Of a stretch of DNA of 64,000 nt, positions 1 through 64,000 are shown piece after piece. Position 1 is the first letter of the stretch; each line of letters opens with the position of its first letter. The position numbers were made by a program, and so were the translations under genes. The notes under the pieces are model-generated. The model ran no database searches, was not told the DNA's origin, and saw nothing but the letters and a program-made list of their open reading frames with translations. Location of the stretch: NCBI GenBank assembly GCA_963817955.1, contig CAWFQK010000002.1, positions 640,001 to 704,000 on the forward strand. The letters are read 5' to 3'. This stretch comes from an uncultured Gemmatimonadaceae bacterium (GTDB taxonomy: Bacteria; Gemmatimonadota; Gemmatimonadetes; Gemmatimonadales; Gemmatimonadaceae).

Positions 1-1029
1 GTCGCCGTGCGGCAGCTGATGTTCGGCCACGAACGGAATACGCTCCGGCGTCGGGTTCCCGATCGACTCCGTGAGAATGCCGATGATGCCCTGGAAGTAG
101 CCGATGGTGCGCAGGCCGCCATTCCACCAGGTGGAGTAGCTCGAGCCAGAGCGCATGGTGAAACCGGGCTTGTTCTCCTCGAGCAAACGCTGATGGATGG
201 CTGCACCGACCATGTCGAGCCCCATCACCACGATCGGATCGATGTTGTAGTTGAATGGATCGCGGAACGGCGGCGAGAACATGACCGTGCCGGCGGGACC
301 AGTCTGGTGATGGTTATACATGATCACCGGATGCCAATCCCAGAACATCAGGTGATTGATATTCTTCGTCTCGCTCAGGTTCGACATGAACGAGTCGCGA
401 TTGTCGTCGTGGCCCGCGTATTTGTTGTAGAGCCGCGGAATGTTCATGTTCCGCTTGAGCGAATCCTGCTCCTGCATGTACCAGTTCGCCACCAGCTGCA
501 TGCCGTCGGGATTCGCATGCACCGCCAGGATGATGTCATCCTTGAGAATGCGCTGCGTCTCTTCATCGTTGCGGCTGATGAGCTGATAGGCCGTTTCGAT
601 GAGCTGATTCGCACCAAGGACTTCGGTGGCGTGCAGACCGCCGTCGTACCAGACGACCGCCTTCCCTTCCTTCGCCATCGCCTTGGCCTGCGCGTCGGTG
701 AGTCCCTCGCCCTTGGCGAGTCGCATGGAGATCTGGCGGTACCGCTCGAGATTCTTGAAGTTCTCCGGCGCCGTGATGATCGCGGCGAGCTGGGGACGTC
801 CTTCGGACGACTTCCCAATCTCGATCACCCGCATCTTGTTGGATTCGGTGCCGATCTTGTGCCAATACGCCATGAACTGGTCGTAGTTGGGGAGATAGTA
901 GTCGTCCCCGATATTGTGGCCGAAGAATTCCTTCGGCGTCGTGATGTGAGCCTGGGCACTGGCTGATGCCGCGACAAAGAGCAGCGGCAAAACAGCGGCG
1001 CGCCATGGGCGGAGTCCCCGAAGCAACAT
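1..1029 (-). CDS. Secreted M14-family zinc carboxypeptidase-like protein (5' part; runs off the left edge, absent from ORF track)
   Basis: Own translation from ATG at 1029 with GGAGG SD at 1036-1040: MLLRGLRPWRAAVLPLLFVAASASAQ (signal peptide)...GKSSEGRP...DGGLHATE (HxxE)...HANPDG...HDDNRD...YNHHQ. Confidence 0.85.
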   Translation of the reverse strand, partial: MLLRGLRPWRAAVLPLLFVAASASAQAHITTPKEFFGHNIGDDYYLPNYDQFMAYWHKIGTESNKMRVIEIGKSSEGRPQLAAIITAPENFKNLERYRQISMRLAKGEGLTDAQAKAMAKEGKAVVWYDGGLHATEVLGANQLIETAYQLISRNDEETQRILKDDIILAVHANPDGMQLVANWYMQEQDSLKRNMNIPRLYNKYAGHDDNRDSFMSNLSETKNINHLMFWDWHPVIMYNHHQTGPAGTVMFSPPFRDPFNYNIDPIVVMGLDMVGAAIHQRLLEENKPGFTMRSGSSYSTWWNGGLRTIGYFQGIIGILTESIGNPTPERIPFVAEHQLPHGD

Positions 1030-1230
1030 CCAGAACCTCCAAAGCAGGTGAAAGAGGAGCAGCGTGGCAGCCGGTGCGGTGGGCCGAGCACGCGAACAAA
1101 CACGGCGACTGACGCCTAGGATAGCTTACCCCATGGAAGTACGCGGCAGAAGGGTCGCGCGCTGACAACTAGGCCGCCAAGCCGGATGCGCGTGGCGCCC
1201 CGACCGACATCAGAGCCACGCACGACCTGC

Positions 1231-1986
1231 TTAGTTCGCGCGGGTCAGGACCCTCGTCCCCTCTTCCGTAATCGCCACCGTATGCTCGAAGTGCGCCGAG
1301 AGCGAGCCGTCTAGCGTGACGATCGTCCAGCGGTCAGCCAGCGTCTTGGTCGCCGGACCGCCGACGTTCACCATCGGCTCGATGGCGATCGTGAGCCCGG
1401 GTACGAGCTTCTCGCGCCGCTTCGGCTTGCCATAGTTCGGCACCTGCGGATCCTCGTGGAACTCCACGCCGATGCCGTGGCCTACGAGATCGCGCACCAC
1501 GCTGAAGCCCGCGCTCTCGACCACCGTCTGTACGGCCGCGCCGATGTCGCCGATATGATTGCCAATGACGGCCGCCGCGATGCCTGCCTCGAGCGACTGC
1601 AGCGTAACGTCGAGCAGCCGCTGCGCCTGCGCACTGATTGCACCAACCGCCACCGTCGTCGCACTATCGGTGAAGTAGCCCTTGTAACCCACACCGACAT
1701 CGAGCGACACGATATCGCCTTCCTTCAGCACACGCTTCTTTGACGGAATCCCGTGTACGATCTCGCTGTTCACCGACGAGCAGATGCTGCCGGGAAATCC
1801 GTACAGCCCCTTGAACGCCGGCGTGGCACCTTCGTGGCTGCGAATGAAATCTTCGGCAATCGTGTCGAGCTCTCCTGTGGAGATGCCCGGATGCACCGCG
1901 AGGCGCAGATGTTCGACCGTGGCGCCGAGAATCTTGCCTCCCGTCGCCATGAGGTCGATCTCGCGCGCCGACTTGAGCTGGATCAC
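1231..1986 (-). CDS. map: Methionine aminopeptidase type I
   Basis: SVNSEIVHGIP, SLDVG, GHGIG..FHEDP, IAIEPM, SAHFEHT motifs; GTG start overlaps the adk stop. Confidence 0.95.
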   Translation of the reverse strand: MIQLKSAREIDLMATGGKILGATVEHLRLAVHPGISTGELDTIAEDFIRSHEGATPAFKGLYGFPGSICSSVNSEIVHGIPSKKRVLKEGDIVSLDVGVGYKGYFTDSATTVAVGAISAQAQRLLDVTLQSLEAGIAAAVIGNHIGDIGAAVQTVVESAGFSVVRDLVGHGIGVEFHEDPQVPNYGKPKRREKLVPGLTIAIEPMVNVGGPATKTLADRWTIVTLDGSLSAHFEHTVAITEEGTRVLTRAN

Positions 1987-2618
1987 GGAACGAGCGCTCC
2001 CAGCGCGCGTGCGGTCACATCCTGAACGGCGCCAACGGCATTCACTACGACCACCTTGCCGCCGTTCTTCTGGTACCATTGCAGCACGGGCGCCGTCTGT
2101 TCGTCGTACACGCGAAGCCGCGTGCGGATCGCATCGGGCTCGTCGTCCTTGCGGCGAACGAGCGTGCCGCCACACTTCTCGCAGACACTGCCGGCATCGC
2201 GCCCCATATACGGCGTCTGGCAGGCCTCGCACACCGTACGGCCGCTGAGCCGCCGGACGATTTCGTCATTCTCGATATCGAACATCAGCACCGCGTCTAC
2301 TTTGCGGCCGAGCGTCTTGAGCATGTGATCGAGCCCTTCCGCTTGCGGCACCGTGCGCACGACGCCGTCAAGAATGACGCCATTGGCGTACTGTGGCCGG
2401 CTCAACTCTTCACCGACGATGCCGAGAATCACGGAGTCCGGCACGAGCTCGCCGCGCTCCATACACCCCTTGGCCTCGAGCCCCAGCCTGGTACCGGCGC
2501 GCACCGCGGCGCGCAGCACATCACCCGTGGCCAGCGTCGGCACGCCGAGCTCCGCGGCCAGCAACGGCGCCTGCGTGCCTTTTCCGGCACCGGGTTTCCC
2601 GAAGAGGACGATAATCAT
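1983..2618 (-). CDS. adk: Adenylate kinase with 4-Cys zinc LID
   Basis: MIIVLFGKPGAGKGTQA P-loop, GELVPD, ILDG, CEAC..CEKC, RKDD. Confidence 0.95.
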   Translation of the reverse strand: MIIVLFGKPGAGKGTQAPLLAAELGVPTLATGDVLRAAVRAGTRLGLEAKGCMERGELVPDSVILGIVGEELSRPQYANGVILDGVVRTVPQAEGLDHMLKTLGRKVDAVLMFDIENDEIVRRLSGRTVCEACQTPYMGRDAGSVCEKCGGTLVRRKDDEPDAIRTRLRVYDEQTAPVLQWYQKNGGKVVVVNAVGAVQDVTARALGALVP

Positions 2619-2728
2619 AGGGCTAGTTGCTGGACACGAGATGAATGGGAGGTGGATCAACGTGGAAAGAGGCCCGGCGAAAGCCGGGCCTCTCCGTACA
2701 ATCTAAGGTCGTCAGGTCTATCCGCTGT

Positions 2729-4066
2729 CTAGAACCCACCAGGCGCGCCCTGCCGTCCACGGAACCGAACGCGGCCCTTCTTCATGAAGCCGTCGTATTT
2801 GCGGAGGAGGAGGTGCTGGTTCATCTGCTGGATCGTGTCGAGCGCAACGCCGACGACGATGAGCAGCGAGGTACCGCCGAAGTTGAACGGGACGTTCACC
2901 GTCTTGAGCACCCAGATCGGAAGCAGTGCGACCAGCGTCAGGAAGAGCGCGCCCGGAAGCGTGATCTTCGATACGACGTCGTCGATGTACTCCGCGGTTT
3001 TCGCGCCGGGCTTCACGCCCGGAATGAAGCCACCCTGCTTCTTCAGATTCTCCGCCAGATCGACCGGATTGAAGATGATCGACGTATAGAAGTACGTGAA
3101 GAACAGGATGAGGATGGCCGAGAAGATGTAGTACAAGGTCGAACCAGGCGCCATCAGGTCGGCAAAGTCGCGCATGCGGGCGCTGCCCATGAACTGCGCA
3201 ACCGCACCCGGCACGACGATTACCGACTGCGCGAACACGATCGGCATCACGCCGGACGAGTTGATACGCAGCGGAATGAAGCTGCGGCTCGCCTCGCGCA
3301 TCCGGCCCCGCGCCATCGTGCGCTGCGGAATCTGAATGAGCACGCGCCGCGCCGCCATCGTCACCGCGACCACCGAGGCCACGACGGCAATCATGATCAC
3401 GATCAGTACGATCATGGAGAACGCACCCACCACACCCGTACTGATGAAGTTGAATGACTGAAAGATGCCTGGCCAGATCCGCTCGACGATCGAGAAGAAG
3501 ATCATGAGGCTGGCGCCGTTGCCGATGCCGCGCTCCGTGATCTGCTCACCGAGCCACATCACGAAGATTGCGCCAACGGTGAGAAAGAACGCCATTGACA
3601 TGCGGAAGCTGAACCCCGGATTCGCTACCGCGCCCGGGATCGACTCGGCAAAGATCGAGAAGCCCCAGCCCTGCACCGCAGCCAGCGCCACCGTCGCGTA
3701 ACGCGACCACTGATTGATCTTCTTCCGGCCTTCCTCGTCCTTCGACATCTTGTCGATCTGCGGCACCACGGCCTGTGCAATCTGCTGGAAGATGCTTGCC
3801 GAGATGTACGGCATGATCCCCAACGCGAACACCGTGGCCCGTGCGAGCTGGCCACCGGTGAACAGGTTGTACAGACCCAGCAGCCCGCCGCCGTTCTTCT
3901 GCGAATTGATGAAATCGCCGATCGCCTGCGGGTTGATACCCGGCGAGGTGATCGCTGCGCCGATCCGGTAGATCAACAGGCACAGAAGAGTGAAGAGGAT
4001 CTTGTCCTTCAGCTCGGGAGTCTTGAACAGACTCTGAACTGCCGACGCTGCGTTGTTTTGGGCCAT
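2729..4066 (-). CDS. secY: Preprotein translocase SecY
   Basis: FALGIMPYISASI, GIGNGASL, GVMPIVFA, GGFIPGVKPG, GGTSLLIVVGV; start moved to MAQNN just after the rplO stop. Confidence 0.97.
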   Translation of the reverse strand: MAQNNAASAVQSLFKTPELKDKILFTLLCLLIYRIGAAITSPGINPQAIGDFINSQKNGGGLLGLYNLFTGGQLARATVFALGIMPYISASIFQQIAQAVVPQIDKMSKDEEGRKKINQWSRYATVALAAVQGWGFSIFAESIPGAVANPGFSFRMSMAFFLTVGAIFVMWLGEQITERGIGNGASLMIFFSIVERIWPGIFQSFNFISTGVVGAFSMIVLIVIMIAVVASVVAVTMAARRVLIQIPQRTMARGRMREASRSFIPLRINSSGVMPIVFAQSVIVVPGAVAQFMGSARMRDFADLMAPGSTLYYIFSAILILFFTYFYTSIIFNPVDLAENLKKQGGFIPGVKPGAKTAEYIDDVVSKITLPGALFLTLVALLPIWVLKTVNVPFNFGGTSLLIVVGVALDTIQQMNQHLLLRKYDGFMKKGRVRFRGRQGAPGGF

Positions 4067-4067
4067 G

Positions 4068-4535
4068 TTACTCCTCGACACGGCCTCCGGCCGCGACAAT
4101 TTTTTCACGGGCACCGGCGCTGACCTTCAGCCCCTTCACCGTGATGGCCTGCGTGATCTCTCCATTCGAGAGCACCTTGACCTGACCCTTGGTGGCCTTG
4201 ATCAACCCCACCTCGGCGAGCGACTCCCGGGTAATCTCACCAGAGAGCTTCTGCAAATCGTCCAGACGGATGATCTGCGACTCGACTCGGAATGGGTTCG
4301 TGAAGCCGCGCTTCGGTAGACGACGCGTGATGGGCATCTGGCCGCCTTCGAAATGCGGCTTGCCACCACCTGGACCGTGATGCCCTGCGCGCGCTTTGCT
4401 ACCCTTGTGTCCCTTGCCGGACGTCTTACCCGTGCCAGAGCCCGGACCGCGGCCAAGGCGCTTGCGATTCTTGGTCGCACCGGGAGCGGCGCTCAGGTTG
4501 TGCAGCCCGATCTTCGAGCCCGTATCTCCTGCCAT
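4068..4535 (-). CDS. rplO: 50S ribosomal protein L15
   Basis: RLGRGPGSGTGKTSGKGHKG, FEGGQMP. Confidence 0.97.
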   Translation of the reverse strand: MAGDTGSKIGLHNLSAAPGATKNRKRLGRGPGSGTGKTSGKGHKGSKARAGHHGPGGGKPHFEGGQMPITRRLPKRGFTNPFRVESQIIRLDDLQKLSGEITRESLAEVGLIKATKGQVKVLSNGEITQAITVKGLKVSAGAREKIVAAGGRVEE

Positions 4536-4796
4536 CTACTTACCCTCCTCGACCAGCGCCACCTCGACAAGGTGGCGGACCTGCTTGAGTTGACCCTTCA
4601 GTCCAGGCGTGATCGCCTTCACCACGATGTCCTGGTGATGCTTGAGACCTATCGCCTCGAGCGTCGCGCGCATGCGCCACGAATGCCCAATACCGCTCCG
4701 GATCTGCTTGATGCGAACGTTGCCCGTTTCGGGGAGGTTCTGCTTCGGCGTCTTGGCCGGCCCCTTGCTCGGATGCCAAACGAATGTACGCGGCAT
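4536..4796 (-). CDS. rpmD: 50S ribosomal protein L30 with N-terminal extension
   Basis: VRIKQIRSGIG..RATLEAIGL..GQLKQVRHLVEV; ATG at 4796 overlaps the rpsE stop. Confidence 0.9.
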   Translation of the reverse strand: MPRTFVWHPSKGPAKTPKQNLPETGNVRIKQIRSGIGHSWRMRATLEAIGLKHHQDIVVKAITPGLKGQLKQVRHLVEVALVEEGK

Positions 4797-5644
4797 TAGA
4801 CCCTCTCCTTCGACTTGGCACGCGACCGGTACTGCAGGCTCGAGACCTCGATGCCGCGCTCGCGCGCGATCTGTTCGACGGTCGTCAAGTGCTGCAATCC
4901 GTCCATCGCCGCGCGCACCATGTTGTGCGGGTTCGTGGACCCGAGGCTCTTCGTAAGAATGTCTGAAATACCGGCGCACTCCATCACGGCGCGAACGGCG
5001 CCGCCGGCGATCACACCGGCACCAGGCGCAGCGGGCTTCATGAGGACTTTGCCAGCGCCATGCTTGCCGACGATTTCGTGCGGAATGGTGCCGCCCGTGA
5101 GCGGGATATTCACCATGTTGCGACGCGCAGCGTCAACAGCCTTGCGGACTGCCTCCGACACTTCGTTCGCTTTGCCCGACGCGAAGCCGACTTTGCCCTG
5201 GCCATCACCGACTGCCACGAGCGCGTTGAAAGAGAACCGGCGACCGCCCTTCACGACCTTCGCGACGCGATTGATGGCGATCACATTCTCGACGAGATCG
5301 CTGCCCTCGCCGCCACGACCGCGATCGTCACCGCCACGCCCGCCTTCACGTCCACCACGTCCGCCACGGTCACCACCGCCTCGGTTGTCACCGCCGCCTG
5401 GACCACCGCCGCCGGGACCACCGCGACCGCGACCCGCGCCACCACCGCCTGGAGCACCTCGGCCACGACCAGCGCCAGCGCCGCCACGGCCACGGCCACC
5501 GCCACCGCTGCGAGCACCACCGCCGCCGCCACCGGGACCACGACCGCCGCCGAAGCCGCCGCCCTGACCGCCCGTGGCGCCCTGGCCAGTCCGCTCACCG
5601 CCGCCGGTCGAGCCGGCTGGCGTCGAATTCTTATTCTGTTCCAT
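4796..5644 (-). CDS. rpsE: 30S ribosomal protein S5 with long Gly/Arg-rich N-terminal extension
   Basis: [47 protein letters not shown]. Confidence 0.97.
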
Positions 5645-5995
5645 TTAGAACTCCAACCCGCCTTCGCGGGCTCCGTCGGCCACCGCTTTCACGCGGCCGT
5701 GATACTTGTACCCGGCGCGGTCGAACACGACAGTCGTGATTCCCGCTTCCTTTGCCCGGGCGGCGATGCGCTTGCCTACCTCGACCGATTTCTCCGTCTT
5801 CTTGCCGACGATGTCCGTACTGGTCACCGTCATCAGCGTGCGGCCGGCGTCGTCGTCGACGAGCTGCGCGGTGATGTGCTTGAGCGAACGGAACACGACG
5901 AGACGCGGACGCGCCGCCGTACCCGACAATTTTTTGCGCACGCGGAGATGGCGACGAAAGCGATACTGCTCGCGTGTCTTCGGAATTGCTGGCAT
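5645..5995 (-). CDS. rplR: 50S ribosomal protein L18
   Basis: [41 protein letters not shown]. Confidence 0.97.
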
Positions 5996-5997
5996 GG

Positions 5998-6537
5998 TTA
6001 CTTGCCCCCCGCCTTACCGGCCTTACGGCGAATGACTTCGCCAGCGTATTTGATGCCCTTCCCCTTGTATGGTTCGGGGGGACGGAGGTTGCGTAGCTCA
6101 GCTGCGACCTGGCCAACGAGCGCCTTGTCCGACCCGGCAATGATGATCGCCGTTGGCTGCGGCGCGGTCAGTTTGATGCCGGCCGGCGCCTTGTACTCGA
6201 TCGTGTGCGAGAAGCCCAGAGCGAGCTGCAGTCCGTAGGGACGCACTTCTGCCTTGTAGCCGACGCCCGTGATCTCGAGCTGTTTCTTGTAGCCCTTCGT
6301 CACGCCCTCCACCATGTTCGCGATCAGCGAACGGGTGAGGCCATGAAGCGACTTGTGATTCGTCTCCTCCGACGCGCGCAGCACGTTGAGCGTGTCGTTC
6401 TCGCGCTCCATCGTGATGCCGCCGGGGAGCTTGTGCGACAACTCGCCATTGGGGCCCTTCACCTTCACGGTATTACCGTCAACCGTCACCGTCACGCCGT
6501 TCGGCACGGTGATGGGAAGCTTTCCGATACGTGACAT
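5998..6537 (-). CDS. rplF: 50S ribosomal protein L6
   Basis: MSRIGKLPI...[12 protein letters not shown]. Confidence 0.97.
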
Positions 6538-6550
6538 GGTCGTTGATCTC

Positions 6551-6949
6551 CTACCAGACGACGGCGACGAGCTCGCCGCCGGTGCGCGCCTGCCGCGCCT
6601 CACGGTCGGACATCAAGCCCTTGTTGGTGCTCACGATCGCGAGACCAAGCCCGTTGCGCACACGCGGGATGTCGGCCGCGCCAACGTACTTGCGCAAGCC
6701 TGGGGTCGAGACGCGCTGCAGTTGGCGAATGACGGACTGGCCGCCGGCGTACTTGAGACGCACGCGCAGCACATGCTTGCCCTCTTCTGTCTCGAGGGTG
6801 GTGTAGTCCTGAATGTAGTGGTTCTCCTTCAGGACGCGGGCGATCTCGGTCTTCATCTTCGACAGCGGCATATCGACGCGACGGTGCTTCGCTCCGCAAG
6901 CGTTGCGAATCCGCGTCAGCATGTCGGCGATCGGGTCACTCATGCTCAT
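6551..6949 (-). CDS. rpsH: 30S ribosomal protein S8
   Basis: DPIADMLTRIRNA, STPGLRKY, GLGLAIVST. Confidence 0.97.
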   Translation of the reverse strand: MSMSDPIADMLTRIRNACGAKHRRVDMPLSKMKTEIARVLKENHYIQDYTTLETEEGKHVLRVRLKYAGGQSVIRQLQRVSTPGLRKYVGAADIPRVRNGLGLAIVSTNKGLMSDREARQARTGGELVAVVW

Positions 6950-7096
6950 GAGAAATTCCTACTCCTCTCGTATCCTTGCGGACGTGGAGGATTGATGGTG
7001 AAAATGGGACAGCGGGAACAGCGGGTTCGCAGGACACGGGCAGCGAGATACGGAACACCGGGACACACCCCGACCCGCATCTCGTCTCTCCGTCCG

Positions 7097-7282
7097 CTAC
7101 CAGCTGGCTTTCCGCACGCCCGGGATCATTCCTTCCAGCGACAGCTGGCGGAAGCAGATACGGCAGAGGCCGAAACGGCGGAGGAACGCACGCGAACGGC
7201 CGCAACGGCCGCACCGGTGGTGAACCCGCACTTGGAACTTCGGCTTCCGCTTGCTCTTCTCGATCATGGCCTTACGAGCCAT
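7097..7282 (-). CDS. rpsN: 30S ribosomal protein S14 type Z (zinc-binding)
   Basis: 61 aa, RCGRCGR...[16 protein letters not shown]. Confidence 0.97.
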
Positions 7283-7305
7283 CGCAGTACTCTCTACTTA
7301 GGGTT

Positions 7306-7366
7306 GGTCGTGCTTGTTGCTGGTGGCTCGGTGCTGGTCGTTACCAGCAGCCAGTCACCAGTCACC
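7306..7366. repeat. Inverted heptamer-repeat hairpin (rplE/rpsN spacer)
   Basis: TTGCTGG/TGGCTCG units opposite CCAGCAG/CCAGTCA units. Confidence 0.6.
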
Positions 7367-7369
7367 CGT

Positions 7370-8047
7370 CTACATCGCCCTTCCGCCCTTCTTATCGTCG
7401 GAGCGGAACGGCAGGCCGAGCTCCTTGAGGAGCGCATACGCCTGGTCATCCTTGTTCGTGCTCGTGACGAGGGTAATGTCCATCCCGTGGATCGACTCGA
7501 TTTCGTCGTAGTTGATTTCGGGGAAGATCATCTGCTCCTTGATCCCAAGAGAGTAGTTGCCTCTCCCGTCGAACGATTTCGTGCCGAAGCCACGGAAGTC
7601 GCGCACTCGCGGGACCGCAACCGTAATGAACCGGTCGAGGAACTCCCACATGCGAGCGCCACGCAGCGTCACCGCCGCGCCAATCTCCTGGCCCTGACGG
7701 AGTCCGAAGTTGGCGATCGACTTCTTCGCCTTTTTGCGAACCGGCAGCTGGCCCGTGATGCGAGCCAGTTCGTCCACCACCGAATCGAGCGCCTTCGGCT
7801 GTTTGATCGCTTCGCCGACGCCCACGTTGATGACGATCTTTTCGAGCTGCGGCACCTGGTGCGGATTGGTAAATCCGAACTGCTGCGAGAGCTTCGGACG
7901 CACCGTCTCCTGATAAAATGCCTTCAGGCGCGGCGACGGAACTGGCAGCCCAGCGCCCGCGTGCGGACCCCGCTGCTTCGTCTCGCCCTTCTTGCCGCCC
8001 TTGGAAGAGCCGCCCTTCTTTTCCTTTTCCTTTTCCTTCGTCGCCAT
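7370..8047 (-). CDS. rplE: 50S ribosomal protein L5 with Lys-rich N-terminal extension
   Basis: [41 protein letters not shown]. Confidence 0.97.
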
Positions 8048-8064
8048 AGTCTATTCCTCGAGCG

Positions 8065-8469
8065 TCAGCGCGCGCGGGGGATGGCTTCCCCGCTCTTCAC
8101 GCTGATCCGCTCCTTGGTTCCGTCTTCGTCGAGCTGCCGACGCACGCGCGTCGGTGCCCCGCTCTTGGGATCGAGCAGCATCACGTTCGAGGCATGGATC
8201 GGCGCCGGGAAATCCACGATGCCGCTCTGCTCGTCGGGCGTGCGTGCGCGGCGGTGCCGCTTCACGATGTTCACGCCATCGACTGTCACGCGACCGGTCT
8301 TCAGGTACACGCGCAGGACCTTGCCTTCCTTGCCCTTATCATCGCCGCGTACCACTCGAACCGTGTCGCCCTTGGCGACGTGCAGCTTCGCGCGCTCCGC
8401 GTTGTCTGCGTGGCGCTTGCGATTCACCGGCTTCGGCCGGTCCATCTTGCGATACTTGAGAATACGCAT
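8065..8469 (-). CDS. rplX: 50S ribosomal protein L24 with basic N-terminal extension
   Basis: [29 protein letters not shown]. Confidence 0.95.
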
Positions 8470-8470
8470 G

Positions 8471-8839
8471 TCAGATCACCTCGGGCGCCAATGACACGAT
8501 CTTCATGTACTTCTTCTCGCGGAGCTCGCGCGCCACGGGACCGAAGATGCGGGTCGCCCGGGGCTCCCCTTGATCGTTGATGATGACGACGGCGTTCTCA
8601 TCGAACCGGATGTAGCTCCCATCCTTCCGTCGCGTCTCCTTCGCCGTGCGCACGACCACCGCACGCGCGACCTCCGACTTCTTTACCGTGCCGTTTGGCA
8701 GGGCGTTCTTCACAGCCACGATCACGACGTCCCCGAGCCCGGCATACCGCCGGCGGGTACCGCCCAGCACACGAATGACCTGTGCGGTCTTCGCGCCCGA
8801 GTTGTCGGCGACCTTGACCATCGACTCTTGCTGAATCAT
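8471..8839 (-). CDS. rplN: 50S ribosomal protein L14
   Basis: [35 protein letters not shown]. Confidence 0.97.
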
Positions 8840-8851
8840 CGGTCGTCTCCG

Positions 8852-9136
8852 TTAGCGCGCCCGCGTGACGATTTCGACCACACGCCAGCGTTTGTCCTTC
8901 GACAGGGGACGCGTCTCCGCAATCCGCACCGTGTCGCCGGTCTTGGCGGTGTTCTCCTCGTCATGCGCTTTTACCCGCTTGGTGCGGGTCACCATCTTCC
9001 CATACACCGGGTGCGGCACGCGACGTTCGATCGCCACCACCACGGTCTTCTGCATCTTGTCGCTCACCACGACGCCTTCGCGTGTCTTCCGCGTGGCGCG
9101 CGTGTCAGCGCTGTTCGTATTGGTCATCTCAGCCAT
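8852..9136 (-). CDS. rpsQ: 30S ribosomal protein S17
   Basis: [25 protein letters not shown]. Confidence 0.97.
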
Positions 9137-9152
9137 GGGTCAGTCGCTCCTC

Positions 9153-9353
9153 TCATCCGCGCGCAGCGGTGGTCTGTTCGCGCAGCACCGTCTTGAGGCG
9201 CGCCAGGTTCCTGCGAATCACTCGTAGGCGCAGCGGGTCCTCGAGGGGCTCGGTCGCGCTCCGGAACTTCAGCCGGAACTGCTCCTCTTCGAGCTCGCGG
9301 ATCCGCGCCGCGATATCATCGTTCGCCATTTCGCGAATTTCGTCAGCTCGCAT
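9153..9353 (-). CDS. rpmC: 50S ribosomal protein L29
   Basis: [27 protein letters not shown]; position between rplP and rpsQ. Confidence 0.93.
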
Positions 9354-9771
9354 GGGTCGGGGCCTCCTCTCGGGCAACGAACTTAGTCCTCACCGGCATC
9401 TTGGCCGCAGCGAGCGCCATCGCCTTCTCGGCGATTTCACGCGTCACGCCCTCGAGCTCGAACATCACTCGGCCCGGCTTCACCACCGCCACCCACAGTT
9501 CCGGAGAACCTTTGCCTTTTCCCATGCGGGTCTCGGCGGGCTTCTTCGTAATCGGCTTATCGGGGAAGATCCGGATCCATACCTTGCCGCCGCGCTTGAT
9601 GTGACGCGTGAGCGCCACACGGGCAGCTTCGATCTGACGAGCCGTGATCCACCCCGGCTCCAACGTCTGCAGGCCAAAGGTGCCGAACGAGATCTCGCTG
9701 CCACGATGGGCGAGACCCGTCGTACGACCCTTGAACCGCTTACGGAATTTGACGCGCTTTGGACTCAGCAT
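9343..9771 (-). CDS. rplP: 50S ribosomal protein L16
   Basis: [27 protein letters not shown]. Confidence 0.97.
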
Positions 9772-9786
9772 TGTCTCATCGCCTCC

Positions 9787-10446
9787 TTACATGCCGGAGG
9801 AGTAGGTGGTGCCGCGACGATCATCGACTTTCTCGCCCTTGAAGATCCAGACTTTGACGCCGATGGCGCCGAACGTCGTCCTCGCGGTTGACGTCGCGTA
9901 ATCGATGTCGGCGCGCAGCGTGTGCAGTGGCACACGACCCTCGTGATAGCCTTCGACACGCGCGATCTCTGCGCCTCCGAGCCGGCCACCCGCCTTGACC
10001 TTGATCCCCTGGGCGCCCATGCGCATGGCGCTCTGTACGGCACGCTTCATGGCACGCCGGAAGGAGATACGCTGCGCCAACTGGCTGGAAATGTTGTCCG
10101 CCACGAGCTGCGCGCTGAGCTCGGGACGCTTGATCTCTTCGACGTTGATTCCGACTTCCTTGCCGGTGAGATGGGCGAGCTCATCGCGGAGCTTGTCGAC
10201 TTCCGCGCCCTTCTTACCGATCACGACACCCGGACGGCCAGTGTGCAACGTCACGACGACCTTGCCCGGCTTGCGATCGATGATGATGTCCGCGATCGCT
10301 GCGTGGCCGAGCCGGGCCTTGAGATACTTGCGCAGCAACTCGTCTTCACGGAGCAGCGCGGGCAGTTCGCGTCCCGCGTAGTAGCGGGACTTCCAGTCCT
10401 TCGAGATTCCGAGTCGGAAGCCGATCGGATGTGTCTTCTGTCCCAT
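9787..10446 (-). CDS. rpsC: 30S ribosomal protein S3
   Basis: [37 protein letters not shown]. Confidence 0.97.
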
Positions 10447-10808
10447 TAGCGGCCTTCCTTCTCGGCGATTACGATTTCCACGTGGCTCGTCCGCTTCTGA
10501 ATTGGAGTGGCACGGCCCATCGCCGCGGGCATGAAGCGCTTGAGCTTCGGCCCCTCGTTGACGACCGCGTGCTTCACGTAGAGCGCGTCCACGTCGAGCG
10601 AAGTATTGCCCTCGCGCGCCGCGTGCTCGGCGTTCGCCACCGCCGAGCGCAGCGTTTTCTCGATCTGCTTGGCGGCGTGTTTCTTGGAAAATGCCAGATA
10701 GGCAAGCGCATCATTCACGCTCTTGCCGCGGATTTCGTCAATGACGAGCCGCATCTTGTAAGGCGACTGGCGCGCGGAGCGCTGAGTCGCGCGAGCTTCG
10801 GCAGCCAT
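10446..10808 (-). CDS. rplV: 50S ribosomal protein L22
   Basis: [28 protein letters not shown]. Confidence 0.97.
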
Positions 10809-10811
10809 GGG

Positions 10812-11129
10812 CTACTTGCCTCCCCGTGCCGGAGCGGCCGATGGAGCCGACGTCTTCTTGTCGACCGCCTTCTGGCCGGTATGTCCACGGAACAGGCGCG
10901 TCGGCGCGAACTCACCGAGCTTGTGCCCGACCATGTTCTCCGTCACGTAGACCGGGATGAACTTGTTACCGTTGTGCACCGCGAAGGTGTGGCCTACGAA
11001 TTCAGGCAGCACCGTGCTCGCCCGTGACCAGGTCTTGATCACGCGCTTCTCGCTCTTGGCGTTCAGTGCGCCCACTTTCTTGGCGAGCGCTTCCTGAACG
11101 AACGGGCCTTTCTTTACGCTTCTACCCAT
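10812..11129 (-). CDS. rpsS: 30S ribosomal protein S19
   Basis: [29 protein letters not shown]. Confidence 0.97.
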
Positions 11130-11136
11130 ATCGGAA

Positions 11137-11212
11137 TCTCGGTTTCGTTGCTCGTTGCTCGTGGCTCGCTACTCGTGATGACGAGAAACGAGTAACGAGT
11201 AACCAGTAACCG
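11137..11212. repeat. Inverted heptamer-repeat hairpin (rplB/rpsS spacer)
   Basis: TTGCTCG-type units, then CGAGAAA CGAGTAA CGAGTAA CCAGTAA. Confidence 0.75.
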
Positions 11213-11214
11213 TT

Positions 11215-12045
11215 TTATTGCGTGGCCTTACCGCGCTTCCGCCCACGGACGATCAGGCGCTGCGACGACTTCTTCTTGTTGCGCGTCTTGACGCCTTCCT
11301 TCTTGCCCCACGGGCTCACGACGTTGCGTCCGCCATGCGTACGACCACCATGCGGATGGTCGACTGGGTTCATGACCTCGCCGCGCACCTTCGGACGACG
11401 TCCCTTCCAGCGCGTCTTGCCGGCCTTGCCCCACGAGATGAGTTCGTGCTCCTCGTTGCCGACCGTGCCGATCGTCGCATAGCAGCGACCGTGCACGAGA
11501 CGCATTTCCGTCGACGGCATGCGCAACGTCACATAGTCGCCTTCCTTCGCCACGACCTGCGCCGACATGCCTGCCGAGCGGCAGAGTTGTCCACCCTTGC
11601 CGATCTTGAGCTCGATGTTGTGCACCGCGGTGCCGAGCGGCATTTCTGCCAGTGGCAACGCATTGCCGGTGCGGATGTCCGAGCCTGGGCCCGCCATCAC
11701 GCTGTCGCCCACCGCCAGGCCCTTCGTATGAAGGATGTAGCGCTTCTCGCCGTCGGCGTACGTCACCAGCGCGATACGCGCCGAACGATTTGGATCGTAC
11801 TCAACGGTCGTGACCGTGCCGGCCACACCGTGCTTGTTGCGCTTGAAATCGATGATGCGGTACTGACGCTTGTGACCGCCGCCACGACGCCGCATCGAAA
11901 TGTGCCCGTGATTGTCACGGCCACCGCTCTTCTTGATCGGCTCGAGCAGCGACTTTTCGGGCGTGCTCGTCGTGATGTCGGAAAAATCCGACACCGTCCG
12001 AAAGCGCGTGCCCTTGGTCACCGGCTTGAATTGACGAATTCCCAT
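11215..12045 (-). CDS. rplB: 50S ribosomal protein L2
   Basis: [22 protein letters not shown]. Confidence 0.97.
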
Positions 12046-12062
12046 GGTCTATGCGCTCCGGC

Positions 12063-12350
12063 TCAGCCTTCGAAGATCTCAATCGTGTCGCCCTCACGGA
12101 GCGTCACGATGGCCTTTTTCCAATTGGGGCGACGACCGACGTTCTTGCCCATGCGCTTCTCCTTGCCGCGCACGTTCGACGTCCAGACGCCGGTAACTTT
12201 CACGCCGAAGAGCTGCTCGATCGCCGAACGGATCTGCGGTTTGTTCGCGTCGGGGTGCACCTCAAAGGTGTACTCCTTGCGCGCCTGATACGCCGCCGAG
12301 CTCTTCTCGGTGATCAGCGGACGCACGATGGTGCGATGTAGTGTCGGCAT
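12063..12350 (-). CDS. rplW: 50S ribosomal protein L23
   Basis: [33 protein letters not shown]. Confidence 0.97.
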
Positions 12351-12353
12351 GTC

Positions 12354-13193
12354 TTACTTCCCCTTCTTCTTGGCCGCGGGCTTCTTCGCCGCTGGCGATT
12401 TCTTGGCGGCAGCCTTCGTGGCCACGGGCTTCTTGGCCGCTGGAGCAGCCTTCTTTGCGACCTTCTTGGCCGGCGCCTTCTTGGCTGCTGCGGTCTTGAC
12501 CGTCTTCTTCGCCAATGATGCCTCGCTCACGGCCTCACGCGCTTCGGCGATTGGCTCGAGCGTGTGGCCTAACGCCCCCGCCTCGATGAGCACGAAGTCC
12601 GACCACAGAATGTGGTAGGTGGACACGTCCGAGTACGGCATCACGTGCACCGTCGGCAAATTGCGCGCACTCAGGAATACGTTCGGCTTTACGCCGTCGG
12701 TAAGAATGAGCACCTTGCGGTCAGCAACGCCGAGGGTATCGACCAGCGCCTTCATGCGCGACGTCTTCGGCGCATCGTATTGGAAAAGGTCGATGACGTA
12801 GATCGCGTCCTCGCGGGCGCGGGCGTTGAGCGCGCTCTTTCGGGCGAGGGCGCGTACCTGGCGTGGCACGTACTGCGCGTAGCTGCGCGGCGTCGGACCG
12901 AACACCGTGCCGCCGCCCACCCAATGCGGCGCGCGCGTGGATCCGGCACGGGCGCGGCCCGTACCCTTCTGCTTCCACGGCTTCTGATTACCGCCCGTCA
13001 CGTACTTGCGGATCTTGGTCGAGGCGTTGCCCTGGCGCTGATTGGCAAGAAATGCCTTCACCGCCTGGTGCATCACCGGCATGTTCACGGTGCCGTCGAA
13101 CAGCGTCTCGGGGAGCGCGACTTTGTCGCGCACCGTCCCCTGCGCCGTATAGGCGGCCGCCTGGAACGAGGTTCCTGTCGTGTTGTCAGCCAT
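12354..13193 (-). CDS. rplD: 50S ribosomal protein L4 with histone H1-like Ala/Lys/Pro C-terminal tail
   Basis: [24 protein letters not shown]-terminal [14 protein letters not shown] repeats. Confidence 0.97.
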
Positions 13194-13196
13194 GGA

Positions 13197-13880
13197 TTAA
13201 GCCTGCTTCCGAACGACCACGATGCCACCGGGCTTACCGGCGATCGAGCCGCGGATATAGATCAGGTTGCGCTCCGTGTCGATCTTTTCGATGCGGAGAT
13301 GCGTCTGCGTGTGCCGCTCGTCGCCATAGTGGCCGGGCATCTTCTTGCCCTTGATGACGCGCGACGGATCCGTGCCGGGTCCGATCGAACCGGGACGGCG
13401 ATGCTTGGTGTTGCCGTGCGTGTTCGGACCGCCGCCAATGCCATAGCGCTTCACGACGCCTTGGAAACCGCGGCCCTTGGTGGTGCCAGTCACCTTGACC
13501 GTATCGCCGACGGCGAAGATGTCGACCTTGATCAGATCGCCGACATTGTACGACGGGATCTCGATCGTCGCGTTGCCCGGCTCATCGAGACGCACGCTGC
13601 GCAGAATGCGCGGCGGCGCGGAGAGTCCCGCCTTGTGGGCGTGACCGACGGTGGCGAGCGACGCGCGATGTCCCTTGGGCTTGCCTTCTCCCTTGACCGA
13701 GGCGCGCCGCAGACGCGACTGGCCGTAACCGAGTTGCACGGACGCATGTCCGGCCTTCGCCTTGTCCGTCACGGCGAGCACCGGGTTGGGCTCGGCTTCG
13801 ATCACCGTCACCGGGATCTGCTGGCCCTGTTCGTTGAAGATCTGGGTCATGCCCAGCTTCTTGCCAATGATGCCAATCAT
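13197..13880 (-). CDS. rplC: 50S ribosomal protein L3
   Basis: GKKLGMTQIF, KGRGFQGVVKRY, RRPGSIG, KGKKMPGHYG. Confidence 0.97.
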   Translation of the reverse strand: MIGIIGKKLGMTQIFNEQGQQIPVTVIEAEPNPVLAVTDKAKAGHASVQLGYGQSRLRRASVKGEGKPKGHRASLATVGHAHKAGLSAPPRILRSVRLDEPGNATIEIPSYNVGDLIKVDIFAVGDTVKVTGTTKGRGFQGVVKRYGIGGGPNTHGNTKHRRPGSIGPGTDPSRVIKGKKMPGHYGDERHTQTHLRIEKIDTERNLIYIRGSIAGKPGGIVVVRKQA

Positions 13881-14012
13881 GAATTTCTAAACCTCAGCTG
13901 AGTCACTGTCGGAATTGACAGTTGGACTGTGGCGGAAACGGTCGTGGTGGCCCGTGGCTCGTCATACCAAGCAACGAGATGCGAGCACCGTCCCCCGCCT
14001 GCGTCGTGGTGC

Positions 14013-14321
<309 letters not shown>

Positions 14322-14327
14322 TGAGAG

Positions 14328-14416
14328 TTACTGGTTGCTAGTTGCTGGTTGCTGGTTGTTTGCCGCTGGTTGCTCGCTGCTGTTTCCAGCGACGAGCAAC
14401 CAGCAACGAGCAACCA
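14328..14416. repeat. Inverted heptamer-repeat hairpin (tuf/rpsJ spacer)
   Basis: TTACTGG TTGCTAG TTGCTGG TTGCTGG ... CCAGCGA CGAGCAA CCAGCAA CGAGCAA. Confidence 0.8.
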
Positions 14417-14422
14417 AACGCA

Positions 14423-15625
14423 TTACGCGAGGATCTTCGTGACGACACCAGCGCCGACGGTGCGGCCGCCTTCACGGATGGCAAAGCGAACCTGCTCCTC
14501 CATCGCGATCGGGGCGATCAGCTCGATCGTCATCTGGATGTTATCGCCCGGCATCACCATCTCGGTGCCAGCCGGCAGCTCGACCGAACCGGTGACGTCG
14601 GTCGTGCGGAAGTAGAACTGCGGACGATAGCCCTTGAAGAACGGCGTGTGGCGGCCGCCCTCGTCCTTGTTCAGGACGTAGACCTCGGCTTCGAACTTCG
14701 TGTGTGGCTTGATCGAACCGGGCTTGGCGAGCACCATACCGCGCTCGATGTCCTTCTTGTCGACGCCGCGGAGCAGGAGACCGACGTTGTCGCCGGCCTG
14801 GCCCTGATCGAGCAGCTTGCGGAACATCTCGACGCCCGTGACGATCGACTTCTTGTCCGAGCCGAAGCCGACGAGCGAGACTTCCTCACCGACCTTGATG
14901 ATGCCGCGCTCGATACGACCAGTCGCAACCGTGCCGCGGCCCGTAATTGAGAATACGTCTTCGACCGGGAGCAGGAACGGCTTGTCGATCTCGCGGACGG
15001 GCTCCGGGATGTAGCTGTCGAGCGCGTCGTAGAGTTCCTCCAGGCGCGCTACCCAGTTCGGATCGCCGGCAATCGCACCCGTGGCCGAGCCGCGGATGAC
15101 CGGCAGCTCGTCGCCCGGATAATTGTACTTGCTGAGCAGCTCGCGCACCTCGAGCTCGACGAGGTCGAGAAGCTCCGCGTCCTCTACCATGTCGCACTTG
15201 TTGAGGAACACGACGACTGACGGCACGTTCACCTGACGGGCGAGCAGGATGTGCTCACGCGTCTGCGGCATCGGGCCATCGACCGCGCTCACCACGAGGA
15301 TCGCGCCGTCCATTTGCGCGGCGCCCGTAATCATATTCTTGACATAATCGGCGTGGCCCGGGCAGTCGACGTGCGCGTAGTGGCGCGCCTTCGTCTCGTA
15401 CTCCACGTGGCTCGTTGCGATCGTCAGAATCTTCGTCGAGTCACGACGCCCCTGCGACTCCGATGCCTTGGCGACTTCGTCGTAGGCGATGTACTTGGTG
15501 CCGTACCCACGCTCCGACGACACCTTCGTCAGCGCCGCGGTCAGTGTCGTCTTGCCGTGATCGACGTGGCCAATCGTACCGACGTTTACGTGCGGCTTGT
15601 TCCGCTCGAACTTTGCCTTTGCCAT
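14423..15625 (-). CDS. tuf: Elongation factor Tu
   Basis: [33 protein letters not shown]. Confidence 0.98.
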
Positions 15626-15652
15626 TGTTCGCGTCCTGGATTGTTTGAGTCT

Positions 15653-15708
15653 CTACTGGTTGCTGGTTGCGTGTTCCTGGTTGAACCAGCGATCAGCAAC
15701 GAGCGACC
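15653..15708. repeat. Inverted heptamer-repeat hairpin (fusA/tuf spacer)
   Basis: CTACTGG TTGCTGG ... CCAGCGA TCAGCAA CGAGCGA. Confidence 0.7.
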
Positions 15709-15711
15709 GTC

Positions 15712-17832
<2,121 letters not shown>

Positions 17833-17967
17833 AGAAAGTCGCTGCTAGTTGCTAGTTGCAGATTCCTGAAAAAAACGGAACCAGATTCTTTGTCGTTTTG
17901 AAAATCGAACCAAGTCCTTTCCTCTAACCGCGCGCAGCAAGCGATTAGTGTTCGTCCTTCCACCAGC

Positions 17968-18015
17968 AAAAACGCGGGTGGACCGGGCGCTCCAGAGGAG
18001 CCGGTGTCCATCCGC
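17968..18015 (-). terminator. Intrinsic terminator/attenuator-like hairpin inside the fusA leader
   Basis: Minus strand GCGGATGGACACCGGCTCC-TCT-GGAGCGCCCGGTCCACCCGC followed by GTTTTT. Confidence 0.6.
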
Positions 18016-18049
18016 CATCGCCGGGTGTACTCGTCACTGCTGCGCGAGT

Positions 18050-18252
18050 GGGGACCCAAGGCGCGCCGAGCAATACCGCACTCGACGTCAAATTGTCCTG
18101 CGTCGCTTGTCGGGAGTCGTTGCACTCAGCGCGAGTGCGTCGATCGGCAGCAGGCCCCTGCGTGATGCAGGCCCATAAGTGTCGGCGCGCAGCTCGCCGA
18201 AGTCATCTACCAAAGGCACTGGACCAACCGAAGCCCAACACCCTTAGCCCCC
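18050..18252 (-). ncRNA. Candidate ~200-nt structured RNA (fusA 5' leader or independent sRNA)
   Basis: 5' arm (18233-18252) pairs with 3' arm (18050-18071); internal hairpins at 18182-18200, 18157-18171 and 18122-18138; starts just after a sigma70-type promoter; no credible ORF. Confidence 0.5.
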
Positions 18253-18254
18253 TG

Positions 18255-18282
18255 AATTTATCGGAGCTTCGTCCCGTGTCAA
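18255..18282 (-). promoter_or_regulatory. sigma70-type promoter upstream of fusA
   Basis: TTGACA-16 nt-TAAATT on the minus strand. Confidence 0.65.
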
Positions 18283-18370
18283 CGGGCAAGCCACAGTCCG
18301 TTTCGGGCGTACCGTGGCTCTACACGATGCCGTCAGATCGTGCGGTACTCACACTGCTAGCACACTCCGC

Positions 18371-19216
18371 CTATCCGCGCCGCGTCCAGATCGCGATCGC
18401 ACCGCAGCGAAGGTCGGGCGCCGCAAACTCAACCGGCATTTCCGAGAGACCGCGGAATACCTCGATTGCCTCCACGGTGTCGAGCGACATGGAGCCAAGC
18501 CCGTCCGTGATCGGGTCCGTACTCCCATGGGTGTCCATTCGATGGCCGTCGACAAACCAGCCGATGCGACACGCCGTAGCCGCCGAACCCGCAAAGCCAA
18601 AATTCATATCAGGACTGCTGCGCGTCATCTGCATCGTCGAAGTAAACCCAGGATTCAGCACCGACAATCCCGGCACGCGCTGAAGGAACTGCCCCAACGA
18701 GCTCACGTTCGCTTTGTCGAGGTCGCTACGATCGTAGTGGAGCCCGAGGCCTAATGCCTTTCGGCTGGCGAAGCCAGGCACCACTGCCGCGCGCTGCTGC
18801 ATCTCTGCTGCCTTGACCGCGCTCGGATCCGGACGAATGTGCTCGATGACGCCAATCTGGTGTTGCGGGTCGCCCGATATCGCGATCGGAACGCGCACGG
18901 TGAGGCGCTCGCCATTGTCGAAATGAATCGGCGCTGACAGTATCGACGTGTAACCCGAACGGACTGCCGCGATCTGGTAAACACCAGTCGTCGTCTTCAG
19001 GTCGAAGTTCCCGAGCGAATCGGTGGTCGCGTGAACGACCGGCGCGTTGGTCGCCGGATCGACGAGCATCACGGTGCCGCGGACGGGTGAACCGGTCGCG
19101 TCGTCGTACAGCACGCCCCGCACTACAACTTGTGCAGTCACCAGGGCAGGAGCCAGGAAGGAGGCGAGAACGACTCCGGCGATCGCCGCCGCGTGTTTGA
19201 TAGAATGGAAGCCCAT
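18371..19216 (-). CDS. Secreted protein with carboxypeptidase-regulatory-like domain plus TonB-receptor plug-like domain (no beta-barrel)
   Basis: Signal peptide ending AQ, VRGVLYDDATGSPV..TTDSLGNF..GY; C-terminal FLQRVPGL..WFVDG..VEAIEVFRG..CGAIAIWTR. Confidence 0.75.
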   Translation of the reverse strand: MGFHSIKHAAAIAGVVLASFLAPALVTAQVVVRGVLYDDATGSPVRGTVMLVDPATNAPVVHATTDSLGNFDLKTTTGVYQIAAVRSGYTSILSAPIHFDNGERLTVRVPIAISGDPQHQIGVIEHIRPDPSAVKAAEMQQRAAVVPGFASRKALGLGLHYDRSDLDKANVSSLGQFLQRVPGLSVLNPGFTSTMQMTRSSPDMNFGFAGSAATACRIGWFVDGHRMDTHGSTDPITDGLGSMSLDTVEAIEVFRGLSEMPVEFAAPDLRCGAIAIWTRRG

Positions 19217-19421
19217 GACGCACCTCGACTCAACGATGGTCACCGGGCCTCATACCGAATTGCGACCTGCAATCCTTCGTGCTCTGCTGGTCCGACCGCG
19301 CCGAGCTCTCGCTCCCGCACCCCGGCCCCACCCCACACGCCGACCCGGTCCCCGCAACATGAACGAGATGCGTGCCACGAACGCGGCCGCATTCACTTTC
19401 TCGATGCAGAATGTGACCGAC

Positions 19422-19724
19422 TCAGCCGTGGCGATGCCCGTTGCGCTTCTTTTCAGGCTGGTTGGGGTTCAGCTCGCGCGGGCTCTGCGCCTGACCTTTT
19501 CGCGCGTGCTGGTCGCGAGTGAGAAGTGTCTTCGGCGGCGCGGCGCCATTCGGCTGACGCGCTCCCCTCGCCGGACGCTGCTCGCCCATCGGACGACCAG
19601 TGTGAGACGTAAACTGCTCTTCGATATTCCGCTCGGCGCGTCGGCCGCGGCCGCCATGCGGATTGCCGCGCTCCGCAAGCTGGTCCTTGAACTGATCGCC
19701 GCGATTCTTCCGGATGTCGCTCAT
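19422..19724 (-). CDS. Small hydrophilic, probably disordered hypothetical protein (100 aa)
   Basis: GGAGG SD (19730-19734) just before ATG at 19724; rich in R/G/Q/N/E with no hydrophobic core. Confidence 0.6.
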   Translation of the reverse strand: MSDIRKNRGDQFKDQLAERGNPHGGRGRRAERNIEEQFTSHTGRPMGEQRPARGARQPNGAAPPKTLLTRDQHARKGQAQSPRELNPNQPEKKRNGHRHG

Positions 19725-19810
19725 GGAATCCTCCGTGATGAGCGCTCTCTCAGGCAGGCGTCGTGCCCGCGTCGCCCGCGGCGATCGGCCCATGTGTCTC
19801 ATGGATACGA

Positions 19811-19845
19811 AGAACCCCGCCGGTTCGAGACCGGCGGGGTTCTTT
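19811..19845. terminator. Intrinsic terminator after rpsG (potentially bidirectional)
   Basis: AGAACCCCGCCGG-TTCGAGA-CCGGCGGGGTTCT perfect stem; T-rich tails on both strands. Confidence 0.8.
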
Positions 19846-19864
19846 AGTGCTCGAAAAAACGATG

Positions 19865-20335
19865 CTACCAGCGATAGTGAGCGAATGCCTTGTTTGCGTC
19901 CGCCATGCGGTGCGTGTCTTCCTTTTTCTTTACCGCATTCCCTTCGCCCTTGGACGCGGCGATCACTTCGGCAGCGAGCTTTTCCGGCATCGACTTCTCG
20001 TTGCGATCGCGCGAGTAGTTGATCAGCCAGCGCATGGCCAACGCCGTGCGGCGCTCCGGACGGACTTCCACCGGCACCTGATAGGTGGCACCACCGACGC
20101 GGCGGCTCTTCACTTCAACGACGGGCTTGAGGTTCGCCAGCGCCTGCTTGAAGACGTTGACGCCCGGCTGGTTTGTGCGGCTCTCGACGAGGTCCATAGC
20201 GCCGTAGAAGATGCGCTCAGCGGTCGACTTCTTCCCCTGGAGCATCATGGCGTTGATGAACTTCGAAACAGTCTGGCTGTCATAACGCGCATCCGCGAGG
20301 ATGGGGCGCTTGACGGATCCTTTGCGGCGACTCAC
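19865..20335 (-). CDS. rpsG: 30S ribosomal protein S7
   Basis: [40 protein letters not shown]. Confidence 0.97.
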
Positions 20336-20727
20336 TTCTTACCTCCCGCCGCGCCAGCCTTTGGCTTCTTCGTGCCGTACTTGGAGCGGCTCTGGTTGCG
20401 GCCGTTCACGCCGGAGGCGTCGAGCGAGCCACGAACAATGTGGTAGCGAACACCCGGGAGGTCCTTCACACGGCCACCACGCACGAGCACGATCGAATGC
20501 TCCTGCAGGTTGTGCCCTTCACCGGGGATATAGGCGATAATCTCGAAGCCATTGGTCAGCCGAACCTTGGCAACCTTGCGGAGGGCCGAGTTCGGCTTCT
20601 TGGGCGTGGTGGTGTACACGCGCGTGCACACCCCGCGGCGGAACGGATTCGACTTGAGCGCCGGCGATTTCTCCGTTTTGGGAAGGTCTCGACGGGCGTG
20701 ACGGACGAGCTGATTGATCGTTGGCAT
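20332..20727 (-). CDS. rpsL: 30S ribosomal protein S12
   Basis: [32 protein letters not shown]. Confidence 0.98.
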
Positions 20728-20806
20728 GAATACCGAAAAAAATTCGAACGGGATAGCCCCGTGGCAGCGCTTCCCGCCGACCGAAGGTGGCTGCGGGAGA
20801 ACAAGG

Positions 20807-20835
20807 AAGGTAGATACACGCGTCAAAGCTGTCAA
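20807..20835 (-). promoter_or_regulatory. sigma70-type promoter for rpsL
   Basis: TTGACA-17 nt-TACCTT. Confidence 0.7.
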
Positions 20836-20874
20836 CGCGGCAGAGTTTTGGTGCACCTTGCGCCGGTCCCCGAC

Positions 20875-20918
20875 GAAAAACAGGACGGGCGAGCTTTCGC
20901 TCGCCCGTCCTGTTTTTC
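20875..20918. terminator. Bidirectional intrinsic terminator after rpoC
   Basis: GAAAAACAGGACGGGCGAGC-TTTC-GCTCGCCCGTCCTGTTTTTC. Confidence 0.9.
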
Positions 20919-20933
20919 GACATTCGCGACCCC

Positions 20934-25244
<4,311 letters not shown>

Positions 25245-25247
25245 GAG

Positions 25248-28200
25248 TTACTCCTCGCTCCCATTGCCGTTGCCCGAGGTGCCCGTGTCGATGCCGGTTC
25301 CCCAAAATCCATCGACGCTTTGCCCCATCGTGACCTTGATGCCGAGAGCCTGCAATTCCTTCACGAGCACGTTGAACGACTCTGGGATGCCTGGCTCCGG
25401 AAGGTTCTGTCCCTTCACGATGGCCTCGTACACCCGACTGCGGCCGTTCACGTCGTCCGATTTTACCGTCAGAATTTCCTGCAACACGTGCGCAGCACCG
25501 TACGCTTCCAACGCCCACACTTCCATCTCTCCGAAACGCTGGCCGCCGAACTGTGCCTTTCCGGCGAGTGGCTGCTGCGTCACGAGTGAGTAGGGTCCGA
25601 TGCTCCGGGCGTGGATCTTGTCGTCGACCAGGTGGCTGAGCTTGAGCATATAGATCTCGCCAACGGTCACCGGCGACACGAACGTCTCGCCACTGCGACC
25701 GTCGCGCAGACGAACCTTTCCATACGGTGTGAGCCCGGCGAGGCGCATCAGATCCACCGCCGCCGCATCCACATCCGCTTCCGACTTCTTGCCGAGCATA
25801 CCGGCCAGTGCCGGCAGTTCCTGATCGTTCAACAGATCGGCCGGATCGAGCACACGGCGCTTCTCGAGCTGCTTCAGCGCCGCCTTGTATTCGGCACGCT
25901 TGGAGGCGGTCTGTGCTTCATCGTCCGCCCAGACCGTGTGGAATGCGATCTGGTTCTCGATCGCCAACTGCTCGCGCTCCGCCAGCTCCTTCGCCGCCGC
26001 GGCGAGGAAGTCACGAATGCGATGGTGGATGTCGCGCGTCTCCTGCGACATCGCCCGTGCGCCGAGCTCGTTGATCGACGCCGTTTCGAGACGTCTGAAC
26101 CGCTCCTCGTCACGCCGGAGATCAGGCTTGATGTCGGAGAGCAGCACGCGGATATCCGCGTCCGTGATCACCGGCGCCGGCGTGCGGAGCGCAAGCCCCT
26201 GCGCCGCCCACACGACTCCGGCCATCTTCAGCCCGAGTCCGATCTCGCGCTCGTTCGCGCCCTGGAACACCGGCGTCTTGGCGTAGAAGCCGAGCCGCTT
26301 TGCCACCCAACCCAGATGCGTCTCGAGGATCTGTCCCACGTTCATTCGGGACGGAACGCCGAGCGGGTTGAGCACGATGTCCACCGGACGGCCATCGGGA
26401 AGGAACGGCATGTCCTCCTCGGGCACGATGCGGGCGACGATACCCTTGTTGCCGTGGCGACCCGCCATCTTGTCGCCTACCGAGATCTTGCGCTTCTCGG
26501 CAAGGTAGACCTTGACGAGCTGAATGACGCCCGGCGGCAATTCATCAGGCTGCAGGATGCGATCGATCCGCTCCTCGGCCTTCTCCTCGATCTTGGCTTT
26601 CTCTTCGCTCGAGGCGTCGATGATCTGACGCACACGCTCGTTGACACGCTTGGCCTCGACGCGCAGCGTCTTGAGGTCGAGCGTGGACAGGCGCATCTCG
26701 CGCAGCATGGCCGACGTCACCTTCGTGCCCGCCGGAATTGCCTCTTCCACCGTGCCGCTCTTGAGCGCGAGCGCGATGGTCTGGCCGTCGAGGATCTCCA
26801 CCAGTTCGGAGTCGCGGACTTCGTTGACGCGAATCTTCTCGTCGCCCTCGAGCCGGCGGACCTCACCGATGCGCTCGCCGCGGTCCTTTTCCACCACCTG
26901 ATCTTCGATACGTGAGAAGATCTTCACGTCGATGACCACGCCTTCCATGCCGGGCGGCACCTTCAGCGACGAATCCTTCACGTCCTTCGCCTTTTCGCCG
27001 AAAATCGCCGTCAGCAGCTTTTCTTCCGGGGACAGCTCGGTCTCGCCCTTCGGCGTGATCTTGCCGACCAGAATGTCGCCTGGTTTCACGTGCGCGCCGA
27101 TGCGGACGATGCCGCGCTCGTCGAGGTCGAGTAGCGCTTCTTCCGACACGTTCGGAATTTCACGCGTGATCTCTTCCTGGCCGCGCTTGGTGTCGCGGAC
27201 GTGCAGCTCGAGCTCCTGGATGTGGATCGACGAATAGACGTCGTCCTTCACCAGACGCTCCGATAGCACGATCGCGTCTTCGAAATTATGTCCGTACCAC
27301 GGCATGAACGCCACGGTCACGTTCGCGCCCAGCGCCAACTGACCCTGTTCGGTCGCGGCGCCGTCGGCCAGCACGTCGCCGGGATTGACACTCTGGCCCT
27401 GGCGCACGAGAGGGCGCTGGTTGATGGCCGTGTCTTGATTGGTTCTCCAATATTTCTTCAGGCGGTAGCGGTCGTGCTGCGTAAGTCGCGCCAGCGGACG
27501 ATCGCCTGACCCCTCACTTTCCCTCTTCATGACCGGACCGGCATCGACGATGATCTCGTCTGCCGTCACGCGCGACACGATGCCGGCACGGCGTGCGATG
27601 ACAACCGCACCCGAATCCTTGGCGACTTTTTCCTCCAGCCCCGTGCCGACGAGCGGCGTGCGCGGATTGAGGAGCGGCACCGCCTGGCGCTGCATGTTCG
27701 AGCCCATCAACGCGCGGTTGGCGTCGTCGTGCTCGAGGAACGGGATGAGCGCCGCGGCGATCGAGACGAGCTGCTCGGGCGCGACATCCATGTAATCGAT
27801 GCGATCCCTGGCGACGAGCGGCACGTCACCCTGTTGACGGGCGAGCACGAGATCGTCGAGGAATTCGTCGTTCTCACCGAGACGCGAGTTCGCCTGCGCG
27901 ATGATGGCGTCTTCTTCCTTGTTTGCGTCGAGCCAGGCGATCTCGTTGAGCACCCGACCGTTCTTCACGATGCGGTACGGCGTCTCCACGAAGCCGAGGT
28001 CGTTGACGCGCGCGTAGCACGCCAGCGACGTGATCAGGCCGATGTTCGGACCTTCCGGCGTTTCGATAGGGCACATGCGGCCATACTGCGAGTAATGCAC
28101 ATCGCGCACTTCGAAGCCGGCGCGCTCGCGTGTCAGACCACCCGGTCCAAGCGCCGAGAGGCGACGCTTGTGCGTCAGCTCGGACAGCGGATTCGTCTGA

Positions 28201-29858
28201 TCCATGAACTGCGATAGCTGAGACGATCCGAAGAACGCCTGGATCACCGCGCTCACCGTACGCGCGTTGACGAGATCGTCGAGCGAGATCTTTTCCGGAT
28301 CGGTGTTGATCGACATGCGCTCCTTGACCAGGCGCGCCATGCGGGACAAACCGACGGAGAACTGGTTGGCGATGAGCTCGCCCACCGAGCGAATACGGCG
28401 GTTGCCGAGGTGGTCGATGTCGTCCACGTGGCCGCGTCCTTCGTGCAACTCCACGAGGTAGCGGACGATCTCGACGAAATCTTCCTTCGACAACACCGTG
28501 TAATCGGCCGGCATCATCATGCCGAGCCGCTGATTGATCTTGTAGCGGCCAACGCGGCCGAGGTCATAGCGCTTGGGCGAGAAGAAGAGGCGCTCGAGCG
28601 CCTGCTTTGCCGTCGTCGCATCAGGGGCGTCACCCGGCCGGAGCAGCGCATAGATCTGCGACAACGACTCCTTCTCGCTGTGCGTCGGATCCTTGAGCAA
28701 CGTGTTCTTGATCAGCGTCGATTCGGCGCGGCCTGAAGCGACAAATACGCTCACCTTGGTGACGTCGGCCTTACGAATCTTCTTGATCACCGCATCGGTC
28801 AGGTTCTGGCCGACCTCGGCGATCAATTCGCCATCGCTATCGACAACATCGACGGCGAGCTGTCGGCGGACCGGACGCTCCCCGCGTTCGATGGCATCAG
28901 ACTCGTCGCGAAGGTCGATCTTCATGTGCGACGCGAAGACCTTGATCGTATCGATATTCTGACGGCGGAGTCGGTTGAACACCTCTTCCGTCAGTTCGTC
29001 GCCTTCCTTGACGAGCATCACGTTCTCGGACCGCTCGCGCTCAGCCTTCGCCTTCTTGGTCCGCGCCTTCGGCGCGTCCTCGGCGGTGGTTTCACCCGGC
29101 AGCGCAATATCTTCGGCGATGATGGCGCCAATGACTTCGCGCACGTCGGTGCGGCTCTCACGCTTCTTGGTGAGATCCAGATCGCGCGTGGCGAAAAACA
29201 GCCGGAGGATATCCGAGTTGGAGCCGTAGCCGAACGCGCGCAAGAGCGCGGTGGCCGGGAATTTCTTCTTCTTGTCGATATGGACGTAGACGACGTCATG
29301 GATATCGACGGTGAACTCCACCCACGAGCCGCGGAACGGAATGATGCGCGCCGAGATGAGGCGCTGACCGTTCGGGTGCGTGGATTCCTCGAAAACGACG
29401 CCCGGGGAGCGATGGAGTTGGCTGACGATTACGCGCTCGGCCCCGTTGATGACGAAGGTTCCGAGTGGCGTGAGCAGCGGCAGCTCACCGAGATAAACCT
29501 CCTTCTCGATGATATTGCGCGGACGCTTCTGCTCGTTGACCACTTCATTGATGACGAGTTGCAGCGTCGCCTTCAACGGAGCGGAATAGGTCATGTCCCG
29601 CTCGATGCACTCCTCGACGGTGTATTTGGGCTCACCGAGGGAGTAGCGGACGAACTCGAGCGAGAAGTTTTCGTGGACGTCGGTGATCGGGAACAGGTCC
29701 TTGAAGACCCGTTCGAGGCCGATGTCCTCGCGGTCATGGGAAGCCGCATCGAGCTGGAGCAGCGCCTCGAAGGCGCGCGTCTGGATATCCAGGAGGTGGG
29801 GCATTTCCATCCCCTGGTCCAGCTTCCCAAAAGAAATTTGCTTGATCGATTCAGACAT
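25248..29858 (-). CDS. rpoB: RNA polymerase beta subunit with lineage-specific insertions
   Basis: SQLSQFMDQTNPLSELTHKRR, GDKMAGRHGNKG, GGQRFGEMEVW. Confidence 0.99.
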   Translation of the reverse strand: MSESIKQISFGKLDQGMEMPHLLDIQTRAFEALLQLDAASHDREDIGLERVFKDLFPITDVHENFSLEFVRYSLGEPKYTVEECIERDMTYSAPLKATLQLVINEVVNEQKRPRNIIEKEVYLGELPLLTPLGTFVINGAERVIVSQLHRSPGVVFEESTHPNGQRLISARIIPFRGSWVEFTVDIHDVVYVHIDKKKKFPATALLRAFGYGSNSDILRLFFATRDLDLTKKRESRTDVREVIGAIIAEDIALPGETTAEDAPKARTKKAKAERERSENVMLVKEGDELTEEVFNRLRRQNIDTIKVFASHMKIDLRDESDAIERGERPVRRQLAVDVVDSDGELIAEVGQNLTDAVIKKIRKADVTKVSVFVASGRAESTLIKNTLLKDPTHSEKESLSQIYALLRPGDAPDATTAKQALERLFFSPKRYDLGRVGRYKINQRLGMMMPADYTVLSKEDFVEIVRYLVELHEGRGHVDDIDHLGNRRIRSVGELIANQFSVGLSRMARLVKERMSINTDPEKISLDDLVNARTVSAVIQAFFGSSQLSQFMDQTNPLSELTHKRRLSALGPGGLTRERAGFEVRDVHYSQYGRMCPIETPEGPNIGLITSLACYARVNDLGFVETPYRIVKNGRVLNEIAWLDANKEEDAIIAQANSRLGENDEFLDDLVLARQQGDVPLVARDRIDYMDVAPEQLVSIAAALIPFLEHDDANRALMGSNMQRQAVPLLNPRTPLVGTGLEEKVAKDSGAVVIARRAGIVSRVTADEIIVDAGPVMKRESEGSGDRPLARLTQHDRYRLKKYWRTNQDTAINQRPLVRQGQSVNPGDVLADGAATEQGQLALGANVTVAFMPWYGHNFEDAIVLSERLVKDDVYSSIHIQELELHVRDTKRGQEEITREIPNVSEEALLDLDERGIVRIGAHVKPGDILVGKITPKGETELSPEEKLLTAIFGEKAKDVKDSSLKVPPGMEGVVIDVKIFSRIEDQVVEKDRGERIGEVRRLEGDEKIRVNEVRDSELVEILDGQTIALALKSGTVEEAIPAGTKVTSAMLREMRLSTLDLKTLRVEAKRVNERVRQIIDASSEEKAKIEEKAEERIDRILQPDELPPGVIQLVKVYLAEKRKISVGDKMAGRHGNKGIVARIVPEEDMPFLPDGRPVDIVLNPLGVPSRMNVGQILETHLGWVAKRLGFYAKTPVFQGANEREIGLGLKMAGVVWAAQGLALRTPAPVITDADIRVLLSDIKPDLRRDEERFRRLETASINELGARAMSQETRDIHHRIRDFLAAAAKELAEREQLAIENQIAFHTVWADDEAQTASKRAEYKAALKQLEKRRVLDPADLLNDQELPALAGMLGKKSEADVDAAAVDLMRLAGLTPYGKVRLRDGRSGETFVSPVTVGEIYMLKLSHLVDDKIHARSIGPYSLVTQQPLAGKAQFGGQRFGEMEVWALEAYGAAHVLQEILTVKSDDVNGRSRVYEAIVKGQNLPEPGIPESFNVLVKELQALGIKVTMGQSVDGFWGTGIDTGTSGNGNGSEE

Positions 29859-29878
29859 TGTTCACCCGGGCACAGGCG

Positions 29879-29938
29879 AAAAAACGGCCAGGCCCCGGAG
29901 GTCTGCGATTTCAAGAATCGCGACCGTCGGGGCGGCCG
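29879..29938 (-). terminator. Attenuator-like terminator in the rplL-rpoB spacer
   Basis: Minus strand CGGCCGCCCCG..GCGATT-CTTGA-AATCGC..CGGGGCCTGGCCG followed by TTTTTT. Confidence 0.65.
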
Positions 29939-30004
29939 AACTGCACGAATTAGAAGTGATGCGAGAAAAAGTCGCTTTCACGTAGGCGCTCGCAGAAGGA
30001 AGTG

Positions 30005-30100
30005 AGAGGCTAGAGGCTGGACGCTAGTCGCTGGTGAAACGGAGGTGATTCATCTGAACTCCTGCCGCTCGTCCAGCGTCTAGCGTCCAGCGACTAACGT
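30005..30100. repeat. Inverted heptamer-repeat hairpin directly after rplL
   Basis: GGCTAGA GGCTGGA CGCTAGT CGCTGG ... CCAGCGT CTAGCGT CCAGCGA CTAACGT. Confidence 0.7.
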
Positions 30101-30101
30101 C

Positions 30102-30491
30102 TTACTTCACTTCGACGGTCGCGCCCTGCTCTTCCAGCTTGGCCTTGAGGGAAGCGGCTTCGTCCTTTGAAACACCGCCCTTCACGCTCTGCGGCGCGCC
30201 ATCGACCAAATCCTTGGCTTCCTTCAGGCCAAGACCGGTGATCTCACGCACGACCTTGATGACCTGGATCTTCTTGGCGCCGGCTTCCTTGAGGACGACG
30301 TCGAATTCGGTCTGCTCTTCGGCCACAGGCGCGGCAACAGCGCCGCCAGCCGCGGGCGCACCGCCCATTGGGGCGGCCGAGATGGTGACGTTGAACTTGG
30401 TCTTGAATGCTTCAATCAGCTCGGAGAGTTCGAAGACGGACATGTTGCCGATCACGTCGAGGATCTCGTCCTTGCTCATAGTCGTAGCCAT
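30102..30491 (-). CDS. rplL: 50S ribosomal protein L7/L12
   Basis: [33 protein letters not shown]. Confidence 0.97.
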
Positions 30492-30574
30492 GATGGTAAT
30501 TCTCCTGGTGTTGTGAAAAGTCGGTCAAACGATGGATCGGTCAGGTACTACAACTGTCGGTCGCTGACCGACTT

Positions 30575-31090
30575 TCACGCCCCTTCGCGCTGCGTGCGCA
30601 GCCCGTCGAGCGCTCCTGCGAACATGTACAGCAGGCTGTTCATGGCGCCCGCGAAGGCGGCCATCGGAGCCTGCATGCTGGCGCCCAACTCCGCGAGCAT
30701 TTGCTCGCGCGAGGGCATCGAAGCCAGCTTGGTCACCTGGGCGGGATCGATCGCCTTCCCTTCGAATACTCCGCCCTTTACCACCGGCTTCGCGTCGTTG
30801 GCTTTCGCGAAATCAGTGATGATCTTTGCCGCGCCGATCGGATCCTTCGTAACCACTAGGCCGGTCGGACCGCGCAGCCGCTCGCCCACCAAGCCGCTCT
30901 CGTTCACGGCGCGCAGCGCGAGGGTGTTCTTAATAACGACGTACTCCACGTTCGACTTCCGGAGCGCCCGACGGAGTGCCGTCATGCGCTTCACGTTGAG
31001 TCCCGTGAAATCCGTGTAATAGAGCGCCGTGGCGCCCTCGATTTTCGTCTTCAGCTCGGCGACGAGCTGCTCTTTCTCGGCTCTCTTCAT
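30575..31090 (-). CDS. rplJ: 50S ribosomal protein L10
   Basis: DFTGLNV, VIKNTLA, LASMPSREQMLA. Confidence 0.95.
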   Translation of the reverse strand: MKRAEKEQLVAELKTKIEGATALYYTDFTGLNVKRMTALRRALRKSNVEYVVIKNTLALRAVNESGLVGERLRGPTGLVVTKDPIGAAKIITDFAKANDAKPVVKGGVFEGKAIDPAQVTKLASMPSREQMLAELGASMQAPMAAFAGAMNSLLYMFAGALDGLRTQREGA

Positions 31091-31093
31091 GTC

Positions 31094-31786
31094 CTAGCCC
31101 CGGTACGGGTTGGTGTCGATCGTGACGCCCGGGCCCATGGTGCTCGACACGGAGACGTTCTGGACGTACACGCCCTTGGCCGCTGACGGCCGGGCACGAA
31201 CGATCTGATCCATGAAGGCGGTGAAGTTGGTCTCCAGCGCCTCGACGCCGAACGAGACCTTGCCGATTGGGGCGTGCACGTTGCCCGCCTTGTCGACGCG
31301 GAACTCGATCTTGCCAGCCTTGGTCTCGCGCACCGCCGTGCCGACGTTGAACGTCACCGTCCCTGCCTTCGGGTTGGGCATCAGTCCGCGCGGTCCGAGT
31401 ACTCGACCGAGTTGACCGAGTTGGCCCATCTGGTCGGGCGTCGCGATGAGGACGTCGAAATCGAGCCACCCATCCTTGATCTTCTGGATGAACTCGACGC
31501 CAACGAAATCCGCACCAGCATCCTGTGCTTCGCGCGCCTTGTCGCCGGCGGCGATCACGAGCACACGCACCGACTTTCCGGTACCGGCCGGCAGCACGAC
31601 CGTGCCGCGCACGACTTGATCGGCGTGGCGGGGATCGACTCCAAGGCGCACCGCGATCTCGACGGTCTCGTCGAACTTGGCGAAGGCCGACTGCTTGACG
31701 ATCTCCAGCGCCTGACGGGGCTGGTAGATCGTGGCGATGTCGCGAAGCTTCGCCGCGTTGTTGTACTTCTTGCCGTGAGCGCGCAT
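31094..31786 (-). CDS. rplA: 50S ribosomal protein L1
   Basis: [30 protein letters not shown]. Confidence 0.97.
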
Positions 31787-32208
31787 CAGTCCACGACCTC
31801 CATCCCCATCGAACGTGCCGCGCCGGCGATCATCGCCATCGCGGACTCGATCGAATCGCAGTTGAGATCCGGCATTTTCAGCTCGGCGATCTTGCGGACC
31901 TGCGCACGCGTGACGCGGCCGATCTTGTTGCGGTTCGGCTGGCCTGATCCCTTCTCGATGCCCGCTTCTTTCTTCAATAGGATCGCCGCAGGCGGCGTCT
32001 TCGTGATGAACGAGAAGGACTTATCCGAGAAGATCGTGATCTCGACCGGGAGAATCGTATCCTGGCCCTGCGTGCGAGCGTTGAACTCTTTGCAGAAGGC
32101 CATGATGTTGATGCCCTGCGGACCAAGCGCCGTACCCACTGGAGGGGCCGGATTGGCTTTGCCCGCGGGGATCTGCAGCTTGACGAACCCCGTGACTTTC
32201 TTTGCCAT
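31786..32208 (-). CDS. rplK: 50S ribosomal protein L11
   Basis: [26 protein letters not shown]. Confidence 0.97.
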
Positions 32209-32297
32209 AGTACTCCTGACTGAATTCCGCCGTGTAGCGGTCGTTCTCCCACGGTGTGATTAGAGTCGTCGTGGTATCCGACCTCGTGCGAACCCGC

Positions 32298-32843
32298 TCA
32301 ATACGCCTTCAACTGCAGGTAATCCAACTCCACCGACGTCGGGCGTCCGAAGAGCGACACAGACACCCGCACCTTACCCTTGTCCGCCATCACTTCTTCG
32401 ACCGTGCCGTTGAAATCGGTGAACGGTCCTTCGGTGATCGCCACTGCCTGACCCACCATGAACGGGATCTCCTCGCGAGGCACTTCTGCCTCCGCCTCGT
32501 CGGCGATTCCGAGAAGCCGATTCACCTCGTCTGGACGCAACGGTTGCGGGAGCCGCGAATCATGCCCCACGAACTTGATGACGCCCTGGATTCCATTTAC
32601 GACGTGCGCCGTCTCCTGGTTCAGATCCATCTCGACCAGCACATAGCCGGGATAGAGCTTCCGTTCCACCGTGACCTTCTTGCCGTTCTTGATCTCCACC
32701 ACTTCCTGCGTCGGCACGAGCGCCTGGCGGATCGAACGATCTGCAGCCGGGCGTGCGTCGCCTTCGATCTTCCGCTGAATCAGCGTGCGAACTTTGTTTT
32801 CGTGACCGGCCGTCGTCTGGATCGCGTACCAACGGTGTTCCAT
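32298..32843 (-). CDS. nusG: Transcription termination/antitermination factor NusG
   Basis: WYAIQT..GHENKV, YPGYVLVEM, KOW GPFTDFNG, FGRPTSVEL. Confidence 0.97.
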   Translation of the reverse strand: MEHRWYAIQTTAGHENKVRTLIQRKIEGDARPAADRSIRQALVPTQEVVEIKNGKKVTVERKLYPGYVLVEMDLNQETAHVVNGIQGVIKFVGHDSRLPQPLRPDEVNRLLGIADEAEAEVPREEIPFMVGQAVAITEGPFTDFNGTVEEVMADKGKVRVSVSLFGRPTSVELDYLQLKAY

Positions 32844-32847
32844 GAAT

Positions 32848-33108
32848 TCAGCGCCCCGTGAAGAGCGATGGAATCGCCTTGATCAGAATGCCCTGCAGGA
32901 CGAAGTCGAGGATCGTGATGAACAATCCGAGGACGAGCACGAAGATGATGATCGCCACCGTCGCCGACCGAACCTGCGGGAAGTCGGGCCACGTCACCTT
33001 GCGCATCTCTGCCATGACGCCCTGATAGAACGTCATGACACGGCTCCCCATGCCCGGCGTACTGCCCGAGCCTCCTGGCCCACCAGGACGAGCGACGGCG
33101 TCGGCCAT
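32848..33108 (-). CDS. secE: Preprotein translocase SecE
   Basis: EMRKVTWP followed by one TM helix; upstream of nusG. Confidence 0.95.
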   Translation of the reverse strand: MADAVARPGGPGGSGSTPGMGSRVMTFYQGVMAEMRKVTWPDFPQVRSATVAIIIFVLVLGLFITILDFVLQGILIKAIPSLFTGR

Positions 33109-33260
33109 TACTTGGTTTCCTTATGAACCTGATGCTTGTTGCAACGCGGACAGTACTTCTTCCACTCGACGCGCTCTGGGTGCAGGCGCTTGTTCTTTGT
33201 GGTGAAGTAATTGCGATTCTTACAGTCGCTGCACGCGAGAATGATCTTGTCTCTGGGCAT
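33108..33260 (-). CDS. rpmG: 50S ribosomal protein L33 (zinc type; not in ORF track)
   Basis: Own translation [50 protein letters not shown]. Confidence 0.97.
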
Positions 33261-33403
33261 TGCTGTACTTCAGGGTTTAAGGTTTGGGGGCAAAAGGTCT
33301 AGGAAGAGCCGCGCGGCGCGCGTCGGGAGAGGACACGACGAAGTGGCGCGCTAGTGCGCGCCACTCCGAGATTCGAACCCTCGACCTAAACCCTGTCTGT
33401 CAG

Positions 33404-33476
33404 AGCTGACGACCGGGATTGAACCGGTGACCTCACCCTTACCAAGGGTGTGCTCTACCAACTGAGCTACGTCAGC
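33404..33476 (-). tRNA. tRNA-Thr(GGT)
   Basis: GCTGACG acceptor, CACCCTT-GGT-AAGGGTG anticodon region, GGTTCAATCC T-arm; 73 nt, no encoded CCA. Confidence 0.95.
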
Positions 33477-33536
33477 GAACATGTGATCTCTCTTCAGTCC
33501 TGCCTCGTACTACCCAACCGTCAATCCGTTCCAAAG

Positions 33537-33609
33537 AGCGGGAGACGGGGCTCGAACCCGCGACATCAAGCTTGGAAGGCTTGCGCTCTACCAGCTGAGC
33601 TACTCCCGC
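33537..33609 (-). tRNA. tRNA-Gly(TCC)
   Basis: GCGGGAG acceptor, CAAGC-CTTCCAA-GCTTG anticodon arm, GGTTCGAGCC. Confidence 0.95.
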
Positions 33610-33668
33610 ATACCTGCTCCCTACTCCCGGCCGCATCTCACATCACACCGATCTGCAGGCCACCCAAA

Positions 33669-33753
33669 TGGTGGGGGAAGGATTCGAACCTTCGTAGGGC
33701 GTTAACCCGGCAGATTTACAGTCTGCTGCCATTAGCCACTCGACCACCCCACC
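33669..33753 (-). tRNA. tRNA-Tyr(GTA)
   Basis: GGTGGGG acceptor, GCAGA-CTGTAAA-TCTGC anticodon arm, long variable arm, 85 nt. Confidence 0.95.
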
Positions 33754-33821
33754 GGATGTTCGCACGTCCTATCAACTGCCACTCCCCATCGCGGTGACGA
33801 GTCACCTGCACCCAACTCCAG

Positions 33822-33894
33822 AGCTGACGGCCAGAATCGAACTGGCAACCGCCTGATTACAAATCAGGTGCTCTGCCAATTGAGCTACGTCAGC
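33822..33894 (-). tRNA. tRNA-Thr(TGT)
   Basis: GCTGACG acceptor, CCTGA-TTTGTAA-TCAGG anticodon arm, GTTCGATT. Confidence 0.95.
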
Positions 33895-33921
33895 AGACAG
33901 GCAATTTTGCGCGAGACTCTT

Positions 33922-33950
33922 AGGATAAGTGAGGCCGGAAACGCTGTCAA
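33922..33950 (-). promoter_or_regulatory. sigma70-type promoter for the tRNA-rpmG-secE-nusG unit
   Basis: TTGACA-17 nt-TATCCT. Confidence 0.75.
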
Positions 33951-33991
33951 GCCGCGCTGCGACGGGGGGTTAGCGGCTGCCTAACCAATGG

Positions 33992-35403
33992 CTACCGAAC
34001 AGACTTCCATTTCGTCCCCCCCGGCGTGTCCTCGATCGCAATCCCGCGCGCCGTCAAGTCGCCGCGAATCCGGTCCGCCTCGGCGAAATCCCGCTTCTCC
34101 CGCGCCGCTCGCCGAGCCGCAAGTCGCTCCTCCACCCATCCCGACAACGCCGGATCCTCGACCATCCGGTCCGGCACGATATCCAAGATTCCTTTGATCA
34201 ACGCGAAGCCTTTGCGCGCCCGCTCGAGCGCCTCAGTATCCCCCCCCGCCTGTCCAACTCGGCGTTCGCTCGCGTGATGAACGTGAACATCCCTGCCAAG
34301 GCGCTCGGCGCGTTCAGGTCGTCGAATAGTGCAGCCTCGACCTCGGCTACCGCCACATCCGCCGCCCGAGCAAGCTCCGCCGTTCCACCGCTCGCCGTCG
34401 CCAACCGCTCAGCAAAATCCCCGACGCGGCGCACCGCGTTGATCGATGCCTCCAGCGCATCCTCGGAAAGGTTGAGCTCCTTCCGATAATGGGTGTTGAA
34501 GACGAAATGCCGAACAGCCGCGGCCGAGATGTGTGCCTCGCGCATCCCCTGCACCGTTGTCACGTTCCCGAGACGCTTGGCCATCTTGGTGCCTTCCGTG
34601 AGCAAGAAAGCACCATGGCACCAGAAACGTGAGAACGTCGCGCCCGTTGCAGCCTCGGATTGGGCGATCTCGTCCTCATGGTGTGGAAAGATCAGGTCGA
34701 TGCCGCCGCAGTGGATATCGAGCGTATCGCCGAGCAGGTCGAGCGCCATCGCGGAGCACTCGAGGTGCCATCCGGGCCGGCCGCGGCCCCACGGAGAGTC
34801 CCACGCCGCGCCCGCTGCTTCATCCTCCGGCTTGGCCGCTTTCCACAGCGCGAAGTCCTGCGCGTTCTCCTTGGTGTAATCGTCTTGCGCCACACGCGCG
34901 CCCGACTTCACCTCCCGCGTGTCGAGCCGTGACAGCTTGCCGTAGCCCGCGAAACGGTCGATCGCGAAGTACACTGAATGATCGTCGGCGACGTAGGCCA
35001 CGCCACGCTCAATGAGCCGCTCGACGAGCGAGATCATCTGCGGCACGTACTCCGTCGCCTTCGGATACGCCTCCGCGGGCTCGATCCGCAGATATTCGCG
35101 GTCCTCGTGAAAGATCTTCGTCACCGGTTCGGTGACTTCGCGGATCGTCTTGCCCTGCTCGTGCGCGCGGCGGATGATCTTGTCGTCCACGTCCGTCAGG
35201 TTCATCACCTGACGCACCCCCCAGCCGCGGAGCCGCAGCGCGCGCCGCAACAGATCGCTGAACAGAAACGTGCGAAAGTTTCCGAGGTGCGCCGGATTGT
35301 AGACTGTCGGCCCGCAGCTATAGATGCGAACGGTTTTCCCATCGGCTGGCGCGAACGGCTCCACCGAGCGGGTCATCGTGTTGAACAAGCGAAAATCGGG
35401 CAT
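33992..35403 (-). CDS. cysS: Cysteine--tRNA ligase, frameshifted at a G8 run (34240-34247); probably a sequencing error
   Basis: [40 protein letters not shown]; the C-terminal R..AR..RDF..AD.IR..L...GI.IED anticodon domain is in the adjacent frame. Confidence 0.9.
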
Positions 35404-35434
35404 CGATCTCGGTGTGCGGGACGGTTTGTGAATG

Positions 35435-35983
35435 CTAGACGGCCCGGAATTGTCGGTCAACAAAACGCGCCTGTTCGAACTTGCGAGCCCGAACGAGCGG
35501 CGCCACGTACAGCCGCCCACCCCGCAGTGTCAGGACACGGCGCGCGAGTCGCCGCACGTCGGCCGGATCGCGTGCGCTCAACACGACCGCGTCATTCCGT
35601 GCGCACCGCTCCTCGATCCATGCTCGAGTCGTCACCAAGGATTGGTTCGTGCCGCTGACATCCACCAAGTGTACATGCCCCCCGTCGGCGGTCCCGCCGC
35701 GCAGGAGATCGGCTGGCGCGTAGTGGTAGAGAACGCGCCGCACGACTCTAGCTCGCAACGACTCGCCGAACCAACGCAGCTCGCCTGAGTCCGGTCGCAG
35801 CAGACCGGCGGCGCACAGTAGCAAGGTCGATTTGCCGGCACCGTGCTCGCCAACGATCGCGACGGCTTCGCCTGGATCCACCACGAGATCGACTCCCCGT
35901 AGCACATCCACCGACGCGACACACGTGCCCGTGCCGAGGGTGAATCGCTTGGTGACACCCCACAACTCGAGCGCGGCGACCAT
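35435..35983 (-). CDS. Short, degenerate ABC-type ATP-binding protein
   Basis: [27 protein letters not shown]; no LSGGQ signature or canonical Walker B. Confidence 0.65.
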
Positions 35984-36199
35984 GCGGCATGCATATGGTC
36001 CGCGGCGCCGCGGTCCGTGACCACGACGCCGCGCGTCGTACCCTTTCACCGCTGCGCCACCCAAATACTGCTTTGTCCGAGGTTGAGCGCTAGGGGCGGT
36101 AACGGCGCGAACGACTGCGACTGGGTCCGTCGCGTTAGCAGACTGTTGACATACGAGTGAATCGCCAGCAATCGGTTACGCGGCTGCGAAGATCGTGAT

Positions 36200-36259
36200 C
36201 TGAGCGACGCCTGTCATCCTGAGCGACGCCTGTCATCCTGAGCGAAAGCGAAGGATCTC
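36200..36259 (+). repeat. Two 19-bp tandem copies followed by a REP-like unit
   Basis: CTGAGCGACGCCTGTCATC x2, running into TGTCATCCTGAGCGAAAGCGAAGGATCT. Confidence 0.75.
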
Positions 36260-36273
36260 TGTGACCGATAGAC

Positions 36274-36644
36274 CAGCTTTTGAACGCAGAGGACGCAGAG
36301 AACTGCAGGAGGTCGCAGAGAACTGCCAGAGAACTGCAGAGAACCGTGAAGGATTGTCTCGCCTGGAAGGCTTGGATGATGCCGTCGTGAGGCTCCGATG
36401 GTATCGCCCAGGTCGGGATCATCAACGATATGGGCGGCCTGATTGTGGACTCGGCATCCACAGTTCATTCCACCGATACGCGCTTCCTCTTCCGTACGCT
36501 TCCAGTTCTCTGCAGTCTTCTTTTGCAGTTCTCTTTTTGCAGTTCTCTTTTGCAGCTCTCTGTTGCAGTTCTCTGTTGCAGTTCTCTGTTGCAGTTCTCT
36601 GCAGTTCTCTTGCAGTTCTCTGCGTCCTCTGCGTTCAAAAGCTG
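36274..36644. mobile_element. MITE-like element with 34-bp perfect terminal inverted repeats and internal CAGTTCTCT tandem arrays
   Basis: 36274-36307 is the reverse complement of 36611-36644; ten 10-14 bp CAGTTCTCT-core units at 36503-36622; inverted GCAGAGAACT units at 36295-36344. Confidence 0.6.
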
Positions 36645-36729
36645 TTGCGCCGTTTGCGTTAAAAGGCCGTCCGGCCCTCGAAGTGATCTGACTCCTGTTC
36701 AGCTATTTCAACAGTCTGTTAGGCAAGGT

Positions 36730-36996
36730 CAAGCGATCGGGACGGCGGGTGACTGTGATCAGTCATCAGTAAGCGGTGCTCAGTCGTCAGTCGCGCGGCT
36801 ACGCGACGGCGCCTCGGTCGAGCTGGCCTCCGTGGCCGCGCGTTCTTTTTGGTGGTGGATGTTCGCGCCTCTATTCGCCCGATCGAGGGCTGTCGGGGTC
36901 CGCAGTTGTCGAGGGCTGTCGAGGTCCTCAGTCACTGAGGACTGACGACCCACGCACTGATGACTGACCACAGTCACCCGCCGTCCCGATCGCTTG
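36730..36996. repeat. Second inverted-repeat element with 41-bp arms (1 mismatch)
   Basis: CAAGCGATCGGGACGGCGGGTGACTGTG(A/G)TCAGTCATCAGT at 36730-36770 and inverted at 36956-36996. Confidence 0.8.
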
Positions 36997-37092
36997 CGCC
37001 TGCCCCCGCTCGATCATCCGCCGACTGCGCGGCAGTAGGATGACAGGGCATCCAGGTTGACCGGCATCTCGTGTCCCGTGTGCCGTGTCACC

Positions 37093-38310
37093 CTACGCGC
37101 TCCGCGTCACGCCTCTCCGCTCGGCGTCGGACACGACGTCGAGCGCGGTGCCGGAAGGCACGAGAACGCCGCCGCCTGGAACCGGCACACGTAACACCAG
37201 CGGTCGTTCGCGTGTCGCGCGGCGAAACCCCTGTCCCTCATAAATGCGCGTGATCAAGATGCGCCGCACGATCACCATGAGCGCTGCCAGCGTGGGTAGA
37301 GCGACGATCAGGCCCATGCCGCCGAGCAATTGCCCCATGACGAGCACGGCCATGATGGTCAGGACCGGCGGCAGATCGACCTTCCGTGACATAACGAGGG
37401 GCGATACCACGTTGCCCTCGATGAGGTGCACGATCACGCCTAGGCCGACGACGAGTAACGCATGGCCGAGCGGGCTGAAGCCGTGCCACCCCGTGCCCGT
37501 CAAAACGAACAGCGCCGGCACGGTGGTGGACAGCAGCGTGCCAAAGAACGGAATGATCGCCACCAGACCGGTGAAGATTCCGAATGGCAGCCAGTACGGG
37601 ACACTCAATATCCACAGACCGAAGGCGGTGATCGCCCCGAGGAACGTCATCGTCAGGAGCTGGCCGACGATGTACGCACGAAGCGAGTCGGCAAGATCGG
37701 CCAGGACGTCGCGCACGAGGTCGCGATGAATTGGCGGAAAGAGCGCGATCAACCACTCGCGATAGAGCGCCGGATGCAACGCCAAGTAGATGGCCATCAC
37801 GCCAACGGCGAAGACATTGATCGCCACGTGCACGATCTCGAACAGCTTCGTCGGAATGCTGGTGAATATTCCGGCCAGCTGTCCGTAAATCGCCTGCAGC
37901 GTGCGGTGATCGCCCGATTGGCCGATCATGTCATGCATGCCGGGAAACCGGCTAGCGAGCGAATCGATTCCCGACTCCCACGAGTTCACGAACGTCGGCA
38001 AATCGAGCACGAGCTGGCGGGTCTGCTCGACGACAGGCGGCACGAGGATGAACGCGAGCAAGACCAGCAACCCGACCGTCCCGATGATCGCGATGGCTAA
38101 CCCGAGCGACTCGGGTGCGCGGAGCCGGCGCTGGATCCAGTCGGAAACCGCTCCCAGGTACAGAGAGACGAGGATTCCGAGCATCAACAGCACAAAAACC
38201 TGAGCGACGGTCTTGAACAGCCAGAGGAGCAGAACTGTCAGAACCGTCGCTGTCAGGATCGGGGCGAACTTGAGACGTCCGCTCCCGTTCCGAATCGCGT
38301 CAGCTGTCAA
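37093..38310 (-). CDS. AI-2E (UPF0118/PerM) family membrane transporter
   Basis: Multiple TM helices, IIPFFG, IEGNVVSPLVMS..VDLPP, GGMGLIVALP; TTG start overlaps the pspA stop. Confidence 0.9.
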   Translation of the reverse strand: MTADAIRNGSGRLKFAPILTATVLTVLLLWLFKTVAQVFVLLMLGILVSLYLGAVSDWIQRRLRAPESLGLAIAIIGTVGLLVLLAFILVPPVVEQTRQLVLDLPTFVNSWESGIDSLASRFPGMHDMIGQSGDHRTLQAIYGQLAGIFTSIPTKLFEIVHVAINVFAVGVMAIYLALHPALYREWLIALFPPIHRDLVRDVLADLADSLRAYIVGQLLTMTFLGAITAFGLWILSVPYWLPFGIFTGLVAIIPFFGTLLSTTVPALFVLTGTGWHGFSPLGHALLVVGLGVIVHLIEGNVVSPLVMSRKVDLPPVLTIMAVLVMGQLLGGMGLIVALPTLAALMVIVRRILITRIYEGQGFRRATRERPLVLRVPVPGGGVLVPSGTALDVVSDAERRGVTRSA

Positions 38311-39086
38311 TGGCCTTTGTTCTCGCTGGATTCCTCGATCTCGGCGTGCACTTCCTCTTCATTAATTCCCGCGCCGAGTGCTTTCTTCTGCGGTGATCCA
38401 GCAGGGAGCATGCCCATCTTCTGCTTGAGCGCGAGGAGTTGCACGTCCACGCTCCCGGCAACGGCACCCTTCTCGAGCGCCTTGAAATCCTGCGCCAGGC
38501 GATCGCCAGTGAATTCCTCCTCGATCTCGACGGACGCCTTGAGCTGTCGTTCGCTCTGGTCGATGCGCTCTTCCATGCGTGCGAACGCCTCGAACGCCGA
38601 CTTCTCCGATAGCGACGACATCGTTTCGTGGATCCGCTTCTGCGCCTGCGCACGCCGCTGACGGGCAACGAGCAGGTTCTTCTTGCGCTTGGCTTCCTCG
38701 ATCTTGTCGTTGAGGTCGCGCAGCGAGTTCTTCAATTTCTCCGTTTCGGACCGGTGCGACTCCCACGTCTGCTCGAGCTGCTGCCCCGCCGACACGTGCT
38801 CGCCTTGCCGCAGGAGTGCCTGCTTCGCGAGATCGTCGCGGCCTTCCTTGATGGCGAGCATCGCCTTCTGCTCCCAATCCTGCGCTTGCCTGAACTCGGC
38901 GTCGGCCTGATCGCGCAGCCGCTTCTCGTCGGCGATCGCCGTCGCGACCTGTTGCTTGGCTTTCGCGAGCTGCCCGCGCATGTCAACCAGGATCTGGTTG
39001 AGCATCTTCTCGGGGTCTTCGGCCCGCGAGATGAGATCATTGATGTTGGAGCGGAGCAGGCCCGAGAGCCGATCGAATATGCCCAT
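38307..39086 (-). CDS. pspA: PspA/IM30 family protein
   Basis: MGIFDRLS..SNINDLISRAEDPEKMLNQ..DM, GRDDLAKQAL, AFEAFARMEERI. Confidence 0.93.
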   Translation of the reverse strand: MGIFDRLSGLLRSNINDLISRAEDPEKMLNQILVDMRGQLAKAKQQVATAIADEKRLRDQADAEFRQAQDWEQKAMLAIKEGRDDLAKQALLRQGEHVSAGQQLEQTWESHRSETEKLKNSLRDLNDKIEEAKRKKNLLVARQRRAQAQKRIHETMSSLSEKSAFEAFARMEERIDQSERQLKASVEIEEEFTGDRLAQDFKALEKGAVAGSVDVQLLALKQKMGMLPAGSPQKKALGAGINEEEVHAEIEESSENKGH

Positions 39087-39089
39087 GAT

Positions 39090-39494
39090 TTAGCGTGCCT
39101 CGCGGTACGAGCCGATTTCGCGCAGATGAGACGCCAACGCGACGGTGATGCTTTCGTACGCGGCGAGGAACTCCTCGAAATCCAGATGCGACAACTCCAA
39201 TGCTTCGGTCATGACGATCGCCTGGTCTTCGATTCCGTACGACCCGTGCACGAGATCGGTCGCATTCAGCTCGAGCAGGCGGCGACTGAGCGTGGCCAGC
39301 GTTTCGGCGTCGGCGGGAAGCGTCATGACCTTCACGCGCAGAATGACCACCGGCGGCGAATAGTTGACGACGACGCTGAAATCGAGCTCACCGCTCGGCC
39401 GGATGATCCACAGTCCTGGTTCCACTTCGGTGTGGCTCGCCCCGTCGGCGCTGAGCCGATTCAGGAAGCCTTCAATGTCTTCTTTGGTGACCAT
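39090..39494 (-). CDS. YbjN/CesT-like chaperone-fold protein
   Basis: 134 aa acidic protein; RRLLELNATDLVHGSYGI..LDFEEF; directly upstream of pspA. Confidence 0.7.
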   Translation of the reverse strand: MVTKEDIEGFLNRLSADGASHTEVEPGLWIIRPSGELDFSVVVNYSPPVVILRVKVMTLPADAETLATLSRRLLELNATDLVHGSYGIEDQAIVMTEALELSHLDFEEFLAAYESITVALASHLREIGSYREAR

Positions 39495-39604
39495 CGCGAA
39501 TCCTTGCGTGGATACTGTTAGTCCTACGAACGAAATCGGCAGACGTTTCAGGCCGAGGCTAAGCTACGCACGACCGCCGGTCGGTGCGAGATCGCCGGGC
39601 GGGC

Positions 39605-40483
39605 TTAGCCCCGCTTGATTTGCACCAATCTTTCTTTCGACAACCGACGACCAGTGGGCGTCGCAGCCAAGCCGCCGCCCGCGGTCTCACGGTAACGTAC
39701 GTCCATCTCGCGGCCAATGTCGCCCATCGTATCGATAACCTCGTCGGCCGGAATAGCGAAGGTGATTCCGGCCAACGCCATCTCGATCGCGGCGAGCGCG
39801 ATGGCGGCGCCAGTCGCATTCCGGAAGACGCATGGCAGTTCGACGAGGCCCCCCAACGGGTCGCAGATGAGCCCGAGCGTGCCCTGCTGTGCCAGCGCGA
39901 CGGCATTCGACACCTGGGTTGGGGTGCCGCCAAGCATCTCCGTGGCGGCACCCGCGGCCATTCCGGCGGCGGCCCCAGTCTCCGCTTGGCATCCACCCTC
40001 GGCGCCGGATAATGACGCACGCTCGGCCACCACCGCGCCGATCAAGCCGGCCGTCGCCAGGGCGTCGACGAGCTTTTCCTCGGAAATGTCGTTCGCGACG
40101 GCGAGCCCGGTGAGGACGGCAGGCAGAACGCCCGCACCGCCCGCCGTTGGCGCGGCGACGATGACCCCCATGGCCGCATTCACTTCCTGGACGGCGAGCG
40201 CGCGCGCAAGAATATCGCGGAACGGCGTGCCGGCGAGTGGTCCCGGCGGTCCGTTCACGAGCTTGGCGGCGTCGCCCCCGACGAGGCCGGACGCGGACTT
40301 GAGATTGCCGGTGCGTCCCAGGTCGACGGCACCCTGCATGACGTAGAGCGCCCGGCGCAGCACGTCACGGATCTCGCCGACGGGCCGCCCCTGATCCTCC
40401 GACTCCCGATCGAGCGCCACGGTGGCCAGCGTCACGCCGCGGGCCTCGGCGTCGCGAACGGCGGCGGCAAGCGAGTGATACAT
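39605..40483 (-). CDS. sdaAA: L-serine dehydratase, Fe-S-dependent, alpha subunit
   Basis: EVNAAMGVIVAAPTAG, SGAEGGCQAE, GLICDPLGGLVELPC, RETAGGGLAATPTG. Confidence 0.95.
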   Translation of the reverse strand: MYHSLAAAVRDAEARGVTLATVALDRESEDQGRPVGEIRDVLRRALYVMQGAVDLGRTGNLKSASGLVGGDAAKLVNGPPGPLAGTPFRDILARALAVQEVNAAMGVIVAAPTAGGAGVLPAVLTGLAVANDISEEKLVDALATAGLIGAVVAERASLSGAEGGCQAETGAAAGMAAGAATEMLGGTPTQVSNAVALAQQGTLGLICDPLGGLVELPCVFRNATGAAIALAAIEMALAGITFAIPADEVIDTMGDIGREMDVRYRETAGGGLAATPTGRRLSKERLVQIKRG

Positions 40484-40507
40484 AAGCGTTATAACATTGC
40501 CATTTAC

Positions 40508-41176
40508 TTACGCCGAAACCTTGTCGAGGCGGAACGACCACCGCACCCAGGGGAGCGCGCGGATGTGGTCGCGGACGCGCTCGTCGGGGTACGCGTCGAG
40601 CTCGATCACCATGAACGCGTCGCCGCCACGCTTCTTTCGCGTGAGGCGGAGCGTCGCGATGTTCAGCTCATCGTCGGCCAGCAGGGTCGCGATGCGTGCC
40701 ACCGAGCCTTTGATGTCCTCGGCCACCAGCACGATCGTGTGATAGTTGCCCGACACTTCCACGGGGTATCCGTCGATCTCCGTCACGAGCACGCGGCCGG
40801 CGCCCAGTGACGAGCCCATCATGATGACCGACCGGGCGCCGCGTTCGACCGTGATGCGCACGCTGTTCGGATGCGCCTCCTCGTCGAGCGTCGTCTTCTC
40901 GAAAGTGAACTGGAGCCCTTCGCCCTCGGCAATCTCGAGCGCCGTGCGGATACGCTCATCGTCGGGACGAAAGCCCATGAGACCAGCGGCGATCGCCTTG
41001 TCGGTACCGTGCCCCTCGCCGGTGCGGGCAAAGGATCCATGGAGTTCGATCTTGGCGCGTTCGGGCGTGCCGCCGACGAGCCCGCGCGCGAGCAGCCCGA
41101 GCCGACAGGCCCCCGCAGTATGCGAGCTCGACGGCCCCACCATGACGGGACCGATGATGTCGAGAAGAGAGACCAT
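40508..41176 (-). CDS. sdaAB: L-serine dehydratase beta subunit with C-terminal ACT domain
   Basis: DIIGPVMVGPSSSHTAGA, GSFARTGEGHGTD, HPNS. Confidence 0.95.
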   Translation of the reverse strand: MVSLLDIIGPVMVGPSSSHTAGACRLGLLARGLVGGTPERAKIELHGSFARTGEGHGTDKAIAAGLMGFRPDDERIRTALEIAEGEGLQFTFEKTTLDEEAHPNSVRITVERGARSVIMMGSSLGAGRVLVTEIDGYPVEVSGNYHTIVLVAEDIKGSVARIATLLADDELNIATLRLTRKKRGGDAFMVIELDAYPDERVRDHIRALPWVRWSFRLDKVSA

Positions 41177-41212
41177 GGGGAAAAGTAAGCTCGTTGATAC
41201 TGATTGCCGGTC

Positions 41213-44035
41213 TCACCCGTTCCGAATCAGCATTCCTTTCAAATACGCTCCGGTGTGCGACTCCGGTACCCTGGCCACTTGTTCCGGGGTACCCGCCGCG
41301 ACGACCGCGCCGCCACGATTGCCACCTTCCGGACCAAGGTCGATGATCCAATCCGCAGTCTTGATCACGTCGAGGTTATGCTCGATCACCAACACCGTGT
41401 TCCCGCGGTCGACCAAACGGTGCAGCACATCCAGCAGGACGCGCACATCCTCGAAATGCAGACCGGTGGTCGGCTCATCGAGGATGTAGAAGGTGCGTCC
41501 CGTATCGCGCTTCGAGAGCTCCGATGCCAGCTTCACGCGTTGCGCCTCGCCACCCGAAAGCGTCGTCGCGCTCTGACCGAGATGGATGTAGCCGAGCCCG
41601 ACGTCGGCGAGGGTCACCAGCTTCTGATGAATGCGCGGCTGGTTCTGGAAAAAGCCCACTCCGTCATCCACCGTGAGGTCGAGCACGTCGGAAATCGTGA
41701 GCCCGCGAAAGCGGACTTCGAGCGTCTCGCGATTGTAGCGCTTCCCCTTGCACACCTCGCACGGCACGTACACGTCCGGCAGGAAGTGCATCTCGATCTT
41801 GACGAGCCCGTCGCCCTGACACGCCTCGCAGCGGCCGCCCTTCACGTTGAACGAGAAGCGTCCGGGCCCATAGCCACGGATCTTCGCTTCGGGCAGCTCG
41901 GCAAACAGCTCGCGAATCGGCGTGAATAACCCGGTGTACGTCGCCGGATTCGATCGCGGTGTGCGGCCGATCGGGCTCTGGTCGATATCGATCACCTTGT
42001 CGATGTGCTCGAAGCCGGTGATCCGCGTATGGCCGCCTGGAATGACCCGCGCGCGATAGAAATGCCGTGCAAGCGCGCGATGCAGGATATCCTCGATCAG
42101 CGTCGACTTGCCCGAGCCCGATACGCCGGTGATGGCAACAAACAGCCCGAGCGGAATGTCCACGGTGAGATCGCGCAGGTTGTGTTCGCGCGCGCCCTCG
42201 ATGCGGATGACGCGGTGCGCCTCGATCGGACGACGCGTCGCCGGCATCGCGATCTTCAATTCGCCCGTCAAGAACTTCCCCGTAATCGAGGCGGGATTAC
42301 GCATGATCTCCTCGACGGTGCCGACGGCGATCACTTCGCCGCCATGCTTGCCGGCGCCGGGGCCGAGGTCGATCACGTGATCCGCCGCGCGCATCGTTTC
42401 CTCGTCGTGCTCGACGACGATCACGGTGTTCCCGAGGTCGCGGAGCTGCTCGAGCGTCGCCAGCAGACGGGCATTGTCCCGCTGATGCAGGCCGATGGAC
42501 GGTTCGTCGAGGATGTACAACACCCCGACGAGACGTGAGCCAATCTGCGTCGCGAGACGAATCCGTTGCGCCTCGCCACCCGAGAGCGACTCCGCGGAGC
42601 GACCAAGCGTGAGATACTCGAGGCCGACGTCGACGAGAAAGCGCAAGCGCTCGCGCACTTCCTTGAGAATTGGTCCGGCGATCTCCTGGTCGAGTCCGGG
42701 CACGCCATCGGATCGCACCGTGACACGCTCGAAGAACGACAACGTCTCCGTCACGGGCAGTTCCACGATCTCGCCGATATTGTGTCCCTGCACCGTCACC
42801 GCCAGCGACTCGCGCTTGAGGCGGCGACCGGCGCACACGCTGCATGGCACCTCGATCATGTACTCCTGCAGCTCGAGACGCACGGTGTCGGATTCCGACT
42901 CGTCGTAGCGGCGCTCGATGTTGGCGAGCACCCCCTCCCACTCGACACCGGTGGCCTTCCCGGTCTTCACTGCTTTCTTGTCACCGTACAAAATGCCGTC
43001 GCGCACGGGCTTCGGCAGCTCGCCCCACTGCGTGTTCAGATCGAACTTGAGCTGACGCGCCAACGCCGGGAGCACCACCTTCCGCAGATATCCGCTGGGC
43101 GCCCCCCACGGCAAGATCACGCCCTCGAGAATCGAGATACTGGGATGGCCAAGGATGAGCTGTTCGCTCACGCGCCGCCGCGTCCCAAGGCCACCGCATG
43201 CGGGGCAAGCGCCGAACGGCGAGTTGAACGAGAATTGGCGCGGCTCCAGCTCGGGCAGCGAGATCCCGCAGGTGGGGCAGCCGTACCGTTCAGAGAACAT
43301 CTCGACACTGCCGGTGTCGGCGTTGCTCACCTCGACGACGCCTTCGGCGAGCTTGAGCGCAGTCTCGACGGAATCGGCGAGGCGTGCGCGATCCTCCCCC
43401 CGGACGGCGAGGCGATCGACGATCGCGGAGATCGTGTGATTCTGCCGGCGGTTCAGTTTCGGCGGCGTCGCCAATTCGATCAGCTCACCGTCGACATAGG
43501 CGCGGATGAAGCCCTGCTTGCGCACCGTTTCGAACAGCTCCCGGAACTCGCCCTTGCGCCCCTGCACGAGCGGGGCGCGAATTTCGATGCGGGTGTCGCG
43601 TGGCCAGGTGAGGACCACGTCGGCGATCTGCGCCGCACTCTGCCGTTGCACGGGGCGGCCGCAGTTCGGGCAATGCGGCGTCCCTGCCCGCGCCCAGAGC
43701 AGTCGCAGATAATCGTAGATTTCAGTGACCGTGCCGACGGTCGACCGCGGGTTGTGTCCCGCCGACTTCTGCTCGATCGAGATGGCCGGTGACAGTCCTT
43801 CAATGGAGTCGACGTCCGGCTTCTCCATCAGGCCAAGAAACTGCCGCGCGTACGCCGAGAGCGACTCCACGTACCGCCGCTGCCCCTCGGCATAGATCGT
43901 GTCGAACGCCAACGACGACTTGCCCGATCCGGACAAGCCCGTAATGACAGTCAGTTTGTCTCTCGGAATCGTGACATCGATATTCCGGAGATTGTGCTCT
44001 CGAGCACCGCGTACGACCAGCGAGTCTTCTGCCAT
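41213..44035 (-). CDS. uvrA: Excinuclease ABC subunit UvrA
   Basis: GAREHNL, two Walker A motifs ([16 protein letters not shown]), two LSGGEAQR, zinc fingers. Confidence 0.98.
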
Positions 44036-44091
44036 AGCCTGTGAAATTTCGGGACCAGACCGGGGCGAAACAAGGCGCTATATTGGCAGCT

Positions 44092-44427
44092 ATGCCCCAT
44101 ACAGACGCCATCGTCGTCCTGACCACTGTCGCAACCGACGAAGAAGCCGTGACATTCGTGCGCACGTTGCTCGACCGGCGGCTCATCGCCTGTGGTACCC
44201 TTTTCCCCGGAGCCCGTTCACTCTACCGCTGGCAGGGAAAGGTGGCAGATGAACGCGAAGTGGTGGTCATGCTCAAGACGCGCGCCGCGCGGCTCGATGC
44301 ACTGCGCGCTGCCTTCACGGAGCTACACCCCTACAAGGTTCCCGAACTGCTCACGCTTCCGGTCGAAGCCGGCTTGGACAAGTACCTCGAGTGGATCAAC
44401 GGCGAGACCACTCTCGCGCTGGCGTAA
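44092..44427 (+). CDS. cutA: Divalent-cation tolerance protein CutA
   Basis: [27 protein letters not shown]. Confidence 0.92.
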
Positions 44428-44452
44428 TTCCTCTGACGTAGACGCAGAATAC

Positions 44453-44785
44453 ATGACGTTGAAGGCCGAAGACTCCGATGCAAGCACCCAACTCGAGCGT
44501 GGCAGGTCGCTCTGCCGGCACGCACGCTGGCGCGAAGCGATCGAACCGCTGCAACGGGCCGTAACACTCGATCCCAATCTCGTCGCCGCGCACTACCAAC
44601 TCGGCGACGCCTACAATCAGACGGATCGACTGGTGGAGGCTCTCGAGGCGTACGAAACCGCGGTCCGGCTGGAGCCGGAGAACTGGCGCGCACTCAAGGG
44701 CGTTGGGGTCGTGCTCGACCGCATGCGACGCCCACAAGAGGCCACGGCGGCATACCAGCGCGCGCGCGCGGCACAGCGGCGGTGA
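44453..44785 (+). CDS. Small tetratricopeptide-repeat protein
   Basis: EAIEPLQRAVTLDP..AHYQLG..EALEAYETAVRLEP..ALKGVG TPR pattern. Confidence 0.8.
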   Translation: MTLKAEDSDASTQLERGRSLCRHARWREAIEPLQRAVTLDPNLVAAHYQLGDAYNQTDRLVEALEAYETAVRLEPENWRALKGVGVVLDRMRRPQEATAAYQRARAAQRR

Positions 44786-46338
44786 TCAACCGGCGCGCGA
44801 TCGTCGGCGGGGCGATCGTTACCGCCTGGCTGATCGGCCTCGTGCTGCTCATTCAACGCGAATATTTTCGCCCTCAGCTCGAGCGTCTGGCTGAGGCAGC
44901 GACCCGCGTCACACCCGGCGCAGTGTATTACGGCGTCATGCAGGGCGACCGACAGATCGGCTTCGCGTCGTCCACCATCGACACCGCGGAAAAGTCGATG
45001 ACCGTGAGCGACTACCTCGTGGCCGACCTCCCAATGGGCGGCACGACGCACCGCGCCACCGCGCGCACCAACGTCACGCTCACGCGCGCGCTCCGGGTCA
45101 CCAAGTTCGATCTCGCGCTCGAGACCGAAGGGGCGCCGATCAATGCAACCGGCACCATCGAAGGCGATTCGGTGCTCGTGCTCGACATCACCGCTGGCAA
45201 GGAAAAGCCGGATACGCAGCGGATTGCCCTCTCCGGTCCGATTCTCTTGCCGACGCTCGTTCCGCTCGCCGTGGCGCTCGGGGAGCGGCCGACGGTGGGC
45301 AAACATTATCTGTTGCCCATCTTCGACCTGGCGAGCATGGCCCCAACGGACGTCGCCTTTGACGTCCGCGCCGAATCGCTGTTCGTCGTCAACGACAGTT
45401 CGGTCTACGATTCGACCAGCGCGCGCTGGCGGGGCGTGCTTCCCGACACCGTGCGCGCCTGGCAGGTGACCGCCCAGACGCGCGGCGGCTTTTCGGGTTG
45501 GATCGACGAGCAGGGGCGCATCGTGCAGACCATGCAGCTCGGCCTCGTACTGCGCCGCCTGCCCTACGAAGTTGCATTTGAGAACTGGAAAACAGCCCGC
45601 GCGCAGAAGGAAGTCGCCGAGAACCGCGACATCCTCGAAACGACGGCAATCGCCGCCAACAAGCGCATGGGCCACCGCATCGACGCGCTCACGGTACGAT
45701 TGTCGAACGTCAACCTGAGCGGATTCGATCTCACCGGCGGGCGCCAGCGGTTGGTGGGCGATACGCTGACGGTGACCGCCGAGCCGGCCACGGCGCTCGC
45801 CGCGACCTATACGCTCCCCGGCAACCACATCGATCCGGAGCACACGCGCCCCGAGCCGCTCATCCAGAGCGACGCCGTCGTCATTCGCCGCCTGGCGCGC
45901 CAGATCATTGGCGACGAACGTGATCCGCGAATCGCCGCCGAGCGGATCAACACGTGGGTTCACGACTCCATCACCGATCGCATCACGGTCGGTGTACCCA
46001 GCGCGATTCAGGTCTGGACGCGCCGCACCGGCGACTGCAACGAGCACACGCAGTTGTTCGTGGCGCTTGCGCGTGCGGCGGGCATTCCGGCGCGCATCGA
46101 TGCCGGACTCGCGTACGTCAACGGTAAGTTCTATTACCACGCCTGGCCCGAAGTGCTGCTCGATGGCTGGATCGCTGTCGATCCAACGTTCGGCCAATTT
46201 CCCGCAGATGCCGCTCACCTCCGTTTCGTCGTTGGAGGTCTGGCGCGTCAGACGGAACTGCTCCGGCTGATGGGTAATCTCAAGATCGACGTGTTGTCGG
46301 TGAACGGATCCGCAGCCCGATCGAGCACTCTCAAATGA
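44782..46338 (+). CDS. Membrane-anchored transglutaminase-like domain protein
   Basis: N-terminal TM; catalytic triad GDCNEH, YHAWPEV, WIAVDPT. Confidence 0.9.
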   Translation: MINRRAIVGGAIVTAWLIGLVLLIQREYFRPQLERLAEAATRVTPGAVYYGVMQGDRQIGFASSTIDTAEKSMTVSDYLVADLPMGGTTHRATARTNVTLTRALRVTKFDLALETEGAPINATGTIEGDSVLVLDITAGKEKPDTQRIALSGPILLPTLVPLAVALGERPTVGKHYLLPIFDLASMAPTDVAFDVRAESLFVVNDSSVYDSTSARWRGVLPDTVRAWQVTAQTRGGFSGWIDEQGRIVQTMQLGLVLRRLPYEVAFENWKTARAQKEVAENRDILETTAIAANKRMGHRIDALTVRLSNVNLSGFDLTGGRQRLVGDTLTVTAEPATALAATYTLPGNHIDPEHTRPEPLIQSDAVVIRRLARQIIGDERDPRIAAERINTWVHDSITDRITVGVPSAIQVWTRRTGDCNEHTQLFVALARAAGIPARIDAGLAYVNGKFYYHAWPEVLLDGWIAVDPTFGQFPADAAHLRFVVGGLARQTELLRLMGNLKIDVLSVNGSAARSSTLK

Positions 46339-47093
46339 TCAAGCTCACGAATCTCACGAAGCGCTACGGCGGCTTCACGGCCGTGAATGCGATCGCTCTC
46401 GACGTGCCGCGCGGCGAATTGTTCGGTTTCCTCGGCCCGAACGGCGCGGGCAAGACGACCACACTGCGCCTCATCGCCGGCATTCTCCGACCAACCAGCG
46501 GAACGATCGAGATTGGAGGCGTGAATCTCGCCGCCGACCCCATCAGAGCGAAGAGCAAACTCGGTTTCATCCCCGACCGACCCTTCATCTACGAGAAGCT
46601 CACCGGAGCTGAGTTTCTGCGCTTCGTCGCCGGGCTGTACAACCAGCAAGGCGCCCAGGTGGAGCACCGCGCGCGCGAACTGCTCGCGTTGTTCGACCTC
46701 GAGGAATGGCGCGATGAGTTGGTCGAGAGTTACAGCCACGGCATGCGACAGAAGCTGATCATCGCCAGCGCGTTCGTACACCGGCCGGAGGTGATCGTCG
46801 TCGACGAACCGATGATCGGCCTCGATCCCAAGGCGGCGCGCATCCTCAAGGATCTGTTCCGCGAGTATACCCGTCGCGGACACACGATCATGATGTCGAC
46901 GCACACCATGGAAGTGGCGGAAGCGCTGTGCGATCGCATCGCGATCATCCAGAGCGGCGTCATCCGCGCCTGTGGCACAATGGAGCAACTGCGCGCGAAC
47001 GCCGAGGCGGGCGCGACAGGCCTCGAGCAGATCTTCCTGCGCTTGACGGGAGAGAACGCCGCCCGTGCTCTGGTCGACGTGCTCGATGCGTGA
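46335..47093 (+). CDS. ABC transporter ATP-binding protein
   Basis: GPNGAGKTT, YSHGMRQK, IVVDEP, STH. Confidence 0.95.
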   Translation: MIKLTNLTKRYGGFTAVNAIALDVPRGELFGFLGPNGAGKTTTLRLIAGILRPTSGTIEIGGVNLAADPIRAKSKLGFIPDRPFIYEKLTGAEFLRFVAGLYNQQGAQVEHRARELLALFDLEEWRDELVESYSHGMRQKLIIASAFVHRPEVIVVDEPMIGLDPKAARILKDLFREYTRRGHTIMMSTHTMEVAEALCDRIAIIQSGVIRACGTMEQLRANAEAGATGLEQIFLRLTGENAARALVDVLDA

Positions 47094-48825
47094 CCCAGTG
47101 AGCGCGGCGATGGCTCCAGCCTCCGCCGCTTCCGGGCCGCCGTTGCCGAATCCGTCAACCGCGCACCTGCTCATGCCCAAGTGGCTCACGGCGCGCGCGC
47201 GCGCCGTGTCGGAGGAGCGCGGTCATGGGTTGCGCATGTTCTTTCTCGGCGTGTTTGGCCTCGGGTTCTGGGCGTTCATCTTCCTCATGCTGTACCGCCT
47301 GCTTCGCTACTTTCGCGGCGTACCGGAGATTGGTCCGCTGCTCGCCGGAAAGTTGCTCGGCTTGATCCTGGTGGGCTTCTTCTCGATTCTGCTGCTGTCG
47401 AATGTCATCACGGCGCTGTCGAGCTTCTTTCTCGCGCGCGATCTCGACCTGCTCGTCTCGGCGCCGGTCGATTGGCTCAATCTGTATCTCGCCAAGCTGC
47501 TCGAGACGATGGTGCACTCGAGCTGGATGGTGGTCCTGATGGCGGTGCCGATGTTTGCTGCGTACGGCGTGGTGTATGCGGGCGGCCCGCTGTTTCCCCT
47601 CGTTGTGCTCGTCACCTTCGTGCCGTTTCTCGTCGTGCCGGCGGTGATCGGCAGCGCGATCACCTTGTTGCTCGTGAACGTCTTTCCGGCGCGCCGCACT
47701 CGCGACATTCTCAGCGTCATTGCCGTGCTCGCGGCAGGCGGTGTCGTGGTGCTCTTCAGGCTCGTGCGGCCCGAGCGGCTGGCGCGTCCCGAAGGCTTTC
47801 GGTCGCTCGTGGACTTCATCACCCTCCTCCGCGGACCCACGTCGCCCATGCTGCCGAGCGAATGGGTGCAGCACGCAGTGATGTCGTGGGTGAGCGGGCG
47901 TACCCAATGGCTGCCGTTCTATCTGCTGTGGTCCACCGCCGCTGCGGCACTCGTGATTGGCGCCGTGATGCACCGATGGTTGTATGCCATGGGATTCAGC
48001 AAGGCGCAGGAGAGCGCGGAGCGCTGGGTGCGCAGCGGTGCCATGGCGCGCCTGGGTCGTGCATGCCTCGGTCCCCTCGGCGTCGTCCGCCGCGAGCTCG
48101 TGCTGAAAGAGGTGCGCCTCTTCTTCCGCGACACCACGCAATGGTCGCAGCTCATTCTGCTCGCCGTCCTCGTGATGGTTTACGTCTTCAACGTCAAGTT
48201 TCTCCCGCTCCGCGGAGAAGGCATGACCTTCTTCCTCGTGAACGTCGTGCCGTTTCTGAACCTCGTGCTCGCCGGCTTCGTGCTCGCGTCGATCGCCGCG
48301 CGGTTCATTTTCCCCGGAGTCAGCCTCGAGGGGCGCACCTTCTGGCTGCTGCGCTCGAGTCCGATGTCGATGCGCGAGCTGCTCTGGTCGAAGTTCTGGG
48401 TCGGCACGCTGCCGCTGCTGATCCTGGCGTTGGCGATCGTCGGAATCACGGATTACCTCCTGCAAGTCAGCAGCTTCATGTTCGCGGTATCAATCCTCAC
48501 GATCACGCTCATGACGATGGCCGTCGCGGGTCTGGCGATCGGGTTCGGGACGATGTTTCCACAGTTCGAGACCGAGAACGCGGCGCAGATTCCGACGTCG
48601 TTCGGCGGGCTCGTGTTCATGATGAGCTCCATCGCGCTCATTGGCGGCGTGGTGATCCTCGAAGCGCGCCCGGTCTATTCTTACCTTGGGGCGCAGGCAT
48701 TCGGCACACCGGCAAATCCGATGGAAATGATCATCGGATTTGGCATGGCCGTGATCCTCTGCGGGGCAGCTACCCTGGTGCCGATCGGGGTGGCTCTCCG
48801 GCGTCTGGAAACGATCGAGCGGTAG
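47086..48825 (+). CDS. ABC-2-type exporter permease (large multi-TM)
   Basis: About 12 TM helices, DLDLLVSAP, KEVRLFFRD, SLEGRTFWLLRSSP; coupled to the ATPase. Confidence 0.85.
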   Translation: MRDPVSAAMAPASAASGPPLPNPSTAHLLMPKWLTARARAVSEERGHGLRMFFLGVFGLGFWAFIFLMLYRLLRYFRGVPEIGPLLAGKLLGLILVGFFSILLLSNVITALSSFFLARDLDLLVSAPVDWLNLYLAKLLETMVHSSWMVVLMAVPMFAAYGVVYAGGPLFPLVVLVTFVPFLVVPAVIGSAITLLLVNVFPARRTRDILSVIAVLAAGGVVVLFRLVRPERLARPEGFRSLVDFITLLRGPTSPMLPSEWVQHAVMSWVSGRTQWLPFYLLWSTAAAALVIGAVMHRWLYAMGFSKAQESAERWVRSGAMARLGRACLGPLGVVRRELVLKEVRLFFRDTTQWSQLILLAVLVMVYVFNVKFLPLRGEGMTFFLVNVVPFLNLVLAGFVLASIAARFIFPGVSLEGRTFWLLRSSPMSMRELLWSKFWVGTLPLLILALAIVGITDYLLQVSSFMFAVSILTITLMTMAVAGLAIGFGTMFPQFETENAAQIPTSFGGLVFMMSSIALIGGVVILEARPVYSYLGAQAFGTPANPMEMIIGFGMAVILCGAATLVPIGVALRRLETIER

Positions 48826-48984
48826 GGGCCCCAGTCTACCTTCCGTCCAGTGTGACGCTGCGCCAGGTGCCGGGGTGTCTTACTCGGAATCCCGATCCCT
48901 CGGGACGCCTTCAGTCGATTAGACCCGCTCGCCACCGATCGTGTGTAGGACGAGCCGATCGCCCCCCATTAGGAGAAACCTCAG

Positions 48985-49317
48985 ATGAAGCGTTTGTCGA
49001 TCGCTATCGCCGCGCTGTTGATCGCCGGCACGCAACTCCACGCCCAGGATACCGCAAAGAAGGTCACGCCAGCTGGTGCCGCCAAGGCCACCACCAAGGC
49101 TGCGGGCAAGGCCGCTGCCACCAAGACCGCTGCCACCAAGACGGACGCCAAGGTAGCTACGAAGGCCGCCACGGCCGCCACGACGGAAGCCCCGGCTGCA
49201 ACCGCCGCCGCCACCGCTGCTCCAAAGACCGGCGTCAAGGCAGCAAGCACCAAGACAGGCACGAAGGGCAAGAAGACCGCTGCCGCCGCGAAGGATACGA
49301 CAGCGAAAAAGCCGTAA
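48985..49317 (+). CDS. Secreted Ala/Lys/Thr-rich low-complexity protein
   Basis: AGGAGA SD, signal peptide MKRLSIAIAALLIAGTQLHA-Q, AAKATTKAA repeats. Confidence 0.8.
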   Translation: MKRLSIAIAALLIAGTQLHAQDTAKKVTPAGAAKATTKAAGKAAATKTAATKTDAKVATKAATAATTEAPAATAAATAAPKTGVKAASTKTGTKGKKTAAAAKDTTAKKP

Positions 49318-49339
49318 CGCTCACTGCTTCACCGGCGGG

Positions 49340-49828
49340 TCAAGCCCCGAGCGGGCTCCCGCAGGTCTCGCAGTACCGCGCGTCATGCGCCACGACAGGT
49401 GCGCCGCAACCGGCGCACCTGTCGTGTAAGTACCGGCCGCAGCCCGAGCAGAACGCGGCATCCGATTCCGGACGTGGACCGCACGTCGGACACGTGGGGT
49501 GGCGTTCCCGAAACACGCTCACCGCCACCTCGATCTCGTCATCGCTCGGCGCCGCCGTCACGACGGGACTGTTCGCTTCGCGGCGCATGGCCACCACCGC
49601 CTGCTGCGTGTACCGCGCTCTCAGTTCGGCATAGTCTGTGTCCGACAATTTGCCCGTGGCCCGGTCGAACTCGATCTCGCGCAACGCGGTCACCGCCTCA
49701 TCGCGCTCGCTCATGCGCGGAGCGACCGCGGCATAGTGCCGTACGCTCGTCGTGCCGAAAAACAGTGGGTAGAGCACGAACGCCAGCGCACCGACCGCGA
49801 GCAGGCTTCCGATCAGCAAGGCGGTCAT
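49340..49828 (-). CDS. Membrane-anchored CcmI-N-like protein with double zinc ribbon
   Basis: TM, ALREIEFDRATGKLSDTDY, four CxxC pairs; last gene of the ccm cluster. Confidence 0.75.
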   Translation of the reverse strand: MTALLIGSLLAVGALAFVLYPLFFGTTSVRHYAAVAPRMSERDEAVTALREIEFDRATGKLSDTDYAELRARYTQQAVVAMRREANSPVVTAAPSDDEIEVAVSVFRERHPTCPTCGPRPESDAAFCSGCGRYLHDRCAGCGAPVVAHDARYCETCGSPLGA

Positions 49829-50445
49829 CAGGCGTCATCTCCTTTCACTGCTGCGTCGAGTCGTTCCAGCTCGTCCAGCGTCGCGTCGCTCGTCGTGGGG
49901 TGGGCGACGATCTGCTCTCGACGCTCGGCGCCCCACCGCCGAAGCATCAAGGCGAGGGCGCCGCCGCCAACGATGACCGCGAGACCCGGAGTGACCCAGG
50001 CCAGCAGGTTGAAACCGGATTTTTTCGGCGCCATGAGAGCACGTTCACCGTAGGCGCCGACAAAGGCGTCGATGATCTCCTGCCCCGTGTATCCACCCTG
50101 CACGAGCGCCATGATGTCGCGGTGCATGGCCGGTGAGACCTGACAGGAAAAATCCGTCGTGCGGCAAGTGAACACGTCGAGCGTGCAGCCACACTGGCAG
50201 CGGATATGAGTCTCGACCTCGTCGCGCTGATCGTTCGTCATCGACGGAACAGCATTCGGCTTGGGCGGAAGCTGTACCGAGCGCGCCGCACCCTGGTCCA
50301 TCGCGAACAGGTTCGTCGTATCACGCACGACGCTGGAGTCGTGCATCACCATGCCGCGCTGTTGTGCGCTGGCGACGCGCGCCCCGCCGATCACTGCCGC
50401 AGTACCGCCGGCGACGCGGGCCAGAAAATCACGACGCGACGTCAT
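49828..50445 (-). CDS. ccmH: Cytochrome c biogenesis protein CcmH-like with Tat signal
   Basis: ATG overlaps the ccmF stop; SRRDFL, IRCQCGC, GYTGQEIIDAFVGAYGERALMAP, LLAWVTP TM. Confidence 0.85.
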   Translation of the reverse strand: MTSRRDFLARVAGGTAAVIGGARVASAQQRGMVMHDSSVVRDTTNLFAMDQGAARSVQLPPKPNAVPSMTNDQRDEVETHIRCQCGCTLDVFTCRTTDFSCQVSPAMHRDIMALVQGGYTGQEIIDAFVGAYGERALMAPKKSGFNLLAWVTPGLAVIVGGGALALMLRRWGAERREQIVAHPTTSDATLDELERLDAAVKGDDA

Positions 50446-52481
50446 ACGCTCACCGGCAGTTCGGTTGCCATCGCCGGGGATGGGGGCATCACCGCGGCAT
50501 ACCCGGGTTGTGCGCGCCGACGCTCGGCCTGCGGCCACATCACGACGAGGCCGCCAATGGTCATGAGGTACCCGCCAATCCAGACCCACATCACCAGGGG
50601 ATTGAAGGTGACGCGCAGCTCCGCTGTGTCGCTGCCACGCACCCCGGCGAGCACCACATAGGTGTCGAGCTTGGGCGTGGAATGAATACCAACCGCGGTG
50701 ATTGGCTGGAACAGCGGGTTGCGCTGCGAGTCGAAGTACTGCCGCTTTTCGCTCGTGATGATCCCTTGGCGCTTCCCGTCCTTGTATGTCTCCAGTCCCA
50801 CTCCCACGACATCGCGGTCGACGCGGCTGGACGTGGACACGCCCTGGCTCACGAAGCGCCACTGGTGGCCGTACGGGTCGCGCACGTCATATGCCTCGCC
50901 GGTCTTCAGCGTCACGTCATGCTCGGTCTTGAACGCCATCCCCGAGAACGCGGCGAAGAGCATGACGACGCCTGCATGCACGATGTATCCGCCATACCGC
51001 CGTCGGTTGCGCGCCACGAGCCGAACGAACGCGATGATGAAACCCTCGCTGTGAATCACCTGCCGCGCGCGCATTCCCTTGTAGAACTCCTGCACGATGG
51101 TGCCCGCGACGAAGGCGCACAGTGCGTACGTCATGAGCGGATAGAACGCGCGCATGCCGAGGGCGAGGAGTGCCGCGGCCACGATCAGCCCGAACACGGC
51201 GGGCGCGGCGAACTGCCGCTGCAAATTCGACACAGACGCCTTGCGCCACGCGATCAGCGGTCCAACGCCCGTGAGTGCTAGCAGCAAGAGACCCAGCGGC
51301 ACGTTGACGCTGTTGAAGAATGGCGGGCCCACGGTGATCTTATTGTGACGCACCCATTCGGAGATGATCGGAAAAACGGTCCCCCAGAGTACGGCGAACG
51401 AGACCCCGCAGAGCAGCAGATTGTTGTACAGGAACGCTGCCTCTCGACTGACCATGCTCTCGAGCTCAGCCTTCGCTTCCAGATCCCGAAGGCGCGTGGC
51501 AACGAGATAGATCGTGATCCCCGTGGACAAGAAGAAGAACGCGGCGAACCACGGACCCACCGGCGATTCGGCGAACGAGTGCACGCTCTCGATGACGCCG
51601 CTGCGCGTGATGAACGTGCCGAAGATTGCGAGCAGGAAGCTCACCACGACCAGGACCACGTTCCACTTCCGCAGCATGCCCCGCTTTTCCTGCACCATGA
51701 TCGAGTGCAGGAATGCCGTGGTCGTGAGCCATGGAAGCAGCGACGAGTTCTCCACCGGATCCCACGCCCAGTAGCCGCCCCACCCGAGCTCGACGTACGC
51801 CCACCACATGCCGAGCACGATACCAACCGTGAGGAAGAACCACGACACCAGCGCCCAGCGCCGAACCGCCCCAAGCCACTCCGCGTCGAGCCGGCGGGTG
51901 AACAGCGCGGCGATCGCGAAGGCGAATGGGACTGCCGTCGCCACATACCCGAGGTACAGACTGGGCGGATGGAACGCCATGCCCGGGTTCTGTAGCTGCG
52001 GATTCATCCCCTGGCCATCGATCGGCGTGAAATCGAGCCGAGCGAAGGGGTTCGCCTTGAGGCAGATCGTGAGGATGAAGAACAGCAACACCGCGGAGAG
52101 CGTGCCCGTCGCCCATGGCACGAGCTCGCGATTGCGCTTACGGCTCGTGGCGATCGCGAGCGTCCCGTACATCGACAGGATCAACGCCCAGAAGAGCAGC
52201 GATCCCTGTTGACCGCTCCAGAACGCGGTGAAGATGTAGGCGTTCGGCATGTTCGCGCTGATGTGGCTCGCGACGTACTCCACCGAGAAGTCGCGCGACA
52301 ACATCGCCGTCCACAACCCCACCGATGCCAGCACGACCATCGCGAACGTCATGTACAGCCCGCGAACGCCGCTGTCGATCAAGTCATCGCGGCGCAGGGT
52401 ACCGCCCGCGAACGATACCGTCGTAGACCACGCTGCCATCAGCAGCGCAACCCAGAGCGACAACTCACCAATCAATGTCAC
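50442..52481 (-). CDS. ccmF: Heme lyase CcmF
   Basis: HPPSLYLGY, WAYVELGWGGYWAWDPVEN, TRSGVIESVHSF. Confidence 0.97.
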   Translation of the reverse strand: MTLIGELSLWVALLMAAWSTTVSFAGGTLRRDDLIDSGVRGLYMTFAMVVLASVGLWTAMLSRDFSVEYVASHISANMPNAYIFTAFWSGQQGSLLFWALILSMYGTLAIATSRKRNRELVPWATGTLSAVLLFFILTICLKANPFARLDFTPIDGQGMNPQLQNPGMAFHPPSLYLGYVATAVPFAFAIAALFTRRLDAEWLGAVRRWALVSWFFLTVGIVLGMWWAYVELGWGGYWAWDPVENSSLLPWLTTTAFLHSIMVQEKRGMLRKWNVVLVVVSFLLAIFGTFITRSGVIESVHSFAESPVGPWFAAFFFLSTGITIYLVATRLRDLEAKAELESMVSREAAFLYNNLLLCGVSFAVLWGTVFPIISEWVRHNKITVGPPFFNSVNVPLGLLLLALTGVGPLIAWRKASVSNLQRQFAAPAVFGLIVAAALLALGMRAFYPLMTYALCAFVAGTIVQEFYKGMRARQVIHSEGFIIAFVRLVARNRRRYGGYIVHAGVVMLFAAFSGMAFKTEHDVTLKTGEAYDVRDPYGHQWRFVSQGVSTSSRVDRDVVGVGLETYKDGKRQGIITSEKRQYFDSQRNPLFQPITAVGIHSTPKLDTYVVLAGVRGSDTAELRVTFNPLVMWVWIGGYLMTIGGLVVMWPQAERRRAQPGYAAVMPPSPAMATELPVSV

Positions 52482-52924
52482 GCGGCACGCGCTCCGGCCT
52501 TGTAGCCCGCAGTCTGTTTGTACTTTTGCGGCGCGTTCTCATATCGCGAAGCACATTTGGCCAACAATTCGGTCGCCTGAAAGGTGCCGTCTGTGCCCAT
52601 GCGTCCGGACACCACGACATCCACGCTATCCGTGAACGTGTCCGGCGCGATACCCCGGTAAACCACAGGAAACGTGTGGCTACCGTCCGTCACTTGGAAC
52701 GCGTACTCCTTGCCGCCGGGATCGCGCTTGATCGAACCTGGCACCACGCGCGCGCCAATCTTCACGCCCGCGTTGGTGAAGCTAGGATCGGACTGCAGCT
52801 TGGCGGAGAGCTCCGTGGGCGTCAGATAATAGACGCCGGTCTCCTTGATCGAGCTGGCCATGAGATAGCCGGCCACACCGAGCACCAGGGCACCGCCAAT
52901 GAGGAATTTCGACCGTGCTTTCAT
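52478..52924 (-). CDS. ccmE: Heme chaperone CcmE, Cys variant
   Basis: YYLTPTEL, VVPGSI, YRGIAPDTF, LLAKCASRY (CxxxY). Confidence 0.92.
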   Translation of the reverse strand: MKARSKFLIGGALVLGVAGYLMASSIKETGVYYLTPTELSAKLQSDPSFTNAGVKIGARVVPGSIKRDPGGKEYAFQVTDGSHTFPVVYRGIAPDTFTDSVDVVVSGRMGTDGTFQATELLAKCASRYENAPQKYKQTAGYKAGARAA

Positions 52925-53030
52925 TAAAAGGACCTCGAGTCCAGACGATGACTGCGCTCGCTGCGCGCCATTCGCCGCCCTCCAATATAAGCTCCGCGCA
53001 CACCGCTAGCTCCTGCGCCCCCCCATGGGT

Positions 53031-53357
53031 TCACCGCTCCGTATGAACGAGCAGCGCGCTTGCTGCCACGATTCCGGCGGCGTCCCACGATAGATCTTTC
53101 GCGCTCGCGGTGCCGCCGCTGTGCTGATCGTACACCTCCTTCCCCACGCTGGTTGCCGACGCCACGAGTGTCGCGCCAGCCAACGCATTGCCGCGGTTCG
53201 CTCCAGTCAGACGAAGAGCGCTGAACGACGCACTCTGCACGAAGGCCGCCGTGACAAAATGCTTTGCTTTGTCTGCTGAGAACCACCGATCCCCGCCCGA
53301 ATGGTCTCCGCCGCCCCCCCCCCAGTGCAGTGTGAACAGCAGCGCCAGGCCACGCAT
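53031..53357 (-). CDS. YfiM/DUF2279-like small membrane protein
   Basis: DRWFSADKAKHF, GKEVYD, SAKDLSWDAAG; ATG overlaps the UDG stop. Confidence 0.75.
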   Translation of the reverse strand: MRGLALLFTLHWGGGGGDHSGGDRWFSADKAKHFVTAAFVQSASFSALRLTGANRGNALAGATLVASATSVGKEVYDQHSGGTASAKDLSWDAAGIVAASALLVHTER

Positions 53358-53989
53358 CAGGCCACGCTCCGCTTTGTTTGCCCGGTTGAGATCCCCAAGC
53401 GCTCCAGCTCGCTGCCGATCAGCGCGAGCGCCCGGTCGAGGAGCTGTGGATGTTCGCCCTGATGAATCCAGCTGCTCGCACCAGAAGGATGCGGCAACGG
53501 AATGGCCAACGAGGCTCCGCCGACATGCGACACCTCGTGTCCGCGCCCGATCAGTTGATCGAGCGGAAGGTTCGGCAGAAAGCGCGCGATCGCCAAGCGG
53601 CCGACCGGCACGAGCACCGCCGGCTGAATGATGCGCAACTCCTGCTCGAGCCACGCGGCACACGCAGCCTGCTCACGCGCCGATGGAACGCGATCTCCGC
53701 GCCCGCTCGCACTCGGGCCTGGGTAGCAGCGCGTGATCGCCGCGATGTAGATATGCCGCCGGGCGGTCTGCTCATCCACGCCGACGCGCTCGAGCCAGCG
53801 GAATAGCGTCCTGCCCGCACGGCCGGCGAATGGCTGTCCGCCGGCCGCTTCCACTTTACCGGGCGCCTGACCTACGAGCATCACCCTTGGCGCGACGGCG
53901 CGCGACACAATCGGCTGCACGCCTGCTCCATACCCGCACATTCGGCAATTGGCGAGCGCGCGACAATGCGACTCGAGACGCGACACCAT
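53357..53989 (-). CDS. Uracil-DNA glycosylase superfamily protein (family 4/5-like)
   Basis: CRMC, VGQAPG, PFAGRAG, RCYPG, PLPHPSG. Confidence 0.88.
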   Translation of the reverse strand: MVSRLESHCRALANCRMCGYGAGVQPIVSRAVAPRVMLVGQAPGKVEAAGGQPFAGRAGRTLFRWLERVGVDEQTARRHIYIAAITRCYPGPSASGRGDRVPSAREQAACAAWLEQELRIIQPAVLVPVGRLAIARFLPNLPLDQLIGRGHEVSHVGGASLAIPLPHPSGASSWIHQGEHPQLLDRALALIGSELERLGISTGQTKRSVA

Positions 53990-53991
53990 CC

Positions 53992-55476
53992 TCAGCCCTC
54001 GTGCGCCGCGTCGCGCGCCCATGCAATGGCGCAACGAACGGCGCGATGCCAACCGTTCATGAGCATCGTAGCCTGATCTCGATTCATGTGCGGTGCGAAT
54101 GATCGAGAGCGCCGCGTGGTGAGAAAATCGTCCACGTTCTTCCATACGCCTGCCGCAATGCCTGCCAATCCCGCTGCGCCGAGCGCGGTTGTCTCCACCA
54201 TGTCAGGACGCTCCACGGCAACACCCAGTACATCCGCCTGGAACTGCATCAGCCAGTCGTTCGTCGTCGCACCGCCATCGACACGCAGACGATCGAAGCT
54301 CGCACCGCTTGCCTCGCGCATGCTCGTCAACACATCCGCCGTCGCGTACGCCATTGCCTCCAGCGTTGCGCGCACCAGATGCGCACGTCGCGTTCCACGC
54401 GTCAGCCCGACGATCGTGCCTCGTGCCTCGGCTTCCCAATGTGGCGCGCCGAGGCCGGTGAGCGCGGGCACAAAGTAGACGCCATCAGTTGAGTCCACGG
54501 AACGCGCGATCGCGTCGCTGTCGCTCGCCTGCGCGATGAGGCCGAGTCCGTCGCGCAGCCACTGCACCGCGGCGCCGGCAATGAAGATTGCGGCCTCGAG
54601 CGCGTACGCGGGCCCACCCGTCGCGTCACACGCGATGGTCGTGAGCAAGCCACTCCGTGGGACAGGGCGTTCCGAGCCGGCGTTCAGCAAGAGAAAGGCG
54701 CCGGTACCGTAGGTGTTCTTGCCGGTGCCGCGCGTACAGCACCCTTGGCCGAATAGGGCCGCCTGCTGATCACCGGCAATCCCGAGGATCGGGAGGTCGA
54801 CACCGAGGAACGAAGCCGACGCTGTACCGAACTCGCCGCTCGACCGTCGCACCTCGGGGAGCATCTCCTTTGGAACCCCGAACAGCGCACACAGCTCGTC
54901 GCTCCACGCCAATTGGTCGATGTCGTACAGCATGGTGCGCGACGCATTGGTCGGATCGGTGGCGTGCACCGCGCCGCCCGTGAAATTCCAAACGAGCCAG
55001 CTATCGATGGTACCGATGGCGAGATCGGCCGCTCGATACCGCGTCAACAACCGCTGCGTGTGCAACAACCATTCGATCTTGGTCGCCGAAAAGTATGGAT
55101 CGGGACGCAGTCCGGTACGCTGCGAGAGCCATGCAGCGCGCGGCGCCAGGTCCTGACACCGCTTGGCCGTCCGCCGATCCTGCCACACGAGGGCGCGATG
55201 CACCGGCCGGCCAGTCGCACGTTCCCAGATCACAACCGTTTCCCGCTGATTCGTGATTCCGACCGCCACGGGATCCGCCCCCGCGCTCGCAATCGCATCA
55301 CGCGCGGCGAGCCTGACGCATTCGAGAATCTCGACCGCGTCATGCTCCACCCACCCAGGCTGCGGAAAGTACTGCGGGATTTCGCGATAGCCCCGGCCAG
55401 CGACGTGGCCGTCTTCACCTATCATCAGGCAGGTAGTGCCGGTCGTTCCTTCGTCGATCGCCAGAACGTGTTTCAC
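53992..55476 (-). CDS. glpK: Glycerol kinase
   Basis: AIDEGTTG, GITNQRET, WQDRRT, GDQQAALFGQ, KNTYGTG, LRVDGGA. Confidence 0.97.
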   Translation of the reverse strand: MKHVLAIDEGTTGTTCLMIGEDGHVAGRGYREIPQYFPQPGWVEHDAVEILECVRLAARDAIASAGADPVAVGITNQRETVVIWERATGRPVHRALVWQDRRTAKRCQDLAPRAAWLSQRTGLRPDPYFSATKIEWLLHTQRLLTRYRAADLAIGTIDSWLVWNFTGGAVHATDPTNASRTMLYDIDQLAWSDELCALFGVPKEMLPEVRRSSGEFGTASASFLGVDLPILGIAGDQQAALFGQGCCTRGTGKNTYGTGAFLLLNAGSERPVPRSGLLTTIACDATGGPAYALEAAIFIAGAAVQWLRDGLGLIAQASDSDAIARSVDSTDGVYFVPALTGLGAPHWEAEARGTIVGLTRGTRRAHLVRATLEAMAYATADVLTSMREASGASFDRLRVDGGATTNDWLMQFQADVLGVAVERPDMVETTALGAAGLAGIAAGVWKNVDDFLTTRRSRSFAPHMNRDQATMLMNGWHRAVRCAIAWARDAAHEG

Positions 55477-56510
55477 GGAGGGAACGCCGCGAAGTCGAAC
55501 GGGGCGCGATGCACTCCACGATCGCTGACGATGGCCGCGATCAGACCCGCCGGAGTGACATCGAACGCCGGGTTATACACATCCACCGAGGGCGGCGCGG
55601 TCTGCGCGCCGAAGCCGCAGCGAACCTCGTCGCCATCGCGCTGCTCGATACAGATGTCGGCGCCGCGCGCCGTGCGCACGTCGAACGTGCTCGTCGGCGC
55701 CGCCACATAAAACGGGATCTCGTGATAGCGCGCCGCGATCGCCACGTGATAGGTGCCAACCTTGTTCGCTACGTCACCGTTCGCCGCAATGCGATCCGCA
55801 CCGACAATGCACAAATCGATGGCCCGCTCACGCATCAACGATGCGGCCGCGCCGTCGGCGAGCACGGTGACGGGTATTCCCGCCCGCTCGAGCTCCCAGG
55901 CCGTCAACCGACTCCCCTGGAGCAGTGGACGCGTCTCGTCGGCGAACACGTGTACCCGCTTGCCCTGCTCCACCGCGACATAAACGGCGGCGAGCGCCGT
56001 GCCCATGCCACCAGTCGCGAGCGCCCCAGTGTTGCAATGCGTGAGCACACGCCCACCGTCGGGAATCAACGCCGCCCCATGCTCGCCAATGGAACGGCAC
56101 ATGGCCCGATCCTCTTCGAGGATCTCGCTGGCGACGCGGCGGATCGACGCGATCATCGCTCGCCCGTCGCCACTCGCCTGTGCGGCTGCGCCAAGCATGC
56201 GGTCGAGCGCCCAGCCCAGGTTGACCGCCGTCGGACGGGTGGCGCGAATCTGCTCGGCGTTCTGGCGGAGCCGCACCAGAAACGCATCACGTCCCAGGTT
56301 GACGTCGCGTCCCATGGAGACGACGAGCCCCATGGCGCCCGCAACGCCGATCGCCGGCGCGCCACGCACGGCGAGCGTGCGGATCGCGTCGCACACGTCG
56401 TCGAGCGTCCGCAGATCGCGCATCACCTCACGCATCGGCAACTGGCGCTGATCGATGATACGCACCGCGTCGCCATTGTCGGACCAGCGAACCGCTTGAA
56501 CGATGTCCAT
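55473..56510 (-). CDS. mtnA: S-methyl-5-thioribose-1-phosphate isomerase
   Basis: VRGAPAIG, TRPTAVNL, THCNTGALAT, ETRPLLQGSRLT, NPAFDVTP. Confidence 0.96.
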   Translation of the reverse strand: MDIVQAVRWSDNGDAVRIIDQRQLPMREVMRDLRTLDDVCDAIRTLAVRGAPAIGVAGAMGLVVSMGRDVNLGRDAFLVRLRQNAEQIRATRPTAVNLGWALDRMLGAAAQASGDGRAMIASIRRVASEILEEDRAMCRSIGEHGAALIPDGGRVLTHCNTGALATGGMGTALAAVYVAVEQGKRVHVFADETRPLLQGSRLTAWELERAGIPVTVLADGAAASLMRERAIDLCIVGADRIAANGDVANKVGTYHVAIAARYHEIPFYVAAPTSTFDVRTARGADICIEQRDGDEVRCGFGAQTAPPSVDVYNPAFDVTPAGLIAAIVSDRGVHRAPFDFAAFPP

Positions 56511-56566
56511 GAATGGAAACGTAGGATTCGGTAGTCCGCGCCGAAAGCCGGCCTTAGATTCCCCGC

Positions 56567-57346
56567 ATGGCCTACGAGACTATCACTTACTCGATCGCCG
56601 ACCGCATTGCGACGATCACCGTCAATCGCCCCGACAAGCTCAATGCGCTGAACGATCGCGTGATCGCCGAGTTGGGGGCAGCAATCGACGACGCACGCCG
56701 CAGCAAGGATGTCGGCGGCATCCTGCTCACCGGAGCAGGACGCGCATTTGTCGCCGGCGCCGACATCTCGGAGCTGGAACAGCACGGCGCTGTGGCCGCA
56801 ATGGCGCTCGCGCAACGCGGACAGCATGTCTTCGCACGCTTCGAGACGTCGCCCAAGCCCACCATCGCGGCGGTGAATGGCTTCGCGCTCGGCGCCGGCT
56901 GCGAGCTCGCGATGTCCTGTCACCTGCGAATCGCGTCGGAGGGGGCCAAGTTCGGCCAACCCGAAGTGAAGCTCGGGCTCGTACCGGGGTACGGCGGTAC
57001 GCAGCGTCTCGCGCGGTTGATCGGCAAGGGCCGGGCGCTGCAGTTGCTGCTCACCGGCGACATGATCGACGCGCAGGAAGCGTATCGCATTGGACTGGTG
57101 AACCGTGTGGTTGCCGGCGACCAGCTCATCACCGCGGCGACCACCATGCTGCAGACGATGCTCACAAACGGACCGCTCGCACTCGCGCATTGCATCGAGA
57201 CCGTGAACAGCGGCTACGACCTGCCGCTCGACGCAGGTTTGACCCTCGAAGCAACGGCGTTCGGACTCCTCGCCGCCACCGAAGACAAGCGCGAAGGAAC
57301 CCGCGCCTTCCTCGAGAAGCGCGCCGCGAAGTTCACCGGCGCGTGA
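56567..57346 (+). CDS. Enoyl-CoA hydratase/crotonase family protein
   Basis: NRPDKLNAL, AFVAGADI, GFALGAGCEL, FGQPEVKLG..PGYGGTQRL. Confidence 0.93.
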   Translation: MAYETITYSIADRIATITVNRPDKLNALNDRVIAELGAAIDDARRSKDVGGILLTGAGRAFVAGADISELEQHGAVAAMALAQRGQHVFARFETSPKPTIAAVNGFALGAGCELAMSCHLRIASEGAKFGQPEVKLGLVPGYGGTQRLARLIGKGRALQLLLTGDMIDAQEAYRIGLVNRVVAGDQLITAATTMLQTMLTNGPLALAHCIETVNSGYDLPLDAGLTLEATAFGLLAATEDKREGTRAFLEKRAAKFTGA

Positions 57347-58470
57347 GTGGCGCGACGGCGCGCCTGATCCGCCTCGCCGTCCGAGACTTTCGCAATCTCG
57401 CGCACGTCGAGCTCATGCCGCCGCCCGAGGGGCTGGTCGTCATCGGCGAGAATGGCCAGGGCAAGACAAACCTGCTCGAGTCCATCTACTACCTGCAAAT
57501 CCTCCGCTCGGCGCGCGGCGCCCGCGATCAGGATCTCGTGCGTTTCGGAGCGGACGGGTTCCACATTGCCGCCCAGGTGGAGACGAATACGCGCCACGAG
57601 CTGGGGGTGGGGTTCGAACGTGCCGGCAAGAAGAAGCGCGTGCGGATCGATGGCGTGGTTCCCGAACGATTGAGCGACGCGCTCGGCGCACTGCCATCCG
57701 TGATGTTCTCCCCGGCCGACGTGGAGCTGATCGCCGGGTCGCCGAATGCCCGACGCCGCTTCCTCGACATCATGCTCGCACTCACCGCCCGGGGCTATCT
57801 CGCCGCGCTGCAGCGCTACCGCGGAGCACTCGCACAACGGAACGCCGCGTTGCGCGAGGCGGCACGCGCCGGACGCATGAATCCATCGAGCGTTGCCGTG
57901 TGGGAACCGGCACTCGCGGAGCACGGAGCCGTCCTGTGGATTGCGCGCCGCGAATGGGTGGCGTCGGTCGAAGGCAGATTCGAGCAGCTGTGCCACGAGA
58001 TCGGCGAGTCGGGTCAGGTTCGTATCCGGTACATGAGCGCCGTTGGCGCGGAGGACGATCCGCGACGCGCGCTCGCCAGCGCGCTCGAAGCGAGGCGATC
58101 GCACGACGTGCGGCGAGGGCTCACCCACACCGGACCTCATCGCGACGATCTCGTCGTCACACTCGACGGCCGCGATCTGCGCATTTTTGGGTCGGCGGGA
58201 CAGCAGCGCACGGCGGCGATCGCCTTGCGGATGCTCGAGGCGGCGACGTTTACAGAACGCTCGGGCCGCGCGCCGCTCTTGCTGCTCGACGATCCGTTCG
58301 CCGAGCTCGACGCGCGTCGTTCGTCGCGCATCTTGCATCTTCTGACACGCGACGGACTCGGCCAAACGATGCTGGCCGTGCCGCGACCCGGAGACATCCC
58401 CGCCGAACTGACCGGCTTCGATCGCCTGCGCGTGAGGGCCGGCGAGATCTCGCGCTTCAGCAGTCCATGA
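57343..58470 (+). CDS. recF: DNA replication/repair protein RecF
   Basis: DFRNL, GENGQGKTNLLESI, RRRFLD, GPHRDDL, GSAGQQRT, LLLDD; GTG start overlaps the upstream stop. Confidence 0.95.
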   Translation: MSGATARLIRLAVRDFRNLAHVELMPPPEGLVVIGENGQGKTNLLESIYYLQILRSARGARDQDLVRFGADGFHIAAQVETNTRHELGVGFERAGKKKRVRIDGVVPERLSDALGALPSVMFSPADVELIAGSPNARRRFLDIMLALTARGYLAALQRYRGALAQRNAALREAARAGRMNPSSVAVWEPALAEHGAVLWIARREWVASVEGRFEQLCHEIGESGQVRIRYMSAVGAEDDPRRALASALEARRSHDVRRGLTHTGPHRDDLVVTLDGRDLRIFGSAGQQRTAAIALRMLEAATFTERSGRAPLLLLDDPFAELDARRSSRILHLLTRDGLGQTMLAVPRPGDIPAELTGFDRLRVRAGEISRFSSP

Positions 58471-58781
58471 CCGAACGCAAGAAGAAGAAGAAGCCGGAAC
58501 CGATCGGCAACATCGTCGCCAATTATCTCGACCGGAGCGGGCTGGCCGCGCGTGTCGAGCAGGCCGGCGTCATCCCGGAGTGGCCAACCCTGGTCGGTCG
58601 CCAGATCGCGGCCGTCACCTCGCCACAGTCGATTACCAGCGGCGGGACGTTGTTCGTGCATGTGACGACCAACGCGTGGATGAACGAGCTTTCGCTCCTC
58701 GAGCCGGAGTTGCTGCGCTCGCTGAACACCACGCCCGGCCGCGCGCCGGTGAAGCGAATTCGGTGGATCTTGGCGCGGTGA
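58467..58781 (+). CDS. dciA: DUF721/DciA family protein
   Basis: W..LVG..IA..T.P..GTLFVHVTTNAWMNEL; position between recF and gyrB. Confidence 0.85.
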   Translation: MTERKKKKKPEPIGNIVANYLDRSGLAARVEQAGVIPEWPTLVGRQIAAVTSPQSITSGGTLFVHVTTNAWMNELSLLEPELLRSLNTTPGRAPVKRIRWILAR

Positions 58782-58846
58782 TGAGGTAGCGTCCGTCGAT
58801 TCGTGCAACCTATTGTTTTTCAACACGTTGCACTATGTCTATCGTC

Positions 58847-58875
58847 TTGCAATTCGTCGCGGATTTTGTTACTTT
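58847..58875 (+). promoter_or_regulatory. sigma70-type promoter for gyrB
   Basis: TTGCAA-17 nt-TACTTT with extended TG; palindrome GTGCAAC-N17-GTTGCAC just upstream (58803-58833). Confidence 0.6.
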
Positions 58876-58932
58876 AATAAGGATGTGGGCGCCCCGACTT
58901 TCGGGCTTTGTGCGGGCTGTCTTTCAGGGTGA

Positions 58933-60879
<1,947 letters not shown>

Positions 60880-60971
60880 GCGGTGAATGCAGGGCCGAGA
60901 GTTGATTTGCAAATAGAGTGCAGTAATCCTAACAATCATCTGCCAACTTGGCGGACGGCGCCGAGTAACAC

Positions 60972-61006
60972 CAAGGGGGCGACCGCATGCTTGGCGGCCG
61001 CCCCTT
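60972..61006. terminator. GC-rich hairpin between convergent gyrB and the Abi gene
   Basis: CAAGGGGGCGACCGC-ATGCTTG-GCGGCCGCCCCTTG; no strong T tail. Confidence 0.45.
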
Positions 61007-61171
61007 GTGCGTCGAATGAGAGGGGCAGGTGCGGCTCGTCACCGAGGCGCGCGACGAAGAACAACGTGGCCTGGGTATCGCGCGACAACGCGCGCTCGGA
61101 TAGGGACTCGTGGCATATGGGGAGGCGTGCGTCATTCGCCCGCGCCCTTTCCAGCGTCGTCCGCTCGCCGG

Positions 61172-62027
61172 TTACGCCAGTGTTACTGCGCCGCCCTTGC
61201 TCTTCGCTTCGTTCTTCCGGCGCGCGCGGGCGAGAAGCGAATCGATCGTCTCAAGGAGTCGGATTCGAACGAGCGGTACTTGGATGTTGGCGTCGAAGAC
61301 GTCCGGCACCTTGTGAAGCGTTGGCGGAACTTGCGACTGTTCCCCGCCCAGCCACCGGAGTGCTTTGCAGATCTCGTCATAGCGCTCCTTCGGCGACGGC
61401 TGCTCAGGCTGCTTCTGCCACACGGGCTCGTGATGGAAGACCCGGTTCCGGAAATGACGGAGCTGATTGATGGTGGCCCTGATGGAGGACATCGTCTCGT
61501 CCTTGGCGTTCGGAAAGACCTGCCGCTCAAACGAGGTTGGAACGGCCGCGATCACCGGATTCCAGAGGTAGACGCCCTTCGTTCCGGGGTGCTCATACGC
61601 AGTCTCGAGCAGCGCGACCCAGAAACCGAACGACATCGCCGCGACCAAGTCGTTGTGGTCGCGGTAGTCGCGCCGCATCTCACCAGTCGTCGGGTCCCGG
61701 ATCAAGTTCGACTTCGCGTCCTGGACCGCGCCCTCGCCGCCAATATGGACAGCCACGCGAGGGTTCCGATCAAGCCACGAGTTGATGTGGTCATAGCGCC
61801 CCGAGGTTGGAAACCGCCGGGCGCATGCGCGATCCAATGTTATTCCGAAGGGCCACTTCGAGTGCCTGCAGCATCGGATAGTAGGCACGGCAGAGCTCGG
61901 CGTTCCAGTAGTATCGCGCCAGCGCGACGCTGTTATCCCCGGATGCTGCACGGAGATACGGCGCCAGTCGGGCGGGCGTGATCTGCTGCACGAGCTGCCC
62001 GATATAGGAGTCTTGCGCTTGGCTCAC
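61172..62027 (-). pseudogene. Abi-family (Abi_2/AbiF-like) HEPN RNase, split by a 1-nt frameshift near 61835
   Basis: N part RLAPY..YYWNAEL..LEVALRN (61791-62027 ORF) joins C part LVAAMSFGFW..LRHFRNRVFHHEP (HEPN RxxxxH) in another frame. Confidence 0.8.
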
Positions 62028-62080
62028 GGGACAGGTAACATGGAGGTGCAGAGCCGATGCACTATGTTGGCCCCCTATGT

Positions 62081-62143
62081 ACCCGCCAGAGCTACGGTCC
62101 TGGCGGGTTTCTGCATTCTACGGCATCGGAGCCGTAGCGGCTA
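62081..62143. promoter_or_regulatory. Hairpin plus minus-strand promoter upstream of the Abi gene
   Basis: ACCCGCCAG-AGCTACGGTC-CTGGCGGGT hairpin (62081-62108); minus-strand TAGCCG-17 nt-TAGAAT (62143-62115). Confidence 0.5.
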
Positions 62144-62338
62144 CCCACCGCAACTGAACTCGCAACCGGAAGACGCCAGCCGGCGACACTGCGCAGCACG
62201 TTCGCGTGCCTTGGCCCTCAACGCGCTGACCGAACCGTTCTCCGCAGCCATCGGTATCCCGTATTTTCTCATAGTCTCCGGCCTTGGGCGTCCGAAACGA
62301 TCATCCAGGGTCCCGGTTTTTCTTCGCAGAGAGTATGC

Positions 62339-64000
62339 GTGCCGCAGACGATAGGATGGCAGGCCGCCCTACCCGACATCTTGCACGCAGCGACTGCGAC
62401 TCGCCGCTTCCCTCCGTTTGATGAGAAGGCGAGGGCGCGCGAAGTCGCCACGCGAGTCAGCGAGGCGAAGAGGTTTCCCTGGTGGCCTGCCGTAGCCGCC
62501 GTCGTCGCAGTTCTATTGCCACACGGCTGGATCTTGACTCTCGCGGCGCTGCTGCTCTTCGGCGGACTGATACACCAGGCCATGCAGCGCAGTGCCGCCC
62601 TTGGGATAGAGCTCAACCGGGAAACCGAGCGGCTCCGAGCGCACCATCGTGCGCAAGCTGCCCGCCTCGAAGCGGCCGTGGCTGCGGCGAATGCTGGCGA
62701 TGGTGCGGCGCTCGGATCCTTGCTCGCTCGCTGGAACACGCTGCGCCCCGACAGCATCAAGCGATTCCGCATCGAGCTGTCGACACGGCGGACGATCACC
62801 GATGCCCGCGAATGTCTGAGCTCAGTGTGGGAACTCCGCGGGGAAGCGATTCGACGAGGGGATGTCCCCGCAGGGATTCCGCGAATCGGGCGCGGCGGGC
62901 GCACGGTGTCCGATAAGCGAAAGGCCGCTGAGATCGACGAGGACCTGGCGGAACTCAACGCAGCCGCGGTCCTCTCCGTTCTCCTCGCACTCTTCTCGGG
63001 ATCATCCAAGCCTGTCCCAATCGTGGTACGGCTGGTTCTACCGAAACCGCCCGGCGGGGAACTCGTTCCCTGGGTTACCCTTTCGCGGCTGATCGATCGC
63101 GTTACGCTCGAACGGGCCCGTGGATCGGTCACCAGCGCAGTGGAAACCATCCGTCGGCTCGGCGGCGATGTGGGTCGCTGGCGGAATCAGCGCGTCACCG
63201 CCGCGGCGGAACCCGTCGGCGACGCGTTCCGCGTGTCGGCGATCTCCGATGGAATGGACTATCGCTTGGACGGAACGCCGCTCGCGTTGCAGGAGCCAAT
63301 CGAGACACTCTCCGAAGGAGCGGCGTTCGGCACCGTACAACTACCACCTCGCGGCGCGCCCATCATTCTCATGGCCGACCGGCATGCGCCATTGACGGCG
63401 CCGCCCATCCTCGCCTCTATGCCGCCAGGATTGACCACTCCAGTCCCGCCGCTCAGGGTGATCGAGGAGCACGCCCAAGACCCGTACGGAAGCCGCGCCA
63501 CAAGCATCAGTTTTGGCGAGGCGGTCACGCAACGTCCGGAGCCCATGGCTGGTGGCGCCATTCCGCACCCACCTCTACAACTTGGAGCGAGCGTTGGCCT
63601 GTCCAGCGCCATCCCAACGCCCCTGAACGTCAACGGCGAGTTCTCATCCGTCGCGCGCAGGTTCGTTGCCTATCGAGGCGAGCCGGTCGCAACGTTCCTC
63701 GCCTACCAGTCGGACCCGACGTACGCGCAGATGGCCCGGGGACAGCTCAAGTACTACTTCGCGTGGCGCCACGCGGTCCGGAACGGAGAGACGCCGCGGA
63801 CAGATCTGAGCTACATCTTGGTGCATGTCTACGAACTGCTCCACGTAATTGGTGCTGAGACTCCCGTGGATGCGTGCCTGCAGCTCGAGCGCCTCTGGCA
63901 GCGCTATCGTGAGACGTTCCCGAAGCTCGACCACTATATGGTAGATTGGATCTCCGACCTCTATGCGACGGAGGTCGGAACCGATACCGCACTCGATTTC
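62339..64000 (+). CDS. Membrane-anchored TerB_N-domain protein (Shango SngA-like); runs off the right edge, absent from ORF track
   Basis: Frame has no stop from 62138 to the end; likely GTG start at 62339; TM pair [80 protein letters not shown] from about 63710. Confidence 0.8.

Follow-up and report, generated by a model that had tools for sequence, protein, structure and literature searches.

A conserved structured RNA with a terminator hairpin upstream of fusA in the Gemmatimonadales

The fusA locus and its leader

The window, by which we mean the whole 64,000-nt stretch of Gemmatimonadaceae DNA that was analysed, carries fusA, tuf and rpsJ on its minus strand, and the 538-nt intergenic gap upstream of fusA (17833-18370) contains the whole of the leader element described here. 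The locus is made up as follows:

14013-14321, minus strand: rpsJ (Pfam match), after tuf
Downstream of rpsJ, minus strand: run of same-strand ORFs, taken as the S10/spc cluster from size and order
14423-15625, minus strand: tuf (Pfam match), after fusA
15712-17832, minus strand: fusA, encoding EF-G (Pfam match), the first gene behind the leader, with its ATG at 17832
17833-17967, minus strand: spacer from the U-tract to fusA, poorly conserved in the alignment except for UUUUUGCUGGUGG just after the stem
Ending at 18371, upstream of the leader: 290-aa ORF with CarboxypepD_reg and Plug domains (Pfam)
Upstream of the leader: 126-aa ORF with no Pfam match
19865-20335, upstream of the leader: rpsG

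In the lineage of the window, extra genes have been inserted between rpsG and the leader promoter. The leader matches no Rfam family at the gathering score, and at E<=10 over 17700-18500 there is a single chance match (E=4.7, opposite strand). SRP RNA, tmRNA and RNase P RNA are each located elsewhere in the same genome, in keeping with the initial annotation, which saw none of their hallmarks in the leader. A leader peptide (57-aa ORF, 17845-18018) was considered and rejected: its ATG is not conserved, and loop lengths, read by eye, differ by non-multiples of three. From 5' to 3', we distinguish the following features:

18282..18255, minus strand: sigma-70-like promoter, with -35 TTGACA (18282-18277), a 16-nt spacer and -10 TAAATT (18260-18255)
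18209..18248, minus strand: P1, a 5' hairpin that forms locally and varies in length, from single-sequence folds of 5' segments
18089..18200, minus strand: accessory domain, 70-90% identical within the family Gemmatimonadaceae
18200-18182, minus strand: P2, UCGGCG/CGCCGA with loop AGCUGCG, covarying; its closing pair is UA, CG or GC
18171-18157, minus strand: P3, CCUGC/GCAGG, covarying
18145-18115, minus strand: P4, containing GCACUC/GAGUGC (18138..18122), outer and inner parts covarying
18102-18089, minus strand: strand CGCAGGACAAUUUG, nearly invariant in the alignment
18064..18087, minus strand: Hc, hairpin CGUCGAG/CUCGGCG, enclosing a variable insert in relatives
17966-18073, minus strand: core as matched by covariance models (3' strand of Hc, Hd and terminator; ~110 nt)
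18019..18063, minus strand: Hd, with outer helix CGCC/GGCG, internal loop UUGGGUCCCC/ACACCC and an inner hairpin, covarying
18015..17974 (hairpin) and 17972-17968 (U5), minus strand: intrinsic terminator, U5 lying 135 nt before the fusA ATG

The promoter, already recognized in the initial annotation, is the sole promoter-like site that our scan finds in 17600-18600 and the sole one on the minus strand in 1-20000, where the scan likewise finds no further terminator-like site on that strand. Transcription would start near 18249-18247, within the conserved AAGGGGCU. The arrangement TTGAC(N16-19)TAnnnT followed by GGCU recurs by pattern search in 29 of 29 relatives and is also visible in the alignment; under the strict settings of the promoter scan, a promoter is called at 67 of 109 Gemmatimonadaceae loci. 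All 29 fusA-linked relatives have both promoter and terminator, delimiting an RNA of 284-394 nt (counted from the end of the -10 element to 6 nt beyond the U-tract), and two regions of the leader contain variable inserts among them. Contigs from relatives about 90% alike cover 17959-18175 in four metatranscriptome runs from four studies, without information on starts, ends or strand and with DNA carry-over possible as their source.

Conserved core and variable 5' domain

The leader belongs to an RNA family with a definable structure, distribution, genomic position and modular history, and the unit common to its members is the core. In many Gemmatimonadaceae loci a full-length RNA profile matches over the last ~115 nt alone, and minimal versions of ~150 nt are reduced to the promoter, AAGGCU, an A-rich strand carrying an ACAA motif, Hc, Hd and the terminator. 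The core of the window scores 120.2 bits (E=3.6e-20) with our covariance model R1 and E=2.0e-20 with R2, a model rebuilt with sister-family sequences added, and neither nhmmer nor the covariance models find a second copy in the window genome. Across 97 distinct cores, 97.2% of cells pair and 11 of 26 pairs change on both sides; none of 500 shuffles reaches any of the measures, and when the partners are slid by 1-3 columns the paired share drops to 29-53% of cells. Inclusion of the sister families raises the number of pairs with two-sided changes to 16 of 26, two of them in the lower stem of the terminator and two in Hd; this enlarged alignment, having been fitted to the model, is biased towards its structure, but the changes can be read in the raw sequences.

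Both helices upstream of the terminator are well supported. Each of the 8 predicted pairs of Hc is broken or gapped in at most 9 of 29 sequences, and seven of them show two-sided changes, in up to 12 of the 29 sequences per pair. The outer helix of Hd becomes CAUC/GAUG in the sister families, two of its pairs changing on both sides in 14 and 16 sequences, and its inner helix covaries at 5 of 6 pairs. The internal loop of Hd is conserved in Gemmatimonadaceae and missing in the sister families, so a single shared protein site would be confined to the terminator hairpin.

That hairpin and its U5, which the initial annotation had placed at 18015-17968, ~135 nt ahead of the fusA ATG, proved to be a general feature of the family, with hairpin and U-rich tail kept in 97 of 97 Gemmatimonadaceae cores and in 20 of 20 sister-family cores. 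The lower stem of 9 bp (GCGGAUGGA/UCCACCCGC) contains an A18011.C17978 mismatch at its middle and is followed by a CA bulge, a CC/GG step, an internal loop and an apical stem; the mismatch and the extended loop region caused a simple scanner to overlook the terminator. The apical stem is freely variable and covaries at 5 of 5 pairs, whereas none of 75 aligned sequences from three families departs from the A.C mismatch or from the segments GCGGA, ACC, GGUC and CCGC, an invariance that is partly built in for the 80 loci found by pattern and free of this bias for the 29 found by BLAST and for those found by model. Two pairs of the lower stem differ in 20 of 20 sister-family sequences, one being GC for UA and the other CG for GC, and one further genome (G031) has an A.G mismatch, not A.C. 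The position after the lower stem is a U/C-G pair in Gemmatimonadaceae and an unpairable G.G in 20 of 20 sister-family sequences, which favors reading it as part of a bulge of two bases (NA) ahead of CC/GG.

We found no sign that the terminator is opened by a competing helix: folds of 10 sequences from three families, computed without the 3' terminator strand, share no alternative pairing of the 5' strand, which makes a classical RNA switch unlikely for the core. Aligned locally to the 16S rRNA of the same genome, the element scored 20 against a shuffle mean of 21.8, and alignment to a slice of the rRNA operon gave 24 against 23.8 for shuffled sequences, in a slice that may miss part of the 23S gene (its 23S anchor motif is unmatched); there is therefore no evident rRNA mimicry at the sequence level. 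A resemblance of another kind involves the ACAA-motif strand upstream of Hc, which could act as a boxA-type site for NusB/S10, recruiting Nus factors for antitermination or for autoregulation by S10. The window sequence ACAAUUUGACG has AUUUGAC (7 nt) in common with a boxA-like stretch, read by eye, of one rRNA leader of the genome; S10 is encoded downstream of the leader, and boxA sites have been predicted upstream of rpsJ in some gammaproteobacteria (PMC5725501). However, the second rRNA leader of the genome differs, and the motif reads UUUG, UCUG, UUGA, CUCA and others in relatives, too variable for boxA, so that we regard such a site as very doubtful.

The 5' part of the leader is organized differently from what was first proposed. 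The minimum-energy fold of the single sequence pairs GGGGCUAAGGGUGUUGGGC with GCUCGGCGCGCCUUGGGUCCCC (z-score -1.96, against 0.09 for the other strand), and on this pairing the initial annotation had based a closed domain of ~200 nt. This closure is not conserved: over its 20 pairs, 63.3% of cells pair in 29 relatives, a value equalled by 485 of 500 shuffles, and its covariation score falls below the shuffled mean. The 3' partner is used instead by the covarying helices Hc and Hd, and the 5' segment is occupied by P1, which we see in most of the 29 relatives (folds read by eye) with arms such as GCUACGG/CCGUAGC, GCUCCGGG/CCCGCGAGC and GCUACGCG/CGCGUGGU. A pairing of the 5' GGCU with GGCC (18174-18171) suggested by RNAalifold was not adopted because it is invariant and incompatible with P1.

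The three hairpins that had been placed inside the closed domain (UCGGCG/CGCCGA, CCUGC/GCAGG and GCACUC/GAGUGC) are, on the other hand, kept in relatives with compensatory changes, as in two pairs of P3 that among 40 sequences are CG in 27 and UA in 9, and UA in 22 and CG in 15. A pseudoknot between CUGCG of the P2 loop and the downstream strand CGCAG is possible. The accessory domain formed by P2-P4 is complete in 29 of 29 near relatives; among 80 Gemmatimonadaceae loci found by pattern it is full in 33, partial in 25 and absent in 22, and the sister-family loci align to the model over the core alone.

This patchy occurrence bears on whether the leader is a riboswitch, in which the accessory domain, or Hc with Hd, would serve as a metabolite or alarmone aptamer controlling the terminator. 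A domain of several helices with nearly invariant stretches, the possible CUGCG/CGCAG pseudoknot, a terminator directly downstream and the absence of a match to any known family are what one would look for in such an element, but more than half of the pattern-found loci have the domain incomplete or not at all, the sister-family loci have only the core, no antiterminator is conserved between the upstream strands and the terminator, and no known riboswitch model matches, all of which makes a riboswitch improbable. We give a similarly small chance to a composite, in which the accessory domain of 110-190 nt, present in part of the Gemmatimonadaceae only, could sense a ligand, such as a nucleotide or alarmone, as an aptamer grafted onto an older protein-dependent attenuator; if so, the leader would be a two-input RNA controller of the entire EF-G/EF-Tu/ribosomal-protein cluster.

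Distribution and genomic history

We searched for the element by three routes. BLAST of the leader against 60 relatives recovered it in 30 of 36 genomes of the same family, in 0 of 12 of a second family of the order and, weakly, in 1 of 12 of a third; in 29 of the 30 loci fetched fusA lies directly behind, and in the thirtieth (L029) the gene is rpsJ. A scan for the terminator pattern, with one genome per species, returned at least 120 stretches, and among the matches listed 79 of 80 record titles contain Gemmatimonad*, the remaining one reading only 'bacterium'. Across 109 motif-bearing loci, the listed pattern matches included, tblastn placed fusA downstream in 105 with spacers of 25-167 nt, two more have an incomplete fusA start (by eye), and two have rpsJ.

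The covariance models extend this distribution across the order Gemmatimonadales. R1 matches 81 of 151 of its genomes, exactly once each: 57 of 62 in family f1 at 80-120 bits (56 of 61 without the unpublished G124), and 16 of 61 in f2 and 7 of 27 in f3 at 38-51 bits. With R2 the element is found in 97 of the 104 genomes sampled from the order, the window genome excluded, namely 28 of 31 in f1, 67 of 71 in f2 (66 of 70 without the unpublished G112) and 2 of 2 in f3. There is one strong match per genome, the sole exception being a weak second match in G059, and in 46 genomes from nine other families of the phylum R2 finds none. Nearly all of the genomes sampled from Gemmatimonadales, an order abundant in soil, have the element.

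The weaker matches reveal where the element resides outside the Gemmatimonadaceae. We fetched 20 weak R1 matches, and all 20, from two sister families, lie between full-length rpsG and fusA. Here tblastn placed fusA in 19 of the 20, its ATG 11-26 nt past the end of the model in 18 and 122 nt past it in L202 (the remaining locus, L200, was placed by eye), and the 400 nt upstream of the core contain a promoter-like site in none of the 20. In Gemmatimonadaceae, rpsG is still part of the locus in 17 of 110 cases; in each of 3 genomes examined, fusA, tuf and rpsJ are contiguous and follow one another head to tail.

Such a placement argues against the proposal, also made initially, of a stand-alone sRNA of ~280 nt, possibly 6S-like. 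The RNA would in that case act in trans, as a ~285-nt species in Gemmatimonadaceae or one derived from the rpsG 3'-UTR in the sister families, and fusA would be reached by incidental read-through. The Gemmatimonadaceae form does have a strong promoter, a terminator and a highly conserved primary sequence, and Rfam finds no 6S RNA (RF00013) in the genome, by a search whose control is positive in only 5 of 14 known genomes. Against it stand the strict cis linkage (107 fusA and 2 rpsJ among the 109 motif loci, and fusA in 20 of 20 sister-family loci), a sister-family spacing of 11-26 nt in 18 of 19 loci that is too short to hold a promoter of fusA behind the terminator, the lack of an upstream promoter in those loci, and our failure to find a 6S-like closing stem. 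We consider a trans-acting sRNA highly improbable.

Since the core already sits in the rpsG-fusA spacer of two families, we take this position to be the older state, and the element predates the split of the operon. The ancestral unit would have been a ~110-nt core of Hc, Hd and a terminator with sequence-constrained lower stem, A.C mismatch and NA bulge. Gemmatimonadaceae appear then to have put a strong promoter of their own before the core, and part of the family, the window included, seems to have added P2-P4, giving the window copy its 5' domain P1-P4. The element also stands directly before rpsJ in three loci (L083, L089 and L029/L211), to which it was probably duplicated or transferred: one assembly has copies ahead of both fusA and rpsJ, and in G031 the element precedes rpsJ while fusA lies elsewhere behind an unrelated leader with no model match. 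Judged by these loci, the association of the element with the ribosomal-protein genes is no weaker than that with fusA. The history of the family is thus legible in present-day genomes, from spacer core to promoter to 5' domain, with the move to rpsJ beside it.

The same history does not support an origin as the replacement for an S7 coupling lost when the str operon split, as the initial annotation had suggested: in the sister families, where rpsG and fusA have stayed together, 20 of 20 loci have the core between the two genes. S7 could still be the regulator, binding the leader to control fusA and the genes downstream as in E. coli's str operon. It is encoded immediately 5' of the ancestral position, it represses within the E. 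coli str operon (PMC3616713), and multiform rpsL and fusA leaders have been discussed as its possible targets (PMC2965389). We nevertheless think S7 quite unlikely, because with rpsG upstream of the element or unlinked from it S7 would not regulate itself, the copies before rpsJ and the case of G031 point to the S10 cluster, and the genome's own 16S rRNA shows no similarity to the element.

Predicted attenuation and related leaders

The element stands at the only evident entry to a cluster of more than 17 kb that comprises EF-G, EF-Tu and, by our reading of the ORF chain, most ribosomal proteins. Since the sister families lack a promoter-like site in the rpsG-fusA spacer, the genes are arranged head to tail and the scanned part of the window offers no other promoter-like site, RNA polymerase would have to pass the hairpin to express the elongation factors and the ribosomal proteins behind them. 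We conclude that the leader probably throttles transcription of this cluster. Of the control of fusA-tuf-S10-spc by an attenuator or riboswitch-like element that had been envisaged at the outset, the attenuator is in line with the data, the element being conserved, covarying, single-copy, equipped with a terminator and always located just upstream of fusA or rpsJ; a switch of the riboswitch type is not, for the core, which has no conserved antiterminator.

We tentatively read the element, at somewhat below an even chance, as a protein-assisted transcription attenuator of fusA-tuf-S10-spc whose factor is encoded downstream, comparable to the L4/NusA-dependent S10 leader of E. coli. The lack of a conserved antiterminator helix suggests a trans-acting protein, which would recognize Hd and the bulged terminator hairpin and set the efficiency of a termination that we expect to be partial and regulated. 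The likeliest factor would be a downstream-encoded ribosomal protein that acts together with NusA in the manner of L4 at the S10 leader of E. coli; what favors a factor encoded downstream is genomic logic. Several observations weigh against this attenuator: invariance of the lower stem could equally reflect selection for fixed, unregulated termination in an essential operon, no rRNA similarity was found, the Hd loop is absent in the sister families, and the mismatch in G031 is A.G.

Fixed termination is indeed the basis of a further alternative, in which the hairpin is a constitutive partial terminator, an element of processing or stability, or both, setting the ratio of rpsL-rpsG to downstream expression or marking a site of RNase cleavage or protection with no regulator involved. 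The E. coli rplL-rpoB attenuator with its RNase III site is a comparable case. This would suit a core that 20 of 20 sister-family loci carry inside an intact operon, between rpsG and fusA, and an antiterminator that is not conserved, and the A.C mismatch and the bulge would weaken the terminator, making termination partial. A constitutive terminator should, however, drift with compensation, as the apical stem does, whereas lower stem, mismatch and bulge do not vary within families and vary little across the order. The upstream helices Hc and Hd are kept as well, and retention alongside a new promoter, duplication to rpsJ and, in G031, a position at rpsJ and not at fusA would be odd for a mere spacer. 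We therefore hold constitutive termination to be unlikely, though less so than the other alternatives to a protein-assisted attenuator.

We class the element as a new RNA family of the kind formed by the leader attenuators of ribosomal and translation operons, and it falls outside the E. coli S10-leader, 6S and riboswitch classes. Its similar size range is what the window RNA shares with 6S RNA, whose closing stem has no conserved counterpart here; the element has instead a fold of several hairpins and, in the sister families, a position in a polycistronic spacer. The Bacillus L20 leader (infC-rpmI-rplT), of ~200 nt, also lets a ribosomal protein attenuate an operon with a translation factor, by mimicking an rRNA site (PMC1865079), and no mimicry was found for the element.

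Other leaders are known from the str operon itself. Attenuators have been predicted ahead of rpsL and, in streptococci, ahead of fusA (PMC2965389): like the element, the multiform rpsL-leaders and the streptococcal rpsG-fusA candidate of Naville and Gautheret 2010 and the Pelagibacter rpsL motif of Meyer et al. 2009 are predicted premature terminators or structured motifs in or before the str operon. As presented in these sources, they have lineage-specific sequences and a partner that is unknown or presumed to be S7, and the rpsL-type leaders are drawn with putative antiterminators and come from other lineages with other sequences and structures, whereas the element has no conserved antiterminator and no copy before rpsL. 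The main text of PMC7247131 (Eckert and Weinberg 2020) contains neither fusA nor Gemmatimon*, and on that ground the element is not among its 20 leader candidates; literature searches on ribosomal leaders in Gemmatimonadetes and on a Gemmatimonas fusA leader returned nothing relevant. The element adds a well-supported family to the short list of translation-gene leaders outside Proteobacteria and Firmicutes.

A parallel in architecture is the E. coli S10 leader, on which L4 and NusA act through the hairpins HD and HE, without an antiterminator (PMC3616713). Both leaders head S10 ribosomal-protein genes (the element directly so in three loci), and both consist of a hairpin followed by a bulged terminator hairpin and a U-run with no alternative antiterminator helix; determinants lie within the terminator hairpin in E. 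coli (PMC3616713), and may do so in the element. They differ in that the E. coli leader adjoins rpsJ and the element lies upstream of fusA-tuf in nearly all genomes, that the element was not seen to overlap the beginning of the first gene, and that there is no similarity in sequence or at the level of Rfam (E<=10 in Rfam 15, which may lack a model of the E. coli leader). Furthermore, HE is variable in gammaproteobacteria according to PMC3616713, in contrast to the terminator stem of the element, whose nearly invariant, mismatched and bulged form offers a definite starting point for identifying the factor that recognizes it.

Reading frames and conserved sequence flanking the leader

The interval from rpsG to the fusA leader contains two ORFs, and a conserved stretch follows the stem of the leader's intrinsic terminator:

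18371-19243, minus strand: 290-aa ORF with weak matches to the CarboxypepD_reg and TonB Plug domains
19422-19802, minus strand: 126-aa ORF without a Pfam match
17961-17972, minus strand: UUUUUGCUGGUGG, directly 3' of the terminator stem, conserved in the genus

The 290-aa ORF is much smaller than a TonB-dependent receptor and is kept 5' of the leader in many relatives. Across the order, the stretch after the terminator stem takes the form UUUUUGCUG or UUUUUGUUG, so that conservation extends 3' of the U-tract. It contains the octamer GCTGGTGG, the Chi sequence of Escherichia coli; this likeness is probably a coincidence.

Motifs common to rRNA operons and the leaders

One rRNA operon of the window's genome (contig C4; L160:3230-3270, minus strand) has a TTGACG-17-TATAGT promoter followed by TAAAGGCUGUCGC. 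The start-region motif AAGGCU, 3' of the -10 element, is common to this one rRNA promoter and, family-wide, to the promoters of the fusA and rpsJ leaders. It could serve translation-machinery promoters as a common initial-transcribed or discriminator signal.

In the rRNA leader on contig C2 (L159:3180-3240, minus strand), we also find a hairpin, CCCCCAGAGAGGGGGG, and then GCUAUUUGACAAUCG, which together look like a candidate boxB/boxA pair. This stretch has AUUUGAC in common with ACAAUUUGACG of the fusA leader (window 18096-18086).

6S RNA and the fusA leader of a relative

A search of the whole genome containing the window for 6S RNA (RF00013) found none, although SRP RNA, tmRNA, and RNase P RNA could all be located there. 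The 6S control was positive in just 5 of the 14 reference genomes, and the lineage may therefore carry a divergent version of this RNA.

In G031, a genome in which the element sits before rpsJ, the leader upstream of fusA has no terminator (L214:1300-1500). The same region retains GGGCGCCUUUGUCCCUGCG, which is faintly similar to the 5' strand of helix Hd and may be a decayed remnant.
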